A stretch of 64,000 nt of DNA from an uncultured Alphaproteobacteria bacterium. Lineage in GTDB: Bacteria; Pseudomonadota; Alphaproteobacteria; Rhizobiales; Xanthobacteraceae. The notes below the pieces were generated by a model. That model was not told the origin of the DNA. It was given only the letters and a program-made list of their open reading frames with translations, and searched no databases. The position numbers were made by a program, and so were the translations under genes. Within the stretch, counting starts at the first letter, position 1, and every line of letters begins with the position of its first letter. Location of the stretch: the NCBI GenBank assembly GCA_963825015.1, contig CAWGRN010000021.1, positions 3,295 through 67,294 of the forward strand, given 5' to 3'. Positions 1 through 64,000 of this stretch are shown here, piece by piece.

Positions 1-376
1 CTCAGGCCCGGTCAAGATGCTGGCCAAGGAGCGCTGGGCAGGCGGCATCGACGCGGTCGGCTCCACCATGCTGGCCAACCTGTTGTCGATGACCCGCTAC
101 GGCGGGGCGGTAGCCGCCTGCGGCCTGGCCGGCGGCATGGACCTGCCGACCTCGGTCGCCCCCTTTATTTTGCGCGGGGTGTGTCTTTACGGCATCGACT
201 CGGTGATGTGCCCGATCGAGCGGCGGAAAGAAGCGTGGAAAAGGCTGGAAACCGATCTGGACCGCCCCAAACTGGCCGCGATGACCCGGGAAATAGGCCT
301 TTCCGAGGTGCCGGAAGCGGCCGCCGCCATCCTCGCGGGCCAGGTCCGCGGCCGGATCGTGGTCAAGATACGGTAA
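1..376 (+). CDS. YhdH/AcuI-family MDR oxidoreductase (acryloyl-CoA reductase-like), C-terminal part; 5' end lies outside the window
   Basis: [34 protein letters not shown] and GQVRGRIVV match the C-terminus of the YhdH/AcuI family. Confidence 0.88.
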
Positions 377-477
377 ACTCGTTCAGGATTTAGCGACGAA
401 CGGCAGGCATACTCCGGCAGGCTTGAAAAACCGGGCCGGTATTCGTTAAATCGGTGGCGTCAGTCGGAGTTGTTGTG

Positions 478-935
478 ATGTTGCGTGGGATTGCGTTGAC
501 GGTCGGCCTGTTGGCCGCCGTACCGGCGTTCGCCGGCGAGATGAGCGCTGAGGAAGCGCGGCGTTTCGTCGTCGGCAAGATGTTCAATTACACCTGCTTC
601 GAAGGCACGCGCGGGCAGGGCCGCGTCCTGTCCGATGGCTCGGTCGTCGGCTCCATCCAGTTCCAGGGCGCCGGTCAGGTGCGCTACGCCGCGTCTGCCG
701 GCCGGCACGCTGCAGGTCAAAGGCGAAGCGGTTTGCGCCTCGGTGCGCGGTCTGCCGGTGCAGCCGTGCTTCAATCTGCAACGCATCGACAGCAACAGCT
801 TCCGCGGTTCGATCTCTGGGCTGGGCTTTGCCTATTGCGAGTTCACCCGCCACAACGGGCGCACGACGGTTGTGCGCATCCTCGCACCGCGCCGGTCCGC
901 TGGGCCTGCGGCCTTCGATCGCTGCCAGCAACTAA
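478..935 (+). CDS. Exported hypothetical protein (two frameshifts, near 690 and 878)
   Basis: Signal peptide MLRGIALTVGLLAAVPAFA; frames join as ...FNYTCFEGTRGQGR...LPAGTLQVKGEAVCASVRGLPVQPCFNL...PLGLRPSIAASN*. Confidence 0.65.
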
Positions 936-1059
936 GCCGCTCAATATCTAAATCCAACAAGTTGCCGGAAAAATCATGCAGGTCGTGGTGGCGTGAGCTT
1001 AAAGCTATGCCGCTCAACTTAAGCCCCTGCCATTGAATGCAGGCAGCCTACTTCAGCCG

Positions 1060-1566
1060 TTACGCGATATCGAGCCGGAACGGCACGCCTTCTTCGGCGG
1101 CATGGCCGGGGCCGAGCGCCTCGACCGCGCGCACCATGCGGCCGTCGCGTTGCAGCAGTCTGTCGGCGATCGACACGATGCGCGCATTGGGTTGCGCGGT
1201 GCGCGAGGCGCGCCGGATCGCCTGCGCGATCTGCATTTCGTCGCGCCGCGGATTGAGCACGCAGGCGGTGACGTAGGCCGCGGCGGTCGAGCGGCTGATG
1301 CCGGCAAAGCAATGCACCACCATCGGCGCGGCGCGATCCCACTGGCCGACGAATTCGATCAGGCGCTCGACGTGCTCCTGCGCCGGAACGGTATAGCCGT
1401 CCACCGGCAGGGCGATGTCGTCGACCGCGAGCACCAGGTGGTTCTCCGGCGCGATATGGCTCGGCCGCTGCACCCGGTCGGTGAGCCGCAAGAGCGTGAC
1501 GATATGGCGGGCCCCGGTCTCGTCGACCGTGGCATGCAGACGTGCGAGCGAGCAGACGTGAATCAT
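1060..1566 (-). CDS. Protein-tyrosine/dual-specificity phosphatase-like protein
   Basis: P-loop HCFAGISRS (CX5R). Confidence 0.9.
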   Translation of the reverse strand: MIHVCSLARLHATVDETGARHIVTLLRLTDRVQRPSHIAPENHLVLAVDDIALPVDGYTVPAQEHVERLIEFVGQWDRAAPMVVHCFAGISRSTAAAYVTACVLNPRRDEMQIAQAIRRASRTAQPNARIVSIADRLLQRDGRMVRAVEALGPGHAAEEGVPFRLDIA

Positions 1567-1627
1567 GATGCAACCGGTAAGCGGTTCGTTTGTCTTATGT
1601 ATGACGGCGGCGCCGCGGCGGAAAGCG

Positions 1628-2254
1628 TCATGCGCGCAGCAGTTTTTCGAACCGCTCGCGGTATTGCCGCTCGGCGGTGCCGGCCGGCCACGGCGTCAGA
1701 TAGTCGCGCTCGATGGCGGCGGAGAATTTCGGCGGCTGGCCGAAGAAGCTGCGCGCCTCGGCGTCCTCGAATCCGGCGAGCCGCGTCGCCTCCAGATAGG
1801 CGGCGGCGCGGTCGGCGGTCTTGATCAGTTTTTGCAGCGTCTCGGGGATCTTCGCCGGCAGGCCGAAGCGCAGATGGATGGCGCCGAGCAGCCGGTGTTC
1901 CACCGCCTTGTAGCTGTCGCCGATCACCGACTTGAACGGCGAGATCATGTCGCCGATCACATATTCCGGGGCGTCGTGCAGCAGCACCGCGAGCCGGCCG
2001 TTGCGGTCGAGCCGCGGCACTTTCGCCCGCGCCAGCGCCTCGACAAGCAGCGAATGCTGCGCCACCGAAAAAATATGCGCGCCTTTGGTTTGCCCGTTCC
2101 AGCGCGCGACGCGCGCCAGGCCATGCGCGATGTCTTCCAGTTCGACGTCGAGCGGCGAGGGGTCGAGCAGATCGAGCCGCCGGCCCGACAGCATGCGCTG
2201 CCAGGCGCGCGCCGCCGCCGCTTTTGGCTTGATTATCGTGCGAGCCTTGCTCAT
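1628..2254 (-). CDS. HD-domain hydrolase (YfbR-like 5'-deoxynucleotidase family)
   Basis: EDIAHGLARVARWNGQT, SVAQHS and LLHDAPEYVIGD motifs. Confidence 0.88.
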   Translation of the reverse strand: MSKARTIIKPKAAAARAWQRMLSGRRLDLLDPSPLDVELEDIAHGLARVARWNGQTKGAHIFSVAQHSLLVEALARAKVPRLDRNGRLAVLLHDAPEYVIGDMISPFKSVIGDSYKAVEHRLLGAIHLRFGLPAKIPETLQKLIKTADRAAAYLEATRLAGFEDAEARSFFGQPPKFSAAIERDYLTPWPAGTAERQYRERFEKLLRA

Positions 2255-2859
2255 TTGCGCTTGCCAAGCTTGGCGCAGGCCTCATGCCGATGGCAGGTCA
2301 TCAAATGGTCGTTGACCATGCCGACCGCCTGCATGAAGGCATAGACGATGGTCGGGCCGACGAACTTGAAGCCATGGCTGAGAAGTTCCTTGGACATCGC
2401 GCGCGAAACGTCGGAGTCGGTCGGGATCTGGCTGCTGCTGCGGAACTTGTGGTCCTTGGGCCTGCCGTCGAGATGCGCCCATAACATTTTCGAAAATCCC
2501 GGACCGCTGTCCATGATCTTGAGAAAGGCGCGGGCCGAGTTGACCGCGCCTTCGATCTTGGCGCGGTTGCGCACGATGCCGGCGTCCTGCATCAGCCGCT
2601 CGATCTTCTTCGGCGTATAGCGGGCGATTTTTTCCGGATCGAAATCGTCGAAGGCGCGGCGGAAGTTCTCGCGCTTGCGCAAAATCGTGATCCACGACAA
2701 CCCGGCCTGGAAACCGTCGAGCATCAGCTTTTCATAAAGCGCGCGGTCATCCCATTCCGGCACGCCCCATTCCTCGTCGTGATAGGCGACGTAAAGCGGA
2801 TCCTTGGTCGCCCAGGAGCAGCGCTTGATGCCATCGTCGTGCAGAATGGGCCCGCTCAT
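2251..2859 (-). CDS. tag: DNA-3-methyladenine glycosylase I
   Basis: RCSW...YHDEEWG, FQAGLSWITIL, FKFVGPTIVYAFMQAVGMVNDH; overlaps both neighbours by 4 nt. Confidence 0.95.
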   Translation of the reverse strand: MSGPILHDDGIKRCSWATKDPLYVAYHDEEWGVPEWDDRALYEKLMLDGFQAGLSWITILRKRENFRRAFDDFDPEKIARYTPKKIERLMQDAGIVRNRAKIEGAVNSARAFLKIMDSGPGFSKMLWAHLDGRPKDHKFRSSSQIPTDSDVSRAMSKELLSHGFKFVGPTIVYAFMQAVGMVNDHLMTCHRHEACAKLGKRK

Positions 2860-3755
2860 GACGCGGCTTTGGCTTCGCCCGGCCACGGGAACGTCGCCCA
2901 ATCCGGTTTCACCGGTTGGATGACGACGCCGCCGGCGGTCAGCGGAATGGCGGCGGCAAGCGCGTCGGCAACGCGATCGAGCCGGAGCAGAGCGAGGCCG
3001 CGGCCTTGCGCCGCCGAACCCATCATACCAACCGGCTTGTCGCCCGCCGTTACCGGCAAACCGGCGAGCGGCGCGTATTCGAACGTGACCGGCACGACGC
3101 GGTTGCGGGCGCTGGCACGATGTTCGACCCGCGACACCACCTCCTGACCGATATAGCAGCCCTTGTCGAAATCGACGCCTGAGAGCTGGTCCATGTCGGC
3201 TTCATGCGGGAACGTGTCGCCATAGCTGAAATCATTGCCGCCGCGCGGCACGCCGAGCGCGATGCGGTGGGCGTCGTAAGCTTCGGGTTCCACCAATGCC
3301 GCAGCCATCGCGGCGGCGGCCTCGGCGGCAAGCTGCGGTGGCAGGATGATGCGCAGGCCGAGCCCAGGCAGCCGCGGATCGGGGTTGCACAGGCCGAATT
3401 CGCTGTCGGCAGGCTTGTCGCCGGCGCCGCCCCAGACCGCCATGACGCCAAGCCCAGCGGACAGGTCCTCGACCGTCACCTTGGCGCGCAACTTGTAGAA
3501 TTTGAGCTTTTCCACAAGAACGGGCACCAGGGCACGCGGGCAGTCGAGGAAGAAGCCGCCGCCGTCGTCGGGCGTGGCTTCCGCGACCATGAAATCGACG
3601 ATGATCTTGCCCTGGGGCGTGAGCAGCGCGGCAAAACAGGCGGCGCCGGGGGCGACCTTGCCGATATCGTTGGTCACCAGCCCATTGAGGAAGCGCCGGG
3701 CGTCGTCGCCGGCGACCTTGACCACGCCTCGTTCGGGAAGCAGCGCTGCTTGCAT
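2856..3755 (-). CDS. ygfZ: Folate-binding protein YgfZ (GcvT family)
   Basis: KGCYIGQEVVSR signature; start taken at MQAALLPERG. Confidence 0.93.
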   Translation of the reverse strand: MQAALLPERGVVKVAGDDARRFLNGLVTNDIGKVAPGAACFAALLTPQGKIIVDFMVAEATPDDGGGFFLDCPRALVPVLVEKLKFYKLRAKVTVEDLSAGLGVMAVWGGAGDKPADSEFGLCNPDPRLPGLGLRIILPPQLAAEAAAAMAAALVEPEAYDAHRIALGVPRGGNDFSYGDTFPHEADMDQLSGVDFDKGCYIGQEVVSRVEHRASARNRVVPVTFEYAPLAGLPVTAGDKPVGMMGSAAQGRGLALLRLDRVADALAAAIPLTAGGVVIQPVKPDWATFPWPGEAKAAS

Positions 3756-3861
3756 ATGAATCTCTTGGGGTGATCCCGATGGGCTAGTCTCTTGCCAGAA
3801 CTCGCGGCGAAACGTAAGCGCTGTTGGGACGAGCCTCAAGCCCCGTTTAGAGCCGCTTTAA

Positions 3862-5196
3862 ATGTCCGAGACCTACGACCTCATCCTCAAGGGCGGCACC
3901 GTGGTCAACCACGACGGCGAGGGTGCGCGCGATATCGGCATCAGCGCCGGCCGCTTTGCCGCCATCGGCGACCTTGCGCGCGCCTCGGCCGGTGAGGTGC
4001 TCGACTGCCGCGGCCTGCACGTGCTGCCGGGCGTGATCGACAGCCACGTGCACATGCGCGAGCCGGGCCTCACCCACAAGGAGGACCTGGAAAGCGGTTC
4101 GCGCTCCGCCGTCTTGGGCGGCGTCACCGCCGTGTTCGAAATGCCGAACACCGACCCGCCGACCATCGATGCCGCCGCGGTCGCCGACAAGGTCGCGCGC
4201 GGGCATCATCGGATGCATTGCGATTTCGCTTTCTATGTCGGCGCCACGCGCGAGAACACCAAGGACCTGGGCGAACTGGAAATGCTGCCGGGCGTCGCCG
4301 GCGTCAAAGTGTTCATGGGTTCCTCGACCGGCTCGCTGCTGATCGAGGACGATGACGGCGTGCGCGCGGTGCTCAAGGCGATCCGCCGCCGCGCGGTGTT
4401 CCATTCCGAGGACGAATACCGCCTGCGCGAGCGCATGGGCTTTCGCGTCGACGGCGATCCGCGCTCGCACCCGATCTGGCGCGACGCCACCGCGGCTTTG
4501 ATGTGCACCCAGCGGCTGATCGCGCTGGCGCACGAGACCGGCAAGCGCGTGCACGTGTTGCATGTGACCAGCCGCGACGAAATGGAGTTCCTTGGCGCAC
4601 ACAAGGACGTCGCCTCGGCGGAATGCACGCCGCATCATCTGACCATGGCGGCGCCCGAATGCTACGAGCAGCACGGCACCTTCGCGCAGATCAATCCGCC
4701 GATCCGCGACGCCGCGCACCGCGACGGCCTCTGGCGCGGTATCGCCCAGGGCATCGTCGACAGTCTCGGCTCCGATCACTCGCCGCATACGATTGCCGAA
4801 AAATCGCAGCCCTATCCGAAGGCCCATTCCGGCATCACCGGCGTGCAGACGCTGGTTCCGATCATGCTCGATCACGTCAATGCCGGCCGGCTGTCGTTGC
4901 AGCGCTTTGTCGATCTCACCAGCGCCGGCCCGGCCCGGCTGTTCGGCATCGCCGCCAAGGGCCGCATCGCCGTCGGCTACGACGCCGATCTGACTGTGGT
5001 CGACCTCAAGCGCCGCGAGACCATCAGCAACGGCTGGATCGCTTCGCGCGCCGGGTGGACGCCCTATGACGGCGTCAGCGTCACCGGCTGGCCGGTGGGG
5101 ACACTGATTCGCGGCCATCGGGCAATGTGGCAGGGCGACGTGGCCGCGCCGGCTCACGGCGAAAGCGTGCGGTTCCAAGAATCTCTGGCGCACTAG
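3862..5196 (+). CDS. pyrC: Dihydroorotase
   Basis: DSHVHMREPG, FEMPNT, KVFMGSS, GSDHSPH. Confidence 0.88.
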   Translation: MSETYDLILKGGTVVNHDGEGARDIGISAGRFAAIGDLARASAGEVLDCRGLHVLPGVIDSHVHMREPGLTHKEDLESGSRSAVLGGVTAVFEMPNTDPPTIDAAAVADKVARGHHRMHCDFAFYVGATRENTKDLGELEMLPGVAGVKVFMGSSTGSLLIEDDDGVRAVLKAIRRRAVFHSEDEYRLRERMGFRVDGDPRSHPIWRDATAALMCTQRLIALAHETGKRVHVLHVTSRDEMEFLGAHKDVASAECTPHHLTMAAPECYEQHGTFAQINPPIRDAAHRDGLWRGIAQGIVDSLGSDHSPHTIAEKSQPYPKAHSGITGVQTLVPIMLDHVNAGRLSLQRFVDLTSAGPARLFGIAAKGRIAVGYDADLTVVDLKRRETISNGWIASRAGWTPYDGVSVTGWPVGTLIRGHRAMWQGDVAAPAHGESVRFQESLAH

Positions 5197-5344
5197 CGGC
5201 GGTTCCATCTGTGCGAGTTGTCCCCAGACTTTTCACGCAACCCAGCCCTGTAAAATTGCAAAGCCCGCGCGACTCTCTATCAAAGGTACCCGCGCACCCC
5301 TGTTTCGGCCGGGCTTAGTCGGGATACTGGGCGCAGGAACGATA

Positions 5345-6091
5345 ATGAGCGGCGAGCTGATTTCGCTCCACATGCTGTTGATCGCGGCCGAGCCGCCGGA
5401 TCAATCGCTATGGCGTGAAGCCGCGGCCATGGCATCCGTTCCAATCGAACTCGAAGTGCTTGAGGTTGCGCGCGCCGCTGCCGCGATCGCCCGATGCACC
5501 GCCGATATTTGCGTGCTCGATGCGGGTTTGTCCGATGCCCACAGGGCCATCCTCGTCAAGGCGGCAAGCGCGGCGCAGCCGCGGCCATTGATGTTCGTGT
5601 CCGCGCCGGCAGGCGGCGCTCGGGTCGAAGGCGTCGATGGCACATTGACCAAGCCGAACAATGTGGATGAGGCCCGCAAACTGGTCCAGCTATGCATCCG
5701 CGCAAGGCTTCCGACCCGTGTGTTGGTCGTGGACGATTCCGGCACCATGCGCAGCATTGTGCGCAAGACCTTGTTGGCGAGCCATTTCATATTCGATATT
5801 CACGAAGCGGCGGAAGGCAACGCCGCGCTTGAACGATTGCGCAACGGCAAATTCGGCATGGTATTTCTCGATTACAACATGCCCGGCCTTAACGGCTTCG
5901 AGACTTTGACGGAAATCAAACGCCTGTGTCCCGATGTCGCCGTGGTGATGATGACGTCGACGATCGACAACGCCGTCGCCGACCGGGCGCATGCCGCGGG
6001 CGCCCATGGCTTCCTCAAGAAGCCGTTTTATCCGGCGGATATCGACGCGTTGGTAGAGCGCCATTACGGCTTGAACGCATCGCGCGGCTAA
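5345..6091 (+). CDS. Response regulator with a degenerate N-terminal receiver and an intact C-terminal receiver, no output domain
   Basis: C-terminal VLVVDDS, FLDYNMP, MMTS, KKPF; the N-terminal half has VLDAGL and TKP but lacks the acidic pair. Confidence 0.85.
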   Translation: MSGELISLHMLLIAAEPPDQSLWREAAAMASVPIELEVLEVARAAAAIARCTADICVLDAGLSDAHRAILVKAASAAQPRPLMFVSAPAGGARVEGVDGTLTKPNNVDEARKLVQLCIRARLPTRVLVVDDSGTMRSIVRKTLLASHFIFDIHEAAEGNAALERLRNGKFGMVFLDYNMPGLNGFETLTEIKRLCPDVAVVMMTSTIDNAVADRAHAAGAHGFLKKPFYPADIDALVERHYGLNASRG

Positions 6092-6130
6092 ATTTTTTTA
6101 AGGAATAGCCGAGGCCGCGGCGGGACGCGG

Positions 6131-6400
6131 CTACTGGCGCTGCTGCGGCTCGATCGAGAATTCGCCGTTGCGGATGCGGGCGCCGAGCCCTTCGGTGAAA
6201 GTGGCGGCCGCGTCCTCGCCATAAGTGGTGACGAATTCGGCCAGGGCGGCGAACAGGCAGGCCTGCGCCAGGCAGTCGCCGTCGATGCCGTCGAGCTTGG
6301 CTTCGGCCCAGGCTTCATGCAGGTAGCCCAAAGCCACGCGCTTCTGCTCGTGGTCCGGCACAGGCTCGCGCGTGTGAGTGGATCGCCCCGCTGTCGTCAT
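6131..6400 (-). CDS. Small helical hypothetical protein
   Basis: Clean ORF with host-like codon usage (QKRVALGYLHEAWAEAKLDGID...RIRNGEFS); start taken at MTTAGRST. Confidence 0.75.
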   Translation of the reverse strand: MTTAGRSTHTREPVPDHEQKRVALGYLHEAWAEAKLDGIDGDCLAQACLFAALAEFVTTYGEDAAATFTEGLGARIRNGEFSIEPQQRQ

Positions 6401-6494
6401 TGTCACCTTTGTCCCCTGGTATCCGTCGAGGGACACCAGTCCCAAGTCCCGATTTGGACGTTAGCACGCGGGGCCAACCGACCAAGCCCGGACC

Positions 6495-6524
6495 TAAAGG
6501 AAAGGTTAATAACGCACGGTTTAA
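6495..6524 (-). promoter_or_regulatory. Tandem near-consensus CtrA-type sites
   Basis: Minus strand reads TTAA-ACCGTGC-GTTA TTAA-CCTTTCC-TTTA, upstream of 6131..6400. Confidence 0.5.
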
Positions 6525-6913
6525 TTAGCGTATCGCGCGGTGATTTCGCGGGCGATCTTGGCGCCTTCATCGAGATATCGGCGAATCACCACATCGGCGG
6601 CGGGCGTACAGGTGCGATAGGTCTGCTGAAACCCGCGGTAACCACGATTGAAGCTGGCGACAATTTGGCGCCGCCGTTCGCCATTGGGCGCCTCGGCGTC
6701 GACCAAAGCCTGCATCTCGTTGCGCCATTTCTGGCCTTCATTGGCGCCGCAGACCCCGCGCAGATATTGCAGCGAGCCGAGGATCTCAGCGAGCCGCTGC
6801 AGGTCCTTGTCGAACGGCGCTGACTCGCCTTCCGCGGCGCGCGCCGGCAGCGTCAGGCACATCAGGATCGCGCCGATGGTCAGCAGCTTTTTCACGCTCG
6901 GAGACCCAGCCAT
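6521..6913 (-). CDS. TIGR02301-family exported protein
   Basis: Signal peptide; LQRLAEILGSLQYLRGVC...WRNEMQAL...FNRGYRGF...CT. Confidence 0.85.
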   Translation of the reverse strand: MAGSPSVKKLLTIGAILMCLTLPARAAEGESAPFDKDLQRLAEILGSLQYLRGVCGANEGQKWRNEMQALVDAEAPNGERRRQIVASFNRGYRGFQQTYRTCTPAADVVIRRYLDEGAKIAREITARYAN

Positions 6914-6962
6914 GGTGGCGGCTGATATGCCCTTGCTCTGAGGCAATCGCAAGGCACGCGGT

Positions 6963-7406
6963 TCAGACCTTTCCGGCCAACAGATCGACGGCGGCGGCAA
7001 CGATCTCCGCCAGGCCTTCGGTGGTGCGCATGCCCGCAAGCTCCGCCGGCACGATCCAGCGCGCATCGTCGAGTTCCTCGTTGAGCACCGGCTCGCCCGA
7101 GAGCCAGCGCGCGGCAAAACACAGAATCACGAAATGCCGCTCGACGCGGCCTTGCGCGTCGCGCATCACCGCCTCGCGATGACCGGCGAGCGCCACCGGC
7201 TCGATTTCGAGCGCGGTCTCCTCGCGCACTTCGCGGGCGACCGCTTCGAACAGCGTTTCGCCGGCTTCAACGACGCCGCCCGGCATGGTGTAGAGATTGA
7301 GCGCCGGTTTGCGGGCGCGCCGCACCACCAGCACCTTGCCGTCGCGCAAAATGGCGGCGCTGACGGCGAGAAACGGGCGCGTGGGATAGGTTCTAGCGTC
7401 TGACAC
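6963..7406 (-). CDS. NUDIX hydrolase
   Basis: Nudix box GGVVEAGETLFEAVAREVREETAL; GTG start at VSDARTYP. Confidence 0.92.
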   Translation of the reverse strand: MSDARTYPTRPFLAVSAAILRDGKVLVVRRARKPALNLYTMPGGVVEAGETLFEAVAREVREETALEIEPVALAGHREAVMRDAQGRVERHFVILCFAARWLSGEPVLNEELDDARWIVPAELAGMRTTEGLAEIVAAAVDLLAGKV

Positions 7407-7411
7407 AGCCA

Positions 7412-7939
7412 CTATATTTTCATCAGCCCGTCGACCACCGCTTGCGGCGCCGGCGATTGGCCGAAACCAGTTTCGCCGTTGATCACCGCGCCGGCGCGCG
7501 CCACCAGCGGTCTGAGCCAGGCGGCGGCGCGATCGGCCAGCAAGCCCGCCGCCTCGCACGGCATGTCGGTCGTCATCGCCGCGCGCGTTGCCTCTAGCAC
7601 GGCGGTCATGGTGGCGGCCAGCGAGTCCAGGCAGTTGCGCAGAACCGGATCGGCGGTCTCGTAGGCCGCGATCGCCAGGTCGCGGCCGGTAAAGCGCGAG
7701 GCCGCGAAATGCTCGCGATAGCTCATCGGCCGCCAGCCGAGAAAATCGTCGATGCAATCGGGACAGTCCGACAGCATTTCGAGCAGCATGATGGCTTCGT
7801 TGAAATGGTTGAGATAGTCGGTGGCAAGCCCGGTCGCCGGATTGATGTTGGCGTCGGCCAGCCGTGGCGCGCAGGCGTCCGCGCCGCCGCACGCCGCGTC
7901 GGCCGCTTGCACCGCTTCGCCGCCATCCTGATATTTCAT
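7412..7939 (-). CDS. Hypothetical protein
   Basis: Clean ORF containing INPATGLATDYLNHFNEAIMLLEM...SYREHF. Confidence 0.75.
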   Translation of the reverse strand: MKYQDGGEAVQAADAACGGADACAPRLADANINPATGLATDYLNHFNEAIMLLEMLSDCPDCIDDFLGWRPMSYREHFAASRFTGRDLAIAAYETADPVLRNCLDSLAATMTAVLEATRAAMTTDMPCEAAGLLADRAAAWLRPLVARAGAVINGETGFGQSPAPQAVVDGLMKI

Positions 7940-7985
7940 GGGCCCCCGCCCGCGCTCCGCCGGGCCGCCAGTGTTATAGTCCGGG

Positions 7986-8001
7986 GTTAAAGTGCGCTTA
8001 A
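7986..8001 (-). promoter_or_regulatory. Consensus CtrA binding site
   Basis: Minus strand TTAA-GCGCACT-TTAAC equals TTAA-N7-TTAAC, in the divergent intergenic region. Confidence 0.7.
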
Positions 8002-8028
8002 GCGCAGGCCATTGAGGATGTTTTAATT

Positions 8029-8799
8029 ATGTGCGGCCGCTACACCGTCATCGCCTCGCCGGAAGCGATCCGGGCGCTGTTTGGCTATGAGGAGCAGCCC
8101 AATTTCCCGCCGCGGTACAACGTGGCGCCGACGCAGCCGATCGCCATCGTCCGCTTGATCGACGGCAAGCGCCATTTCGCCCTGGTGCGCTGGGGACTGC
8201 TGCCGTCCTGGGTCAAGGACCCGAAGGCTTTCACGCTGCTGATCAATGCGCGCGGCGAGGCCGCCGCCGAAAAACCGGCTTTCCGCGCCGCCATGAAACG
8301 GCGGCGCTGCCTGATCCCGGCCGACGGCTTTTATGAATGGAAGCCGATCGGCGCCCGCAAGCAGCCTTATTACGTGCACGCCAAAGCCGGCGGGCCGCTC
8401 GCCTTTGCCGGCCTGTGGGAGACCTGGACCGGGCCGAACGGCGAGGAGTTGGAGACCGCCGCGATCGTCACGACCAGGGCCAACCGCACGCTCGCCCCGA
8501 TCCACGACCGCATGCCGGTGATCGTTGCGCCCGAGCAGTTCGATCTCTGGCTCGACAACGCCAACGTCGAACCTGTCGTGGCCGCGGCGCTGATCAAGCC
8601 CGCGCCGGACGATCTGCTCGAAGCCATTCCGGTTTCAACCGACGTCAACCGCCCGGCCAACGACAATCCGAAGCTGGTGGAGCAAGTCGATGAATTCGTC
8701 GAGGCGGAATTGGCCGCCAAGCCCGCGCGCAAAGCCGGCGCCAAACGTGTAGCGGCAAAACCGCCGAAGAAAACCAACGGGCAGGGGACGTTGTTTTAG
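8029..8799 (+). CDS. SOS response-associated peptidase (SRAP/YedK/HMCES abasic-site shielding protein)
   Basis: MCGRY N-terminus (catalytic Cys2), INARGE, RRCLIPADGFYEW, IHDRMP. Confidence 0.95.
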   Translation: MCGRYTVIASPEAIRALFGYEEQPNFPPRYNVAPTQPIAIVRLIDGKRHFALVRWGLLPSWVKDPKAFTLLINARGEAAAEKPAFRAAMKRRRCLIPADGFYEWKPIGARKQPYYVHAKAGGPLAFAGLWETWTGPNGEELETAAIVTTRANRTLAPIHDRMPVIVAPEQFDLWLDNANVEPVVAAALIKPAPDDLLEAIPVSTDVNRPANDNPKLVEQVDEFVEAELAAKPARKAGAKRVAAKPPKKTNGQGTLF

Positions 8800-8805
8800 A
8801 GATGC

Positions 8806-10234
8806 CTACAGCACCTTGCCGGGATTCAATATCCCGTTCGGGTCCAGCATCTTCTTCAGCCCGCGCATCAGGTCGAGCGCCACCGGGTCTTTCACCTTCG
8901 CCAGCGACTCGCGCTTGAGCTTGCCGATGCCGTGTTCGGCCGAGATCGAGCCGTTGTGCTTGAGCACGATCTTGTCGACCACCGCGTTGACTTCAGCTCC
9001 AGCGCGCGATGAACGCGGCCTGATCGGCGCCCGCCGGCTGGCTGAGATTGAAATGGATATTGCCGTCGCCGACATGGCCGAACGGCACCGGCCGCGAGCC
9101 GGGGATCAGCTTGCGCACCGCCGCGTCGGCTTCGGCCAGAAACGCCGGCACCGCCGCGATCGGCACCGAGACGTCGTGCTTGATCGAGCCGCCTTCCGGC
9201 TTCTGGCATTCGGTCAGCTCGTGGCGCAGATGCCAGAACGCATTGGTCTGCTCGAGGCTCGCCGCGATGGTGGCGTCGAGCACCAGGCCTTGCTCGATGG
9301 CGTCGGCCAGGAATTGCTCGAGGCTGTCGCGCAGGCCGTCGCTCTGCTGCGACGACACTTCCATCAGCACGTACCAGGGATGTTTGTCCGCCAGCGGATC
9401 GCGCACTTTGCTGCCGTGCTTGACGCACGAATTCGATGATGCCGCGCGACATCAGTTCGAAGCCGGTGACGGTGCCGCCGATCCGCCCCTGCGCGAGATT
9501 GAGCAAATCCACCGCGGCCTGCGGCGACGGCAGGCCGATGAAGGCGGTCTCGACCGCGCGCGGCTTGCGGAAACAGCTTGAGCACAGCCGCGGTGATGAC
9601 GCCGAGCGTGCCTTCGGCGCCGACGAAAATGTGGCGCAGGTCGTAGCCGGTGTTGTCCTTCTTCAGCTTGCGCAGGAGATGCATGACGCGGCCGTCGGCC
9701 AGCACCACCTCGACGCCGACCATCAGTTCGCGCGCGATGCCGTAAGCCACGCGCGCCGGTGCCGCCGGCATTGGTCGACAGATTGCCGCCGATGGTGCAA
9801 CTGCCTTCCGAGCCGAGCGACAGCGGAAACAGCCGGCCGACCGCGGCCGCCGCATCCTGGGCTTTCGACAGGATGACGCCGGCCTCGCAGGTCATGGTGT
9901 TCGACTGCGCATCGACCTCGCGGATCTTGTCGAGCCGCGAGGTCGACAGGATCAATTCGCCGTCGAACGGAATTTGCCCGCCGACCAGCCCGGTATTGCC
10001 GCCCTGCGGCACCACCGCGGTCTTGGTCTCGTTGGCGAGCTTGAGGATCGCCGCCACTTCGTCGACCGAGCCCGGCCGCAGCATCATCGACGTGCGGCCG
10101 TGATACAGCCCGCGGCCTTCGATCAGATGCGGCGCCAGCGCGGCCTCCTCGGTGACGGCGTATTTGTCGCCGACGATCGCGGCAAAGCGCGCCAGGAGGT
10201 CGGGCGAGGGCGCGCGGCGAAGCTGTTCGTTCAT
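8806..10234 (-). CDS. FAD-binding oxidoreductase (D-2-hydroxyacid dehydrogenase/GlcD family), frameshifted
   Basis: [51 protein letters not shown] and [10 protein letters not shown] across several frames. Confidence 0.9.
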
Positions 10235-10240
10235 GGATCT

Positions 10241-11212
10241 CTACTCCTTCCGTGGCGCGGCGGCGCGCGCCAGCCGGTCGTTGATCGCTTCGCCCAGGCC
10301 TTCATGCGGCACGCTCATCACCGCGATCGTCTTGGCGCCGGACGCATCGAGCGCCCGCAAATGCGAAAACAGATTGGCCGCCGCCTCGATCAGATCGGCG
10401 CGCGCCGACAGATTGAAGGTGGTGCCGGCAAATTGCGGCGCCGGTCCGAAGGCGAGCAGCGCCTCGCCGGCGTGCGGCGCCATGGCGTCGAGCCGCAGCC
10501 GCGCCTTCGGCGCGTAATGCGAGGCCAGCATGCCGGGCGCCAATGGCGCCTCGTCGGCAACGACAGCGGCCGCCAGCGCATGGCCGAGCACGCGCTTCGA
10601 TATCGTCGCGGGCAAGCCCGCCGGGCCGCAACAAAGTCGGCTCGCCGATGCACGACACGATGGTGGATTCGACGCCGACGGCGCAGGCGCCGCCGTCGAT
10701 CACCAGGTCGATGCGGCCGCGCAGGTCGGCCAGCACATGGGCGGCGTCGGTCGGCGACACATGGCCGGAACGGTTGGCCGAGGGCGCCACCACCGGCCCG
10801 CCGAAGGCCTGGAGCAGGGCCGCCGCTATCCGGTGCGCCGGAACCCGCACCGCGACGCTGTCGAGCCCGGCCAGCGCCAGATCGGCCACGCCGCAGTCCG
10901 GCCGTTTCGGCAGCACCAGGGTCAGCGGGCCCGGCCAGAACGCCGCCGCCAGCCGCACGGCGGCGTCGTCGAAAATGGCGAGGCGCTGGGCTGCCGCCAA
11001 GTCCGCGACATGGGCGATCAGCGGATTGAAGGCCGGACGGCCCTTGGCGGCGTAAAGCCGGGCGATGGCCTCGCCATTGCCGGCATCGGCGCCGAGCCCA
11101 TAGACGGTCTCGGTCGGGAACGCGACCAGCCCGCCAGCCTTGAGGCAGGCGGCGGCGGCCTCGATCGAGGTTTATCGGCCTTTACGACCCGCGTAGCCGG
11201 CTCGGCGCTCAT
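10241..11212 (-). CDS. tsaC: L-threonylcarbamoyladenylate synthase (Sua5/TsaC), frameshifted
   Basis: VAFPTETVYGLGADA, FWPGPLTLV, APSANRSG, VGVESTI, PGMLASHYAP, AINDRLARAA. Confidence 0.92.
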
Positions 11213-11278
11213 TTGTCTCTCAAGTGTCTCTCAAGCTTGCAGCTTTAAGCGAGCAGGGGTTATAAGGCCGCCGACAGT

Positions 11279-11355
11279 CGGAGTGTAGCGCAGTCTGGTA
11301 GCGCACCTCGTTCGGGACGAGGGGGTCGCAGGTTCAAATCCTGCCACTCCGACCA
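11279..11355 (+). tRNA. tRNA-Pro (anticodon CGG)
   Basis: CGGAGTG/CACTCCG acceptor stem, anticodon arm CCTCG-TTCGGGA-CGAGG, GGTTCAAATCC T-arm, encoded CCA. Confidence 0.97.
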
Positions 11356-11564
11356 TTAAACCCGATATTTGCGCCCAATAGCCAAGCCGGGGCCATCGCC
11401 CAGGCGCCGCCCGCCGATGCCCCCAAAGGTGGCAGCCGGCGCTCGCGCACCCTTGTGCGAGACGGGTTACGCCGCGTACCCTCAGGGCTGGGAAACAAAT
11501 CGCCATCCAAGGCGACAACAAATGCCTGCGCGGCTTAAGCGACGGGCCCATGGGAGGAAGCGTT

Positions 11565-12515
11565 ATGACATCATCGATCAAGACGTTTGGCTTGGGTTTG
11601 GGACTAGCTCTGGCGATCGCCGCTCCGGCCGCGGCCGCCGAAATGAAAATGATGACCGGCCCGCAAGGCGGGTCGTGGATCCCGCTCGGCGGCCAGTTGA
11701 AGGACATGTGGGAGAAGGCGATCCCCGGTCTCGCCGTGCAGGTCATGCCGGGCGCCGGCATCGCCAATGCGCGCGGCGTTGACGAAGGCAAAGCCGATGT
11801 CGGCTTCGGCAATTCGATCTCGACGGTCGATGGCGTCAGCGGCAAACCGCCGTTTACCAAACCGGCGACCAATATCTGCAACCTCGCCACGCTCTATCCG
11901 CAGTATTACCAGTTCATCGTCAACGCCGATTCCGGCGTCAACAAGTTCGAGGATCTCAAGGGTAAGGCGATCACCACGCAGCAGCGCGGTAACACCGGTG
12001 AGTTGATCACCCGGCAGATTCTCGGCGTGCATGGGCTGAAATACGACGACGTCAAGGTCAGCTTCGTCGGTTATTCCGACTCGGTGAACCAGATGAAGGA
12101 CGGCCACGCCGTCGCCTTCGCGCTCGGCACCCAGATTCCGGCCGGCGCCGTGATGGACCTCGCGGCCGCGCGCGACATCCGGCTGATCGATCAGGCGAGC
12201 AGCATCGACGGCATGAAGAAGCTCAATCCCGGCTACACGCTCAACAACATTCCGAAGGGCACCTATCCGAAGCAGGACAAGGACGTGAAGGTGATCGGCT
12301 ATGCCACCCACGTCTTCGTGTCGTGCAAGCTGCCGGCGGATGAAGTCTACACCATGGTCAAGACGCTGGCCGCCAACACCAAGACGCTGGCGACGGTCGC
12401 CAAGGACATCGCGACGCTTACCCCCAAGGGCATGGCGGAGGATATCGGGGTGCCGTTCCATCCCGGCGCCGTCAAGTACTACAAGGAAGCGGGCATTACC
12501 GTGCAGTCGCACTGA
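11565..12515 (+). CDS. TAXI-family TRAP transporter solute-binding protein
   Basis: Signal peptide, TGPQGGSWIPLG, NLATLYPQY, GVPFHPGAVKYYKE. Confidence 0.92.
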   Translation: MTSSIKTFGLGLGLALAIAAPAAAAEMKMMTGPQGGSWIPLGGQLKDMWEKAIPGLAVQVMPGAGIANARGVDEGKADVGFGNSISTVDGVSGKPPFTKPATNICNLATLYPQYYQFIVNADSGVNKFEDLKGKAITTQQRGNTGELITRQILGVHGLKYDDVKVSFVGYSDSVNQMKDGHAVAFALGTQIPAGAVMDLAAARDIRLIDQASSIDGMKKLNPGYTLNNIPKGTYPKQDKDVKVIGYATHVFVSCKLPADEVYTMVKTLAANTKTLATVAKDIATLTPKGMAEDIGVPFHPGAVKYYKEAGITVQSH

Positions 12516-12523
12516 TCGTTCGC

Positions 12524-12555
12524 CGCCGGCGGGGCCGTCAAGGCTTCCGCCGGCG
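12524..12555 (+). other. Intra-operon stem-loop between the binding-protein and permease genes
   Basis: Inverted repeat CGCCGGCGG...CCGCCGGCG. Confidence 0.55.
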
Positions 12556-12597
12556 CGCCGGTCGCGTTCAACCTTTTGACACGGCAGATGTGATGTC

Positions 12598-14476
12598 ATG
12601 ACCAGCAGGCTCGATACCGGCTACGGCAACATTGTCCGGCTCGCCACCACGGCGATCGCCGTCATGATGGTGATCTATCACGTCTGGGCCATCGCCTTCG
12701 GCACGCCCGAGGCGGTGTGGTTCCGCGGCACGCATCTGCTGTTCGCGCTGGTCTTGGTTTTCATCATCCACCGCCGCAGCGGCGCGCCGGAAGGTCTGCC
12801 GAACGGGATCGACTGGGTGCTGCTGGTGCTGGCGGTGACGCCGATTCTCTATCTGTTCGCCAACTACGACTACGTCGTCAATCGCATCTTCTACGTCGAC
12901 GACCTGACCACCGCCGACATGATCATGGGCGTGGTGATGACCGTGATGGTGCTGGAGGCGACCCGCCGCGTCATCGGCTGGGCGCTGCCGATCACCGCCA
13001 TCGTGTTCCTGTTCTACGGGCTGTTTATCGCGCGGCTCGAGCCGATGCGCATGCTCGACCAGCTTTACATGACGACCGAAGGCATCTTCGGCATCCCGCT
13101 GTCGGTGTCGGCGTCCTATGTGCTGATCTTCGTGTCTGTTCGGCTCCTTCATGGAGCGCACCGGCACCGGACAATTGTTCATGGACTTCGCCATGAGCCT
13201 GACCGGCCATACCGCCGGCGGCCCCGGCAAGGTGTCCTGTGTGTCCTCGGCGCTGTTCGGCACCATCTCGGGCAGCGCGGTCGCCAATGTCATGGTCGAC
13301 GGGCCGATCACCATTCCGCTGATGAAGCGCTCGGGGTTTCCGCCGCATTTCGCCGCCGGCGTCGAGGCGGTGGCCTCGACCGGCGGACAGATCATGCCGC
13401 CGATCATGGGCGCTGCCGCCTTCGTGATGGCCGAATTCATCGGCGTGTCCTACGGGCAGGTGGTGATCTGGGCGTTGATCCCGGCGGTGCTGTATTACGT
13501 CGCCTGTTTCTCGGCTGTGCATTTCGAGGCCAAGCGCCGCGGCATTGTCGGCGTGCCGCGCAGCGAATTGCCCAAATTGGGCGCGGTGATGCGCGAGCGC
13601 GGCCATATGTTCGGCCCGGTGCTGGCGATCCTGGTGTTCATGTATTCCGGCTTTTCCGCGCCGATGGCGGCGCTGGCCGGCGTGGTCGCCTGCTTTCCGG
13701 TGGCGCTGCTGCGCAAATCGACCCGGCACTACGTCACGCTGCCTAACCTGATCGAGGCCTGCGTCGACGGCGCCCGCAACGCGCTGCCGGTGGCGATGGC
13801 CTGCGCCTGCGCCGGCGTGGTGATCGCGGTGGTGACCTTGTCCGGCCTCGGCATCGTGTTCACGCAATATGTCGTGCATCTGTCGCAGAACTATCTGCTG
13901 CTGGCGCTGCTGTTCACCATGATCGCGGGCATCGTGCTCGGCATGGGCATGCCGACAACGCCGGCCTACATCATCATGACCGCGCTGCTGGTGCCGGCGA
14001 TCGTCAAGTTCGGCGTCATCATCCCGGCCGCCCATATGTTCGCGTTCTATTTCGCCATCCTGTCGGCGATCACGCCGCCGGTGGCGCTGGCGGTGTTCGC
14101 CGCCGCGGGGCTGGCGAAATCCGATCTGTGGGCGACCGGTCTTGCCGCGGTGCGCATTGCCGCAACCGCGTTCATCATCCCGTTCATGTTCGTCTATGAG
14201 CCGGCGCTGCTGATGATCGGCGACTGGCCGACCATCATCATGGCGAGCATTTCGGCCACCATCGGCGTCATGCTGTTTGCCGCCGGTCTTCATGGCTACT
14301 TCATCACGCATTCCACCTACTGGCAGAGTGCGCTGCTGGTGGTCGCCGGTCTGCTGCTGATCGATCCGCATTTCTCGACCGACGTGATCGGTGCTATCCT
14401 GGCCGGCGTCGTCGTTGCGGTCCAGTTGGCCGCCAAGCGGGCGGCTGAATCCAAGGCCGAGATCGCGGCGGAATGA
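12598..14476 (+). CDS. TRAP transporter fused 4TM/12TM permease (frameshift near 13135)
   Basis: EGIFGIPL, GGPGKV, GTISGSAVANV, EAVASTGGQIMPPIMGAAAF, GMGMPTTPAY, ITPPVALA. Confidence 0.93.
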
Positions 14477-16203
14477 CCAAGCGTAAACGTCCCGAAGACC
14501 TGCGCAGCCATCGCTGGCTCGGCGAAGACGACCTGCGCTCGTTCGGCCACCGCGCCCGGTTCCGGCAGGGCGGCTTCGACGCGCCGGACTGGGTCGGCAA
14601 GCCGGTGATCGGCATCATCAACACCTGGAGCGACCTCAATTTCTGCCACACTCATCTGCGGGCGCGCGCCGAGGACGTGAAGCGCGGCGTGTGGCAGGCC
14701 GGCGGCTTTCCGGTCGAACTGCCGGCGATGTCGCTGTCGGAGCCCTTCGTCAAACCGTCGACCATGCTCTACCGCAACCTGCTGGCGATGGAGACCGAGG
14801 AACTGCTGCGCAGTCATCCGATCGACGGCGCCGTGCTGATCGGCGGCTGCGACAAGACCACGCCCGGCCTGCTGATGGGCGCGATCAGCATGGGCGTGCC
14901 GGCGATCTACGTGCCGGCCGGTCCGCAGCTCCGCGGCAACTGGCATGGCCAGACGCTCGGCTCCGGCTCGGATGCCTGGAAATACTGGGACGAGAAGCGC
15001 GCCGGCACGATCACCAAGGCGCAGTGGGACGAGATCGAAGGCGGCATCGCCCGCTCGTTCGGCACCTGCATGGTCATGGGCACCGCGGCGACCATGATGG
15101 CGATCACCGAGGCGCTCGGTCTGCACGCTGCCGGGCGCGTCGTCGATCCCCGCCGCCGACGCCGCGCATCCGCGCATGTGCGGCGAATTCCGGCCGCCGC
15201 ATCGTCGACATGGTGTGGGAGGATCTGACGCCGCAGCGCATCCTGACGCACGGCCGCGTTCGACAACGCCATCCGCGTGCACATGGCGATGGGCGGCTCG
15301 ACCAACGCGATCATCCACGTGGTGGCGATGGCGCGCCGCGCCGGCCTTTCGCTCGACATGAACCGCTTCGACGAGATCTCGCGCGAGATTCCGGTGCTGG
15401 CCAATGTGCGGCCGTCGGGCGGCTACCTGATGGAAGATTTCTTCTACGCCGGCGGCTTGCGCGCGCTGATGGCCGAGCTGAAAGACACGCTCGATCTGTC
15501 CTGCGCCACCGTCACCGGCAAGACCATCGGCGAAAATATCGCCGGCGCCGAAGTCTACAACCGCGACGTCATCCATCCGTTCAACGATCCGGTCTCGACC
15601 GAAGGCGCCACCGCCGTGCTCACCGGCAATCTGGCGCCGCGCGGCTGCGTGATGAAACCGTCGGCGGCGGAAAAGCGTCTGCTCAAGCACCGCGGCCCGG
15701 TCATCGCCTTCGAGGACTACAACCACATGGCGCGCGAGGTCGAGCGCGACGATCTCGACGTTACCGCCGACCATATTCTGGTGCTCAAGAACGGCGGGCC
15801 CAAGGGCGGCCCCGGCATGCCGGAATGGGGCATGCTGCCGATCCCGAAAAAACTGGTGAAGCAGGGCGTGCGCGACATGCTGCGCATTTCCGACGCGCGC
15901 ATGAGCGGCACCAGCTACGGCGCCTGCATTCTGCATGTCGCGCCGGAGAGCTTCGTCGGCGGTCCGTTGGCTTTCGTGCAGACCGGCGACGAGATCGAAG
16001 TCGACGTCGACGCGCGCCGCATTCATCTGCATGTGTCGGATGAGGAACTCGCCCGCCGCCGCGCCGCCTGGAAACAGCCGGCGCCGTATTATCCGCGCGG
16101 CTACGGCGCGCTCTATTCGGCGCATATCGGCCAGGCCGACGAAGGCTGCGATTTCGATTTCCTGGCGCCGCTTGGGCCGATTCCGGAACCGGAAATCCAT
16201 TAA
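14473..16203 (+). CDS. IlvD/Edd-family dehydratase (sugar-acid, L-arabinonate dehydratase-like), frameshifted at about 15125-15255
   Basis: NTWSDLNFCH, GGCDKTTPG, GTCMVMGTA, GGSTNA, GPKGGPGMPE, SDARMSGTSYG. Confidence 0.9.
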
Positions 16204-16347
16204 CGCGGTATCCAGAAACCGCGCGCTGCAATTCGAAACAACGCGAAATCATTTTGTTCACTATCTTGGGCAAGAGCGCGCATCCGTAAGGTAAAACGTC
16301 ATCATCTGGAGGCGCACTATCCCCTTCGATAGAAGGGAAGTGTGCCC

Positions 16348-17183
16348 ATGCGTGCGCCATTTTTGAAACTGGCATTTTCCGCGTTGCTCGCTATTCCGCT
16401 GTTGGCGGGTCACGGCGCTGCTCGCCGCGACCGCTGCGCCTCGGCCGGGACCGGCGGCATCATCGAAGCGATGAAGCAAATCGGCTCCGAAATTCACCGC
16501 CGCGACCGGCGTCAAGTTGCAAGTCATCGTCGGCCTCGGCAGCAGCGGCGCGATGCGCGCGCTTGCGCGACGGCAAGCTCGACGTCGTCGTCTCCGGCCG
16601 CGCCGCTCAATCCGGACGGAAGCGAAGGGCCGCTGGTCTGGCATCCGCTTTGCGCGAACGCCGTTGGTCTTCGTCACGTCGCATCCGAAGCCCAATGGAT
16701 TGAAGACCAGCGATCTCGCTGCAATCTTCGCGGCGGACAAGTCCGACATGGCACGACGGCACCCCGCTCAAGATCATTCTGCGCACCAAGAGTCGACACG
16801 GACACGGCGCTGATCGAGCGGACTATTCCCCGGCATGGGCAAGCGATCGAAGCGTGCGCGGCAGCGGCCCGATGTTCCGGTCGCGGCGACCGATCAGGAC
16901 AACGTCAATCTGGCTCAACGCCTGGCGCGGATCGTTCAGCCTGGCCGGCTACGGCCAGATCAACGCCGAGAAATCGCGACCTGCGCATGATGCCGCTCGA
17001 TGGCGTCGAGCCGACATCTCGACACCCTGGAAAACGGGACCTATCGCGTACGAAAAGAAATTCTATCTCGTGTTCGCGCGGGATCGAAACGCCGGCGCCG
17101 AGCAGTTCCTGCAAATTCCTGCGCTCGGCCGAAGGCCGTCAAGGCTCTGCTGGCGGCCGGCAACCTTGCCGGCTGGCGAGTAG
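16348..17183 (+). CDS. Periplasmic substrate-binding protein (PstS/PBP-like), many frameshifts
   Basis: Signal peptide; reconstructed segments GTGG, GLGSSGAMRAL, FARTPLVFVTSH, VPVAATDQDN, LDGVEPT, LENGTY. Confidence 0.7.
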
Positions 17184-19435
17184 GTGGCGACGCCCGATGT
17201 GGACCGCTACGCACCCTCGTCGCCGCGATCGGCCTGGTCGTGATCGCTGACGATCGTTCGTCGATTCCCTGCGGCTATTTCTATGTCGAGCTATGCGAAC
17301 TCATCGCACGAGCTGACTTTCAAGTCGCGAGCTGGCCGCCGCGCGCGTCGCCAAATACGTCTATATGCACCACGACACCTGTGGCAGTATCAGGCGCTGC
17401 GCATCGCCGAATTGATCGAACTTGCCGAGGCGGACGGCAAGACCTATTGCGCTGAGAGTCCACGACGAGGCCGGCGCCGTTGTCGCCGAGTGCAGGGCCG
17501 GCGTTGCGCACGCCGGTCATGGTTCGCAGCCATCCGATCGTCGTTTCCGGCGCCGTTATCGGCCGGGTCGAGGCCGCGACGCAGCCTGCGATCCGCTGTT
17601 GTGGCGAAACCGGCCTTGTCGCGCTGCTCAGCGTCATTGTTCGGCATCGCCGTCTATTTCGCCGTGCGCGTCTTTCCGCTGCAAGGTGCTCGATCGCACT
17701 CTGGGGGCGCTGGAGGCTGCCAAAGCGACGATCGAGGACAGAAACAAGCAGTTGGCGGCGCAGAACGAACGCTTCGACGCCGCGCTGACAAACATGTCGC
17801 AAGGCCTTTGCATGTTCGATGCGAACGGAAAACTTGTCATATTTAATCGGCGCGTTGCCGAAATTTACGGCCTGCCGATTGAAATGATCAAGCCAGGCAT
17901 GACGACGCCTGAGTTGATGGCAGTCGCGTTCGGCCAAGGCAGTAGTCGCGGATGTGGACCCCGAAGGCACGCTTGCGCTGCGGGAGGTTATTGCTCGCGA
18001 GCGCAAAGCGGGCTCGATGATCGAACGACTGACCGACGGCCGCAGCATCACACTTTCATTTCAGCCCATGCCGACCGGAGGCTTCGTCGTCACATTCGAG
18101 GACATCACCGAACGCCTTCTCGCCGAGGAAAAGATCAGGCACTTGGCGCATTTCGATGCGCTCACCGACCTGCCGAACCGGGTGAGTTTCTATGAACGAA
18201 TGGAAGTGGTCCTGAGCCATTTGCGACGTTCCGAAACCATCGCAGTTCTGAGTCTCGACCTCGACCACTTCAAGAGCGTCAACGATACGCTCGGCCATCC
18301 CATCGGGGATCTGTTGCTGAAAGCAGCGGCCGAGCGCATGCGCAGTTGCGTTCGCGGCGAAGACATCGTGGCCCGATTGGGCGGGGACGAATTTGCCATC
18401 CTGCAGGTCCCGTCTGAAGAGCCGCGGGATGTCACCGCGCTGGCTCAGCGTCTCATCGAGGTTGTTGGGGCGCCCTATGATCTCGACGGCCATCAGGTGG
18501 TCGTGGGCGCCAGTGTCGGTATCGCAATCGCGCCGAACGACAGCGAGGTGCCGGACGTCCTCATGAAGAACGCCGATCTGGCGCTTTACCGCGCCAAAGC
18601 CGACGGCGGGGGTGTCTATCGCTTTTTCGAAGTCGCAATGGACGCCCGCATGCAAGCGCGCCGCGCCCTCGAACTCGATCTTCGCAAAGCGGTCGTGAAT
18701 GGCGAGTTCGAGCTTTACTATCAGCCGATCATCGACGTCAAAACCGGACAGATTACCAGCTGCGAGGCTCTCATCCGCTGGCATCATCCCGAACGCGGCA
18801 TGATTCCGCCGCTCGAGTTCATTCCGGTCGCGGAAGAAACCGGTCTCATCGTGCCGATAGGAGAATGGGTACTGCGGCAGGCCTGTGCCGAGGCGGCGCG
18901 CTGGCCCAAGCACGTGACCATCGCGGTGAACCTCTCGCCGGCGCAGTTCAAGAGCCGGAACTTGGTGCCGACCGTGATCAGCGCGCTGGCGACATCCGGT
19001 CTTCCGGCCGCCCGTCTGGAGTTGGAGATCACCGAACTGGTGCTGTTGCAGGATAACGAGGGCGCTTTCGCCATTCTTCATCAACTCCGCCATCTCGGCA
19101 TCAAGATCGCGATGGATGATTTTGGCACCGGCTATTCGTCGCTCGGCTATCTTCGCAGCTTCCCGTTCGACAAGATCAAAATCGACCAATCCTTCATCCG
19201 CGATTTGCCGGAGAAACTGGACAGCGTCGCGATCGTGCGCGCCGTGGTCGGGTTGAGCAGCAGCCTTGGCATCACCACCACCGCCGAAGGCGTGGAGACC
19301 AAGGAGCAGCTCGCCAGCCTGACGGCGGAGGGTTGCACCGAATTCCAGGGCTTCCTCTACAGCCGGCCGCAACCGGCAGCCGACATGCAGCGCATGCTCG
19401 CTCTGCGGGGGCCGAAAGCCGAAGCCGTCGCCTGA
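17184..19435 (+). CDS. Membrane-anchored 2TM-PAS-GGDEF-EAL diguanylate cyclase/phosphodiesterase (5' part frameshifted)
   Basis: Two hydrophobic segments; PAS (FDAALTNMSQGLCMFD); RGEDIVARLGGDEF; CEALIRW; DDFGTGYSSL; EGVE. Confidence 0.88.
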
Positions 19436-19534
19436 ACGGTCACGCGGTAAAATTGCCGTAGTGCCGCGCGCCGTGCGCGGGTATAAGGCGCGGGCCCAAC
19501 AACCCGCCCACGTGAACTCGCCGAAGCGCACTAA

Positions 19535-20452
19535 ATGGCCGACGACATTCCCTTCGACAAGAATCTCGATCTCGCGCCCGACACGGTCGACGAGGTGATG
19601 CCCGGCGTGCGGCGGGTGATGGCCGACAATCCGAGCCCGTTCACCTTCAAGGGCACGATGAGCTACATCGTCGGCCGCGGCAAAGTCGCCATCGTCGATC
19701 CGGGTCCGGCCGACGAGCGCCATATCGGCGCTTTGCTCGATGCCGTGCGCAACGAGACCGTGACGCACATCTTCGTCACCCACACCCATCGCGATCATTC
19801 GCCGGCGGTGCCGGCGATCAAGCATGCGACCGGCGCCACCGTCTATGCCGAAGGCCCGCACCGCGCCGCGCGGCCTTTGCATATCGGCGAGCACAATCCG
19901 CTCGAGGGCTCCGGCGACCGCGACTTCAAGCCCGACGTGATGCTCAAGGACGGCGAGGTCGTCACCGGCGACGGCTGGACGATCGAAGCCGTCACCACGC
20001 CGGGCCACACCGCCAACCACATGGCCTACGCGTTCAAGGAAAACAACGTGCTGTTCGCCGGCGACCACGTGATGGCCTGGGCGACCTCGATCGTGGCGCC
20101 GCCGGACGGCGCCATGAGCGACTACATGGCCTCGCTGCACAAGCTCGCCAAGCGCCCCGAGCCAATCTATTTCCCCGGCCACGGCCCGGCGATCGGCGAT
20201 GCCTCGCGTTTCGTGAACTACTACATCCTGCATCGCATCGCGCGCGAGGACTCGATCCTGCACCGGCTGGCCAAGGGCGCGACCGACATCCCGACCATCG
20301 TGCGCGCGATCTATATCGGCATCGACCCGCGGCTGACCGGGGCCGCCGGCCTGTCGGTGCTGGCGCATATGGAAGATCTGGTGGCGCGCGGCCTGGTCGA
20401 GACCGACACCGCCGCGCCGGCGATCGACGGGGTCTACCGGCTGGCGGGCTGA
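19535..20452 (+). CDS. MBL-fold metallo-hydrolase with C-terminal winged-helix-like domain
   Basis: THTHRDHS, TPGHTANH, FAGDHVM, FPGHG. Confidence 0.92.
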   Translation: MADDIPFDKNLDLAPDTVDEVMPGVRRVMADNPSPFTFKGTMSYIVGRGKVAIVDPGPADERHIGALLDAVRNETVTHIFVTHTHRDHSPAVPAIKHATGATVYAEGPHRAARPLHIGEHNPLEGSGDRDFKPDVMLKDGEVVTGDGWTIEAVTTPGHTANHMAYAFKENNVLFAGDHVMAWATSIVAPPDGAMSDYMASLHKLAKRPEPIYFPGHGPAIGDASRFVNYYILHRIAREDSILHRLAKGATDIPTIVRAIYIGIDPRLTGAAGLSVLAHMEDLVARGLVETDTAAPAIDGVYRLAG

Positions 20453-20455
20453 TCG

Positions 20456-21299
20456 CTACCGCTTCGGCGCGGCCGGACGCTTGGGCGCCGGCGGAGCCTT
20501 CTTGTCCGGCTCGGGGCGCGGTTCCGGCGCATTGCTGATGGCGTCGTCGATATCCTCAAGCAATGACCGCACGCGCGCGGCATTGGCGCCGAAATCGTGC
20601 AGGCCGTAGCGCGAGGCCGATCGCACATCGACGCGCGCGCCGTCCGCCAGCGGGCTGACGCGGATCACGATGTCGTCGCGGAAGCCCATGATCATGGTGC
20701 GCGCGACCGCCTCGATGACGCCGTCGCGGCGGCCCGGCGCCGGCGGGCGCTGGTCGACGATGAGCCATTTGCGCTTGGTGACCAGCGCCAGCGCCATGTC
20801 GTAAGCGGCGCGCGGCATCAGACTGACCTGCAGCGGCGTAATGTCGGGATAGGCCGCGCGCTGCAGTTCGGCGGTCTTGCCGCCGGGATAGGCGGTGGTT
20901 CCGCGCGGCCGCAGGCGCGCCAGCACGTCGAAGCGCGGCGGGTTGCCCGGATCGGTGGTGACATCGTTGATCGCCGGCAGCGTCATGGCGCGATAGCCGA
21001 GATAGCCCGGATAGGCCAGCAACAGCAGGCCGAGAAACAGGCCCTGGATCGCCCGCCCCAGTCCGGCCAGGCCTTGCCGCCAGATCGTGACGAACGACGC
21101 GAACGCCAGCAGGATCGCGAGCCCGGCGAAAACCAATGCGGCGGCGAACGTCGTCAGCGCCGGCACGATCTCCAGCAGGCCGGATCGCAGGATGATGACC
21201 GAAAGCACCGCGACCGCGATGCCGAACCAGGCGAAGCGCCCGGACCAAACGGCCAGTCGCGACATCGGTTCATCGTCGAAGCTGCGGTCGTCGCAGCAT
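20456..21299 (-). CDS. DUF1499-domain membrane protein (start region carries an indel)
   Basis: Three TM segments then PAINDVTTD, QRAAYPDI, MGFRDD, VDVRSASRYGLHDFGANAARV. Confidence 0.85.
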
Positions 21300-21301
21300 G
21301 T

Positions 21302-22430
21302 TCATCCACCCGCGCAAATGCGTTTCAAGGCCGCCCACTCGCCGGCCTGGAGGAAGGGCGTGGTCGGCGCCGCACCGGCGATCTTGTTGATCGCGGCGAC
21401 GCGCGCCTTGGTCTCGGGGTGGTCCAGCAGGATTTTCATGCCCGGTTCGGTTGCGCCGCCGATCTTGCTTAGCATGGTGGCGAGCGCCCGCGCATTGCCG
21501 CGGGCCTTGATCATCAAGTTGGCGCCGTAGGCGTCGGCGGCGGCCTCGGCCTCGCGCGAATAGGACGATTGCAGCACGGTCTTGGCGGCGATCACCACCG
21601 CGCCGCCGCCGACAAAGTCGCCCAGCAGCATGCCGAACAGGAACGACAGGCCGCCGGCCTGCAACACCGCCTTGGTGCCGTCGCGATGGGCGACATGGCC
21701 GATTTCATGGGCAATCACGCCGGCCACCTCGTCGGCATTGTCGGCCTTGTCGATCAAGCCGCGAAACACATAAACCTGCCCGCCCGGCAGCGCCATGGCA
21801 TTGGCCTCGCGAGCGGCGCACCACGAAGCTGCGCAGCGGCGCCGGCAGGCCGGCCGCGGCTTCCAGCCGATGCACGATCTTGTCGAGCGCGGCGCGGCCC
21901 GGCTGCTCCACGCTGGCCGCGCCGCATTCGAAAGCGTCGCCGGATTTCCGGGTGTCCAGAATGCCGCGCACCTGCATGTCGACGGCATCGCCGAGCCTGC
22001 GATCGATCGCCGCCGGCACCAGCGGCGCCAGCCGTTCGGCCAGCGCCGGCACGCCGAAATAGGCGACCGCCAGCAGCGACACCGTCGCCGCCACCGTCCA
22101 GCCGATCACGCTGGCGCGCTGGCGCCGTTGCAGCGAGCCGGTGCGGTCGACATTGCTGGCGCGCGCGTCGATGGCGGCGGCGAAGGCCGGATCGAGAATT
22201 TCCAGCCGCTCCAGCGTGGCGCTGCCGCGGCGGCCGAGACGCAGCACGGCGTCCGGCGCGGCGAGGCTTTGGATTTCGTCATAGGGCCATTCGGCCAGCA
22301 GCCGTCCGTCGCGGCCGGCGACATGCAGACCGGACGGCGCCAGCACCACCACCGCGTCGTGACGCGCGCTGGTCTGGCCGTCGAAAAAAATACCTTCGCC
22401 GGTGGTCATGGTTTCGGTCGGACCGGCCAT
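21302..22430 (-). CDS. M48-family zinc metalloprotease (frameshift near 21810)
   Basis: NAMALPGG, HEIGH, YSREAEAAAD, DHPET; N-terminal domain plus TM helix. Confidence 0.9.
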
Positions 22431-23692
22431 CAAATCCCGCCCACATTGAGTGCATCGGCGAGGCCTTCGCCGAACGCCGAACTCGGCCGCCCGGTGGCCT
22501 TGACCCGGTCGAGCGCCGAGAGGCCGGACAATTGCAGCGATTCCATGCCCAACTGCCAGAGCGAGAGCTGCACGGTGGCGCGATAGACCGTCGAGAAGCC
22601 GAGCGCGGCGATCACATAGCCGCCCAGCAGGATCAGCGTCGCCGCGATTTCACCGCCGGCGCCGGAGCCATCGTCGCCCGCCAGCGCGCCGATCACCAGC
22701 AAGGCCGGGACGCCGATAATCGCCATGCCGATGCAGAACAAAATCGCGAACCACAGAAACCGGACATAGGCGCCGTAGACCTGCAGCGTGCGCAGGCTGG
22801 TGCGGACCTCGATGTCGCCGAAGCGCAAGCCGGCCGACCACCAGCGCAGCATCAGCGCCTGGAACGCCGGATAGAGCAGGGCGGCCAAAGTGACGGCGGT
22901 GCCGCCCATCAGCATGGCGAACACGATGGCGCCGGCCAGCGCCGGATTGCCGCCCTCGATGCGGCCCATGACGTCGTCGCCGCCTTGCTCGACCGCATCG
23001 GCCAGCGCCTGCCAGTCCACCACCTCGACGAAGGCGCCGACCGTGACGGCGATCGGCGCCACCACCGCGATCCACATCGGCAGGCCGCGCAGGAACAGGC
23101 GAAAGCCCGAGCCTGCGAAGCTGCCGGCGAGGTCGCCGTAAAACGTGTGGCGCATCTTGAAGCGTTCGAGGCTGGCGAGCTGGAACGGATAGGCCAGGCC
23201 CAGCGTCAGGCCGGTGGCGAGCCACCACAGGCTGGCGCGCAAGGCATAGGCCCAGGCCGAGCCCTCCTGGTGAAACCGCAGACCGCGATAGACCGTGCGG
23301 GTCAGCCGGTAGCGCCGCGCGCGGTAGACGGCGTATTGCCCGAGCACGCCGAGGCCGGCGAAAGCCATCACGCCCGATAATTGTCCGATGGTGCCGAGGT
23401 CGAGCGCCGCGAGAAAGAAGCCGGCATAGACCGGGATCAGAATGGCGATCGCGACCAGAAAGCCGATCAGCAGCTCCAGCGGCGTGCCGGTGTATTCCAG
23501 GCTTTCGCCGGCGATTTCGGTATTGGCCCACAGAAAGCGGCGCACGTCGGTGGCGAGCCAGAACCGGTAGATGCCGAGCGTGACCATCAGCAGCAGCGCG
23601 CCGCGCATCAGCAGCCGCCAATAGGCCCGGCGCTGGCCCAGGAACCGTATTTGGCCGCTCGCCGCCGTTGCGCTGGGCTCAAGGCTGGTCAT
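22430..23692 (-). CDS. DUF898/YjgN-family membrane protein
   Basis: VTLGIYRFW, LEYTGT, RYRLTRTVYRGLRF; translationally coupled to the M48 gene. Confidence 0.9.
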   Translation of the reverse strand: MTSLEPSATAASGQIRFLGQRRAYWRLLMRGALLLMVTLGIYRFWLATDVRRFLWANTEIAGESLEYTGTPLELLIGFLVAIAILIPVYAGFFLAALDLGTIGQLSGVMAFAGLGVLGQYAVYRARRYRLTRTVYRGLRFHQEGSAWAYALRASLWWLATGLTLGLAYPFQLASLERFKMRHTFYGDLAGSFAGSGFRLFLRGLPMWIAVVAPIAVTVGAFVEVVDWQALADAVEQGGDDVMGRIEGGNPALAGAIVFAMLMGGTAVTLAALLYPAFQALMLRWWSAGLRFGDIEVRTSLRTLQVYGAYVRFLWFAILFCIGMAIIGVPALLVIGALAGDDGSGAGGEIAATLILLGGYVIAALGFSTVYRATVQLSLWQLGMESLQLSGLSALDRVKATGRPSSAFGEGLADALNVGGI

Positions 23693-23851
23693 AGCAAGGA
23701 GGGATAAAGGGAAGGCGCCGCGGAGGCAATGTCGGCTTCGGGCAGGGCGTCCACTGGGGAGAGGCAAAGCGACCGGCGCCAAATCGTAGTAACGTCCGCC
23801 GGCTGGCACCTGTTTTGAAAGTGCGCGGCGCTGCCCGCGTGAAGAAGACCC

Positions 23852-24229
23852 ATGCTGCTGGTCAAGACCTATCTCGATAAAAGCGATATTCACGGCCTTG
23901 GCGTCTTCGCCGGCGAATTCATCCGCAAGGGCAAGAAGATCTGGCGCTTCGTCGACGGCTTCGACCGCGCCTACTCGCCCAAGCAATTCGCCAAGCTGCC
24001 GAAAGCGGCGCGGGATTTCATCAGGTTCCACGGCTATCGGGTCGACGGCGAAATCCTGCTCACCGTCGACCACGACCGCCACATGAATCATTCGCCCGAC
24101 GCCAACACGGACTGGAATAATAACGGCTACATCGTCGCGACCCGCGACATCCCCAAGGGCGCCGAGATCACCAACGACTACCGGCTGTTCGACCCGGCGT
24201 TCTGCGCGGCGTTTTTGAAGAAGAAGTAG
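23852..24229 (+). CDS. SET-domain protein (putative lysine methyltransferase)
   Basis: IHGLGVFA, MNHS, ATRDIPKGAEITNDY. Confidence 0.9.
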   Translation: MLLVKTYLDKSDIHGLGVFAGEFIRKGKKIWRFVDGFDRAYSPKQFAKLPKAARDFIRFHGYRVDGEILLTVDHDRHMNHSPDANTDWNNNGYIVATRDIPKGAEITNDYRLFDPAFCAAFLKKK

Positions 24230-24299
24230 CGCGCCGAGCCGTCAGCCTATCGTCGTCACACTGAGGCGTGAGCCAATCAGCGTCAGCCAGCGATTCATT

Positions 24300-25049
24300 T
24301 TATTTCTTCAACTTGTCATACCAGCCGCGGCGGTGCGCCTCATCGATCGCATCGAGGAAATCGGCCTGCACGCCCAGCGCGCGCAACTCGGGCATAGGAA
24401 TCGTCACCGGCGCGGCGCAGGCCTTCACGACATGCGGCCAATCCCAGGCCTGAAGACCGAGCCCGTCGGCCGCGGCGTCGGGCCACACCATCAGACTCAT
24501 GCCCAGTTGCGCCGGATCGGCAAACACTTCCGCGCAGGCATCGTTCACCCGTTGCGCGCGTTTCGCGTAGAGCTTCCACAGCGCGGAGGACGTCACCAAA
24601 ATCGGGTCGGAAACGCCGCCGCCCGCGATGGTCGCCGCATTTTCGAACAATGCGGCGGGCAATAGCTTTTTCCAGTCCACCGGCGCGCCGGTCGCCAAGT
24701 CATAGACCAGCGCCTTCTCGCTGTCGTCGGGATAGGCGCCGCCGCAGAACCAATCGCTGCGTGCCAGCACACCCAGATAACGCGGACCGCGCATCGTCAC
24801 GCTGACGTCGCGCCTGTAATCTTTGCACATCCCCGCCGCCGCCGCGGCATCGGCAATCTTGAGCGCAGCGTTGATGCGCGCCGCCGCTTGGTCTCCCGGC
24901 TTGGCGACGAGGTGCGGAAAGGCGGCGACGCCGCGCCGCATCGCCGGCGAAGGCTTCAGCGCGACCGGCTGTCCGGCTTGCGCGGCCGCCGTCGTCCACG
25001 CGGCGGCGACAATCGCTGCAAGAAAGGCCCGGCCAAGTGTCCCGGTCAT
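24300..25049 (-). CDS. Exported hypothetical protein (DUF3298/RsiV-like features)
   Basis: Signal peptide MTGTLGRAFLAAIVAAAWTTAAAQA; CGGAYPD...VYDLATG; four Cys. Confidence 0.65.
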   Translation of the reverse strand: MTGTLGRAFLAAIVAAAWTTAAAQAGQPVALKPSPAMRRGVAAFPHLVAKPGDQAAARINAALKIADAAAAAGMCKDYRRDVSVTMRGPRYLGVLARSDWFCGGAYPDDSEKALVYDLATGAPVDWKKLLPAALFENAATIAGGGVSDPILVTSSALWKLYAKRAQRVNDACAEVFADPAQLGMSLMVWPDAAADGLGLQAWDWPHVVKACAAPVTIPMPELRALGVQADFLDAIDEAHRRGWYDKLKK

Positions 25050-25099
25050 GCGTTGTCTCGCTTCGGTTTCCGCCCCTAGGGGTGCAGCGCACCGCGCAT

Positions 25100-25558
25100 C
25101 TATTTCACGCCCAGCAGTTCGACGTCGAACATCAGCGTCGCATTGGGCGGAATGACGCCGCCGGCGCCCGAGGCGCCGTAGCCGAGCGCGGGCGGAATGA
25201 TCAGCGTGCGCTTGCCGCCGACCTTCATGGTGGCGACGCCTTCGTCCCAGCCCTTGATGACCCGGCCGCGGCCGATCGGAAACTCGAACGGCTCGTTGCG
25301 GTCGACCGAGCGAGTCGAACTTCTTGCCCTTGACGCCGTTGACGTAGAGCCAGCCGGTGTAATGCATGACGCAGGTCTGCCCGGGCTTCGGCGACGCGCC
25401 GGTGCCGACGACGGTGTCCGTGATTTTCAGGCCCGATGCTGTGGTCATGGTTTTCCCGGCGGTTTGTGCTGATGCTGGTGTGAAGGAACCGGCGGCGGCG
25501 ACGCGCCCAAGCCGGCAATGAGCGACAATGCCAATACGTTACGTCCGAACCTGCGCAT
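25100..25558 (-). CDS. FKBP-type peptidyl-prolyl isomerase, frameshifted
   Basis: [52 protein letters not shown]. Confidence 0.9.
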
Positions 25559-25605
25559 GAGGTCTCCAATTTCGTTGAGGGCAACGCTTGGCCGCGTCAT
25601 ACACT

Positions 25606-25633
25606 GTTATGGCCGGGCTTGTCTTGGCCATCC
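25606..25633. repeat. REP-like palindrome
   Basis: GTTATGGCCGGGCTTGTCTTGGCCATCC, an imperfect hairpin with ATGGCC...GGCCAT. Confidence 0.6.
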
Positions 25634-25656
25634 GCGCAATTTTTAGCGCCTTGATC

Positions 25657-25968
25657 CTATTGCGGCTCCGCCGCAAATTTCGATTCCCGCACCACCTCGC
25701 AAACTTGCAGGTGATAGGCCGAATAGAATTTCTGCCGCCCCAGTTTCTTGGTCGGCACGTGCTCCGGGTGATTGGCCCAGGCGCGCAATGTCTCGGCCGA
25801 TTCCCATTCGAACAGCGACAGCCGCTCGCCGTCCTCGGCGACATAGCCCTTGTGCGAGATATAGCCCGGCATGGTGACGGCGATGTCGCTCATGCGCTTG
25901 AACCAGTATTTGTATTCGTCGCCGAGGCCCTCAGGCGTGCGCCGCGCGCGAAAGACGATGACCATCAT
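25657..25968 (-). CDS. Antibiotic biosynthesis monooxygenase (ABM) family protein
   Basis: MPGYISHK, WESAETLRAWANHPEH, GRQKFYSAY. Confidence 0.85.
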   Translation of the reverse strand: MMVIVFRARRTPEGLGDEYKYWFKRMSDIAVTMPGYISHKGYVAEDGERLSLFEWESAETLRAWANHPEHVPTKKLGRQKFYSAYHLQVCEVVRESKFAAEPQ

Positions 25969-26000
25969 GGGGGATTTCCTTCATATGCAATTGACCGGTG

Positions 26001-26040
26001 CGTAGGGTGTAGCCCGGATGAGCGAAAGCGAAATCCGGCT
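26001..26040. repeat. GTAG-type REP-like element with a truncated second GTAG head
   Basis: CGTAGGGT followed by GTAGCCCGGATGAGCGAAAGCGAAATCCGGCT (CCGGAT...ATCCGG stem). Confidence 0.6.
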
Positions 26041-26458
26041 ATGGGTGGCGCTTTCCGGCCGCGATCATCGAACAGGCTTTATCAACCCGCTTTCTGCGTG
26101 CCTCCGGGTCGTTCGCTGATCCGACCCAACTAGCAAAGTCCCGGCGCTCAAGCGATGTGAGCGTGCTCCACTGAGCCTTCGCCTTAGGAGCGCCCGCAAG
26201 AGCTTTGTGAAGATTCATCGGCACGATTGCGAAACAACAGGGGCGTCGCTTTCCCGAAGCGAGCCTGTTCGGAATGCTCTCGATCCGGCGTTGACGCGTC
26301 TCAGCTTGTTTGGCCGAGTCTATCCACATGACAAAGTCTCTGCGCGCGAGCGGTGTGAGATCGCTCCACTGAGCCTTCGCTTTCGGCTCAGCTGCGAGGA
26401 CTTTGCGAAGATCCGCCGGCACGCTGGGTTCTTGTTCTTCTCTATTCTCGTTCTTCAT
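26039..26458 (-). CDS. YdeI/OmpD-associated (OmdA) family protein with two tandem domains
   Basis: VPADLRKVL...KAKAQW...LTPLARRDFVMWI...ETRQRRIE occurs twice in variant form. Confidence 0.85.
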   Translation of the reverse strand: MKNENREEQEPSVPADLRKVLAAEPKAKAQWSDLTPLARRDFVMWIDSAKQAETRQRRIESIPNRLASGKRRPCCFAIVPMNLHKALAGAPKAKAQWSTLTSLERRDFASWVGSANDPEARRKRVDKACSMIAAGKRHP

Positions 26459-26469
26459 TTAACCTGACT

Positions 26470-28110
<1,641 letters not shown>

Positions 28111-28277
28111 GACGTTCCCTCTCTCTTTTCGTGGGCGCGCATATGCGCCGGTCTTGTTCTTGGTCTTTTGGGCCAGCCCCTCGCTGACCGTCTTAAGGTT
28201 AGCGGGCGAACGGGACGGGTAGCAATGCCTCGCGGGAACCCCGCAGAAATACCGCAATTCTGGCCGACAGGGCTGTC

Positions 28278-29141
28278 ATGAGGCTGCTGGGCGCAATCCT
28301 ATTGCTGGCGGGCACTTGCGGCGGTTTGGCCGCCGCCGAGGGCATCCCGCTGCCGCGTCCGCGCCCGCCGCAACCGGCGGTCTGGACCGAGCCGCATACG
28401 TTCCGCGAGGCCGCCGGCGCCGATTTCAAATCCGACGACGTCACCGACAAGCTCTCCGCCTGCGACGAGCGGCTGGCCAAGGTCGCGGTCATCACGCCGA
28501 TGCCGCGTCTGATCGGCCCCGGCGCCTGCGGCGGCGGCGACATCGTCGAGCTCAGCGCGGTGCTGCTGGCCGGCAATGCCCGGGTCATGATCAAGCCGGC
28601 GCCGGTGCTGCGCTGCGCGATGGCGGAGCAGCTGGCCGCCTGGGTTCACGACGAGGCCGCGCCGCGCGTCGCCAAAACGGGAAAAGTCCTGCAGGCGGTC
28701 GAGACCTATGACGACTTCGATTGCCGCGGCCGCAACCGGGTGCGCGGCGCCAAGCTCAGCGAGCACGGCAAGGGCAATGCGGTCGATGTGCGCTCGCTCA
28801 CGCTTGCCGACGGCGGCGTCATCCGCCTGACCGACATGAAGGCGCCGAAGGAGCTGCGCGTTGCGTTACGCGAAACCGCCTGCACGCGCTTCACCACGGT
28901 GCTGGGGCCGGGCTCGGACGGCTATCACGAAGAGCACATCCATCTCGATCTCGCCGAGCGCCACAATGGCTACCGCATTTGCCAGTGGGACGTGCGCGAA
29001 CCGCCCAAGCCCGACACGCTGGTCGCCAGCGCCCAGCTGGCCGGCAAGCCGGCGCCCAGCCCGGTGGCCGATGCCGTGGTGTTGCCGCCGGCCAAGCCGT
29101 CCGGCCACAGCGCGGCCGCGGCCGTTAAGAAAAAGCTGTGA
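28278..29141 (+). CDS. Extensin-like C-terminal domain protein (exported)
   Basis: Signal peptide, PLPRPRP, CRGRN, SEHGKGNAVD, FTTVLGPGSDGYHEEHIHLD. Confidence 0.88.
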   Translation: MRLLGAILLLAGTCGGLAAAEGIPLPRPRPPQPAVWTEPHTFREAAGADFKSDDVTDKLSACDERLAKVAVITPMPRLIGPGACGGGDIVELSAVLLAGNARVMIKPAPVLRCAMAEQLAAWVHDEAAPRVAKTGKVLQAVETYDDFDCRGRNRVRGAKLSEHGKGNAVDVRSLTLADGGVIRLTDMKAPKELRVALRETACTRFTTVLGPGSDGYHEEHIHLDLAERHNGYRICQWDVREPPKPDTLVASAQLAGKPAPSPVADAVVLPPAKPSGHSAAAAVKKKL

Positions 29142-29187
29142 TGCGCGTCCACCTTCCATTCATCGTTTTGGGGCTAGCTAGCGCGCC

Positions 29188-30126
29188 ATGACCATCGTCG
29201 ATCCCAGGACCCTGGTGGCCGATGCCGCAGCCGCCGCGCCAGCGCGGGCTGACGCGCCGCGGCCTGCTCAAGAGCGGGCTCGGCCTGACCGGCCTGGCCG
29301 GCCTGGTGATGCCGGGAACGACGGCCTTTGCCGCGGTGGAAGCCGCCAACGACCTGATCATCACCGACTATCGGCCGGTGCCGCCGGCCTGGCCCGATAG
29401 CCACAAGCTCACCATCACCGTGATCGCCGACCTGCACGCCGGCGGCCCCAATATGGGCATCGAGCGCGTGCGCCAGGTGGTCGATGCCGGCAACGCGCTC
29501 GGCTCCGATCTGGTGGTGATCCTGGGCGACTATTTCGCCACCCATCGCTTCGTCACCGAACAGGTGCCGCACGATGCCTGGGCGGCCGAACTCGCCCGCC
29601 TGAAGGCGCCGCTCGGCGTCTATTCGATCCTCGGCAATCACGACTGGTGGTACGATCATCGACGGCGTGCGCAACGCGCTGCACAAGGTGCGCATTCCGC
29701 TGCTGGAGAACGAGGCGGTGCTGCTGGGCCGGCCGGGCGCAAGGTTCTGGCTGGCCGGGCTCGGCGATCAGCTCGCCCATTGGCTCGGACCGAGCGAATT
29801 TCGCGGCGAAGACGATCTGCCCGGCACGCTTGCCAAAGTCACGACCGTCCGACCCGGTGATCCTGCTGGCGCACGAGCCGGACATCTTCCCCGACGTGCC
29901 GGCCCGCGTCTCGCTGACCCTTGCCGGCCATACCCATGGCGGGCAGATCAAATTGCCGGGCATTCCGCCGGTATGGGCGCCGTCGGCCTATGGCGCGCGC
30001 TTCGCCTACGGCCACATCGTCGAGCGCGACCGCCACATGATCGTGTCGGGCGGGCTCGGCACCAGCAAGGTGCCGCTGCGGCTCGGCGTGCCGCCGGAAA
30101 TCGTGCGCGTGACCTTGGGCGCCTGA
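29188..30126 (+). CDS. Calcineurin-like metallophosphoesterase with Tat-like signal, frameshifted
   Basis: TRRGLLK; DLH, GD, GNHD, HEPD, GHTHGGQ. Confidence 0.88.
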
Positions 30127-30142
30127 GGCTCAACACCAAAAC

Positions 30143-30170
30143 AAAAACGGCGCCCGCAAGGGCGCCGCTT
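30143..30170. terminator. Rho-independent terminator between convergent genes
   Basis: CGGCGCCC-GCAA-GGGCGCCG hairpin with an A-run on the left (U-tract on the minus strand). Confidence 0.8.
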
Positions 30171-30192
30171 CGAATTTCAGTGCAAGACGCGC

Positions 30193-30862
30193 TTAGCGGA
30201 ACAGGCCGCTGCTCGATGCGATCCGCGGGCTGTACGGCGAGTCGCCCTGGTGCGGCGCCAGCACCACCACGACCGTGCCGGTCTTGACCCGGTTGTAGAG
30301 GTCGATGACGTCCTCGTTGGTCATGCGGATGCAGCCCGAGGAAATCGCCTGGCCGATATATTCCGGCTGGTTGGTGCCGTGGATGCGGTACAGCGTGTCC
30401 TTGTTGCCGCTCGTAGAGATACATGGCGCGCGCGCCCATCGGGTTTTGCGGGCCGGAGCCGACGAAGTCGGGCACGTCCATGCGCTTCTTGATCTCGGCG
30501 GTCGGCGTCCAGGTCGGCCATTCGGTCTTGCGGCCGACCTTGGCGACGCCCGACCAGGCCAGCGCTTCATCGCCGACGGTGACGCCGTAGCGGATCGCCT
30601 TGCCGCCATCCAGCACGTAATAGAGATAGCGCGCGTCGGAATCGATCACGATCGATCCGGGCAGCTCCTTGCGGTGATACTCGACGATGTGCCGCCGATA
30701 CGGCTCGGGGATCGTCGCGTTTTCATAAGGCGCCGCCGCCAGCAACTTCTTGTCGCGCGGCGTCAGATTGGCTTCCGACGCCGGCTCGATCGTGGACTGC
30801 ATGCACCCGCCCAGCACGAGACCGGCGCCCAGCAGGACCGCCCACAAACCCCTAACCGCCAT
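30193..30862 (-). CDS. L,D-transpeptidase (YkuD) lipoprotein (frameshift near 30412)
   Basis: Lipobox LGGC; IRYGVTVG, WPTWTP, NPMGARA, YRIHGTN...SSGCIRM. Confidence 0.92.
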
Positions 30863-31078
30863 GATCTTCCTCTTTCCCGGTCGCTTTTACAGCGCCCCGC
30901 ATCAGCAAAATCTTGTCTTCGCAATTAACCGGTTTAGTTCCGGGATAGCTACGTTTCTGGCTGCTTCACCGTCCGCTTCCTGTGAACCTGTTGCAGGAAT
31001 GCCGCACTCAACTTTAGACGTTATCTGGCGGCCGAATGCCGCAGTGCCCGCAACAAAAAACACTTTGCCCGCAACACC

Positions 31079-31094
31079 TTAAGAGAAGGTTTAC
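31079..31094 (+). promoter_or_regulatory. Near-consensus CtrA-type site
   Basis: TTAA-GAGAAGG-TTTAC. Confidence 0.5.
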
Positions 31095-31250
31095 CATAAC
31101 TGCCGGAATATTCAGGGGATTGCCGCAGCCACTTCCGGCCCCGCCGGATGTCACGATAGGACACGATTTGCTGCGCAATTTTGCCCCAGTCCACGACCAC
31201 ATACAGGGTCGAGGACAACCCAAGGACGGAACCGGAGACGTGACGTGACA

Positions 31251-31430
31251 ATGCAAGTAAAGGCGACGGAGCTCGCCCAACAATCGGCGAAACAAGACTC
31301 CCAACGCCAGGCTAACCAACTCGACAATCGTTACGGCAAGATCGGCATCTCGGCGGTCGCAGCGGCCTTGCGCCATCAGGGCGAACCGCAGACCCCGTCG
31401 GAATACCGCATCCCCTACGATCGCGACTGA
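31251..31430 (+). CDS. Small hypothetical protein (about 59 aa)
   Basis: GGAG upstream; MQVKATEL...LDNRYGKIGISAVAAALRH. Confidence 0.6.
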   Translation: MQVKATELAQQSAKQDSQRQANQLDNRYGKIGISAVAAALRHQGEPQTPSEYRIPYDRD

Positions 31431-31618
31431 GCGGCCGGCGGCCATCCTGGCGGGCCAGGTCCGCGGCCTGACAGCGGACCGGCATACGGATTTCCACGAT
31501 CGACGCGACCAAGACATGCGGCCGCCCGCTGAGGCTGTCGCGCGTTAAAGTCATTTATGGCTTGCGCGCAGCCGCGTGATCGGTTCATGAGAGATCACCT
31601 TAAGAGCCCGGTGATTTC

Positions 31619-32594
31619 ATGCTTGCGGTCTACGTTCCGCGCGACACATCGCTTGAGCGCATTGCCATCGAACCCGGCGCGGCCCCGCCGGCCGTGACCG
31701 TATGGATCGATCTGGTCACGCCGACCGTGCAGGAAGACAAACTGGTCGAGCAATTTCTCGGCATCGCGGTGCCGACCCGCGAGGAAATGCAGGAGATCGA
31801 AGTCTCCAGCCGGCTCTATACCGAAAACGGCGCGCGCTACATGACGGCGACGCTGATGTGCCAGTCGGACACGGCGACGCCGATGACCACGCCGGTCACC
31901 TTCATTCTGTCCAATCACCGTCTGTGCACCGTGCGCTACGACGATCCGCGGCCGTTCGCCATCGTCGAGCACAAATTGGCGCGCGCCTGCGGGCCCAAGG
32001 TGTCGGGCGAGTCGGTGCTGATGGATCTGCTCGACGCGGTGATCGACCGTTCCGCCGACATCCTGGAGCGCATCGCCGCCGAGGTCGATTCCGTCTCGCA
32101 TTCGATCTTCGAGCCGGACGACGAAGCCGCCGCGCTGTCCTACAACGAAGTGCTCAAGGCGCTCGGCCGCAAGGGCGATCTCACCTCCAAGGTGCGCGAG
32201 AGTCAGGTGTCGGTCGGCCGCCTGCTGTCGTTTCTGGCCAACGAAGCCGAAGGCATGAAGTGGGCCAAGGACGCCAAGCTGCAGTTGACAGTCGATGCAG
32301 CGCGACGTCATCTCGCTGTCGGACCACGCCACGTATCTGGCCAACAAGATCACCTTCCTGCTCGACGCGCTGCTCGGCATCGTCAGCATTCAGCAAAACG
32401 ACATCATCAAGATCTTCTCGATCGCGGCGGTGGTGTTCATGCCGCCGACTTTGGTGGCCTCGATCTACGGCATGAATTTCCACCACGGCATGATCGAGCT
32501 CGACTGGAATTTCGGCTACCCGTTCGCGCTGCTGCTGATGGTGCTGGCCGCGGTCGGGCCGATCTTGTTCTTCAAGTGGAAGAAGTGGTTGTAG
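31619..32594 (+). CDS. corA: CorA-family Mg2+/Co2+ transporter (frameshift near 32288)
   Basis: WIDLVTPT, EIEVSSRLY, PPTLVASIYGMNF, FKWKKWL. Confidence 0.93.
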
Positions 32595-32621
32595 GCACGC
32601 TCGGCGCCGCTATTTCCACTC

Positions 32622-32698
32622 GTCGTCCCCGCGAAGGCGGGGACCAGTAAGCAGCTCTGTGATATAAAGCGTTGGATGCCCGCTTTCGCGGGCATGAC
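32622..32698. repeat. REP doublet (inverted pair) between convergent genes
   Basis: GTCGTCCCCGCGAAGGCGGGGACCA ... TGGATGCCCGCTTTCGCGGGCATGAC. Confidence 0.75.
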
Positions 32699-32714
32699 AG
32701 CCTTCCAAGCTTCA

Positions 32715-33467
32715 CTAAACGTGCTGGCCGCCGTTGATGTGAATTTCCGCGCCATTCACATAAGACGACATCTCGGTGCACAGCACGTAGATGATCTTGG
32801 CGACTTCGTCGGGCGTGCCGAGCCGCTGCATCGGGATCTGCTCGACGATCTTGTCGGTGCCGGGCGACAGGATCGCGGTGTCGATCTCGCCGGGCGCGAT
32901 GGCGTTGACGCGGATGCCGAGCCGGCCAAAGTCGGATGCCATTTCGCGCGTCAGCGACGCCAGCGCCGCTTTCGACGTGGCGTAGGCCGCGCCCGCGAAC
33001 GGATGCACGCGCGAACCCGCGATCGAGGTGACGTTCACCACCGAGCCCTTGGCGGCCTTCAACTCGTCGACCAGTCCCCGCGCCAGCATGATCGGCGCGA
33101 AGAAATTCACCTGAAACACCTGCCGCCAGACTTCGGCCGCGGTATCGAGCGAGCCGAGCCGTTTGCCGCCGTCGGCCTTGGGCGAGATCGCCGCATTATT
33201 GACCAGCGCGTGCAGCTCGTGATTGTCGAGCCGCCGCCTGATCTCGGCGATCGCCTCCATGGTATTGGCTTCGTCGGACAGGTCGACCTGGATGTGATCT
33301 TCCGGTCCGGCGTCCCACGGGCAGTTTTCCGGGAACGGATGACGCGAGCAGGTGATGACGCGCCAGCCGGCGGCCGAGAACCGCTTGACGGTCGCGTGCC
33401 CGATGCCGCGGCTTGCCCCGGTGAGCAGAAGCGTGCGGCGGGGCTGGTTCGATTGCGTATTCGGCAT
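32715..33467 (-). CDS. SDR oxidoreductase
   Basis: TGASRGIG, NNAA, YATSK. Confidence 0.92.
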   Translation of the reverse strand: MPNTQSNQPRRTLLLTGASRGIGHATVKRFSAAGWRVITCSRHPFPENCPWDAGPEDHIQVDLSDEANTMEAIAEIRRRLDNHELHALVNNAAISPKADGGKRLGSLDTAAEVWRQVFQVNFFAPIMLARGLVDELKAAKGSVVNVTSIAGSRVHPFAGAAYATSKAALASLTREMASDFGRLGIRVNAIAPGEIDTAILSPGTDKIVEQIPMQRLGTPDEVAKIIYVLCTEMSSYVNGAEIHINGGQHV

Positions 33468-33479
33468 AATAGTCCTTTA

Positions 33480-33528
33480 GCGCATGATCCCGAAAAGTGG
33501 GAACCGGATTTCGGATCGGATCATGGGC
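33480..33528. repeat. 49-bp palindromic intergenic repeat, copy 1
   Basis: GCGCATGATCCCGAAAAGTGGGAACCGGATTTCGGATCGGATCATGGGC; near-identical to 54168..54216. Confidence 0.85.
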
Positions 33529-33540
33529 AAATAAAAAATC

Positions 33541-34182
33541 TCACGGATAGAGCCGCGTCTTGGCCCAAGGCGCGCCCGGCGTTTCGCGCACGAACTCGAT
33601 GCGGTCGTGCAGGCGGAACGGCCGGTCGTGCCAGAATTCGATGCGCAGCGGTACGATGCGGTAGCCCGACCATTGCGGCGGCCGCGGCACGTCGCTGAGC
33701 GCGTATTTGGCGGCGTATAGCGCTACCGCCTTTTCGAAGGCCAGCCGGCTCTCCAGCGGCGCCGACTGCTTCGAGGCCCAGGCGCCGATCTGGGCCTGCT
33801 TCGGCCTGGTGGCGAAATAGGCGTCGGCCTCGGCCACGGTGACGTGCTCGACGGTGCCGCGCACGCGCACCTGGCGGTTCAGCGATTTCCAATGGAACAC
33901 CAGCGCCGCCTTGGCGTGCAGGTCCAATTCTCGCCCTTTTTGGCTGTCCTTGTTGGTATAGAACACGAATCCCTGTTCATCCGCGCCCTTCAACAACACC
34001 ATCCGGGCGTTTGGCAGGCCGTCGGCATCGACGGTCGCCAAAGTCATGGCGGTCGGGTCGCGCGGTTCCGAGGCGCTCGCGTCCTTGAGCCATGCGGCAA
34101 ATAGGCGAAAAGGCTCGTCCGCGGCGGTGAAATCACCACTCGTTAACCAACTCGGGTGTTCAATCGGAGCGGTATCGGACAT
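33541..34182 (-). CDS. pdxH: Pyridoxine/pyridoxamine 5'-phosphate oxidase
   Basis: [36 protein letters not shown]. Confidence 0.96.
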
Positions 34183-34196
34183 TTTGGAGTGCTCGC

Positions 34197-34697
34197 GTGG
34201 TCGGTCCCAGAAATAGTGACGAGACCAGTCACTGTCATCGCCGTCCTTATAGTGGATGCGGGGGCTTGCGCCTATGGCGCGGCCTGGCTGCGGCCCTGAC
34301 GTTGGCTATGGCCTGCGGCGGCTGCAGCATGTCCGGCCAGTTGGATTCGATGTTCGGCGGCGACAAATCCGACCAGACCGGATCCATCACGCCGCCGCCC
34401 GGCGCCAAGCAAATGACCCAGCTGCCGCCGGACGCCGACCTGGCGTTCACCCGGGCAGCCGTCAGCGACGTGCTCAACCGCCCCAACGACGCCAGCGTGC
34501 CGTGGGAAAATCCGCGCTCGGGCGCGCGCGGCACGGTGACCCCGATCGCCTCGGCCTATACCCAGGACGGCCAGACCTGCCGCGATTTCCTGGCCAGCTA
34601 TGTGCAGGGCACGTCGCAAGCCTGGCTGCAGGGCGAAGCCTGCAAACAGCACAAAGGCGTCTGGGAAGTCCGCACCATGAAGCCTTGGAAGTCCTAG
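34197..34697 (+). CDS. RT0821/Lpp0805-family (17-kDa surface antigen-like) lipoprotein; start uncertain
   Basis: Lipobox-like [28 protein letters not shown]. Confidence 0.82.
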
Positions 34698-34840
34698 TCA
34701 CGGGAAATGTGTGGGGCGCTTGCGCGTCGTAGCCCGTCAGGGCGAAGACGCGTTGCATCCGGGCGCTTGGAACCCCACATTAAGCGACGAACTGCCGGTT
34801 CCCGCCGGCGGGCAGGGGATTTTTCACGGAGAATGCACGG

Positions 34841-35827
34841 ATGCGCGACCCCTACGAAATTTTGGGGGTTTCAAAGGGTGCGACTGAGGCCGAGATCAAG
34901 AGCGCCTACCGGCGCATGGCCAAGAAGCTGCATCCCGACGCCAACAAGCACGACAAGAACGCAGCCTCGCGCTTTGCCGAGCTCAACGCCGCCTATGAGA
35001 TCGCGGGCGACGACGAGAAACGCAAAGCGTTCGACCGCGGCGAAATCGACGCCGAGGGCAAGCCGCGCTTCCAGGGCTTCGAAAGCCATGGCGCGCAGCC
35101 CGGCGGCGGCTTCGGCGGACCGGGCGGCAGTCATTTCGAAAGCTTCAGCTTCGGTCCGGACGGTTTCCAGCGCCGCGGCGGTGGCGGCGGCATGGGTGGC
35201 GGCGGTGGCGGCTTCGAGGATCTGCTGCGCGGCATGTTCAGCGGCGCCGGGCGCGCCGGCGCGCGCCAGCAGTTCGAACCGGAAGATTTCGCCGCGCCCC
35301 AGGGCGGCCAGGATCTACAGGCCAATCTGACCATATCGCTGCCGGACGCGGCCAAGGGCACCAAGACCCGGGTTCACCTGCCGACCGGCAAGGACATCGA
35401 GGTGAAAATCCCGGCGGGGATCGCCAGCGGCCAGCAGATCCGTCTCAAGGGCCAGGGCTATCCCAGCGCCGGCGGCAAAGCCGGCGACGCATTGATCACC
35501 ATCACGATCGCGCCGCACCCGGTGTTCACCCCGGACGGCGCTGATCTGCGGCTCGATCTGCCGATCACGCTTTATGAAGCCGTGCTCGGCGGCAAAGTGC
35601 GGGTGCCGACACTCGACGGCGCGGTGGAATTTCCAATCCCGCCCGATACCGACAGCGGCCGCACGTTCCGCCTCAAGGGCAAGGGACTGAAGTCGAAGAC
35701 CGCGACCGGCGATCTGCTCGCCACCGTGCGCATCGTGCTGCCGGAGAAAGCCGACGACGAGCTCAAGGCGCTGATGACAAAGCTGCGCGACGAGAAGCCC
35801 TACGATCCGCGCGAGGATTTGGAGTGA
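34841..35827 (+). CDS. DnaJ-class chaperone without zinc finger (CbpA-like)
   Basis: J domain with HPD, G/F-rich linker, C-terminal DnaJ domain, no CxxCxGxG repeats. Confidence 0.93.
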   Translation: MRDPYEILGVSKGATEAEIKSAYRRMAKKLHPDANKHDKNAASRFAELNAAYEIAGDDEKRKAFDRGEIDAEGKPRFQGFESHGAQPGGGFGGPGGSHFESFSFGPDGFQRRGGGGGMGGGGGGFEDLLRGMFSGAGRAGARQQFEPEDFAAPQGGQDLQANLTISLPDAAKGTKTRVHLPTGKDIEVKIPAGIASGQQIRLKGQGYPSAGGKAGDALITITIAPHPVFTPDGADLRLDLPITLYEAVLGGKVRVPTLDGAVEFPIPPDTDSGRTFRLKGKGLKSKTATGDLLATVRIVLPEKADDELKALMTKLRDEKPYDPREDLE

Positions 35828-35831
35828 GTGT

Positions 35832-35879
35832 CCTCATGGCGAGGAGCGCCGCGTTTGCGGCGCGTCTCGAACCATGAGG
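35832..35879. repeat. REP-like palindrome between convergent genes
   Basis: CCTCATGG...CGCCGC-GTTT-GCGGCG...CCATGAGG. Confidence 0.7.
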
Positions 35880-35884
35880 CTACC

Positions 35885-36679
35885 TCACGACTTCTTCGGC
35901 CCGCTCTTGTCGACCTGCTCGTAGACCGTCTTGGTGACCTTCTCGAGCCGTTCGCGATCGGCCGGCCCGCTCACCACATAGCCGACCTTGCCGTCCACCC
36001 AGTAGAAGGCCGCCGCGTTATCCTCGCTCTTGTAGCGCAGCGCGGTTTCCGCTTCCGACGCCTTGGCGCAGTAGATGGTGAAGCGCTCGCCCGAGGCGCC
36101 TTCGTACATATAGAAGGCCGCAGCTCCCGTTGCGCCCGGCAGCAGCCTGCCGCCGACCAGCTTCAGCCCGATCGATTGCAGATCAGGCACGCGCAGGTCC
36201 GAGCCGAGCCGCTTCGACAGCCACTGCGTCATGTGCGCGCGGTCTGAGCCCGGCACTTCGACCGGATGGCGCACCTCGACGACGTAGAGCTTGTAGGCAT
36301 CGAGCGCGTCGGCGGTGAAGGTGTCGAAGCCGGTTGGCGCGGCGGCCGAGGCGCCGCGCGCCATCCAGCCGGCGGTGCCGCCGAACACGAAGGCGGCGAT
36401 CGCGGCAGCCGCGGCCATCGCCGCCCACGAACGTCCGCCGGCGCGATCGCGCTTGATCACTTGGTCGAGCTTGAGCCGTTCGGGCACCGGCTCGCTGGCG
36501 ACCGCGCCATAGCGCGCGCGAATGCTGTCGGCCTGCGCCCGCCAGGCGGCGACCAGCGCCGCATGTTCGGCATGGGTTGCCAGCCAGGCGGCCACGGGCT
36601 CTTGCCGGTCGGCGGGCAATTCGCCGTCGACATAAGCGTGAAGTTCTTCTTCAGTCACAGGTGAATCGCGATCGATCAT
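35885..36679 (-). CDS. Transmembrane anti-sigma factor
   Basis: EEELHAYVDGEL, one TM helix, HPVEV, WLSKRLG, LVGGRLLP; directly downstream of the ECF sigma gene. Confidence 0.9.
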   Translation of the reverse strand: MIDRDSPVTEEELHAYVDGELPADRQEPVAAWLATHAEHAALVAAWRAQADSIRARYGAVASEPVPERLKLDQVIKRDRAGGRSWAAMAAAAAIAAFVFGGTAGWMARGASAAAPTGFDTFTADALDAYKLYVVEVRHPVEVPGSDRAHMTQWLSKRLGSDLRVPDLQSIGLKLVGGRLLPGATGAAAFYMYEGASGERFTIYCAKASEAETALRYKSEDNAAAFYWVDGKVGYVVSGPADRERLEKVTKTVYEQVDKSGPKKS

Positions 36680-36695
36680 AGTCTCACCTTTTCTC

Positions 36696-37187
36696 TCATT
36701 TGACGCGGCGCAGCGCCGGGCGCTCGCCGTCGAGATAAGTTTTGATTTGAACGCGGGCACGCGCCAAACGCGACATTACGGTTCCAATCGGCACGCCTTG
36801 CACTTCCGCGACTTCGCGGTAGCTGAGGCCTTCCAGCACCACCAGCAGCAAGGCATGGCGTTGATCTTCAACCAGCGTGGCCAGCGCGCGTTCGATGTCG
36901 CGGCCGCCGGCTTCCGGGCCGGACATGTCCGGCGCATCGTTTTCATCGATCGACGACATCGGCGGCCGCCGCGACAGCGAGCGCAGCCGGTTGCGGTTGA
37001 GATTGGTCAGGATCGTGTAGAGCCAACTCCGCACTTCGCCGCCATGAAACAGATGCTCCGAGCGCAGCGCCCGCACCAGCGTGTCCTGCACCAGATCGTC
37101 GGCGATATCGGAATCCCTGGTCAGCGCCCGGGCGTAGCGCCGCAGAGCCGGGATTGTCGCCTCGACGTTTTGCGCAAACGTGGCCAA
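36696..37187 (-). CDS. ECF RNA polymerase sigma factor (ECF26-like)
   Basis: LRRYARAL, DDLVQDT, WLYTIL, GTVMSRLARAR. Confidence 0.93.
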   Translation of the reverse strand: MATFAQNVEATIPALRRYARALTRDSDIADDLVQDTLVRALRSEHLFHGGEVRSWLYTILTNLNRNRLRSLSRRPPMSSIDENDAPDMSGPEAGGRDIERALATLVEDQRHALLLVVLEGLSYREVAEVQGVPIGTVMSRLARARVQIKTYLDGERPALRRVK

Positions 37188-37254
37188 GCAGGCCCTCCTT
37201 TTTCGAACCGTACGCCGCCTTCACGAGCGAATGCAGGCCCCGGCTGTTATAAAT

Positions 37255-37279
37255 AACCCCGCAATCAGGATCATATTCC
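37255..37279 (-). promoter_or_regulatory. Putative autoregulatory ECF promoter
   Basis: Minus strand GGAAT-N17-GTT about 70 nt upstream of the sigma start. Confidence 0.6.
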
Positions 37280-37393
37280 CGGAAATGAATTGAATTTACG
37301 TAGATCGCCGCCCGAACGGCGCCTTTGCTTGATGGCCCCATGACCCTATGCCATACGGGGGCTAGACGGTACTGACCGGCGGCGGGAAAATCG

Positions 37394-38215
37394 ATGGCGG
37401 AATCCTCGGGGCTAATGCGCGGCAAGCGCGGGCTGATCATGGGCGTGGCTAACAACCGCTCGATCGCCTGGGGCATTGCGCGCGCTTGCCGCGACCATGG
37501 CGCCGATCTCGCCTTTACCTACCAGGGCGATGCGCTCAAGAAGCGCGTCGAGCCGCTGGCCGAGGAGGTGGACGGCCTGGTGGTCGGCCATTGCGACGTC
37601 ACCGATCCGGCCTCCATGGACGCGGTGTTTGCCGCCGTGAAAACGGCCTGGGGTTCGCTCGATTTCGTGCTGCACGCCATCGCCTATTCGGACAAGGACC
37701 AGCTCGACGGCCGCTACGTCGACACCACCGAAGACAACTTCACCAAGACCATGCAGGTGAGCTGCTATTCGTTCACCGCCGTCGCCCAGCGCGCCGAAAA
37801 GCTGATGACCAATGGCGGCTCGCTGCTGACGCTGACTTATTACGGCGCCGAGAAGTGGATGCCGCATTATAATGTCATGGGGCTTGCCAAGGCGGCGCTG
37901 GAATCCTCGGTGCGTTATCTGGCAGCCGATCTCGGCGTCAAAAATATACGCGTCAACGCCATCTCGTCGGGGCCGATCAAGACGTTGGCGGCTTCCGGCA
38001 TCGGCGACTTCCGCTATATCCTGAAGTGGAACGAGTACAACACGCCGATGCGCCGCAACGTGACGCTGGACGACGTCGGCAAGACCGGCGTGTATTTCCT
38101 GTCCGACATGTCGAGCGGCGTCACCGGAGAAATCCACCACGTCGATGCCGGTTATCATATCGTCGGCATCAAGCATCCCGACGCGCCGGACTTTCCGGTA
38201 GGCAAAATCGAGTAG
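37394..38215 (+). CDS. fabI: Enoyl-ACP reductase
   Basis: GVANNRSIAWGIA, YNVMGLAKAALE, GPIKTLAASGI. Confidence 0.96.
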   Translation: MAESSGLMRGKRGLIMGVANNRSIAWGIARACRDHGADLAFTYQGDALKKRVEPLAEEVDGLVVGHCDVTDPASMDAVFAAVKTAWGSLDFVLHAIAYSDKDQLDGRYVDTTEDNFTKTMQVSCYSFTAVAQRAEKLMTNGGSLLTLTYYGAEKWMPHYNVMGLAKAALESSVRYLAADLGVKNIRVNAISSGPIKTLAASGIGDFRYILKWNEYNTPMRRNVTLDDVGKTGVYFLSDMSSGVTGEIHHVDAGYHIVGIKHPDAPDFPVGKIE

Positions 38216-38251
38216 TTACGTCCAACATCGCCCGTCAACGGGTGAAAAATC

Positions 38252-38851
38252 ATGGCGCTGCCGACCGTCTACTTTATTCGTCACGGGCAGACCGAGTGGA
38301 ACGTCACCGGCCGTCTGCAAGGGCACCGCGATATTCCGCTCAATGCGCGCGGCCAGACGCAGGCCGCCCATTGCGGCGAAATCCTGCGCGGCCTGTTCGC
38401 TCACCATGGCCGCAATCCCGCCGACTTCAGCTATGTCTCGAGCCCGCTCGGCCGGGCCCGCGAAACCATGGCCTTGGCGAGACCCGCGCTTGGCCTGCCG
38501 GCCGAAGGTTTTGCGGTCGACGAGCGTCTGGCCGAAATCTCCTTTGGCGAATGGGAAGGCTTCACCATCGCGCAATTGCATGAGCGCGACCCGACGCATA
38601 TCGCCCAGCGCGAGCACGACAAGTGGAACTTCGTGCCGCCGGGCGGCGAGAGCTACCTCAAGGTGTCGGCACGCATGGGCCGGTGGTATGCGAGCCTCGA
38701 GCGCGACACGGTGGCGACCGCCCATGGCGGCACCGCGCGCGGGCTGATGGCCTATCTCGGCATCGCAAAGCCTGCCGCCGCGCCACTGGTCGATATCGCG
38801 CAGGGCGTGGTCTATGTGTTTCAGGGCGACCGGATGACGCGCTACGCTTAG
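38252..38851 (+). CDS. Histidine phosphatase (phosphoglycerate mutase family)
   Basis: RHGQTEWN, SSPLGRARET, AHGG. Confidence 0.92.
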   Translation: MALPTVYFIRHGQTEWNVTGRLQGHRDIPLNARGQTQAAHCGEILRGLFAHHGRNPADFSYVSSPLGRARETMALARPALGLPAEGFAVDERLAEISFGEWEGFTIAQLHERDPTHIAQREHDKWNFVPPGGESYLKVSARMGRWYASLERDTVATAHGGTARGLMAYLGIAKPAAAPLVDIAQGVVYVFQGDRMTRYA

Positions 38852-38915
38852 TTCCGGGCCCATTTGACCGCCGCCGGCTCTCGGGCTACCACACCGGCGA
38901 CCAGCGGAACTGCCT

Positions 38916-40037
38916 ATGTCATTCAATACCTTCGGCCATCTTTTCCGGTTCACCAGCTTCGGCGAAAGCCACGGGGCGGCGATCGGCTGCGTGGTCGATG
39001 GCTGCCCGCCGCGCATCCCGCTGACCGAAGCCGACATCCAGACGCATCTCGACAAGCGGCGGCCGGGCCAGTCGCGCTTCACCACCCAGCGCCAGGAGCC
39101 GGACACGGTCAAGATCATGTCCGGCGTGTTCACCGATGAGGCCACCGGCCAGCAGGTGACGACCGGCACGCCGATCATGCTCATGATCGAGAATGTCGAT
39201 CAGCGCTCCAAGGACTATTCCGACATCAAGGCCAAGTACCGCCCCGGCCACGCCGGCTACGTCTACGACGTCAAATACGGTATCCACGATTATCGCGGCG
39301 GCGGGCGCGCTTCGGCGCGCGAGACCGCGGCCCGCGTGGCCGCCGGCGCGGTGGCGCGCAAGATCGTGCCGGGTTTGAGCGTGCGCGCCGCGCTGGTGCA
39401 GATGGGGCCGCACAAGATCGATCACGCGCGCTGGGACTGGAACGAGGTCGACAAGAATCCGTTCTTCTGCCCGGACGCCAAGCAGGCGAAATTCTTCGAG
39501 GAATATCTCGACGGTATCCGCAAATCCGGCTCCTCGATCGGCGCGGTGATCGAAGTGGTGGCCGAAGGCGTTCCGGCAGGGCTCGGTGCGCCGGTCTACG
39601 CCAAGCTCGACGGCGATCTCGCCGGCGCGCTGATGGGCATCAATGCGGTCAAGGGCGTGGAGATCGGCGACGGCTTTTCCACCGCTTCGATGAGCGGCGA
39701 GGAAAACGCCGACGAGATGCGCATGGGTAACGATGGCAAGCCGGTATTCCTGTCGAACCATGCCGGCGGCATTCTCGGCGGCATTTCGAGCGGGCAGGCC
39801 ATCGTCGCGCGTTTCGCGGTGAAGCCGACCTCGTCGATCCTCAATCCGCGCAAGACCGTCGACCGTTACGGCAACGACACCGAGATTTCGACCAAAGGCC
39901 GTCACGATCCTTGCGTCGGCATCCGCGCGGTTCCGATCGGGGAAGCCATGGTGGCTTGTGTCCTGGCCGATCATTATCTGATGCATCGCGGTCAGGTCGG
40001 CGAGGGAACGGCGTGGCCGTTCAAGCCCGGCGCCTGA
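38916..40037 (+). CDS. aroC: Chorismate synthase
   Basis: [28 protein letters not shown]. Confidence 0.97.
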
Positions 40038-40058
40038 TGCCGCGCGCGAGGAAAATCA

Positions 40059-41147
40059 GTGTCCGATAGTCACAGCAGAGTCGACGCGGCCATCAAGGCC
40101 TTCGCCAAGGGCGAAATCGTGGTCGTCACCGACGACGACGACCGCGAGAACGAGGGCGACCTGTTCGTCGCGGCATCGCTGTGCACGCCGGAAAAGATGG
40201 CGTTCATCATCCGCAACACGTCGGGCATCGTCTGCGCGCCGCTCGGCGCCGAACTGGCGCGCCGCCTGCATCTCGATCCGATGGTGGCGGAAAATGACGC
40301 CCCGCTCGGCACCGCCTTCACCGTTACGGTCGACGTGCGCCATGGACTTTCCACCGGCATCTCGGCCGAGGAACGCTGCAACACCGTGCGCGCGCTCGCC
40401 AATGACAACAGCGGCGCCGGCGATTTCGTCCGTCCCGGCCATGTGTTTCCGCTGGTCGCGCGCCAAGGCGGCGTCTTGATGCGCTCCGGCCACACCGAAG
40501 CTTGCGTCGATCTCTGCCGCCTTGCCGGACTGCCGCCGGTCGGCGTGCTGTCCGAACTGATGAAGGACGACGGCACGGTGATGCGCGGGCCGGACGTGGC
40601 GGCTTTCGCGCAGACCCACAAACTCACGCAAGTGTCGATCGCCGAACTGATCGCCTACCGGCAGAACCGCGACAAGCTGGTGGAGCGCGTCGGCGAATTT
40701 CCGCTGGCGTCGGAAATCGGCACGCTCAATGGCTATGCCTATGTCACGCCGTTCGACCGCGTGCATCACATGGCCTTCGTCTATGGCGACATCGGCGACG
40801 GCAAGAATGTGCTGGCCCGGCTGCATCGCGCCGATGTCATCGGCGACGTGTTCGGCGGCGCCAAAACGATCCACGCCGCGCTCAGGCGCTTCAAGGCGGA
40901 AGGCCGCGGCGTCATCATCTATTTGCGCGACGGCACCGCCGGCGTGCCGGTGGCCGAAATCCCGCACGGCGACACCGGCACCGACGCCGCGCGCTCGCGG
41001 CAATGGCGCGAGATCGGCCTCGGCGCGCAGATCCTGAAAGATCTGGGGATTTCCTCAATCCGGCTGCTCGCCTCCAGCAAGCGCACTTATGTCGGCCTTG
41101 GCGGCTTCGGCATCGAAATTATCGATACGGAATCGCCGGAAAGCTGA
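40059..41147 (+). CDS. ribB: 3,4-dihydroxy-2-butanone-4-phosphate synthase fused to a degenerate GTP cyclohydrolase II-like domain (RibBX type)
   Basis: DDDDRENEGD, RPGHVFPL, GHTEA; the C-terminal domain lacks the Zn-binding cysteines. Confidence 0.92.
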   Translation: MSDSHSRVDAAIKAFAKGEIVVVTDDDDRENEGDLFVAASLCTPEKMAFIIRNTSGIVCAPLGAELARRLHLDPMVAENDAPLGTAFTVTVDVRHGLSTGISAEERCNTVRALANDNSGAGDFVRPGHVFPLVARQGGVLMRSGHTEACVDLCRLAGLPPVGVLSELMKDDGTVMRGPDVAAFAQTHKLTQVSIAELIAYRQNRDKLVERVGEFPLASEIGTLNGYAYVTPFDRVHHMAFVYGDIGDGKNVLARLHRADVIGDVFGGAKTIHAALRRFKAEGRGVIIYLRDGTAGVPVAEIPHGDTGTDAARSRQWREIGLGAQILKDLGISSIRLLASSKRTYVGLGGFGIEIIDTESPES

Positions 41148-41251
41148 ACTTTGCGGTTGTTCCCCGCCGCCGGTTCGCGGCGTTCGGGAATGGCGGGAGG
41201 GGTCTTCTTTTCGTCTTCGCCGCGTGCCACCCTCCGGCACGGGAGAGCGAC

Positions 41252-42109
41252 ATGAGGCGACGTCGTCTTTTGTGGGCCGCGGCTGGCGCGTTGATCGCCG
41301 GTGGCTTTGCGGTTGCGGCGCTTGCCACGCCGACACCGCTGCGTTTCGCCGACAAGAGTCCGGGCGCCATTCCGGTCGACGTCGAATTGGTGATCGCGGT
41401 CGACGTTTCCTATTCGATGGACCCCGACGAACAGGCCTTGCAGCGCGAGGGCTATATCCGGGCGCTGACGTCGAGCGAGTTCCTGCGCGCCTTGCACGAA
41501 GGCCCCAACGGCAAGATCGCCATCACCTATTTCGAATGGGCCGGCGCCTCCGATCAGAGGATCGTCATGCCGTGGCGGCTGATCGACGGACCGGAAGCCG
41601 CCGACGCGGTCGCCGCCGAAATCGCCCGTGCGCCTTACCGGCGCGCCTCGCGCACTTCGATTTCCGGCGCGCTTGGCTATGCCAAGCCGCTGTTCGACAA
41701 TAGCGGCTATCGCGGCTTGCGCCGCGTCGTCGACGTCTCCGGCGACGGCGCCAACAATTCCGGTCCGCTGGTGGTGCCGGCCCGCGACGAGGTGCTGGCC
41801 GCCGGCATCACCATCAACGGCCTGCCGATCATGCTCAAGCGCGCCAGTGTCGGCTCGCTCGATATCGAGCAGCTCGACATCTATTACGAAGATTGCGTGA
41901 TCGGCGGGCCCGGCGCCTTCGTGGTGCCGATCCGCGAGCGCGCCAAATTCATCGAGGCGACGCGCACCAAGCTGGTGCTGGAAATCGCCGGCCGCCAGCC
42001 GGAGCCGCGCGTCATTCCGGTAAGCGCCGACAAGCCGCGCATCTCATGCACCGTCGGCGAGAAGATGTGGCAGGACCGCTGGGGCGGCCGCGGCTACGAT
42101 TTTCAGTAA
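41252..42109 (+). CDS. DUF1194 (vWA-fold) exported protein
   Basis: Signal peptide, AVDVSYS (MIDAS-like), DVSGDGANN, TINGLPI, VIGGPGAFV. Confidence 0.88.
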   Translation: MRRRRLLWAAAGALIAGGFAVAALATPTPLRFADKSPGAIPVDVELVIAVDVSYSMDPDEQALQREGYIRALTSSEFLRALHEGPNGKIAITYFEWAGASDQRIVMPWRLIDGPEAADAVAAEIARAPYRRASRTSISGALGYAKPLFDNSGYRGLRRVVDVSGDGANNSGPLVVPARDEVLAAGITINGLPIMLKRASVGSLDIEQLDIYYEDCVIGGPGAFVVPIRERAKFIEATRTKLVLEIAGRQPEPRVIPVSADKPRISCTVGEKMWQDRWGGRGYDFQ

Positions 42110-42110
42110 A

Positions 42111-43358
42111 TTACTTCTCGAACTTCGCCACCAGTTCGACGTGAAACGAATAGCGGAACTGGTCGACCGGCGTGACGCTGACGAGCTTGTAGCCGCCATC
42201 GACCAGTATCCGGGCGTCGCGCGCGAAAGTCGTGGCGTCGCACGATACCGCCACGACCGTCGCCACTTTGCTCTTGGCCAATTCGCGCACCTGCGCTTCC
42301 GCGCCTTGGCGCGGCGGATCGAACACCACGGCGTCGAACGGCTTTAGCTCGGCGGCCATGAACGGCCGGCGGAACAGATCGCGCGTCTGCACATCCACCG
42401 GCTTTAGTCCCGCCGTGGTCCCGGCCGCACGCTCAAGCGCTTTGATGGCGCCGGCCTCGTTATCGGCAGCGCTCACGCGCGCCCGCTCGGCCAGTCTGAG
42501 CGCAAACGTGCCGATGCCGGCAAACAAATCGGCGACGCGTTTGACTTGGTTTCCTTGGCCGACATGGCCGATGACCAGCCGCGCCAGGGCGGCTTCGCCT
42601 TCGGCGGTCGCCTGCAGGAACGCGCCCGGCGGCAGCGCCACATGGGCGAGGCCGACCTTCAACAACGGCGCCGCGCCTTGCGCCACCAGCTCGCCGTGAC
42701 GAGTCAGCCGCGCCAACTTATGCTTCGCGACCAGGCCGGCCAGCGCCGTGGTGCGCTGCGACGACAGCGGGCCCGAGCCGCGCACGTCCATATCGATGCC
42801 GGAATCGGTGGCGGTGACGTGGATGTCGAGCGGCTTGGTGGTGGGCTTGAGCGCCTCGGCGATCGCCCAGGCCGCTTGAATGGCGCCATCGAGGCCCGGC
42901 GCCAAGATCGGACAGCGGTCGATGGCGATGATGTGATGCGCGCGCGGCGCCGCGAAACCGACTTCCAGGAGATCGTTCGCGCCGCGCCGGGCATGCAGCA
43001 CCGCGCGCCGCCGGCCCTGACCGTGCGCGTCGATCAGCGGCTCGACCGGCGCGATCAGGCCGGCATGCGCCATCGCTTCCACCACCAGTTCGCGCTTCCA
43101 AAGGTGATATTCGGCCAGCGACCAATGCTGCATGGCGCAGCCGCCGCAGATGCCGAAATGCTTGCAGATCGGCGTTTCGCGCTCGAGACTGGGCTTGTCG
43201 ACATGGACCAGGTGGCGACGGTCGGGGTGCCCCTCGACACGTTCGACCGTGACGATCTCGCCCGGCAGCGCATAGGGCACAAACGCCGGTCCGACATTGG
43301 TGTCGGCGATGCCGTCGCCGCGGTGGCCGAGGCGCGCGATGGTGAGTTGTTCAGTCAC
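42111..43358 (-). CDS. RNA m5U methyltransferase (RlmD/TrmA family)
   Basis: [37 protein letters not shown]. Confidence 0.92.
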
Positions 43359-44083
43359 GCGCAGCCCCTAGCAGAAATTCGGCATTGCCGTCGCCGCCGT
43401 CGATCGGCGAAGGAATAATTCCGGCCACGCGCCAGCCGAGCGTCGTCACCAGCGCCGCGATGTCGTCGCAGACCGCGCCGTGCACGGCCGGATCGCGCAC
43501 GATGCCGCGTTTGAGATTGGCGCGGCCGGCCTCGAATTGCGGCTTGATCAGCGCAATCAGTTGCGCCGGCAGCTTCGCCAGCGCCAGCGCCGCCGGCAAG
43601 ACCAGCTTGAGCGAAATGAAGCTGACATCGACCACGACCAGATCGGGCCGATCGCTGAACCGGGCAGGGGACAGTTTGCGGATATCGGTCTCCTCCAGCG
43701 AAATGACCTCGGGCCGCGCGCGCAGGCTCGGGTGCAACTGCCCGTGCCCGACATCGACGGCGTAGACGCTGGATCGCGCCGCGTTCCAGCAGCACCTGGG
43801 TAAAGCCGCCGGTCGAGGCGCCGACATCGAGGCAAATCCGGCCGCGCGGATCAAAGCCGAAATGATCCAGCGCCGCTTTGAGTTTCAGGCCGCCGCGCGA
43901 GACATAAGGATGCGCCGCGCTGGCGCGCAACTTGGCATCGACCGCGATCTCTTCCGAGGCTTTGCGCACGGCGACGTCGTCGGCCAGCACCAGGCCGGCT
44001 TCGATCGCGGCCTGCGCCTTGGCGCGGCTCTCGAACAGACCGCGCTCGACCAGCAGGCGATCGATGCGAGCTTTTTTCGGCAA
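43351..44083 (-). CDS. tlyA: TlyA-family rRNA methyltransferase (frameshift near 43774)
   Basis: S4 domain, [40 protein letters not shown]. Confidence 0.92.
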
Positions 44084-44109
44084 TGGGAGCCTTTCGACGT
44101 AAAGCGGGC

Positions 44110-46032
44110 TCAGGCCAGCTTCACCGTCTCGGCGTCGGCGTCCTTGCCCAGCGCCTCGAACACCTTGATGACGATGCCTTTGGCGTCGAGACCGGCTTTG
44201 GCATACATCGCGGCCGGTGAATCCTGATCCTGGAATTCGTCCGGCAACACCATGCAGCGCACTTTCAGGCCGCTATCCAGCACGCCGTTCTCGGCCAGCG
44301 TCTGCAAAACATAACTGCCGAAGCCGCCGATCGAACCTTCCTCGATGGTGACCAGCACTTCGTGTTCGCGCGCCAGCCGCAGCAGCAGGTCGGTGTCCAA
44401 CGGCTTGGCAAAACGGGCGTCGGCGACCGTGGTCGACAGGCCGAGCGCCGCCAGTTCGTCCGCCGCCTTCAGGCATTCGCCGAGCCGCGCGCCGAACGAC
44501 AGCAGCGCCACCTTGTGGCCTTCGCGGATGATGCGGCCCTTGCCGATCTCCAGCGCCTGGCCTTCGGCCGGCATCGGTACGCCGCGGCCTTCGCCGCGCG
44601 GATAGCGCAACGCCGACGGCCGGTCGTCGATCGCCACTTGCGTCGCCACCATGTTCACCAGCTCGGCCTCGTCCGCCGCCGCCATCAGCACGAAACCGGG
44701 CAGGCAGCCGAGATAGGCCACGTCGAACGCGCCGGCATGGGTCGGGCCGTCAGCGCCGACCAATCCTGCGCGATCGATTGCGAAGCGTACCGGCAGCTTT
44801 TGGATCGCAACGTCATGCACGACCTGGTCATAGGCGCGCTGCAGGAACGTCGAATAGATGGTCGCGAACGGCTTGAAGCCTTGCGTCGCCAGACCTGCGG
44901 CGAAAGTCACCGCATGCTGCTCGGCAATGCCGACATCGAAGAAGCGGTTGGGAAATTCCTCGGCGAACAGATCGAGCCCGGTGCCGGACGGCATCGCCGC
45001 GGTGATGGCGACGATATGATCGTCCTTGCGGGCTTCCTTGATCAGGCTTTCGGCGAAAACTTTGGTGTATTGCGGCGCGCCGCCCTTGGACTTGGCCTGC
45101 GCGCCGGTGGCGACGTCGAATTTGACCACGCCGTGATATTTGTCGGCGGAAATTTCCGCCGGTCCATAACCTTTGCCCTTCTGGGTGACCACGTGCACGA
45201 GGATCGGGCCGATCTCGGCATCGCGGACGTTGCGCAGCACCGGCAGCAGATGATCGAGATTGTGCCCGTCAATGGGGCCGCAGTAATAGAAGCCGAGCTC
45301 CTCGAACAGCGTGCCGCCCATGACGTAACCGCGCGCATGCTCGATGGCGCGCGTGATGGCGCGATCCCAGCTCTTGGGCAGGTGATGGGTGAGTTGCTTG
45401 CCGACGTCGCGCAGCTTGAGATAAGTGTGGCCGGAACCCAGCCGCGCCAAATAGGCCGACATGGCGCCGACCGGCGGCGCGATCGACATGTCGTTGTCGT
45501 TGAGGATGACGATCAGCCGCTCGTTGCGCGCGCCGGCATTGTTCATCGCCTCATAGGCCATGCCGGCCGACATGGCGCCGTCGCCGATCACGCAGATGAC
45601 TTCGTTGTGCTTGCCCTCGAGATCGCGCGCCACCGCCATGCCGAGACCGGCTGAGATCGAGGTCGAGGAATGCGCGGCGCCGAACGGGTCGTATTCGCTC
45701 TCGGCGCGCTTGGTGAAGCCGGACAGCCCGCCGGCCTGGCGCAGCGTGCGGATGCGGTCGCGCCGGCCGGTCAAAATCTTGTGCGGATAGGCCTGGTGGC
45801 CGACGTCCCAGATCAGCTTGTCGGTCGGCGTGTCGAACACCGCGTGCAGCGCCACGGTCAGTTCGACCACACCGAGGCCGGCACCCAGATGCCCGCCGGT
45901 ATTGGCCACCGCGTCGATGGTTTCCGTGCGCAGTTCGTCGGCGAGCTGCTTGAGCTGCTCGACCGACAGGTTCTTCATGTCGCTCGGCAGGTGGATGCGA
46001 TCCAGCAGCGGCGTTTGGGTGGGATTTGACAA
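44110..46032 (-). CDS. dxs: 1-deoxy-D-xylulose-5-phosphate synthase
   Basis: [45 protein letters not shown]. Confidence 0.97.
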
Positions 46033-46171
46033 AAAGCAACTCCGCAGCGGGGCCAGGCGCACGGGCGCCGACCCCAAAATCAGCCCAAGCAGGCTTACAC
46101 CAGATGTGCCGGGGCGGGCAATTCAGCCTTGGCCAGGGTTCCAGCCGTCGATCGGCCCGCCAGGGCCGGGT

Positions 46172-46423
46172 CTAGTCGACGTCGAGCGGTTCGGTGCCGG
46201 TCGGCTTGCCGGAGGCATCGAGGGTGATCTTCTCGACCCGGGCTTCGGCCTGCCGCAGCAGCTCTTCGCAGCGCTTCTTGAGCACTTCGCCGCGCTCATA
46301 GATCGCCACCGACTCCTCGAGCGGCACCTTGCCTTCCTCCAGCCGCTTGACGATCGATTCCAATTCCTCGATCGCCCGCTCGAAGGGCATTTTCTTCACG
46401 TCAGTATTGGCGGGGTCGGCCAT
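46172..46423 (-). CDS. xseB: Exodeoxyribonuclease VII small subunit
   Basis: [18 protein letters not shown]...[11 protein letters not shown]. Confidence 0.95.
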
Positions 46424-46496
46424 ATTCGCTTTCCGGCGCGTTTTCGTAAGGCAGGCATTCTATGCCGCTTTGGGATGGAGCAGATCGGCCGGGTCG

Positions 46497-47306
46497 TCAA
46501 CTGGGGCGATTGGCCCATTTCCGCCGCCAAGCGGTCATCGCCAGCACCAGGCCGCGGGGCAATAGCCGTGGCAGCAGGGTCACGATGCGGTTGGGCTTGC
46601 CCGGCACCACCACCCGGTGGCCATCCATGAAGCCTTGGTAGCCGTCGCGGGCGACGCGTTCCGCCGAGCGGTTGAGGAAGCCGGGCAGGTAGTCATCCGG
46701 CATCCCGGCCCGGGCATTGAATTCCGTATCGACCGGGCCCGGGCAGAGCGCGCAGACCCGCACCCCGTCGCCTTTGAGCTCCTCATGCAGCGCCTCGGTG
46801 AACGACACCACATAGGCCTTGCTGGCGTGATAGACGGCCATGCCGGGACCGGGCAGGAAACCGGCAATGGACGCGACGTTGAGGATGCCGCCGCGATGCC
46901 GGGTGACACTTTCTAACCAGCGCAGCGACAAATCGGTGAGCGCGCGAATGTTGAGATCGATCATGGCAAGCTGTTGTGCGGGGTCGAGGTCGGCCGCCTC
47001 GCCGAGCAGGCCGAAGCCGGCGTTGTTGACGACAATCGACGGCTCCAGACCGGCGGCGCGCAAGGCGTCGGCCAGCCGCGCCGGACCGTCGGGCTGGCCC
47101 AGATCGACGGCAATGACTTGCGGGCGGGCGCGACCCGCGGCCGCGATCTCATCGGCCAGGGCGGCAAGCTGCACCTCGCGCCGCGCGGTCAGCACCAGCG
47201 CGTGGCCATGTTGCGCAAAGACGCGCGCCAGCGCCGCGCCGATGCCGGCGGAAGCGCCGGTGATGAGGCACACGGGCTGCAAGGCTGACCGTTGCAAGGG
47301 TGACAT
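46497..47306 (-). CDS. SDR oxidoreductase (DltE-like)
   Basis: TGASAGIG, NNAGFG, YHASK. Confidence 0.9.
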   Translation of the reverse strand: MSPLQRSALQPVCLITGASAGIGAALARVFAQHGHALVLTARREVQLAALADEIAAAGRARPQVIAVDLGQPDGPARLADALRAAGLEPSIVVNNAGFGLLGEAADLDPAQQLAMIDLNIRALTDLSLRWLESVTRHRGGILNVASIAGFLPGPGMAVYHASKAYVVSFTEALHEELKGDGVRVCALCPGPVDTEFNARAGMPDDYLPGFLNRSAERVARDGYQGFMDGHRVVVPGKPNRIVTLLPRLLPRGLVLAMTAWRRKWANRPS

Positions 47307-47359
47307 CTGACGATGAATGCAAGACAATGCACAATAATGCAACGACAGGGACGCTTCGC

Positions 47360-48083
47360 TTGGCCGATCTAAAGGAAAAAATCGTATTGATCACGGGCGC
47401 CGCCGGCGCCATCGGCGCCGCCGCGGTGGCCGCGGTCAGACAGCGCAGGCGGCACCGCGATCGCGACCGATCTGGCCGGCGCCGGTGGGATCGAAAAACT
47501 CGACGTCACCGCCGAATCCGATTGGCAGCGCGTCACCGGCGATATCGAACGCCAGCACGGCCGGCTCGATGGGCTGGTGAATGCCGCCGGCATCGCCATC
47601 GTCGGCAGCATCGAGAAACTCGACTTTGCCTCCTGGCGGCGCGTGCTGTCGATCAATCTCGACGGCACGTTCCTGGGCTGCAAATACGCATTCCCGCTGC
47701 TGCGCAAGAAAGGCGGCTCGATCGTCAATTTATCGTCGGTGCTCGGGCTGGTCGGCAGTTCCAATCTGACGGCGTACAATGCCTCGAAGGGCGGGGTATC
47801 GCTGCTGACCAAATCGGTGGCGCTCAATGGCGCGCGTTACCGGCCGCCGGTGCGCTGCAACGCGGTCTGCCCGGCCTTCGTGGAAGGACCCATGGTCGAC
47901 GTGATCGCGCATGGCACGAAGAATCCCGAGGCGGTGCGCCAAAGGCTGATGAATGACATTCCGGTCGGCCGTATGGGCAGGCCGGAGGAGGTCGCCGGGC
48001 TTTGCGTCTATCTGCTGTCGGACGAAGCCGGCTTCATCACCGGCGCGGATTTCCCGATCGACGGCGGGCTGACGGCGAAATAG
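47360..48083 (+). CDS. SDR oxidoreductase (frameshift near 47445)
   Basis: TGAAGAIG, VNAAG, YNASK, IDGG. Confidence 0.88.
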
Positions 48084-48095
48084 AAGCGCGGCCAG

Positions 48096-49031
48096 CTATC
48101 CCCGCATCAGTGCGGTGACATGGGCCGCGGCCGAGCGCGACAGTCCTTGCAAATCGTAGCCGCCCTCAAGCACCGAGACGATGCGGCCTTGCGCGCTGTC
48201 GTCGGCGATGTCCATCAGCTTCTTGGTGACCCAGGTGTAATCGGCTTCCACGAGATTGAGGTTGGCCAGCGGATCGCGGGTGTGGGCGTCGAAGCCCGCC
48301 GAGATCACCAGCAGTTCCGGCTTGAACTCACGCAGGCGCGGCAGGATCACGGTCTCGAAGGCGTCGCGGAATTGGTCGCCGCCGTCGCCGGCCCGCAATG
48401 GCGCGTTGACGATGGTGTTGTGGTCGCCGCGCTCGCTGATCGCGCCGGTGCCGGGATAAAGCGGCATCTCATGGGTCGAGCAATACAGCACGCTCTTGTC
48501 GGACCAGAAGATGTCCTGCGAGCCGTTGCCGTGATGCACGTCGAAATCGACGATGGCCGCGCGCTCGATGCCGAAACGGTTTTGCGCATAACGCGCCGCG
48601 ATCGCAGCGTTGTTGAACAGGCAAAACCCCATCGGCCGCGCCACCTCGGCATGATGGCCGGGCGGACGCACCGCGACAAAGGCATTCGACGCCTTCTGGT
48701 TCATGACCTCGTCGACCGCCAGCACGGCGCCGCCGGCGCCGCGCAGCGCGGCCTCGAAACTGCCGGCTGACATCGAGGTGTCGGCATCGAGCCGCACCAT
48801 GCCTTCGCCTTCGTCGGGCGAGGCGTTGCGGATCGCCTCGATGTAATCCAGCGGATGAACCAGCGCGATGATCTCTTGCGGCGCCATCGGCGCCTGCTCG
48901 CGCGCCAGCATATGAAATTTCGGCTTTGCCAACTCCTCTTCGACCGCGCGCAGCCGGTCCGGCCGCTCGGGATGGCCGGGCGGGGTCAGGTGATTGAGGC
49001 AGGCGGGATGGCTGATGAGCAGAGTGGACAT
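48096..49031 (-). CDS. Histone deacetylase-family (Zn-dependent acetyl-lysine/polyamine deacetylase) protein
   Basis: HPERPDRL, RPPGHHA, DFDVHHGNG, SAGFD, LEGGY. Confidence 0.94.
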   Translation of the reverse strand: MSTLLISHPACLNHLTPPGHPERPDRLRAVEEELAKPKFHMLAREQAPMAPQEIIALVHPLDYIEAIRNASPDEGEGMVRLDADTSMSAGSFEAALRGAGGAVLAVDEVMNQKASNAFVAVRPPGHHAEVARPMGFCLFNNAAIAARYAQNRFGIERAAIVDFDVHHGNGSQDIFWSDKSVLYCSTHEMPLYPGTGAISERGDHNTIVNAPLRAGDGGDQFRDAFETVILPRLREFKPELLVISAGFDAHTRDPLANLNLVEADYTWVTKKLMDIADDSAQGRIVSVLEGGYDLQGLSRSAAAHVTALMRG

Positions 49032-49070
49032 GGACTTGTTCTAACGCGGCGGGGCGTTGCCGCCAACCCT

Positions 49071-49934
49071 TCAGCGCAGCGCCTTCAGACTCACGCCCGC
49101 CGGCGGCAGGCTGTCGTCGGGCACGAAAAAATCCACCTGCAGCGGCTGGCTCGGATCGGCGCGGTATTGGTCGAAGTTCGGTAACGCCTTCGCCGGCCAG
49201 GAACGTGTCGTCGATCAGGAAGTTGCCGGTGAAGCTCTTCGGCTTGTGGAAAATGCGGTAGGCCGCTTCGGCCAGAATTTCCGGCGTGCGCGACATCTTC
49301 ATCAAGGCGTCGCCGCCGAGGATGTTCTTGATCGCGGCGGTGGCGATGGTCGTGCGCGGCCACAGCGCGTTGACCGCGATCTTGCCGCGCTGTTCGCCGG
49401 CCAGGCCCAGCACCACCAGGCTCATGCCGAATTTCGCCATGGCATAGCCGGTGGCCGGCGCGAACCATTTCTCCTTCATGTCGAGCGGCGGCGACAGCAT
49501 CAGGATGTGCGGGTTCTCCGCCTTGGCCAGATGCGGCAGGGCATATTTCGACACCATGAAGGTGCCGCGCGCATTGATCTGATGCATCAGATCGAAGCGG
49601 CGCATGTCGGTCTGCGGCCACCGGCGTGAGCTGGATCGCGCTGGCGTTGTTGACGACGATGTCGATGCCGCCGAAATGCGCCGCGGTCTGGTCGAGCGCC
49701 GCCTTCACCGCCGCTTCCTCGCGCACGTCGACCGCGAGCGCCAGTGCCTGGCCGCCGGCCTTCTCGATCTCGGCCGCGGCGGTGTGGATGGTGCCTTCGA
49801 GCTTGGGATGCGGGTCGACGGTCTTGGCGGCGATCGCGACATTGGCGCCGTCGGCGGCGGCCTTGAGCGCGATCGCCAAGCCCGATGCCGCGCGAGCCGC
49901 CGGTGATGAATAGCGTCTTGCCCTTCAGCGACAT
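49071..49934 (-). CDS. HSDL2/AtuG-like SDR, frameshifted
   Basis: [48 protein letters not shown]. Confidence 0.88.
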
Positions 49935-50031
49935 CTATGTGCCCTCTTAAAAAGAAACCCGGAAATTCTTAAGTTTGGCGCTCAAGGGATAACACAGAGG
50001 CGCGCCCGCGTGCGCGCCATGGGGCCACAAA

Positions 50032-50979
50032 ATGCAGCTTTCCGGCATTCACCATCTCACCGCCGTGTCGGCCGACGCCCCCGGCAATGTCAAATTCTAC
50101 ACCAAGCTCTGGGCCTGCGCATGGTCAAGAAGACCGTCAACCAGGACGATGTCAGCGCCTATCATCTGTTCTATGCCGACGGAGTGGCCTCGCCCGGCAG
50201 CGACATCACCTTTTTCGATTTTCCGACGCTGCCGGAAAAGCGCGGCAACAACACCATCACCCGCACCGGCTTGCGCGTCGCCGGCGCAGCCAGCCTGCAC
50301 TGGTGGCAGCGAGCGGCTGACAGAAGGCCGCCGTGCAAGATCGGCGAGATTGCCGAGCTCGACGGACGGCTGACGCTGGAGTTCGAGGATCCGGAAGGCC
50401 AGCGCCTGGCGCTGGTCGACGACGGCGGCAAGGGCGCCGCGCATCCTTGGGAAAAGAGCGCGGTGCCGGCCGAGCATCAGATCCGCGGGCTCGGACCGAT
50501 CATCATGACGGTGCCGGAGCTGCGGCCGACCGATCTGGTGCTCACCCATGTCATGAACATGAAGCCGGTGCGCGACTATCCGCATCCGGAGTCGAAGGGC
50601 GATAGCGTTCATGTCTATCAGATGGGCGAGGGCGGACCTGCCGCCGAGCTGCATGTCGCGGTGCGGCCGAATCTGCGCGCCTGCGCATCCCGGCGCCGGC
50701 GGCGTGCATCACGTCGCGTTCCGCTCGCCCGACGCCGACTACGACGCCTGGGCGGCGCGGCTCAAGGAGATGCGCATTCCCAACAGCGGCAAGGTCGACC
50801 GCTACTGGTTCCACTCGCTGTATTTCCGCGAGCCGAACGGCATTCTGTTCGAGATCGCCACCGACGGGCCGGGCTTTGCGGTCGACGAGCCGCTCGACAA
50901 GCTCGGCGAGAGCCTGGTGCTGCCGCCGTTCCTCGAAGCCGACCGCAAGGAGATCGAAGCGGGGCTGAAGCCGTTGTGA
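50032..50979 (+). CDS. VOC/glyoxalase-family ring-cleaving dioxygenase (MhqA-like), frameshifted
   Basis: [15 protein letters not shown]...[36 protein letters not shown]. Confidence 0.9.
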
Positions 50980-51068
50980 AATTTATGTGTCGGCGTTGAT
51001 TTGTCTCAATGCGCGGAAGCCCACAATCGTCTTGGCTGGCATCCACTCAAATTGCCGAGGTGAATGCC

Positions 51069-51485
51069 ATGGCAAATATCCTTTCAACAAACGATCTGAA
51101 CGCGGAACTGAAGAAACAGGCCGTGGCGCTTGGCCTCAAGGTCAGCGACGCCAAGCAAGGGCTGGCGGGCGAGGCCGAATCCATTGGCGCCAAGTGGTGG
51201 CTGGGCGGCCGCAAAGTGAATTACAACATGTCGTGCCGTCTGGCGGAGCCGGATCATACCGTCCATTTCCGTGAAGCCGTGAGCGAGCGCAGCTGGGGCA
51301 TCCCGCCGCCGACGCTGACGGTCGAAAAGACCACGGTCAGCGGCTGGAAACGATCCGGTGAGCGCACCGATGCCTCGGTCGGCGGCGGCGGCTCGCTCGA
51401 TTACGCGCGCGTGCGCGACGCCGTCGAGAAGGCGGTCACAGCCTCGGGCTGGGTTTTCCATCTCGAAGGCGGACGCATGCCGTGA
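51069..51485 (+). CDS. Hypothetical protein
   Basis: GAGGTG RBS before ATG; clean ORF with host-like codon usage. Confidence 0.7.
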   Translation: MANILSTNDLNAELKKQAVALGLKVSDAKQGLAGEAESIGAKWWLGGRKVNYNMSCRLAEPDHTVHFREAVSERSWGIPPPTLTVEKTTVSGWKRSGERTDASVGGGGSLDYARVRDAVEKAVTASGWVFHLEGGRMP

Positions 51486-51497
51486 TGGTCAGGCCTT

Positions 51498-52252
51498 TCA
51501 GCGCTTGCGCATCATGAATGCCTCGAATGCGGCCGCGCCTCGGCCGACTGAAGCCGCGCTTTGAACAGTTCGGCTTCGTCGTCGATGCGCGCGACGATCT
51601 CGTCGGGCGCGCCGCGCATCAACCGGCGCGACGCCAGCACGGCCTGCGGCGGCAGGCCGGCGATCTCGCGTGCGGCCTTCATCGCCTCGGCTTCGACCGC
51701 GTCGGGCGCGACAACCGTGTTGACCAGCCCGGCGGCTTTCGCCGCATCGGCATTCAACGGCTGGCCCATCACCAACAGCGAAAACGCGCGCGCCTGACCC
51801 ATCAGCCGCGGCGCGATCAGGCTGGAGGCCGCTTCCGGCACCAGGCCGAGGCTGACGAAGGGCGTCGAAAACCGCGCTTCGTGGCTCGCCACCACGTGAT
51901 CGCAATGCATCAGCATGGTGGTGCCGACGCCGACCGCGTTGCCCTGCACGGCGGCGACCAGCGGCTTTTCGCAGCGCGCCAGCGCATAGAGAAAGCGCAG
52001 GATCGGCGTGCCAAGTCCGGCGCCGCCCATTGCCGCCTGGAGAAAGTCGCCGATATCGTTGCCGGCGCAGAATGCGGTCGGGCTGCCGCCGATCAGCACG
52101 CAGCGCAACGCCGGGTCTTTGTCCGCGCTCTCGATGCCCGCCGCCATGGCGTCGTACATCGCCATGGTCAGCGCGTTCTTCTTTTCCGGCCGGTTCATCC
52201 GCACGGTGCGGACCGGTCCGTCGTCGGTGACCAGTGACGAGATTCGCGTCAT
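51498..52252 (-). CDS. Enoyl-CoA hydratase/isomerase (frameshift near the C-terminus)
   Basis: NRPEKKNAL, FCAGND, GNAVGVG, LGLVPEAAS. Confidence 0.92.
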
Positions 52253-54001
52253 TCTGCTATTCCGCTCAATGCGCGGCTTGCGCGCCGTTGACGCTCTCGG
52301 CGCCTTCGGTGACGCTGCGCTCGAGGCCGGTCGCCTGCACCGCGATGTTCTCGGCAAAGAACCGCGCCAGCGCGGTGCGCGCCGGCGCCGTCGCCGCTCC
52401 GCAAACTCGCCAGCGCTTGCTCCGCCAGCATGCAGCCGCCGGCGGCGTTGCCGAACAGCCGCAGATAGGGCGTGGCGCCGGCGAGCGCGGCCTCCGGCGA
52501 TTTCTGCGCCAGCAGCCACAGCGTCGCCCGCTCAAGACTGTCGACCGCTTCGCCCAGGCGCGCGGCCGTCTCGCCGAAGGCCGGGGCATTGCTGGCTTGC
52601 ACAGCCTTCACCGTCCGGCGCAATTCATCGAGATAGAGCGCGACCGTCTTGCCGCCTTGCAGCGGAACCTTGCGCGTCACCAGATCGATCGCCTGGATGC
52701 CGTTGGTGCCCTCGTAGATCGCGGCGATGCGCGCGTCGCGGAAATGCTGGGCGGCGCCGGTTTCTTCGACATAGCCCATGCCGCCATGCACCTGCACGCC
52801 GAGCGAGGCCACCTCGATGCCGATGTCGGTGGAGAAGGCCTTCGCCACCGGCGTGAGCAGCGAGGCGCGCTCATGCGCGATTTTGCGCTCAGGCTCGCTC
52901 TTGTCCGCGATGCGAGCGGTCGAGCGCGACGCCGGTCGCATAACAGATCGCGCGCGCCGCGCCGGTCATCGCGCGCATGGTGAGCAGCATGCGCTTGACG
53001 TCCGGATAGTCGATGATGGCGTGGCCGCTCTGCTTGCGGTCGCGCGCGTAGCTCATGGCCTGTTGCGTGGCGCGCTCGGCGATGCCGACGCCCTGCAGGC
53101 CGACCGCGAGCCGCGCCCGGTTCATCATGGTGAACATCGACGCCATGCCCTTGTGCTCCTCGCCGATGAGGAAGCCGACGGCGCCGCCGTTGTCGCCGTA
53201 GACCATGGTGCAGGTCGGCGAGGCATGGATGCCGAGCTTGTGCTCGACCGAATGCGCGCGCACGTCGTTGCGCGCGGCCAGCGATCCGTCGTCGTTGAGC
53301 AGAAACTTCGGCACCAGGAACAGCGAGATGCCCTTGGTGCCGGGCGGCGCATCGGGCAGCCGCGCCAGCACGAAGTGAATGATGTTGTCGGTGAGATCGT
53401 GCTCGCCGTAGGTGATGAAAATCTTCGAGCCGGTGATGCGATAGCTGCCGTCGCCTGCGCGCTCGGCTTTGGTGCGCAGCGCGCCGACGTCGGAGCCGGC
53501 CTGCGGCTCGGTGAGCTGCATGGTGCCCATCCATTCGCCGCTCACCAGCCTGCTGAGATAAGCCGCTTGAGATCCTCGGCGCCGTAGGCGGCGAGCGCGT
53601 CGATCGCGGCCATGGTCAGCACCGGGCCGATGCCGAAGGCCATCGAGGCCGAGTTCCACATCTCGACGCAGGCGGCGTTCAGCGCATGCGGCAGCTCCTG
53701 GCCGCCCCAGTCGGCCGGCGACGGCGAGCCCGTTCCAGCCGGCGGCGGCCCAGGCGGTATAGGCCTCCTTCCAGCCCGGCGGCATGGTGACGGCGCCATC
53801 CTTGAACGGGGTGCCGAATTTGTCGCCGACGCGGTTGAGCGGCGCGATGACGTCCGAGGCGAAGCGGCCGGCCTCCTCCAGCACCGAATCGACCGTTTCC
53901 TCGTCGAGATCGCCATAAAGCCCTTCCGCCAGCGCGGCTTTGAGCCCGGCGGCGTGTTTGAGCGCAAAAGCGATGTCGGCAACCGGCGCGCGGTAGGTCA
54001 T
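52249..54001 (-). CDS. Acyl-CoA dehydrogenase, frameshifted
   Basis: MTYRAP, TMQLTEPQAGSD, KIFITYGE, EHKLGIHASPT, QVHGGMGY, IYEGTNGIQ. Confidence 0.92.
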
Positions 54002-54088
54002 GGCGCAATGTAACCAGGCGTGGGCGCGGGTCAAAGCGAGCCCCCGCGGCGCCATTGAAAAGGCACGTAGATTGCCGCCGGCCGGGCG

Positions 54089-54117
54089 TTGATCGGGCAG
54101 GGCACCGCCGCTATGGT
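54089..54117 (+). promoter_or_regulatory. Putative sigma70 promoter of tRNA-Gln
   Basis: TTGATC-N17-TATGGT. Confidence 0.5.
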
Positions 54118-54167
54118 CCGCCCGCCGCGCGCGAGTGAGTGCTTCGGCGCGGTATTTTCAGGCTCAG

Positions 54168-54216
54168 GCGCATGATCCCGAAAAGTGGGAACCGGTTTTC
54201 GGAAAGGATCATGCGC
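54168..54216. repeat. 49-bp palindromic intergenic repeat, copy 2
   Basis: GCGCATGATCCCGAAAAGTGGGAACCGGTTTTCGGAAAGGATCATGCGC. Confidence 0.85.
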
Positions 54217-54224
54217 GACTAAGT

Positions 54225-54299
54225 TGGGGCGTAGCCAAGTGGTAAGGCAGCGGATTTTGATTCCGCCATCCCCTGGTTCGAATCCAGGCGCCCCAGCCA
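54225..54299 (+). tRNA. tRNA-Gln (anticodon TTG)
   Basis: TGGGGCG/CGCCCCA acceptor stem, anticodon arm GCGGA-TTTTGAT-TCCGC, GGTTCGAATCC, encoded CCA. Confidence 0.97.
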
Positions 54300-54529
54300 G
54301 CCAGTCCGGTCTCCGCTACTTTTGCGAGTGATGGCTCAAGAAGAGGCCGCTGTTAGGGGCCTCTTGCCTCGGGGTCGGTCTCTGCGGGTGCCTGAATTGA
54401 ATCGATATTTTGGAATTGCCCGAAAGTCTCTACGCAGTTTCGGAAGAATTCCCGATTCGTGGAGATCCAGTGCAGACTCTGCAACCGACACTGGCGCCCC
54501 GGGATGCCAGTTATGGCAGCGCGTATTAT

Positions 54530-55153
54530 TTACGTCGCTTGCGTGGGAACGGTCCAAGGTCGCTGTATTAGGTTGGCAGCTTTGAACGCATTGATCTCGC
54601 TTCGGAAGGATCTCGGTGAGATCGATATCGTCCCATCCGTTCAAGCAGGCGAGTTCGGCGCGCGGGATCGATCGTGAATTGAAAACGCAATTCGCCGCAC
54701 ACAATCGTTTGCCGCTCGAGATCGACCGTCACCGGCAATGCCGGCTCGCGCGCCAGCGCCAGCTGTTAACGCCGCACCTTCGGCGTCGGTCACCAGCGCC
54801 GTCAACAAACCGTTCTTGGTCGCGTTCTGCGAAAAGATATCGCCGAACGAGGGCGCGATGACGCAGCGGATGCCGTAGTCGTAAAGCGCATAGACCGCGG
54901 CTTCGCGCGACGAGCCGCCGCCGAAATTTCGTCCGCCGGCAATAATTTTCGCCTCGCGCCACGGCGACTTGTTCAAGGCAAAGTCCGGCTTTTCGTGGCC
55001 CTGCGCATCGAATCGCAAATCGTTAAACAGCACTTTGCCGTGCTCGCCTTTGCGCGGCAGCTTGAGATAGCGCGCCGGCAAAATCTGATCGGTGTCGATA
55101 TTCTCGGCCGGTAGAGGGCAGGCGATGGCCGTGATGCGGGTGAATTTTTCCAT
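54530..55153 (-). CDS. LeuD-like hydratase/isomerase small subunit (paralog), frameshifted
   Basis: NIDTDQILPARYL, NFGGGSSREAA, APSFGDIF, NGWDDIDLT. Confidence 0.88.
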
Positions 55154-55156
55154 ACC

Positions 55157-56564
55157 TCAGGCCTTCCGCATCAAAGGCCGCATGTCGGCGAGATGGCCGC
55201 TGACAGCGGCGGCGGCGACCATCGCCGGCGACATGATATGCGTGCGGGCGCCGACGCCCTGGCGGCCGCGGAAATTGCGGTTGGTGGTCGAGGCGCAACG
55301 TTCGCCGGACGCCACCAGATCGCCATTGATGCCGACGCACATCGAACAGCCGGAGTCGGCCCATTCCAGTCCGGCGTCGCGGAACAGGCGGTCGAGACCT
55401 TCTTCTTCCGCCTGACGTTTGACGCTGGATGAGCCGGGCGACACCAGGCCCGGCACCTTGCTGACGCGATTGGCGAGAATGGCCGCCGCGGCGCGCAGAT
55501 CCTCGATGCGCGCATTGGTGCAGGAGCCGATAAAAACCCGATCGATCGCGATATCGGTCAGCTTCTCGCCGGGCGAGAGGCCCATATAGTCGATGGCGCC
55601 GCGGATATATTTGGCACGCTCCGGATTTTGTTCGCGCGCGGGATCGGGAACGCGGCCATCGATCGGCAGCGCGTCCTCCGGACTGGTGCCCCAGGTGACA
55701 AACGGCGCCACCGTCGCCGCATCGAGCGCCACTTCACGGTCGAACGTTGCGCCGGAGTCGGATTTGAGTTCGATCCAATCTTGCTATGGCCTGGTCGAGC
55801 GCGTCGCCCTTAGGCGCGAACTCGCGACCTTTGAGATAGTCGAAGGTCGTTGCGTCCGGCGCCACGATGCCGCAGCGGCCGCCGGCTTCGATCGCCATGT
55901 TGCACAAGGTCATGCGGCCCTCCATCGAGAGCGCACGGATCGCGGAACCGGCGAATTCGATGGCATGGCCGCTGGCGCCATCGGCGCCGATCTTGGCGAT
56001 GATGGCAAGCGCGATATCCTTGGCGCCGAGTCCTTCGGCCAGCTTGCCGTCGACGGTTATGCGCATGCGCTTCGGCTTTTTTTGCCACAGCGTCTGCGTC
56101 ATCAGGACATGCGCCACTTCCGATGCGCCGATCCCGAAAGCAAAAGCGCCGAATGCGCCATGGGTCGAGGTGTGGCTGTCGCCGCAGACGATCAGCAGGC
56201 CCGGCAGGGTCAGGCCCAATTCCGGTCCGACGACATGGACGATGCCCTGGCGGCGATCTTTCAAGCCCGAACAGAGTAATGTTCTGATCGGCGGTATTCT
56301 TGTCGAGTTGGCTGACCATGCGCGCGATTTCGGGATTGGGAATTGATTTGTTGCGGTCCGCGCGTCGGCACGTAATGGTCGGCGACGCCGAACGTCAGCC
56401 CCGGCTCGGCAACCGATGGCGCCCCGTTCGGCAAGCCGGCTGAAGCCGTGAAACGATCCTTCGTGCACGTAGTGGCGATCGACCCAGAGCAAGCTCTCGC
56501 CATCGCGCTGCACGATCTCGTGGCTCGACCAGAGTTTGTCGAAGAGGGTCAGCGGCGCGTTCAT
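55157..56564 (-). CDS. LeuC-like [4Fe-4S] hydratase/isomerase large subunit (paralog), frameshifted
   Basis: [44 protein letters not shown]. Confidence 0.9.
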
Positions 56565-56683
56565 GCGACTATTTAGCGCTTGAGGGGCATTGCAGTCGAA
56601 CGGCCATATTGTATGCTAAATAATACCTAGTAAAGCGTCCGCCCTTTCACCAAGGCCTGACGCTGGATGCGGCGGGGGTTGGT

Positions 56684-57502
56684 GTGGCGGATCGGTTGCA
56701 GGAAGCCAAGGCGCGCCAAGTCTATCTCGTGTTGCGTGACCGCATCATGAGCGGCGCCATGATTTTCGGCGCACGGCTTCCCAATGAAAACGATCTGGCG
56801 CGGGTGCATGGCGTATCGCGCGTTACCGTGCGCCGCGCGTTGGGCGAATTGCAGCGCGAGCATTTGATCGAGCGGCGGCGCAGCGCCGGAACTCGGGTGG
56901 TGTACCGGCCATAGCCCTCGCGCATGACCGCCGACATCTCCGGTGTGTTGGCCAATCTGGCCGATATGGGCCGCAGCACCAAGGTGCAATTGCTGTCGTT
57001 CGACTATGTGCAAGCGAGCGGTGCGGCCGCCGAGGCGCTGGGCGCCGGCGAGCATGAAATGCTGCAGCGTTCGGTGCGGGTACGTTCGGTCGACGGGTTG
57101 CCGTTTTCCTATCTGCTCGCGCATGTGCCGGAACGGATCGGCGTCACCTTCAGCGCCAAGGACCTGGCCGACCGCCCGTTGCTTGAATTGCTGGAACGCT
57201 CGGGCGTCAAGGTCGAGCGTGCGACGCAACGGATTTCCGCAGGTCTTGCGGCGCCCGACGTTGCCCGCGCGCTCGGAGTCAAGACCGGCTCGCCGCTGAT
57301 CGAACTGGTGCGCACCGTCTACGATCGCGATGGCCGCGGCGTCGAGCATCTGCATGCGCTGTACCGGCCGGATCGTTACAGCTTCGAATTCGATCTGGTC
57401 CGCTCCGGCGGCGCCAGAAAAAAGAGCTGGTCGGCGTTGCCGCTTGCGCTTCGCAAACCAACGAGAAGGTCGAAATCGTCTACCAACATTCCATTCATCT
57501 GA
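56684..57502 (+). CDS. GntR (HutC/UTRA) transcriptional regulator, interrupted by an in-frame TAG at 56912
   Basis: wHTH LPNENDLA...VSRVTVRRAL; the UTRA domain continues in the same frame (RSVDGLPFS...YRPDRY). Confidence 0.85.
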
Positions 57503-57519
57503 GCGAAAGGAAGGACATC

Positions 57520-58761
57520 ATGTCGAACACCAACAATCGATTCAGTCGCCGCAAATTCCTGCAATCGTCCGCACTGACGGCCGCCGCGGCCGCGAGCGGC
57601 ACGCTCGCCGCGCCGTCGATCTTGCGCGCCCAAGGCGGCGCCGTAAAAGTCGGATTCTTGCAGCCGGTATCGGGCGCATTGGCCTATTCCGGTCAGCAGG
57701 GCCGGCTTGGCGCATCGATCGCGGTCGAGGAAATCAACGCCGCCGGCGGCATCAAGGGCATGGGCGGCGCCAAGATCGAGCCGGTGCTCGGCGATGCGCA
57801 ATCGACGCCGGAAGGCGGCAATGCCGAAGTCGAAAAGATGAATTCGGCCGGCGTCTCGGCCATCGTCGGCGGCTACGCCAGCTCGATCTGTCTTGCGACC
57901 ACGCAGACCGCGGCGCGCTACGAACTGCCTTATATCGTGGACGTCGGCGTCACCGACGCCATCGTCACGCGCGGATTGAAGAACACCTTCCGCTTCGGTC
58001 CCGGATTTGGCGTGATCGCCAAGACCGCGCTCGCCAACCTTGTCGCCATCAACGACAAGGCCGGCAAGCCGGCCAAGACCGTGATGATCGTGCACGAGGA
58101 TTCGGCGTTCGGCTCCGGTCTCGCCAAGCTGCTCAATGCCCAGCTTCCGCCGCAAGGCTTCGAAGTGTTGGAAACCATCCCGCATCCGACGCCGACGCGC
58201 GATTTCAACAACGTCGTGCTCAAGATCAAGGCGGCCAACCCGGACATCGTCATTCCGGCCAACTACTACAATGAGTATGTGCTGCTCGCGCGCACCATGC
58301 AGCAGCAAAAGGTGCGGCCGAAGGCGGCGATCTACTCGGTGCTCGGCGGCGCGGCGTCGTCCTACAAATTCGTCAAGGAATTCCCGGAGGCGGCGCAATA
58401 CATCATGGATTGCAATCACTGGTTCGATCCGCGCAATCCGAAGGCACTGGCCCTGAAAAAGAAGGTCGAGGCGCAAGGCCAGTTCTTCACCTACGAGGTG
58501 TATATGAACTACAGCTGCGTGCTGCTGCTGGCGGACGCCATCGACCGTGCCAAGTCGGCCGACCGCGCCAAGATCACCGAGGCGCTCGCCAGCTCGACCT
58601 TCGCCGGCCACGTCATGCCTTATGGGCCGACGAAATTCGTCAACGGCCAGAACCAGGGCGCGGCGCCCGCCAACACGCAGGTGATCGGCAACGATATCCA
58701 GGTGATCCTGCCGGAAGCCTTCGCGTCGGCGAAGCCGGTTTATCCGTTGCCGCCGGCTTGA
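57520..58761 (+). CDS. LIV-type ABC transporter substrate-binding protein with Tat signal
   Basis: SRRKFL twin-arginine motif; PVSGALA, EEINAAGGI, GGYASS. Confidence 0.92.
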   Translation: MSNTNNRFSRRKFLQSSALTAAAAASGTLAAPSILRAQGGAVKVGFLQPVSGALAYSGQQGRLGASIAVEEINAAGGIKGMGGAKIEPVLGDAQSTPEGGNAEVEKMNSAGVSAIVGGYASSICLATTQTAARYELPYIVDVGVTDAIVTRGLKNTFRFGPGFGVIAKTALANLVAINDKAGKPAKTVMIVHEDSAFGSGLAKLLNAQLPPQGFEVLETIPHPTPTRDFNNVVLKIKAANPDIVIPANYYNEYVLLARTMQQQKVRPKAAIYSVLGGAASSYKFVKEFPEAAQYIMDCNHWFDPRNPKALALKKKVEAQGQFFTYEVYMNYSCVLLLADAIDRAKSADRAKITEALASSTFAGHVMPYGPTKFVNGQNQGAAPANTQVIGNDIQVILPEAFASAKPVYPLPPA

Positions 58762-58778
58762 TGAAGAGGCTCGTCGCA

Positions 58779-58804
58779 GCGGCGCCGAAAAGTCCCGGCG
58801 CCGC
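58779..58804 (+). other. Intra-operon stem-loop after the binding-protein gene
   Basis: GCGGCGCCG-N8-CGGCGCCGC. Confidence 0.55.
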
Positions 58805-58828
58805 CGCGACGGCGCCGGCCTCGGCCGG

Positions 58829-59707
58829 GTGGCGCCCGTGCATTTAAGCATCCTCCTTCCTGCGATCCTCAACGGTCTGCTGACCGGCGCCGTCTACGCG
58901 CTGATCGCGCTCGGCCTGACGCTGGTCTATGGCGTGCTGCACATCATCAACTTCGCCCACGGCGCGATGCTGACGGCGGCGCTGTTTGCGGCATTCTTCA
59001 TGCACAAACTATTCGGCATCGATCCTTATCTCGCCGTGTTCATTCTGATGCCGGCATTTTTTGCGCTCGGCTATGGCCTGCAGCGCTTCGTCATCGGCCC
59101 CGCGGCGCATGGCAATGACGGCAATATCCTTTTGGTGACGCTCGGCCTCTCCGTGGTCATTGAAAATGCGCTGCTCTATTTCTTTCGCGCCGATACCCGC
59201 ACCATCGACGTCAGCTATGGCTTCGACGTCGTGCCGATCGCCGGCATGTTTCTCTCGACGCCGCGGCTGGCCGGATTTGCCGGCGCGGTCGTCGTCGCGC
59301 TGCTGCTGTGGCTGCTGCTGACATTCACCGATACCGGCAAGGCCATTCGCGCGGTGGCGAAGGAGAAGCTCGGCGCGCAATTGTCCGGCATCGATGTCGC
59401 GCATATTTACGCCGTGACCTTCGGCCTCGGAGCCGCCTGCGTCGCCATCGCCGCCTGCCTGTTGATTCCGACCTATTACGTCAATCCGCATGTCGGCAAT
59501 GCTTTCGTGCTGATCGCGTTCACCACCGTGGTGCTGGGCGGCATGGGCTCGATCCCCGGCGCGCTGATCGGCGGGCTGTTCGTCGGCGTCGTCGAAAGTC
59601 TGTGCGGTCTTTATCTCGGTGAATCGCTCGGCCAGATCGGCATCTTCCTGATGTTCATTCTGGTTCTGCTGTTTCGGCCGAGCGGGTTGTTGGGAGAGCG
59701 GGCATGA
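58829..59707 (+). CDS. LIV-type ABC permease (LivH-like)
   Basis: YALIALGLTLVYG...NFAHG, GKAIRA, VLGGMGS, RPSGLLG. Confidence 0.92.
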   Translation: MAPVHLSILLPAILNGLLTGAVYALIALGLTLVYGVLHIINFAHGAMLTAALFAAFFMHKLFGIDPYLAVFILMPAFFALGYGLQRFVIGPAAHGNDGNILLVTLGLSVVIENALLYFFRADTRTIDVSYGFDVVPIAGMFLSTPRLAGFAGAVVVALLLWLLLTFTDTGKAIRAVAKEKLGAQLSGIDVAHIYAVTFGLGAACVAIAACLLIPTYYVNPHVGNAFVLIAFTTVVLGGMGSIPGALIGGLFVGVVESLCGLYLGESLGQIGIFLMFILVLLFRPSGLLGERA

Positions 59708-60693
59708 GCCGCGCCGGCTTTCTCCCGATTGTCGCAGTGGTCGCGGCGCTGGCGTGCATTCCGTTCGTCACCAGTTCGAACGTCGTGCTCAACTTTCTCG
59801 TGGTCGCGCTGCTGCTCACCCTGGCGGGGCAGGGCTGGAACATCCTCGGCGGCTATGGCGGCCAATATTCGTTCGGCCACGCCGCGTTTTTCGGCACCGG
59901 CGCCTATGCGACGGCGATCCTGCAAGTGCGTTACGGCCTCAATGCCTGGCCGGCTTTCGCCATCGGCATTGCGGCGGGCGCGGGCGTTGGCGCCGTGATC
60001 GGCGCCTTGACGTTCCGCTCAGGGCTGCGCGGGTCATATTTCGCGCTGGTCACGCTGGCCTTTGCCGAAGTGCTTCGCATCGTCGCCAGCGTGGCGCCGA
60101 TCACCGGCGCCGGCGTCGGCACCTTGATCAAGCTCGATCTCAGCGCGCGCGCGCTGCAATTCCCGAGCCGGGCGGCGTTCTATTGGTTCATTCTGGCGCT
60201 GGTCGCGGTGGCGCTTGTCATCACCCGGCTGATCGAGCAATCGCGCTTCGGCGCCTGGCTGGTGGCGGTGCGCGAGAACGAAGACGCCGCGCGCGCGCTT
60301 GGCGTCGACGCCACCCGCGTCAAACTGGGCGCCATGACGATATCGGCGGCGATGGCCGCGGCCGCCGGCTGCTTCTATGCGCAGTATTTCCTGTTCATCG
60401 ACGCCGGCATTGCCTACGGGCCGTGGATTTCGGTCGAAGCGCTGCTGGCGCCCATCATCGGCGGCGTCGGCACGGTATTCGGGCCGCTGCTCGGCGCGCT
60501 GATGGTCAAGATGCTGGGCGAGGCGGCCAAGCAGTTCACCGGCGACGTGCCCGGCCTCGACCTTGTGGTCTATGGCGTCGTGCTGATTCTGGTGATTGCT
60601 TTCGCGCCGCGCGGCGTCGCCGGCATCATTGCGCAGCTACGCGGCTGGTTGATGCCGCCGGCCAAAAAATTGCGGGAGGCCGCGCATGGTTGA
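59704..60693 (+). CDS. LIV-type ABC permease (LivM-like)
   Basis: WNILGGYGGQYSFGHAAFFG, YFALVTLAFAE, VRENEDAA. Confidence 0.92.
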   Translation: MSRAGFLPIVAVVAALACIPFVTSSNVVLNFLVVALLLTLAGQGWNILGGYGGQYSFGHAAFFGTGAYATAILQVRYGLNAWPAFAIGIAAGAGVGAVIGALTFRSGLRGSYFALVTLAFAEVLRIVASVAPITGAGVGTLIKLDLSARALQFPSRAAFYWFILALVAVALVITRLIEQSRFGAWLVAVRENEDAARALGVDATRVKLGAMTISAAMAAAAGCFYAQYFLFIDAGIAYGPWISVEALLAPIIGGVGTVFGPLLGALMVKMLGEAAKQFTGDVPGLDLVVYGVVLILVIAFAPRGVAGIIAQLRGWLMPPAKKLREAAHG

Positions 60694-61441
60694 ACCGATT
60701 TTGGCGGTCGAAGGTATTTCCAAGCAATTCGGCGGCTTGCGCGCGGTGCACGAGGCGTCGCTGAGCGTCGAGAGCGGCCGCATCACGGCGGTGATCGGGC
60801 CGAACGGCGCCGGCAAGACGACCTTGTTCGCCATGATCACCGGCTTCTTGACGCCGACCGCCGGGCGCATCGTCTACAATGGCGGCGACATCACCGGCAT
60901 GCCCGCCGCACCGGCTGGCGCGGCAAGGCATCGCGCGCACGTTCCAGATCGTCCAGCCATTCGCCGGCCTGTACGGTTTTGGAAAATATCGCGGTCGGCT
61001 CTCATCTGCACATCGCCGGCCGCGCGGCGGCGCTCGCGGCTGCCGCCGATGTCGCCAAGCTGGTCGGGCTCGACGCCATGTTGCAACAGCCCGCGTCGAC
61101 GCTGACGGTGTCCGGCCGCAAGCGGCTCGAATTGGCCCGCGCGCTGGCGACGACGCCGAAATTATTGCTGCTCGACGAAGTTCTCGCCGGCCTCAACCCG
61201 TCTGAAATTCGCGACGTGTTGCCGATCATCCGCGCCATTCGCGAACGCGGCGTGACCATCTTGATGATCGAGCATGTGATGCAGGCGGTGATGAGCCTCG
61301 CCGAGAAAATCTATGTGTTGGTGGAGGGCCGCGTCATTGCGCAGGGGCCGCCCGCGGCGGTCGCCGCCGATCCGAAAGTGATCGAGGCCTATCTCGGCGC
61401 CGGCGCCGCGGCCCGGTTGGCGGGAGGCGCGCATGGCCTAA
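60686..61441 (+). CDS. LIV-type ABC ATPase (LivG-like), frameshifted
   Basis: GPNGAGKTT, GIARTFQ, LLLDE, IEHVM, VIEAYLG. Confidence 0.9.
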
Positions 61442-62163
61442 TAGCCTGCGCGCTGAACCGCTTCTGCAAGTTCGCGGCTTGCACGCCGGCTACGGCGAAA
61501 CCGAGATCTTGCGCGGCATCGATCTCGTGGTCGGGTCCGGCGACATCGTGGCCGTGCTCGGTTCGAATGGCGCCGGAAAATCGACGCTCAATCTCGCGAT
61601 TTCCGGACTGGTTCCGGCCGCGCGGCGGCTCCATCGAGTTCGACGGCCGTTTCATCCACGACGCCAGCCCGTCCGCGATTGTCGCCTCGGGGCTGATCCA
61701 CGTGCCGGAAGGCCGCCGCATTTTTCCCAACATGTCGGTCGCCGACAATCTCGATCTCGGCAGCTATCGCCGCGCGGCGAGCCGCCGCGCGGCGAACCGT
61801 GAGCAGGTTTTTTCCATGTTTCCGCGCTTGCGCGAACGCGCGTCGCAGCGCGCCGGTACGCTGTCGGGCGGCGAACAGCAGATGTTGGCGATCGGCCGCG
61901 GCCTGATGGCCGAGCCGAAACTCCTGATCCTTGACGAACCTTCGCTCGGCCTTTCGCCGCTGCTGGTGGAGGAAATGTTCGCCATGATCCTGCGACTTAA
62001 CAAAGACGGACTCGCGGTGCTATTGGTCGAACAAAACGTGGTGCAAAGTCTCGACATCGTGCATCGCGCCTACATTCTCGAACACGGCAGCTTTGTCATG
62101 TCGGGCAGTGCCGCCGACATTCGCTCCAACGCCGATCTCAAGCGCGCTTTTCTCGGATTATAG
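61433..62163 (+). CDS. LIV-type ABC ATPase (LivF-like), frameshifted
   Basis: GSNGAGKST, VPEGRRIF, LSGGEQQM, LDEPSLGL, VEQN. Confidence 0.9.
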
Positions 62164-62165
62164 CC

Positions 62166-63067
62166 ATGACCCAACAGAACACGTTGCGCTCGCTGCTGTC
62201 GAAGCCGCCGATTGTGGTTGCTCCGGGCATTTACGATCCGCTGACGGCGCTGATTGCGACCCGGGCCGGTTTTCGCTCGCTGTATATATCCGGCGCGGCC
62301 ATCGCCTATACGCGGCTCGGGCGGCCGGACATCGGGCTGGTGAGCATCACCGAAGTGGTCGAAACCGTTTCGCTGATCCGCGACCGCGTTGACGCCAATC
62401 TGATCGTCGATGCCGATACCGGTTACGGCAATGCGCTCAATGTCGAACGGACGGTGCGGCTGCTTGAGAAATCCGGTGCCGAGCGCAATCCAGATCGAGG
62501 ACCAGGGCTTTCCCAAGCGCTGCGGCCATCTCGACGACAAGACGCTGATCCCGGCCGCTGAAATGGCCGGCAAGATCAAGGCCGCGGTCGACGCCCGCCA
62601 TTCGAAAGACACGCTGATCATCGCGCGCACCGATGCGGTCGCGGTCGAAGGCTTCGATCAGGCTGTCGAACGCGCGCTGCATCTACAGGGATGCCGGCGC
62701 GGACGTCTTGTTTATCGAGGCGCCGAAGGCGCGAGAGGAACTCGCTAAGATCGTCAAGCAGGTCGGCCGCGCGCTGCCGCTGATGGCCAATATGGTCGAA
62801 GGCGGCAAGACACCGATGCTGTCGGCGGCCGAACTCGAAACGCTCGGCTTTTCGCTGGTCATTTTTCCCGGTGGCATCGTGCGTACGCTGGCCAAGACCG
62901 CGGGCGAATATTACGCCTCGCTCGCCGCCCATGGCAGCACCCAGCCGTTCCGCGATCGTATGTTCGATTTCGACGAACTAAACGGCCTGCTCGGCACGCC
63001 GGAAATAATCGAGCGCGGCAAGCAATATGAAGTGACGTCAGCGCCGAATAGCAAGAACCGCCAGTAA
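62166..63067 (+). CDS. Isocitrate lyase/PEP mutase-family C-C lyase (PrpB/Dml-like), frameshifted
   Basis: YISGA, DADTGYG, IEDQGFPKRCGH, ARTDA, NMVEGGKTP. Confidence 0.9.
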
Positions 63068-63085
63068 GCGAAGGAAAGTCTCGCT

Positions 63086-64000
63086 ATGGACAAGGTTTTC
63101 GATACCATCATCAAGAACGCCCGAGTGGTTCGACCCAACAAGACCTCGGTCGATTGTCTTGATATTGCGGTCAAGGATGGAAAGATCGCGCGGCTCGGTC
63201 CGGAAATTCAGGCCGATCTCGCTAACAAGGTCTTTGACGCTAAGAATCGCCTCGCGTTCCCGGGTTGCGTCGACGCGCATATGCATATCGGCATTTATGC
63301 GCCGCTCGCCCAGGACGCGCTTTCTGAGAGCAAGGCCGCGGCGATGGGAGGAGTTACCTCTAGCCTGAATTACCTGCGCACAGGACACTACTATCTCAAT
63401 CGAGGCGGCCCTTATCGCGAATTCATGCCCGAGGTGTACAAGCAATCGGAGGGGCGGTTTTGGGTCGACTACGGATTTCATCTTGCGCCGATCGAAGAGG
63501 CGCATATCGATGAAATGGAGTATCTGGTCACAGAACATGGCGTGACCTCGTTCAAGATTTTCATGTTCTACGGCGGCTATGGGCTGCACGGTGCATCGTC
63601 GCAGCAAAATGATTTTTTGATGATCGGGCCCGACGAGCGATACGACATCGCGCACTTCGAGTTCATCATGCGGTCGGCGCAGCGCCTGATGGCTAAATTT
63701 CCGGAGCAGGCCGCCCACATCAGCGTCAGTCTGCATTGCGAACTCGCAGAGATCCTGACCGCCTATACAAAGATCGTGGAACGCGAGGGCAAGCTGACCG
63801 GTCTGCATGCCTATAGTGCCGCGCGTCCGCCACATTCCGAGGGTCTTGCCATCTGGATTGCATCTTATCTGGCAAATGAAACCAATTGTCTGAACATCAA
63901 TCTCTTGCACTTGAGTTCACGCAAAGCAGTCGATGCCGCGTGGACCATGCAGCAGGTCTTTCCGCATATTGCTTTCCGCCGCGAAGTGACTGTCGGCCAT
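63086..64000 (+). CDS. Cyclic amidohydrolase (hydantoinase/allantoinase/dihydroorotase family), truncated by the window end
   Basis: Not in the ORF track; my translation: MDKVFDTIIKNARVVRP...PGCVDAHMHIG...AAAMGGVT...SFKIFMFY...LHCE...LLHLS. Confidence 0.9.
   Translation, partial: MDKVFDTIIKNARVVRPNKTSVDCLDIAVKDGKIARLGPEIQADLANKVFDAKNRLAFPGCVDAHMHIGIYAPLAQDALSESKAAAMGGVTSSLNYLRTGHYYLNRGGPYREFMPEVYKQSEGRFWVDYGFHLAPIEEAHIDEMEYLVTEHGVTSFKIFMFYGGYGLHGASSQQNDFLMIGPDERYDIAHFEFIMRSAQRLMAKFPEQAAHISVSLHCELAEILTAYTKIVEREGKLTGLHAYSAARPPHSEGLAIWIASYLANETNCLNINLLHLSSRKAVDAAWTMQQVFPHIAFRREVTVGH

Follow-up and report, generated by a model that had tools for sequence, protein, structure and literature searches.

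What do the genes that follow tRNA-Gln at the right-hand end of a 64,000-nucleotide stretch of DNA (the window) encode, and does their host still possess a working set of them? The host is a Pseudolabrys (Xanthobacteraceae) represented by a long-read MAG of 4.38 Mb in 27 contigs with a completeness of 74.7%; its closest relative, G002, which carries frame errors of its own, was the reference for alignments. What the genes make up is one copy of a catabolic regulon, conserved but without an assigned function, of which no published description was found in the literature.

The tRNA-Gln gene (anticodon TTG) was located by ARAGORN at 54225-54299 on the forward strand. It is followed on the reverse strand by leuD' (~54545-55153), for the small subunit of an aconitase-family hydratase of bacterial LeuD type (Pfam Aconitase_C; G002 orthologue aligned by tblastn and at the nucleotide level), and leuC' (55157-56564), for the large subunit, with two Pfam Aconitase halves in different frames. 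All the genes that follow, up to the end of the window, lie on the forward strand. Divergent from leuC', across a spacer of 119 bp, gntR (56684-57502) encodes a GntR regulator with a UTRA effector domain (HutC subfamily; Pfam UTRA here, GntR and UTRA in the G002 orthologue). A periplasmic binding protein of the LIV/amide type (57520-58761; Peripla_BP_6) and two ABC permeases, LivH-like (58829-59707) and LivM-like (59704-60693; both BPD_transp_2), are intact, and are followed by a LivG-like ATPase (~60686-61440; three tblastn HSPs in three frames with G002 LivG) and a LivF-like ATPase (~61434-62163; HSPs in frames 2 and 3). The last two genes, read from translations, encode ICL', a C-C lyase of the ICL/PEP-mutase family with a KRCGH loop (FPKRCGH; 62166-63067, also by tblastn), and an allantoinase/hydantoinase-like cyclic amidohydrolase (63086-64000, continuing on the contig to ~64545, past the window). 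Further right on the contig lie genes for an FAD_binding_2 flavoprotein, an IS transposase remnant, a cytochrome b561/dihaem cytochrome c fusion and an FAD monooxygenase. Every gene named in an initial annotation of the window was thus recovered, in the order it gave, by Pfam, tblastn and translation.

That annotation had also proposed a tRNA-Gln-associated island, an idea strengthened by a direct repeat of the last 18 nt of the tRNA 16.9 kb downstream, outside the window (contig C21:74522-74539). The repeat supports a placement of the cluster on an island-like segment of ~17 kb adjoining the tRNA; the tRNA itself, with the left flank, was kept in 25 of 25 genomes of the genus. Alignment of the leuC'-gntR spacer from 17 loci brought out an operator-like motif, CATATTGTATGCTAAATAATACCTAGTAAAG (56605-56636, no strand assigned), which was near-invariant in the 15 loci of Pseudolabrys and its closest relatives while the remaining spacer varied, and which takes a palindromic form in Bradyrhizobium. 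This motif is put forward as a candidate site for a regulator of GntR/HutC type. The nearest solved structures to the binding protein were distant and gave no ligand lead.

Conservation of the cluster and a proposed pathway

A syntenic cluster was present in at least nine genomes of the genus, and 80 loci with a lyase orthologue were collected, in hosts as different as Pseudolabrys, Azospirillum, Marinobacter and Limnohabitans. Gene content was counted in the 45 of these that had full flanks. An aconitase-family hydratase was encoded in 42 (bacterial LeuCD type in 30 loci, LeuD/DmdB-hacA type in 12), a ring-opening enzyme in 41 (HyuAB in 26, AllB-like in nine, PuuE-like in six) and both together in 38, with an isochorismatase-like hydrolase in 33 and a flavoprotein in 31. 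Nine of the lyase-orthologue loci add a PrpD-family protein. In other lineages TRAP and TTT transporters took the place of the ABC system, which points to an anionic substrate. The co-occurrence on which the initial annotation had staked its reading was thus seen in many genomes of Alpha-, Beta- and Gammaproteobacteria, and this bacterial cluster is real, conserved and widespread, yet uncharacterised. The oxoprolinase or isochorismatase genes that the annotation expected to the right were found in relatives, directly after the lyase gene (HyuB/HyuA and an isochorismatase-family hydrolase), but here the AllB-like enzyme stands instead.

The occupation of one position by three non-homologous families of ring openers (HyuAB, PuuE-like and, here, AllB-like) is good evidence that opening of a cyclic amide would belong to the pathway, and supports this step of the initial annotation. 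In the amidohydrolase translation the metal-site residues HxH, Lys, His, His and Asp were readable, and its nearest solved structures were the allantoinases 3e74 and 8hfd (~160 bits), although it scored below the AllB and D-hydantoinase cut-offs. The initial annotation had drawn a parallel with enamidase, which was absent from the PDB matches of this enzyme. No isochorismatase-like hydrolase was found anywhere in the host genome, itself incomplete (74.7%), so that a route through an imide or a hydantoin would lack one of its hydrolytic steps in this organism; the imide substrate once considered loses ground, as the host variant is without the second amidase that it would need. Compared with flavocytochrome c3, the flavoprotein keeps His365, Thr377 and His505, while Arg402 and Arg545 are replaced by Tyr and His504 by Val.

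We hold it to be probable, by a modest measure, that these genes form a regulon for the import, opening, hydration and C-C cleavage of a cyclic amide, and that the breaks in them are assembly errors. The LIV-type ABC system would import a small ring compound (amide, imide or ureide), probably bearing a carboxylate, under control of the GntR/UTRA repressor acting from the conserved site in the divergent promoter. The AllB/hydantoinase-like binuclear-metal amidohydrolase would open the ring, a task that in other lineages would fall to ATP-dependent HyuAB or to two PuuE-like enzymes, as a rule alongside an isochorismatase-like hydrolase that would free nitrogen from an amide or ureido group. The fumarate-reductase-like flavoprotein, devoid of the fumarate-binding arginines, might then alter C-C saturation beside a carbonyl, the Fe-S hydratase LeuC'D' would hydrate the resulting substituted maleate, and the PrpB/petal-death-protein-like lyase would cleave a 2-methyl-3-substituted malate to pyruvate and a carboxylic acid. 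The step order and the flavoprotein role are guesses. Glutarate is possibly the co-product, a suggestion drawn from four of the 80 loci: in three Marinobacter loci genes for a GcdH-like acyl-CoA dehydrogenase and a succinate-glutarate CoA-transferase homologue adjoin the cluster, and in one alphaproteobacterial locus the same genes follow it on the same strand. Of the import, opening, hydration and cleavage scheme first put forward, the ring opening, the paralogous LeuCD and the co-occurrence were supported, whereas the parallels with the DmdAB hydratase and with enamidase were not.

The same genes could instead be two independent units lying side by side, in which the hydratase and lyase would act on an imported alkyl- or carboxyalkyl-maleate or -malate (citraconate, citramalate) and a separate nitrogen-scavenging module would serve for hydantoins, ureides and pyrimidine-like rings. 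Four of the 45 full loci (e.g. L058 and L101) do lack a ring opener and combine hydratase and lyase with TctC or another transporter; allantoinases come nearest to the ring openers, and ureido and biuret hydrolases to the isochorismatase-like protein. Reductive pyrimidine catabolism, moreover, proceeds in three steps that flavoprotein, ring hydrolase and ureido hydrolase parallel. In many lineages, however, the genes form a single packed one-strand array of shuffled order (L099, L070, L083, L109 and L061), with the lyase between transporter and HyuB or between flavoprotein and hydratase, and the 38 loci that hold both ring opener and hydratase also argue against separate units, an arrangement that we consider unlikely.

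Interruptions in the assembled genes

As assembled, seven of the ten protein genes that the cluster has in the window are interrupted, only the binding protein and two permeases being whole; these breaks had escaped the initial annotation. Frameshifts spread the coding sequences of leuD', leuC', livG, livF and the lyase over two or three frames each. In leuD' the breaks are 1-bp insertions, about three in number (near 54611, 54643 and 54761, by alignment to G002); frame changes fall near 55785, 56262, 56355 and 56417 in leuC', near 60902 and 60973 in livG, near 61612 in livF, and near 62481 and 62681 in the lyase gene, which lies in three frames. The amidohydrolase is unbroken within the window and has one 1-bp insertion near 64404, past its end, where the flavoprotein gene is likewise broken. 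Almost all of these breaks are 1-bp insertions outside homopolymers. In gntR, a TAG stands in frame at 56912-56914 in place of the CAG of G002; read through this stop, the protein shares 92.6% amino-acid identity with that of G002. This TAG, being a substitution, is atypical of errors in the host assembly and for its part speaks against such an error.

Such damage could be taken at face value, the cluster being a decaying, non-functional remnant in which real mutations have accumulated in a horizontally acquired, disused island. Within 9.7 kb there are some 11 insertions of a single base and a nonsense substitution, an IS transposase remnant lies immediately to the right, and the segment, a variable region beside a tRNA, has a G+C content below that of its flank. 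Yet core genes left of the tRNA show the same type of 1-bp insertion at a rate no lower (1.5-1.6 per kb, vs 1.1 per kb in the cluster), the essential rpoB, intact in two relatives, is split by one in the host genome, and the errors run through the whole genome, with 65 frame changes counted in 120 kb of orthologous coding sequence across 11 contigs. Moreover, the events are insertions, whereas bacterial gene decay typically gives deletions, and identity to G002 is higher in protein than in DNA (for the amidohydrolase, 93% vs 86.5%). We thus regard decay as distinctly improbable. Since the insertions are about as frequent in the core flank, rpoB is split and the genome is a 75%-complete long-read MAG, errors of assembly are the most likely source of both the frameshifts and the stop codon, and therefore the organism probably has a functional cluster despite the broken assembled copy.

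The hydratase and the lyase

LeuC' displays the motifs GDSHT, GSCTN, CSMC and NRNFRGRQG, and intact orthologues pass curated thresholds, TIGR00170 for LeuC' and NF002458 and TIGR00171 for LeuD', which are those of leuC and leuD; the LeuD' orthologue fails TIGR02087, the LeuD/DmdB family cut-off. This profile sets the pair apart from DmdAB and HbzIJ, to which the initial annotation had likened it, although it leaves a true isopropylmalate or citraconate activity conceivable. A DmdB-type hydratase does serve 12 of the 45 loci, in other lineages. Neither leuB nor a bona fide prpB was found on the cluster contig, in line with the early remark that no leuB was visible; canonical leuB, leuC and leuD lie on contig C8. 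In a LeuC tree from a quick search, canonical LeuC formed one clade (SH-aLRT 99) with every cluster-linked LeuC' outside it. As judged from sequence, LeuC'D' is not the canonical isopropylmalate isomerase and is of bacterial LeuCD, not DmdAB, type; the question of whether the pair was the sole leuCD is thereby answered in favour of a paralogue.

It is very improbable that LeuC'D' is simply a second isopropylmalate isomerase, with an ABC system importing branched-chain amino acids and unrelated neighbours, even though the orthologues clear the leuC and leuD cut-offs and the transporter belongs to the LIV family. Besides the canonical set elsewhere and the position of LeuC' outside its clade, canonical LeuC accompanies LeuC' in all five isolates that carry the latter, linkage of LeuC' to the lyase extends over three proteobacterial classes, even with a TRAP or TTT transporter, and a DmdB/HacA-type enzyme replaces LeuC'D' in 12 loci.

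The lyase stood at about the same distance from each of petal death protein, PrpB and dimethylmalate lyase; PrpB was the best NCBIfam match of an intact orthologue, which at 300.6 bits remained under the cut-off of 354.4. Across 63 orthologues KRCGH, Arg158, Phe186, Glu188, Asn210, Ile234, Pro236 and Arg241 (PrpB numbering) were invariant, while PrpB Thr212, Phe214 and Arg270 were invariantly Val, Gly and Phe. According to structural work on PrpB, its Phe186, Leu234 and Pro236 form the pocket for the methyl group of pyruvate; its residues 212, 214 and 270 hold the distal carboxylate of succinate. Retention of the methyl pocket suggests pyruvate as a product. A variant end of the methylcitrate cycle for propionate metabolism, with an aconitase-like enzyme and a PrpB-like lyase, is scarcely credible: the PrpB match, the pocket with Arg241 and the PrpD-family protein of nine loci fit it, but against it stand the sub-threshold score, the three invariant replacements, the lack of methylcitrate synthase among neighbours recurring across loci, and constant partners that are amide hydrolases and a flavoprotein.

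Relation to known systems

The nicotinate fermentation of Eubacterium barkeri ends with the dimethylmaleate hydratase DmdAB and then the 2,3-dimethylmalate lyase Dml. Like these, the cluster pairs a two-subunit aconitase-family hydratase with an ICL/PEP-mutase-family lyase that should yield pyruvate and an acid, acting downstream of hydrolytic opening of an N-heterocycle, and 12 of 45 related loci use a LeuD/DmdB-family hydratase. The window hydratase, in contrast, falls below the DmdB family cut-off and belongs to the bacterial LeuCD type, and the ring opener resembles allantoinases and hydantoinases, its PDB matches not including enamidase, the nicotinate-route step cited in PMC9304392. The cluster is also without the B12 mutase, methylitaconate isomerase and hydroxymethylglutarate enzymes of E. 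barkeri, and its hosts are aerobic proteobacteria.

To PrpB and petal death protein (1mum, 1o5q and 1zlp) the lyase matches at ~180-187 bits each. It keeps the KRCGH loop, Arg158, Glu188, the aspartates of the Mg site and the Phe186/(I/L)234/Pro236 pocket; Arg241 is shared with PrpB and an NM(V/I)EGGKTP segment with petal death protein. It departs from PrpB in its sub-threshold score, in Val212, Gly214 and Phe270, and in that no prpC or prpD partners are visible.

In relatives, HyuB-HyuA followed by an isochorismatase-family hydrolase recalls creatinine degradation by the ATP-dependent N-methylhydantoinase HyuAB and N-carbamoylsarcosine amidase, with the shared logic of ring opening and then amide or ureido hydrolysis. 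The best NCBIfam names for these HyuAB proteins were the subunits of caprolactamase CapAB, at 485 and 300 bits against a cut-off of 1000. Unlike such systems, the window variant has neither protein and relies on the single AllB-like enzyme.

A cyclic-imide pathway of Blastobacter sp. A17p-4, a relative in the same bacterial order, reportedly comprises imidase, half-amidase and maleate hydratase and ends in D-malate oxidation. The cluster would share its reaction logic of imide opening, amide hydrolysis and maleate hydration, but would end in an ICL-family lyase. PuuE-like and hydantoinase-like enzymes are both known imidase scaffolds (PMC9304392).

The accessory module, with its flavin-linked change of ring saturation, opening by a cyclic amidohydrolase and ureido hydrolysis, would parallel reductive pyrimidine catabolism. 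That route consists of dihydropyrimidine dehydrogenase, dihydropyrimidinase and ureidopropionase, and draws its first and last steps from other enzyme families. Neither a hydratase nor a C-C lyase is linked to it.

Gene content and reading frames

To the right of tRNA-Gln(TTG), placed by ARAGORN at 54225-54299, lie leuD-like and leuC-like genes on the minus strand (leuD' and leuC'), a divergent GntR/UTRA regulator, a Peripla_BP_6 binding protein, two BPD_transp_2 permeases, two ABC ATPases, an ICL/PEP-mutase-family gene with an FPKRCGH loop (62166-63067; hereafter the lyase) and a cyclic amidohydrolase gene. The gene inventory of the initial annotation was thus correct, with every gene that it named found in the order stated. 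The amidohydrolase gene, which begins at 63086, crosses the window end and finishes within a further 7.3 kb of C21, one of the 27 contigs of the 4.38-Mb host genome; the window covers positions 3295-67294 of this contig. It is followed by a FAD_binding_2 flavoprotein, a DDE transposase remnant, a cytochrome b561/dihaem cytochrome c fusion and an FAD monooxygenase. The lyase, amidohydrolase and flavoprotein genes stand close behind the transporter genes, and the amidohydrolase gene starts 18 nt past the lyase stop. Within the 119-bp leuC'-gntR spacer lies a motif at 56605-56636 that is near-invariant across the genus, the remaining spacer being variable; with its GTAT-N8-ATAC pattern, this motif has the look of a candidate GntR/HutC operator. 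The cytochrome fusion and the monooxygenase, which is salicylate-hydroxylase-like, lie right of the insertion-sequence remnant and inside the tRNA-bounded segment (L001:15446-18210, corresponding to C21:71445-74209), and neither was seen next to the cluster in the other loci examined.

In a stop-to-stop listing the leuC-like gene was spread over at least three frames, and leuD, both ATPase genes and the lyase gene each occupied two or three. A tblastn search with the proteins of G002, the closest relative, confirmed the breaks, and in nucleotide alignment almost all of them proved to be single-base insertions outside homopolymers. They are most likely assembly noise, because rpoB is likewise split in two frames by a 1-bp insertion in the host genome (it is intact in G002 and in a second relative, G009), because frame changes are found genome-wide (65 in 120 kb over 11 contigs, from 96 orthologues in 20-kb samples of two relatives), because 1-bp insertions relative to G002 run at 1.5-1.6 per kb in core genes left of the tRNA as against 11 in 9.7 kb of the cluster, and because the completeness rating is low (74.7% despite a full-sized genome in few contigs, the related records being long-read Pseudolabrys MAGs) and identity to relatives is higher for protein than for DNA. 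Real and very recent decay of this copy of the cluster is the less probable explanation. In its favour, gntR has an in-frame TAG at 56912-56914 where G002 has CAG. As a substitution in an assembly whose errors are mostly insertions, it is the least typical event; this TAG might be a genuine nonsense mutation, which would derepress the cluster. As G002 has errors of its own, with the C-termini of leuC' and the lyase out of frame, intact reference proteins were taken from three other relatives, G014, G018 and G013.

Abutting same-strand ORF pairs in different frames, together with gaps without long ORFs, also occur throughout positions 1-54000 of the window (e.g. 1063-2281, 5193-7415 and 16200-17918). 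These agree with genome-wide indel noise, and other findings from the window need to be read accordingly. In long-read MAGs, an insertion rate of about one per kb can give sound operons the look of pseudogene graveyards.

The tRNA-Gln locus and distribution of the cluster

The proposal that the cluster belongs to a tRNA-Gln island finds support in this lineage alone. An exact copy of the last 18 nt of the tRNA lies 16.9 kb downstream (C21:74522-74539), the only further copy in the genome being on contig C11, where the end of C21 is duplicated, and a variable region adjoins a conserved flank: the left flank and tRNA were present in all 25 genus genomes sampled, and substantial matches to the right flank in only two (G042 and G010). 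To the left of the tRNA the G+C content is 0.65-0.69, and in the cluster it drops to 0.55-0.64. In G002 the same flank and tRNA are followed by a 54.5-kb insert (C19:748195-802753; L013-L015 and L003). Its first genes are a broken permease and a molybdopterin oxidoreductase rather than an integrase, and it closes, 270 bp short of the cluster, with a 16-nt copy of the tRNA 3' end of G002. Such a layout points to tandem accretion at a single tRNA hot spot. The segment ORFs of at least 110 aa, Pfam scans of the unassigned ones and the surroundings of tRNA-Gln in G002 yielded no integrase. In a search for the empty site, the right flank never lay beside tRNA-Gln among the matches listed for relatives, and it matched nothing in the 87 kb of G002 examined. 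Other genomes carry the cluster without a nearby tRNA-Gln; in G009 and G018 a variant with HyuAB as the ring opener lies 260-420 kb from the tRNA.

The stretch C21:72810-74552 repeats the end of C11 (167689-171241) in reverse orientation, with 99.5% identity over 1.4 kb and a 109-bp exact block, and a 1.8-kb indel between them. The two contig ends probably overlap or are strain variants of one locus, and either may be the reason for the assembly break here.

A DNA search found the cluster in synteny in at least nine genomes of the genus, and 80 loci at 54-80% identity to the lyase were recovered, from Xanthobacteraceae to Azospirillum, Roseibium, Marinobacter, Saccharospirillum, Halomonas, Limnohabitans and Oryzisolibacter. 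The isolates with the cluster include Pseudolabrys sp. Root1462, Rhodoplanes serenus DSM 18633, Azospirillum melinis, Bradyrhizobium sp. YR681, Roseibium limicola and Marinobacter oulmenensis. Neighbouring genes were classed by tblastn, clustering and Pfam/NCBIfam, and counted on the 45 loci with full 10-kb flanks. An aconitase-family hydratase is present in 42 of these (30 of the bacterial LeuC' type, 12 of the hacA / LeuD-DmdB type) and a ring-opening amidohydrolase in 41 (HyuB plus HyuA in 26, an AllB-like enzyme as in the window in nine, a PuuE-like protein pair in six), while an isochorismatase-like hydrolase occurs in 33 and the flavoprotein in 31. The expectation that these genes would co-occur in other genomes is therefore strongly borne out, and the oxoprolinase or isochorismatase that had been predicted to the right is exactly what follows the lyase in G009, G014, G017 and G018. 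The transporter varies between LIV-type ABC, TRAP and TctC systems, a PrpD-family protein or a tautomerase-SnoaL fusion is an extra member in some lineages, and in several genomes all cluster genes lie on one strand with their order shuffled. A literature search found no paper describing the cluster.

In G018 a second PEP-mutase/ICL-family gene (L035:17520-18458) lies directly downstream of leuD', besides the cluster's own lyase. In G014 (C93:159125-181036; L037 and L038) leuD'C' are about 14 kb from the rest of the cluster, and among the genes in between are a second GntR-type regulator and a further PEP-mutase-like ORF.

Hydratase, lyase and flavoprotein

The host carries a canonical leuC (intact, 471 aa), leuD and leuB on contig C8, and a second LeuC was found in five of five cluster-carrying isolate genomes, at 54-58% identity to the query as against 63-80% for the cluster copies. 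In a quick, rather than careful, maximum-likelihood search, canonical LeuC formed one clade (SH-aLRT 99) that excluded all 29 cluster-linked bacterial-type sequences. The cluster pair is thus not the canonical leuCD. The kinship with DmdAB and HbzIJ implied by the initial annotation, however, did not hold. The intact G018 orthologues, scored in place of the split window copies, pass the leuC and leuD models (LeuC' 649.1 bits against a TIGR00170 cut-off of 560.25; LeuD' 169.6 bits against a TIGR00171 cut-off of 116.25), but LeuD' reaches only 71-74 bits against the cut-off of 108.95 of TIGR02087, the LeuD/DmdB family model, which the alternative small subunit of other lineages passes at 176.1 bits. 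Fe-S cysteine and catalytic motifs can be read in the window translations (GDSHT, GSCTN, CSMC and NRNFRGRQG in LeuC', GGGSSRE in LeuD'). On these sequence criteria, LeuC'D' are close paralogs of the leucine enzyme and not DmdAB/HbzIJ-type proteins.

The lyase is roughly equidistant from petal death protein, PrpB and dimethylmalate lyase. The intact G014 orthologue fails the PrpB model TIGR02317 (300.6 bits, cut-off 354.4), against which the three pieces of the window lyase total about 259 bits. Across 63 orthologues the catalytic KRCGH loop, Arg158, Glu188, Arg241 and a Phe186/Ile234/Pro236 pocket (Leu234 in PrpB) are invariant; in PrpB structures this pocket accommodates the pyruvate methyl group. 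Val212, Gly214 and Phe270 replace the Thr, Phe and Arg of PrpB, Val212 and Phe270 being invariant or nearly so, and Thr212 and Arg270 of PrpB are succinate-binding residues. No methylcitrate synthase was found among the recurrent neighbours of the lyase loci. Because the PrpB-type methyl pocket is kept, we infer that the substrate is a 2-methyl-substituted malate, with pyruvate as one product.

As for the second product, three Marinobacter loci (e.g. L098:1-3229) have, next to the cluster, genes for a GcdH-like acyl-CoA dehydrogenase and a homologue of succinate-glutarate CoA-transferase, and the same pair follows the cluster on the same strand in one alphaproteobacterial locus, that of a Cohaesibacteraceae MAG (L061:9076-11375). 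The presence of these genes beside a few loci weakly suggests glutarate.

The flavoprotein resembles soluble fumarate and urocanate reductases, and at 243.6 bits it falls short of the TIGR01813 cut-off of 285.45. Aligned with 1d4c, it keeps His365, Thr377 and His505, and has Tyr at the catalytic Arg402 and, at the carboxylate-binding Arg545 and His504, Tyr and Val. It is therefore not an enzyme of succinate or fumarate, and chemistry like that of succinate or tricarballylate dehydrogenase was rejected because both arginines are absent. It may instead act on a ring or side chain.

Ring opening, candidate substrate and relation to known pathways

The AllB-like amidohydrolase of the window fails both the AllB cut-off (232-237 bits against 357.85) and that for D-hydantoinase (about 200 bits against 393.25). 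Its binuclear metal-site residues are readable as DAHMH, SFKIFM, SLHCE, LLHLSS and VSDHAC (HxH, carbamylated Lys, two His and Asp), as judged by inspection against the family pattern. An enamidase-like identity was rejected, there being no enamidase among its PDB matches. The two known types of allantoinase are the nearest relatives of the AllB-like and PuuE-like enzymes. Cyclic imidases, too, occur on both of these scaffolds (PMC9304392). HyuAB is closest to caprolactamase in NCBIfam. Three unrelated enzymes occupy the same slot, which argues that the opening of a cyclic amide is integral to the pathway, and their exchange at one position offers a clean natural experiment for function assignment.

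Nearest to the isochorismatase-like protein are RutB and the triuret/biuret hydrolase-like cysteine hydrolases, enzymes that all cleave terminal amide or ureido groups by hydrolysis. In the window variant the AllB-like enzyme takes the place that HyuB, HyuA and the isochorismatase-like protein have in other loci. A search of the host genome, which is incomplete, gave no match to the isochorismatase-like gene, and the only HyuAB proteins found there are paralogs with 31-41% identity. One hydrolytic step is therefore unaccounted for in the window variant unless a general amidase, or the AllB-like enzyme itself, supplies it.

The cluster could be envisaged as a bacterial route for tetrapyrrole-derived maleimides, chiefly hematinic acid, to pyruvate and glutarate. 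Hematinic acid, 3-(2-carboxyethyl)-4-methylmaleimide, is an oxidation product of haem, bilirubin and chlorophyll. Ring opening and deamidation would yield 2-methyl-3-(carboxyethyl)maleate, which LeuC'D' would hydrate to 2-methyl-homoisocitrate for cleavage by the lyase to pyruvate and glutarate, and the flavoprotein would handle side-chain or ring saturation, as in vinyl or dihydro forms. Several features agree with such a route: the lyase has the methyl pocket and retains Arg241, the transporters are carboxylate-dependent, the ring openers are of imidase type, glutaryl-CoA genes occur now and then, and the cluster is spread across soil and marine bacteria. Our tests do not favour this particular substrate over other carboxylated cyclic amides, and we consider it improbable. 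The transporters gave no lead to a ligand, as the LIV-type binding protein and the TRAP DctP of a Marinobacter cluster match only distant solved structures.

The gene set is common to many soil, plant-associated and marine proteobacteria, and its logic can be read as import, ring opening, nitrogen release, hydration and C-C cleavage. The identity of the substrate would add a small N-heterocycle pathway to carbon and nitrogen cycling, and would give a function both to a LeuCD subfamily now auto-annotated as leucine biosynthesis and to a large branch of the isocitrate-lyase superfamily that is so far an orphan.

With the exception of LeuC'D' against the LeuCD models, the cluster proteins score below every curated equivalog cut-off. 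The hydratase and lyase end works like DmdAB and Dml of nicotinate fermentation and resembles the last steps of the methylcitrate cycle, while the accessory module works like those of the N-methylhydantoin, cyclic-imide and reductive pyrimidine routes. The cluster is widespread and its catabolic chemistry is of known kinds, and the copy in the window is set apart by its AllB-like ring opener and its tRNA-linked location.
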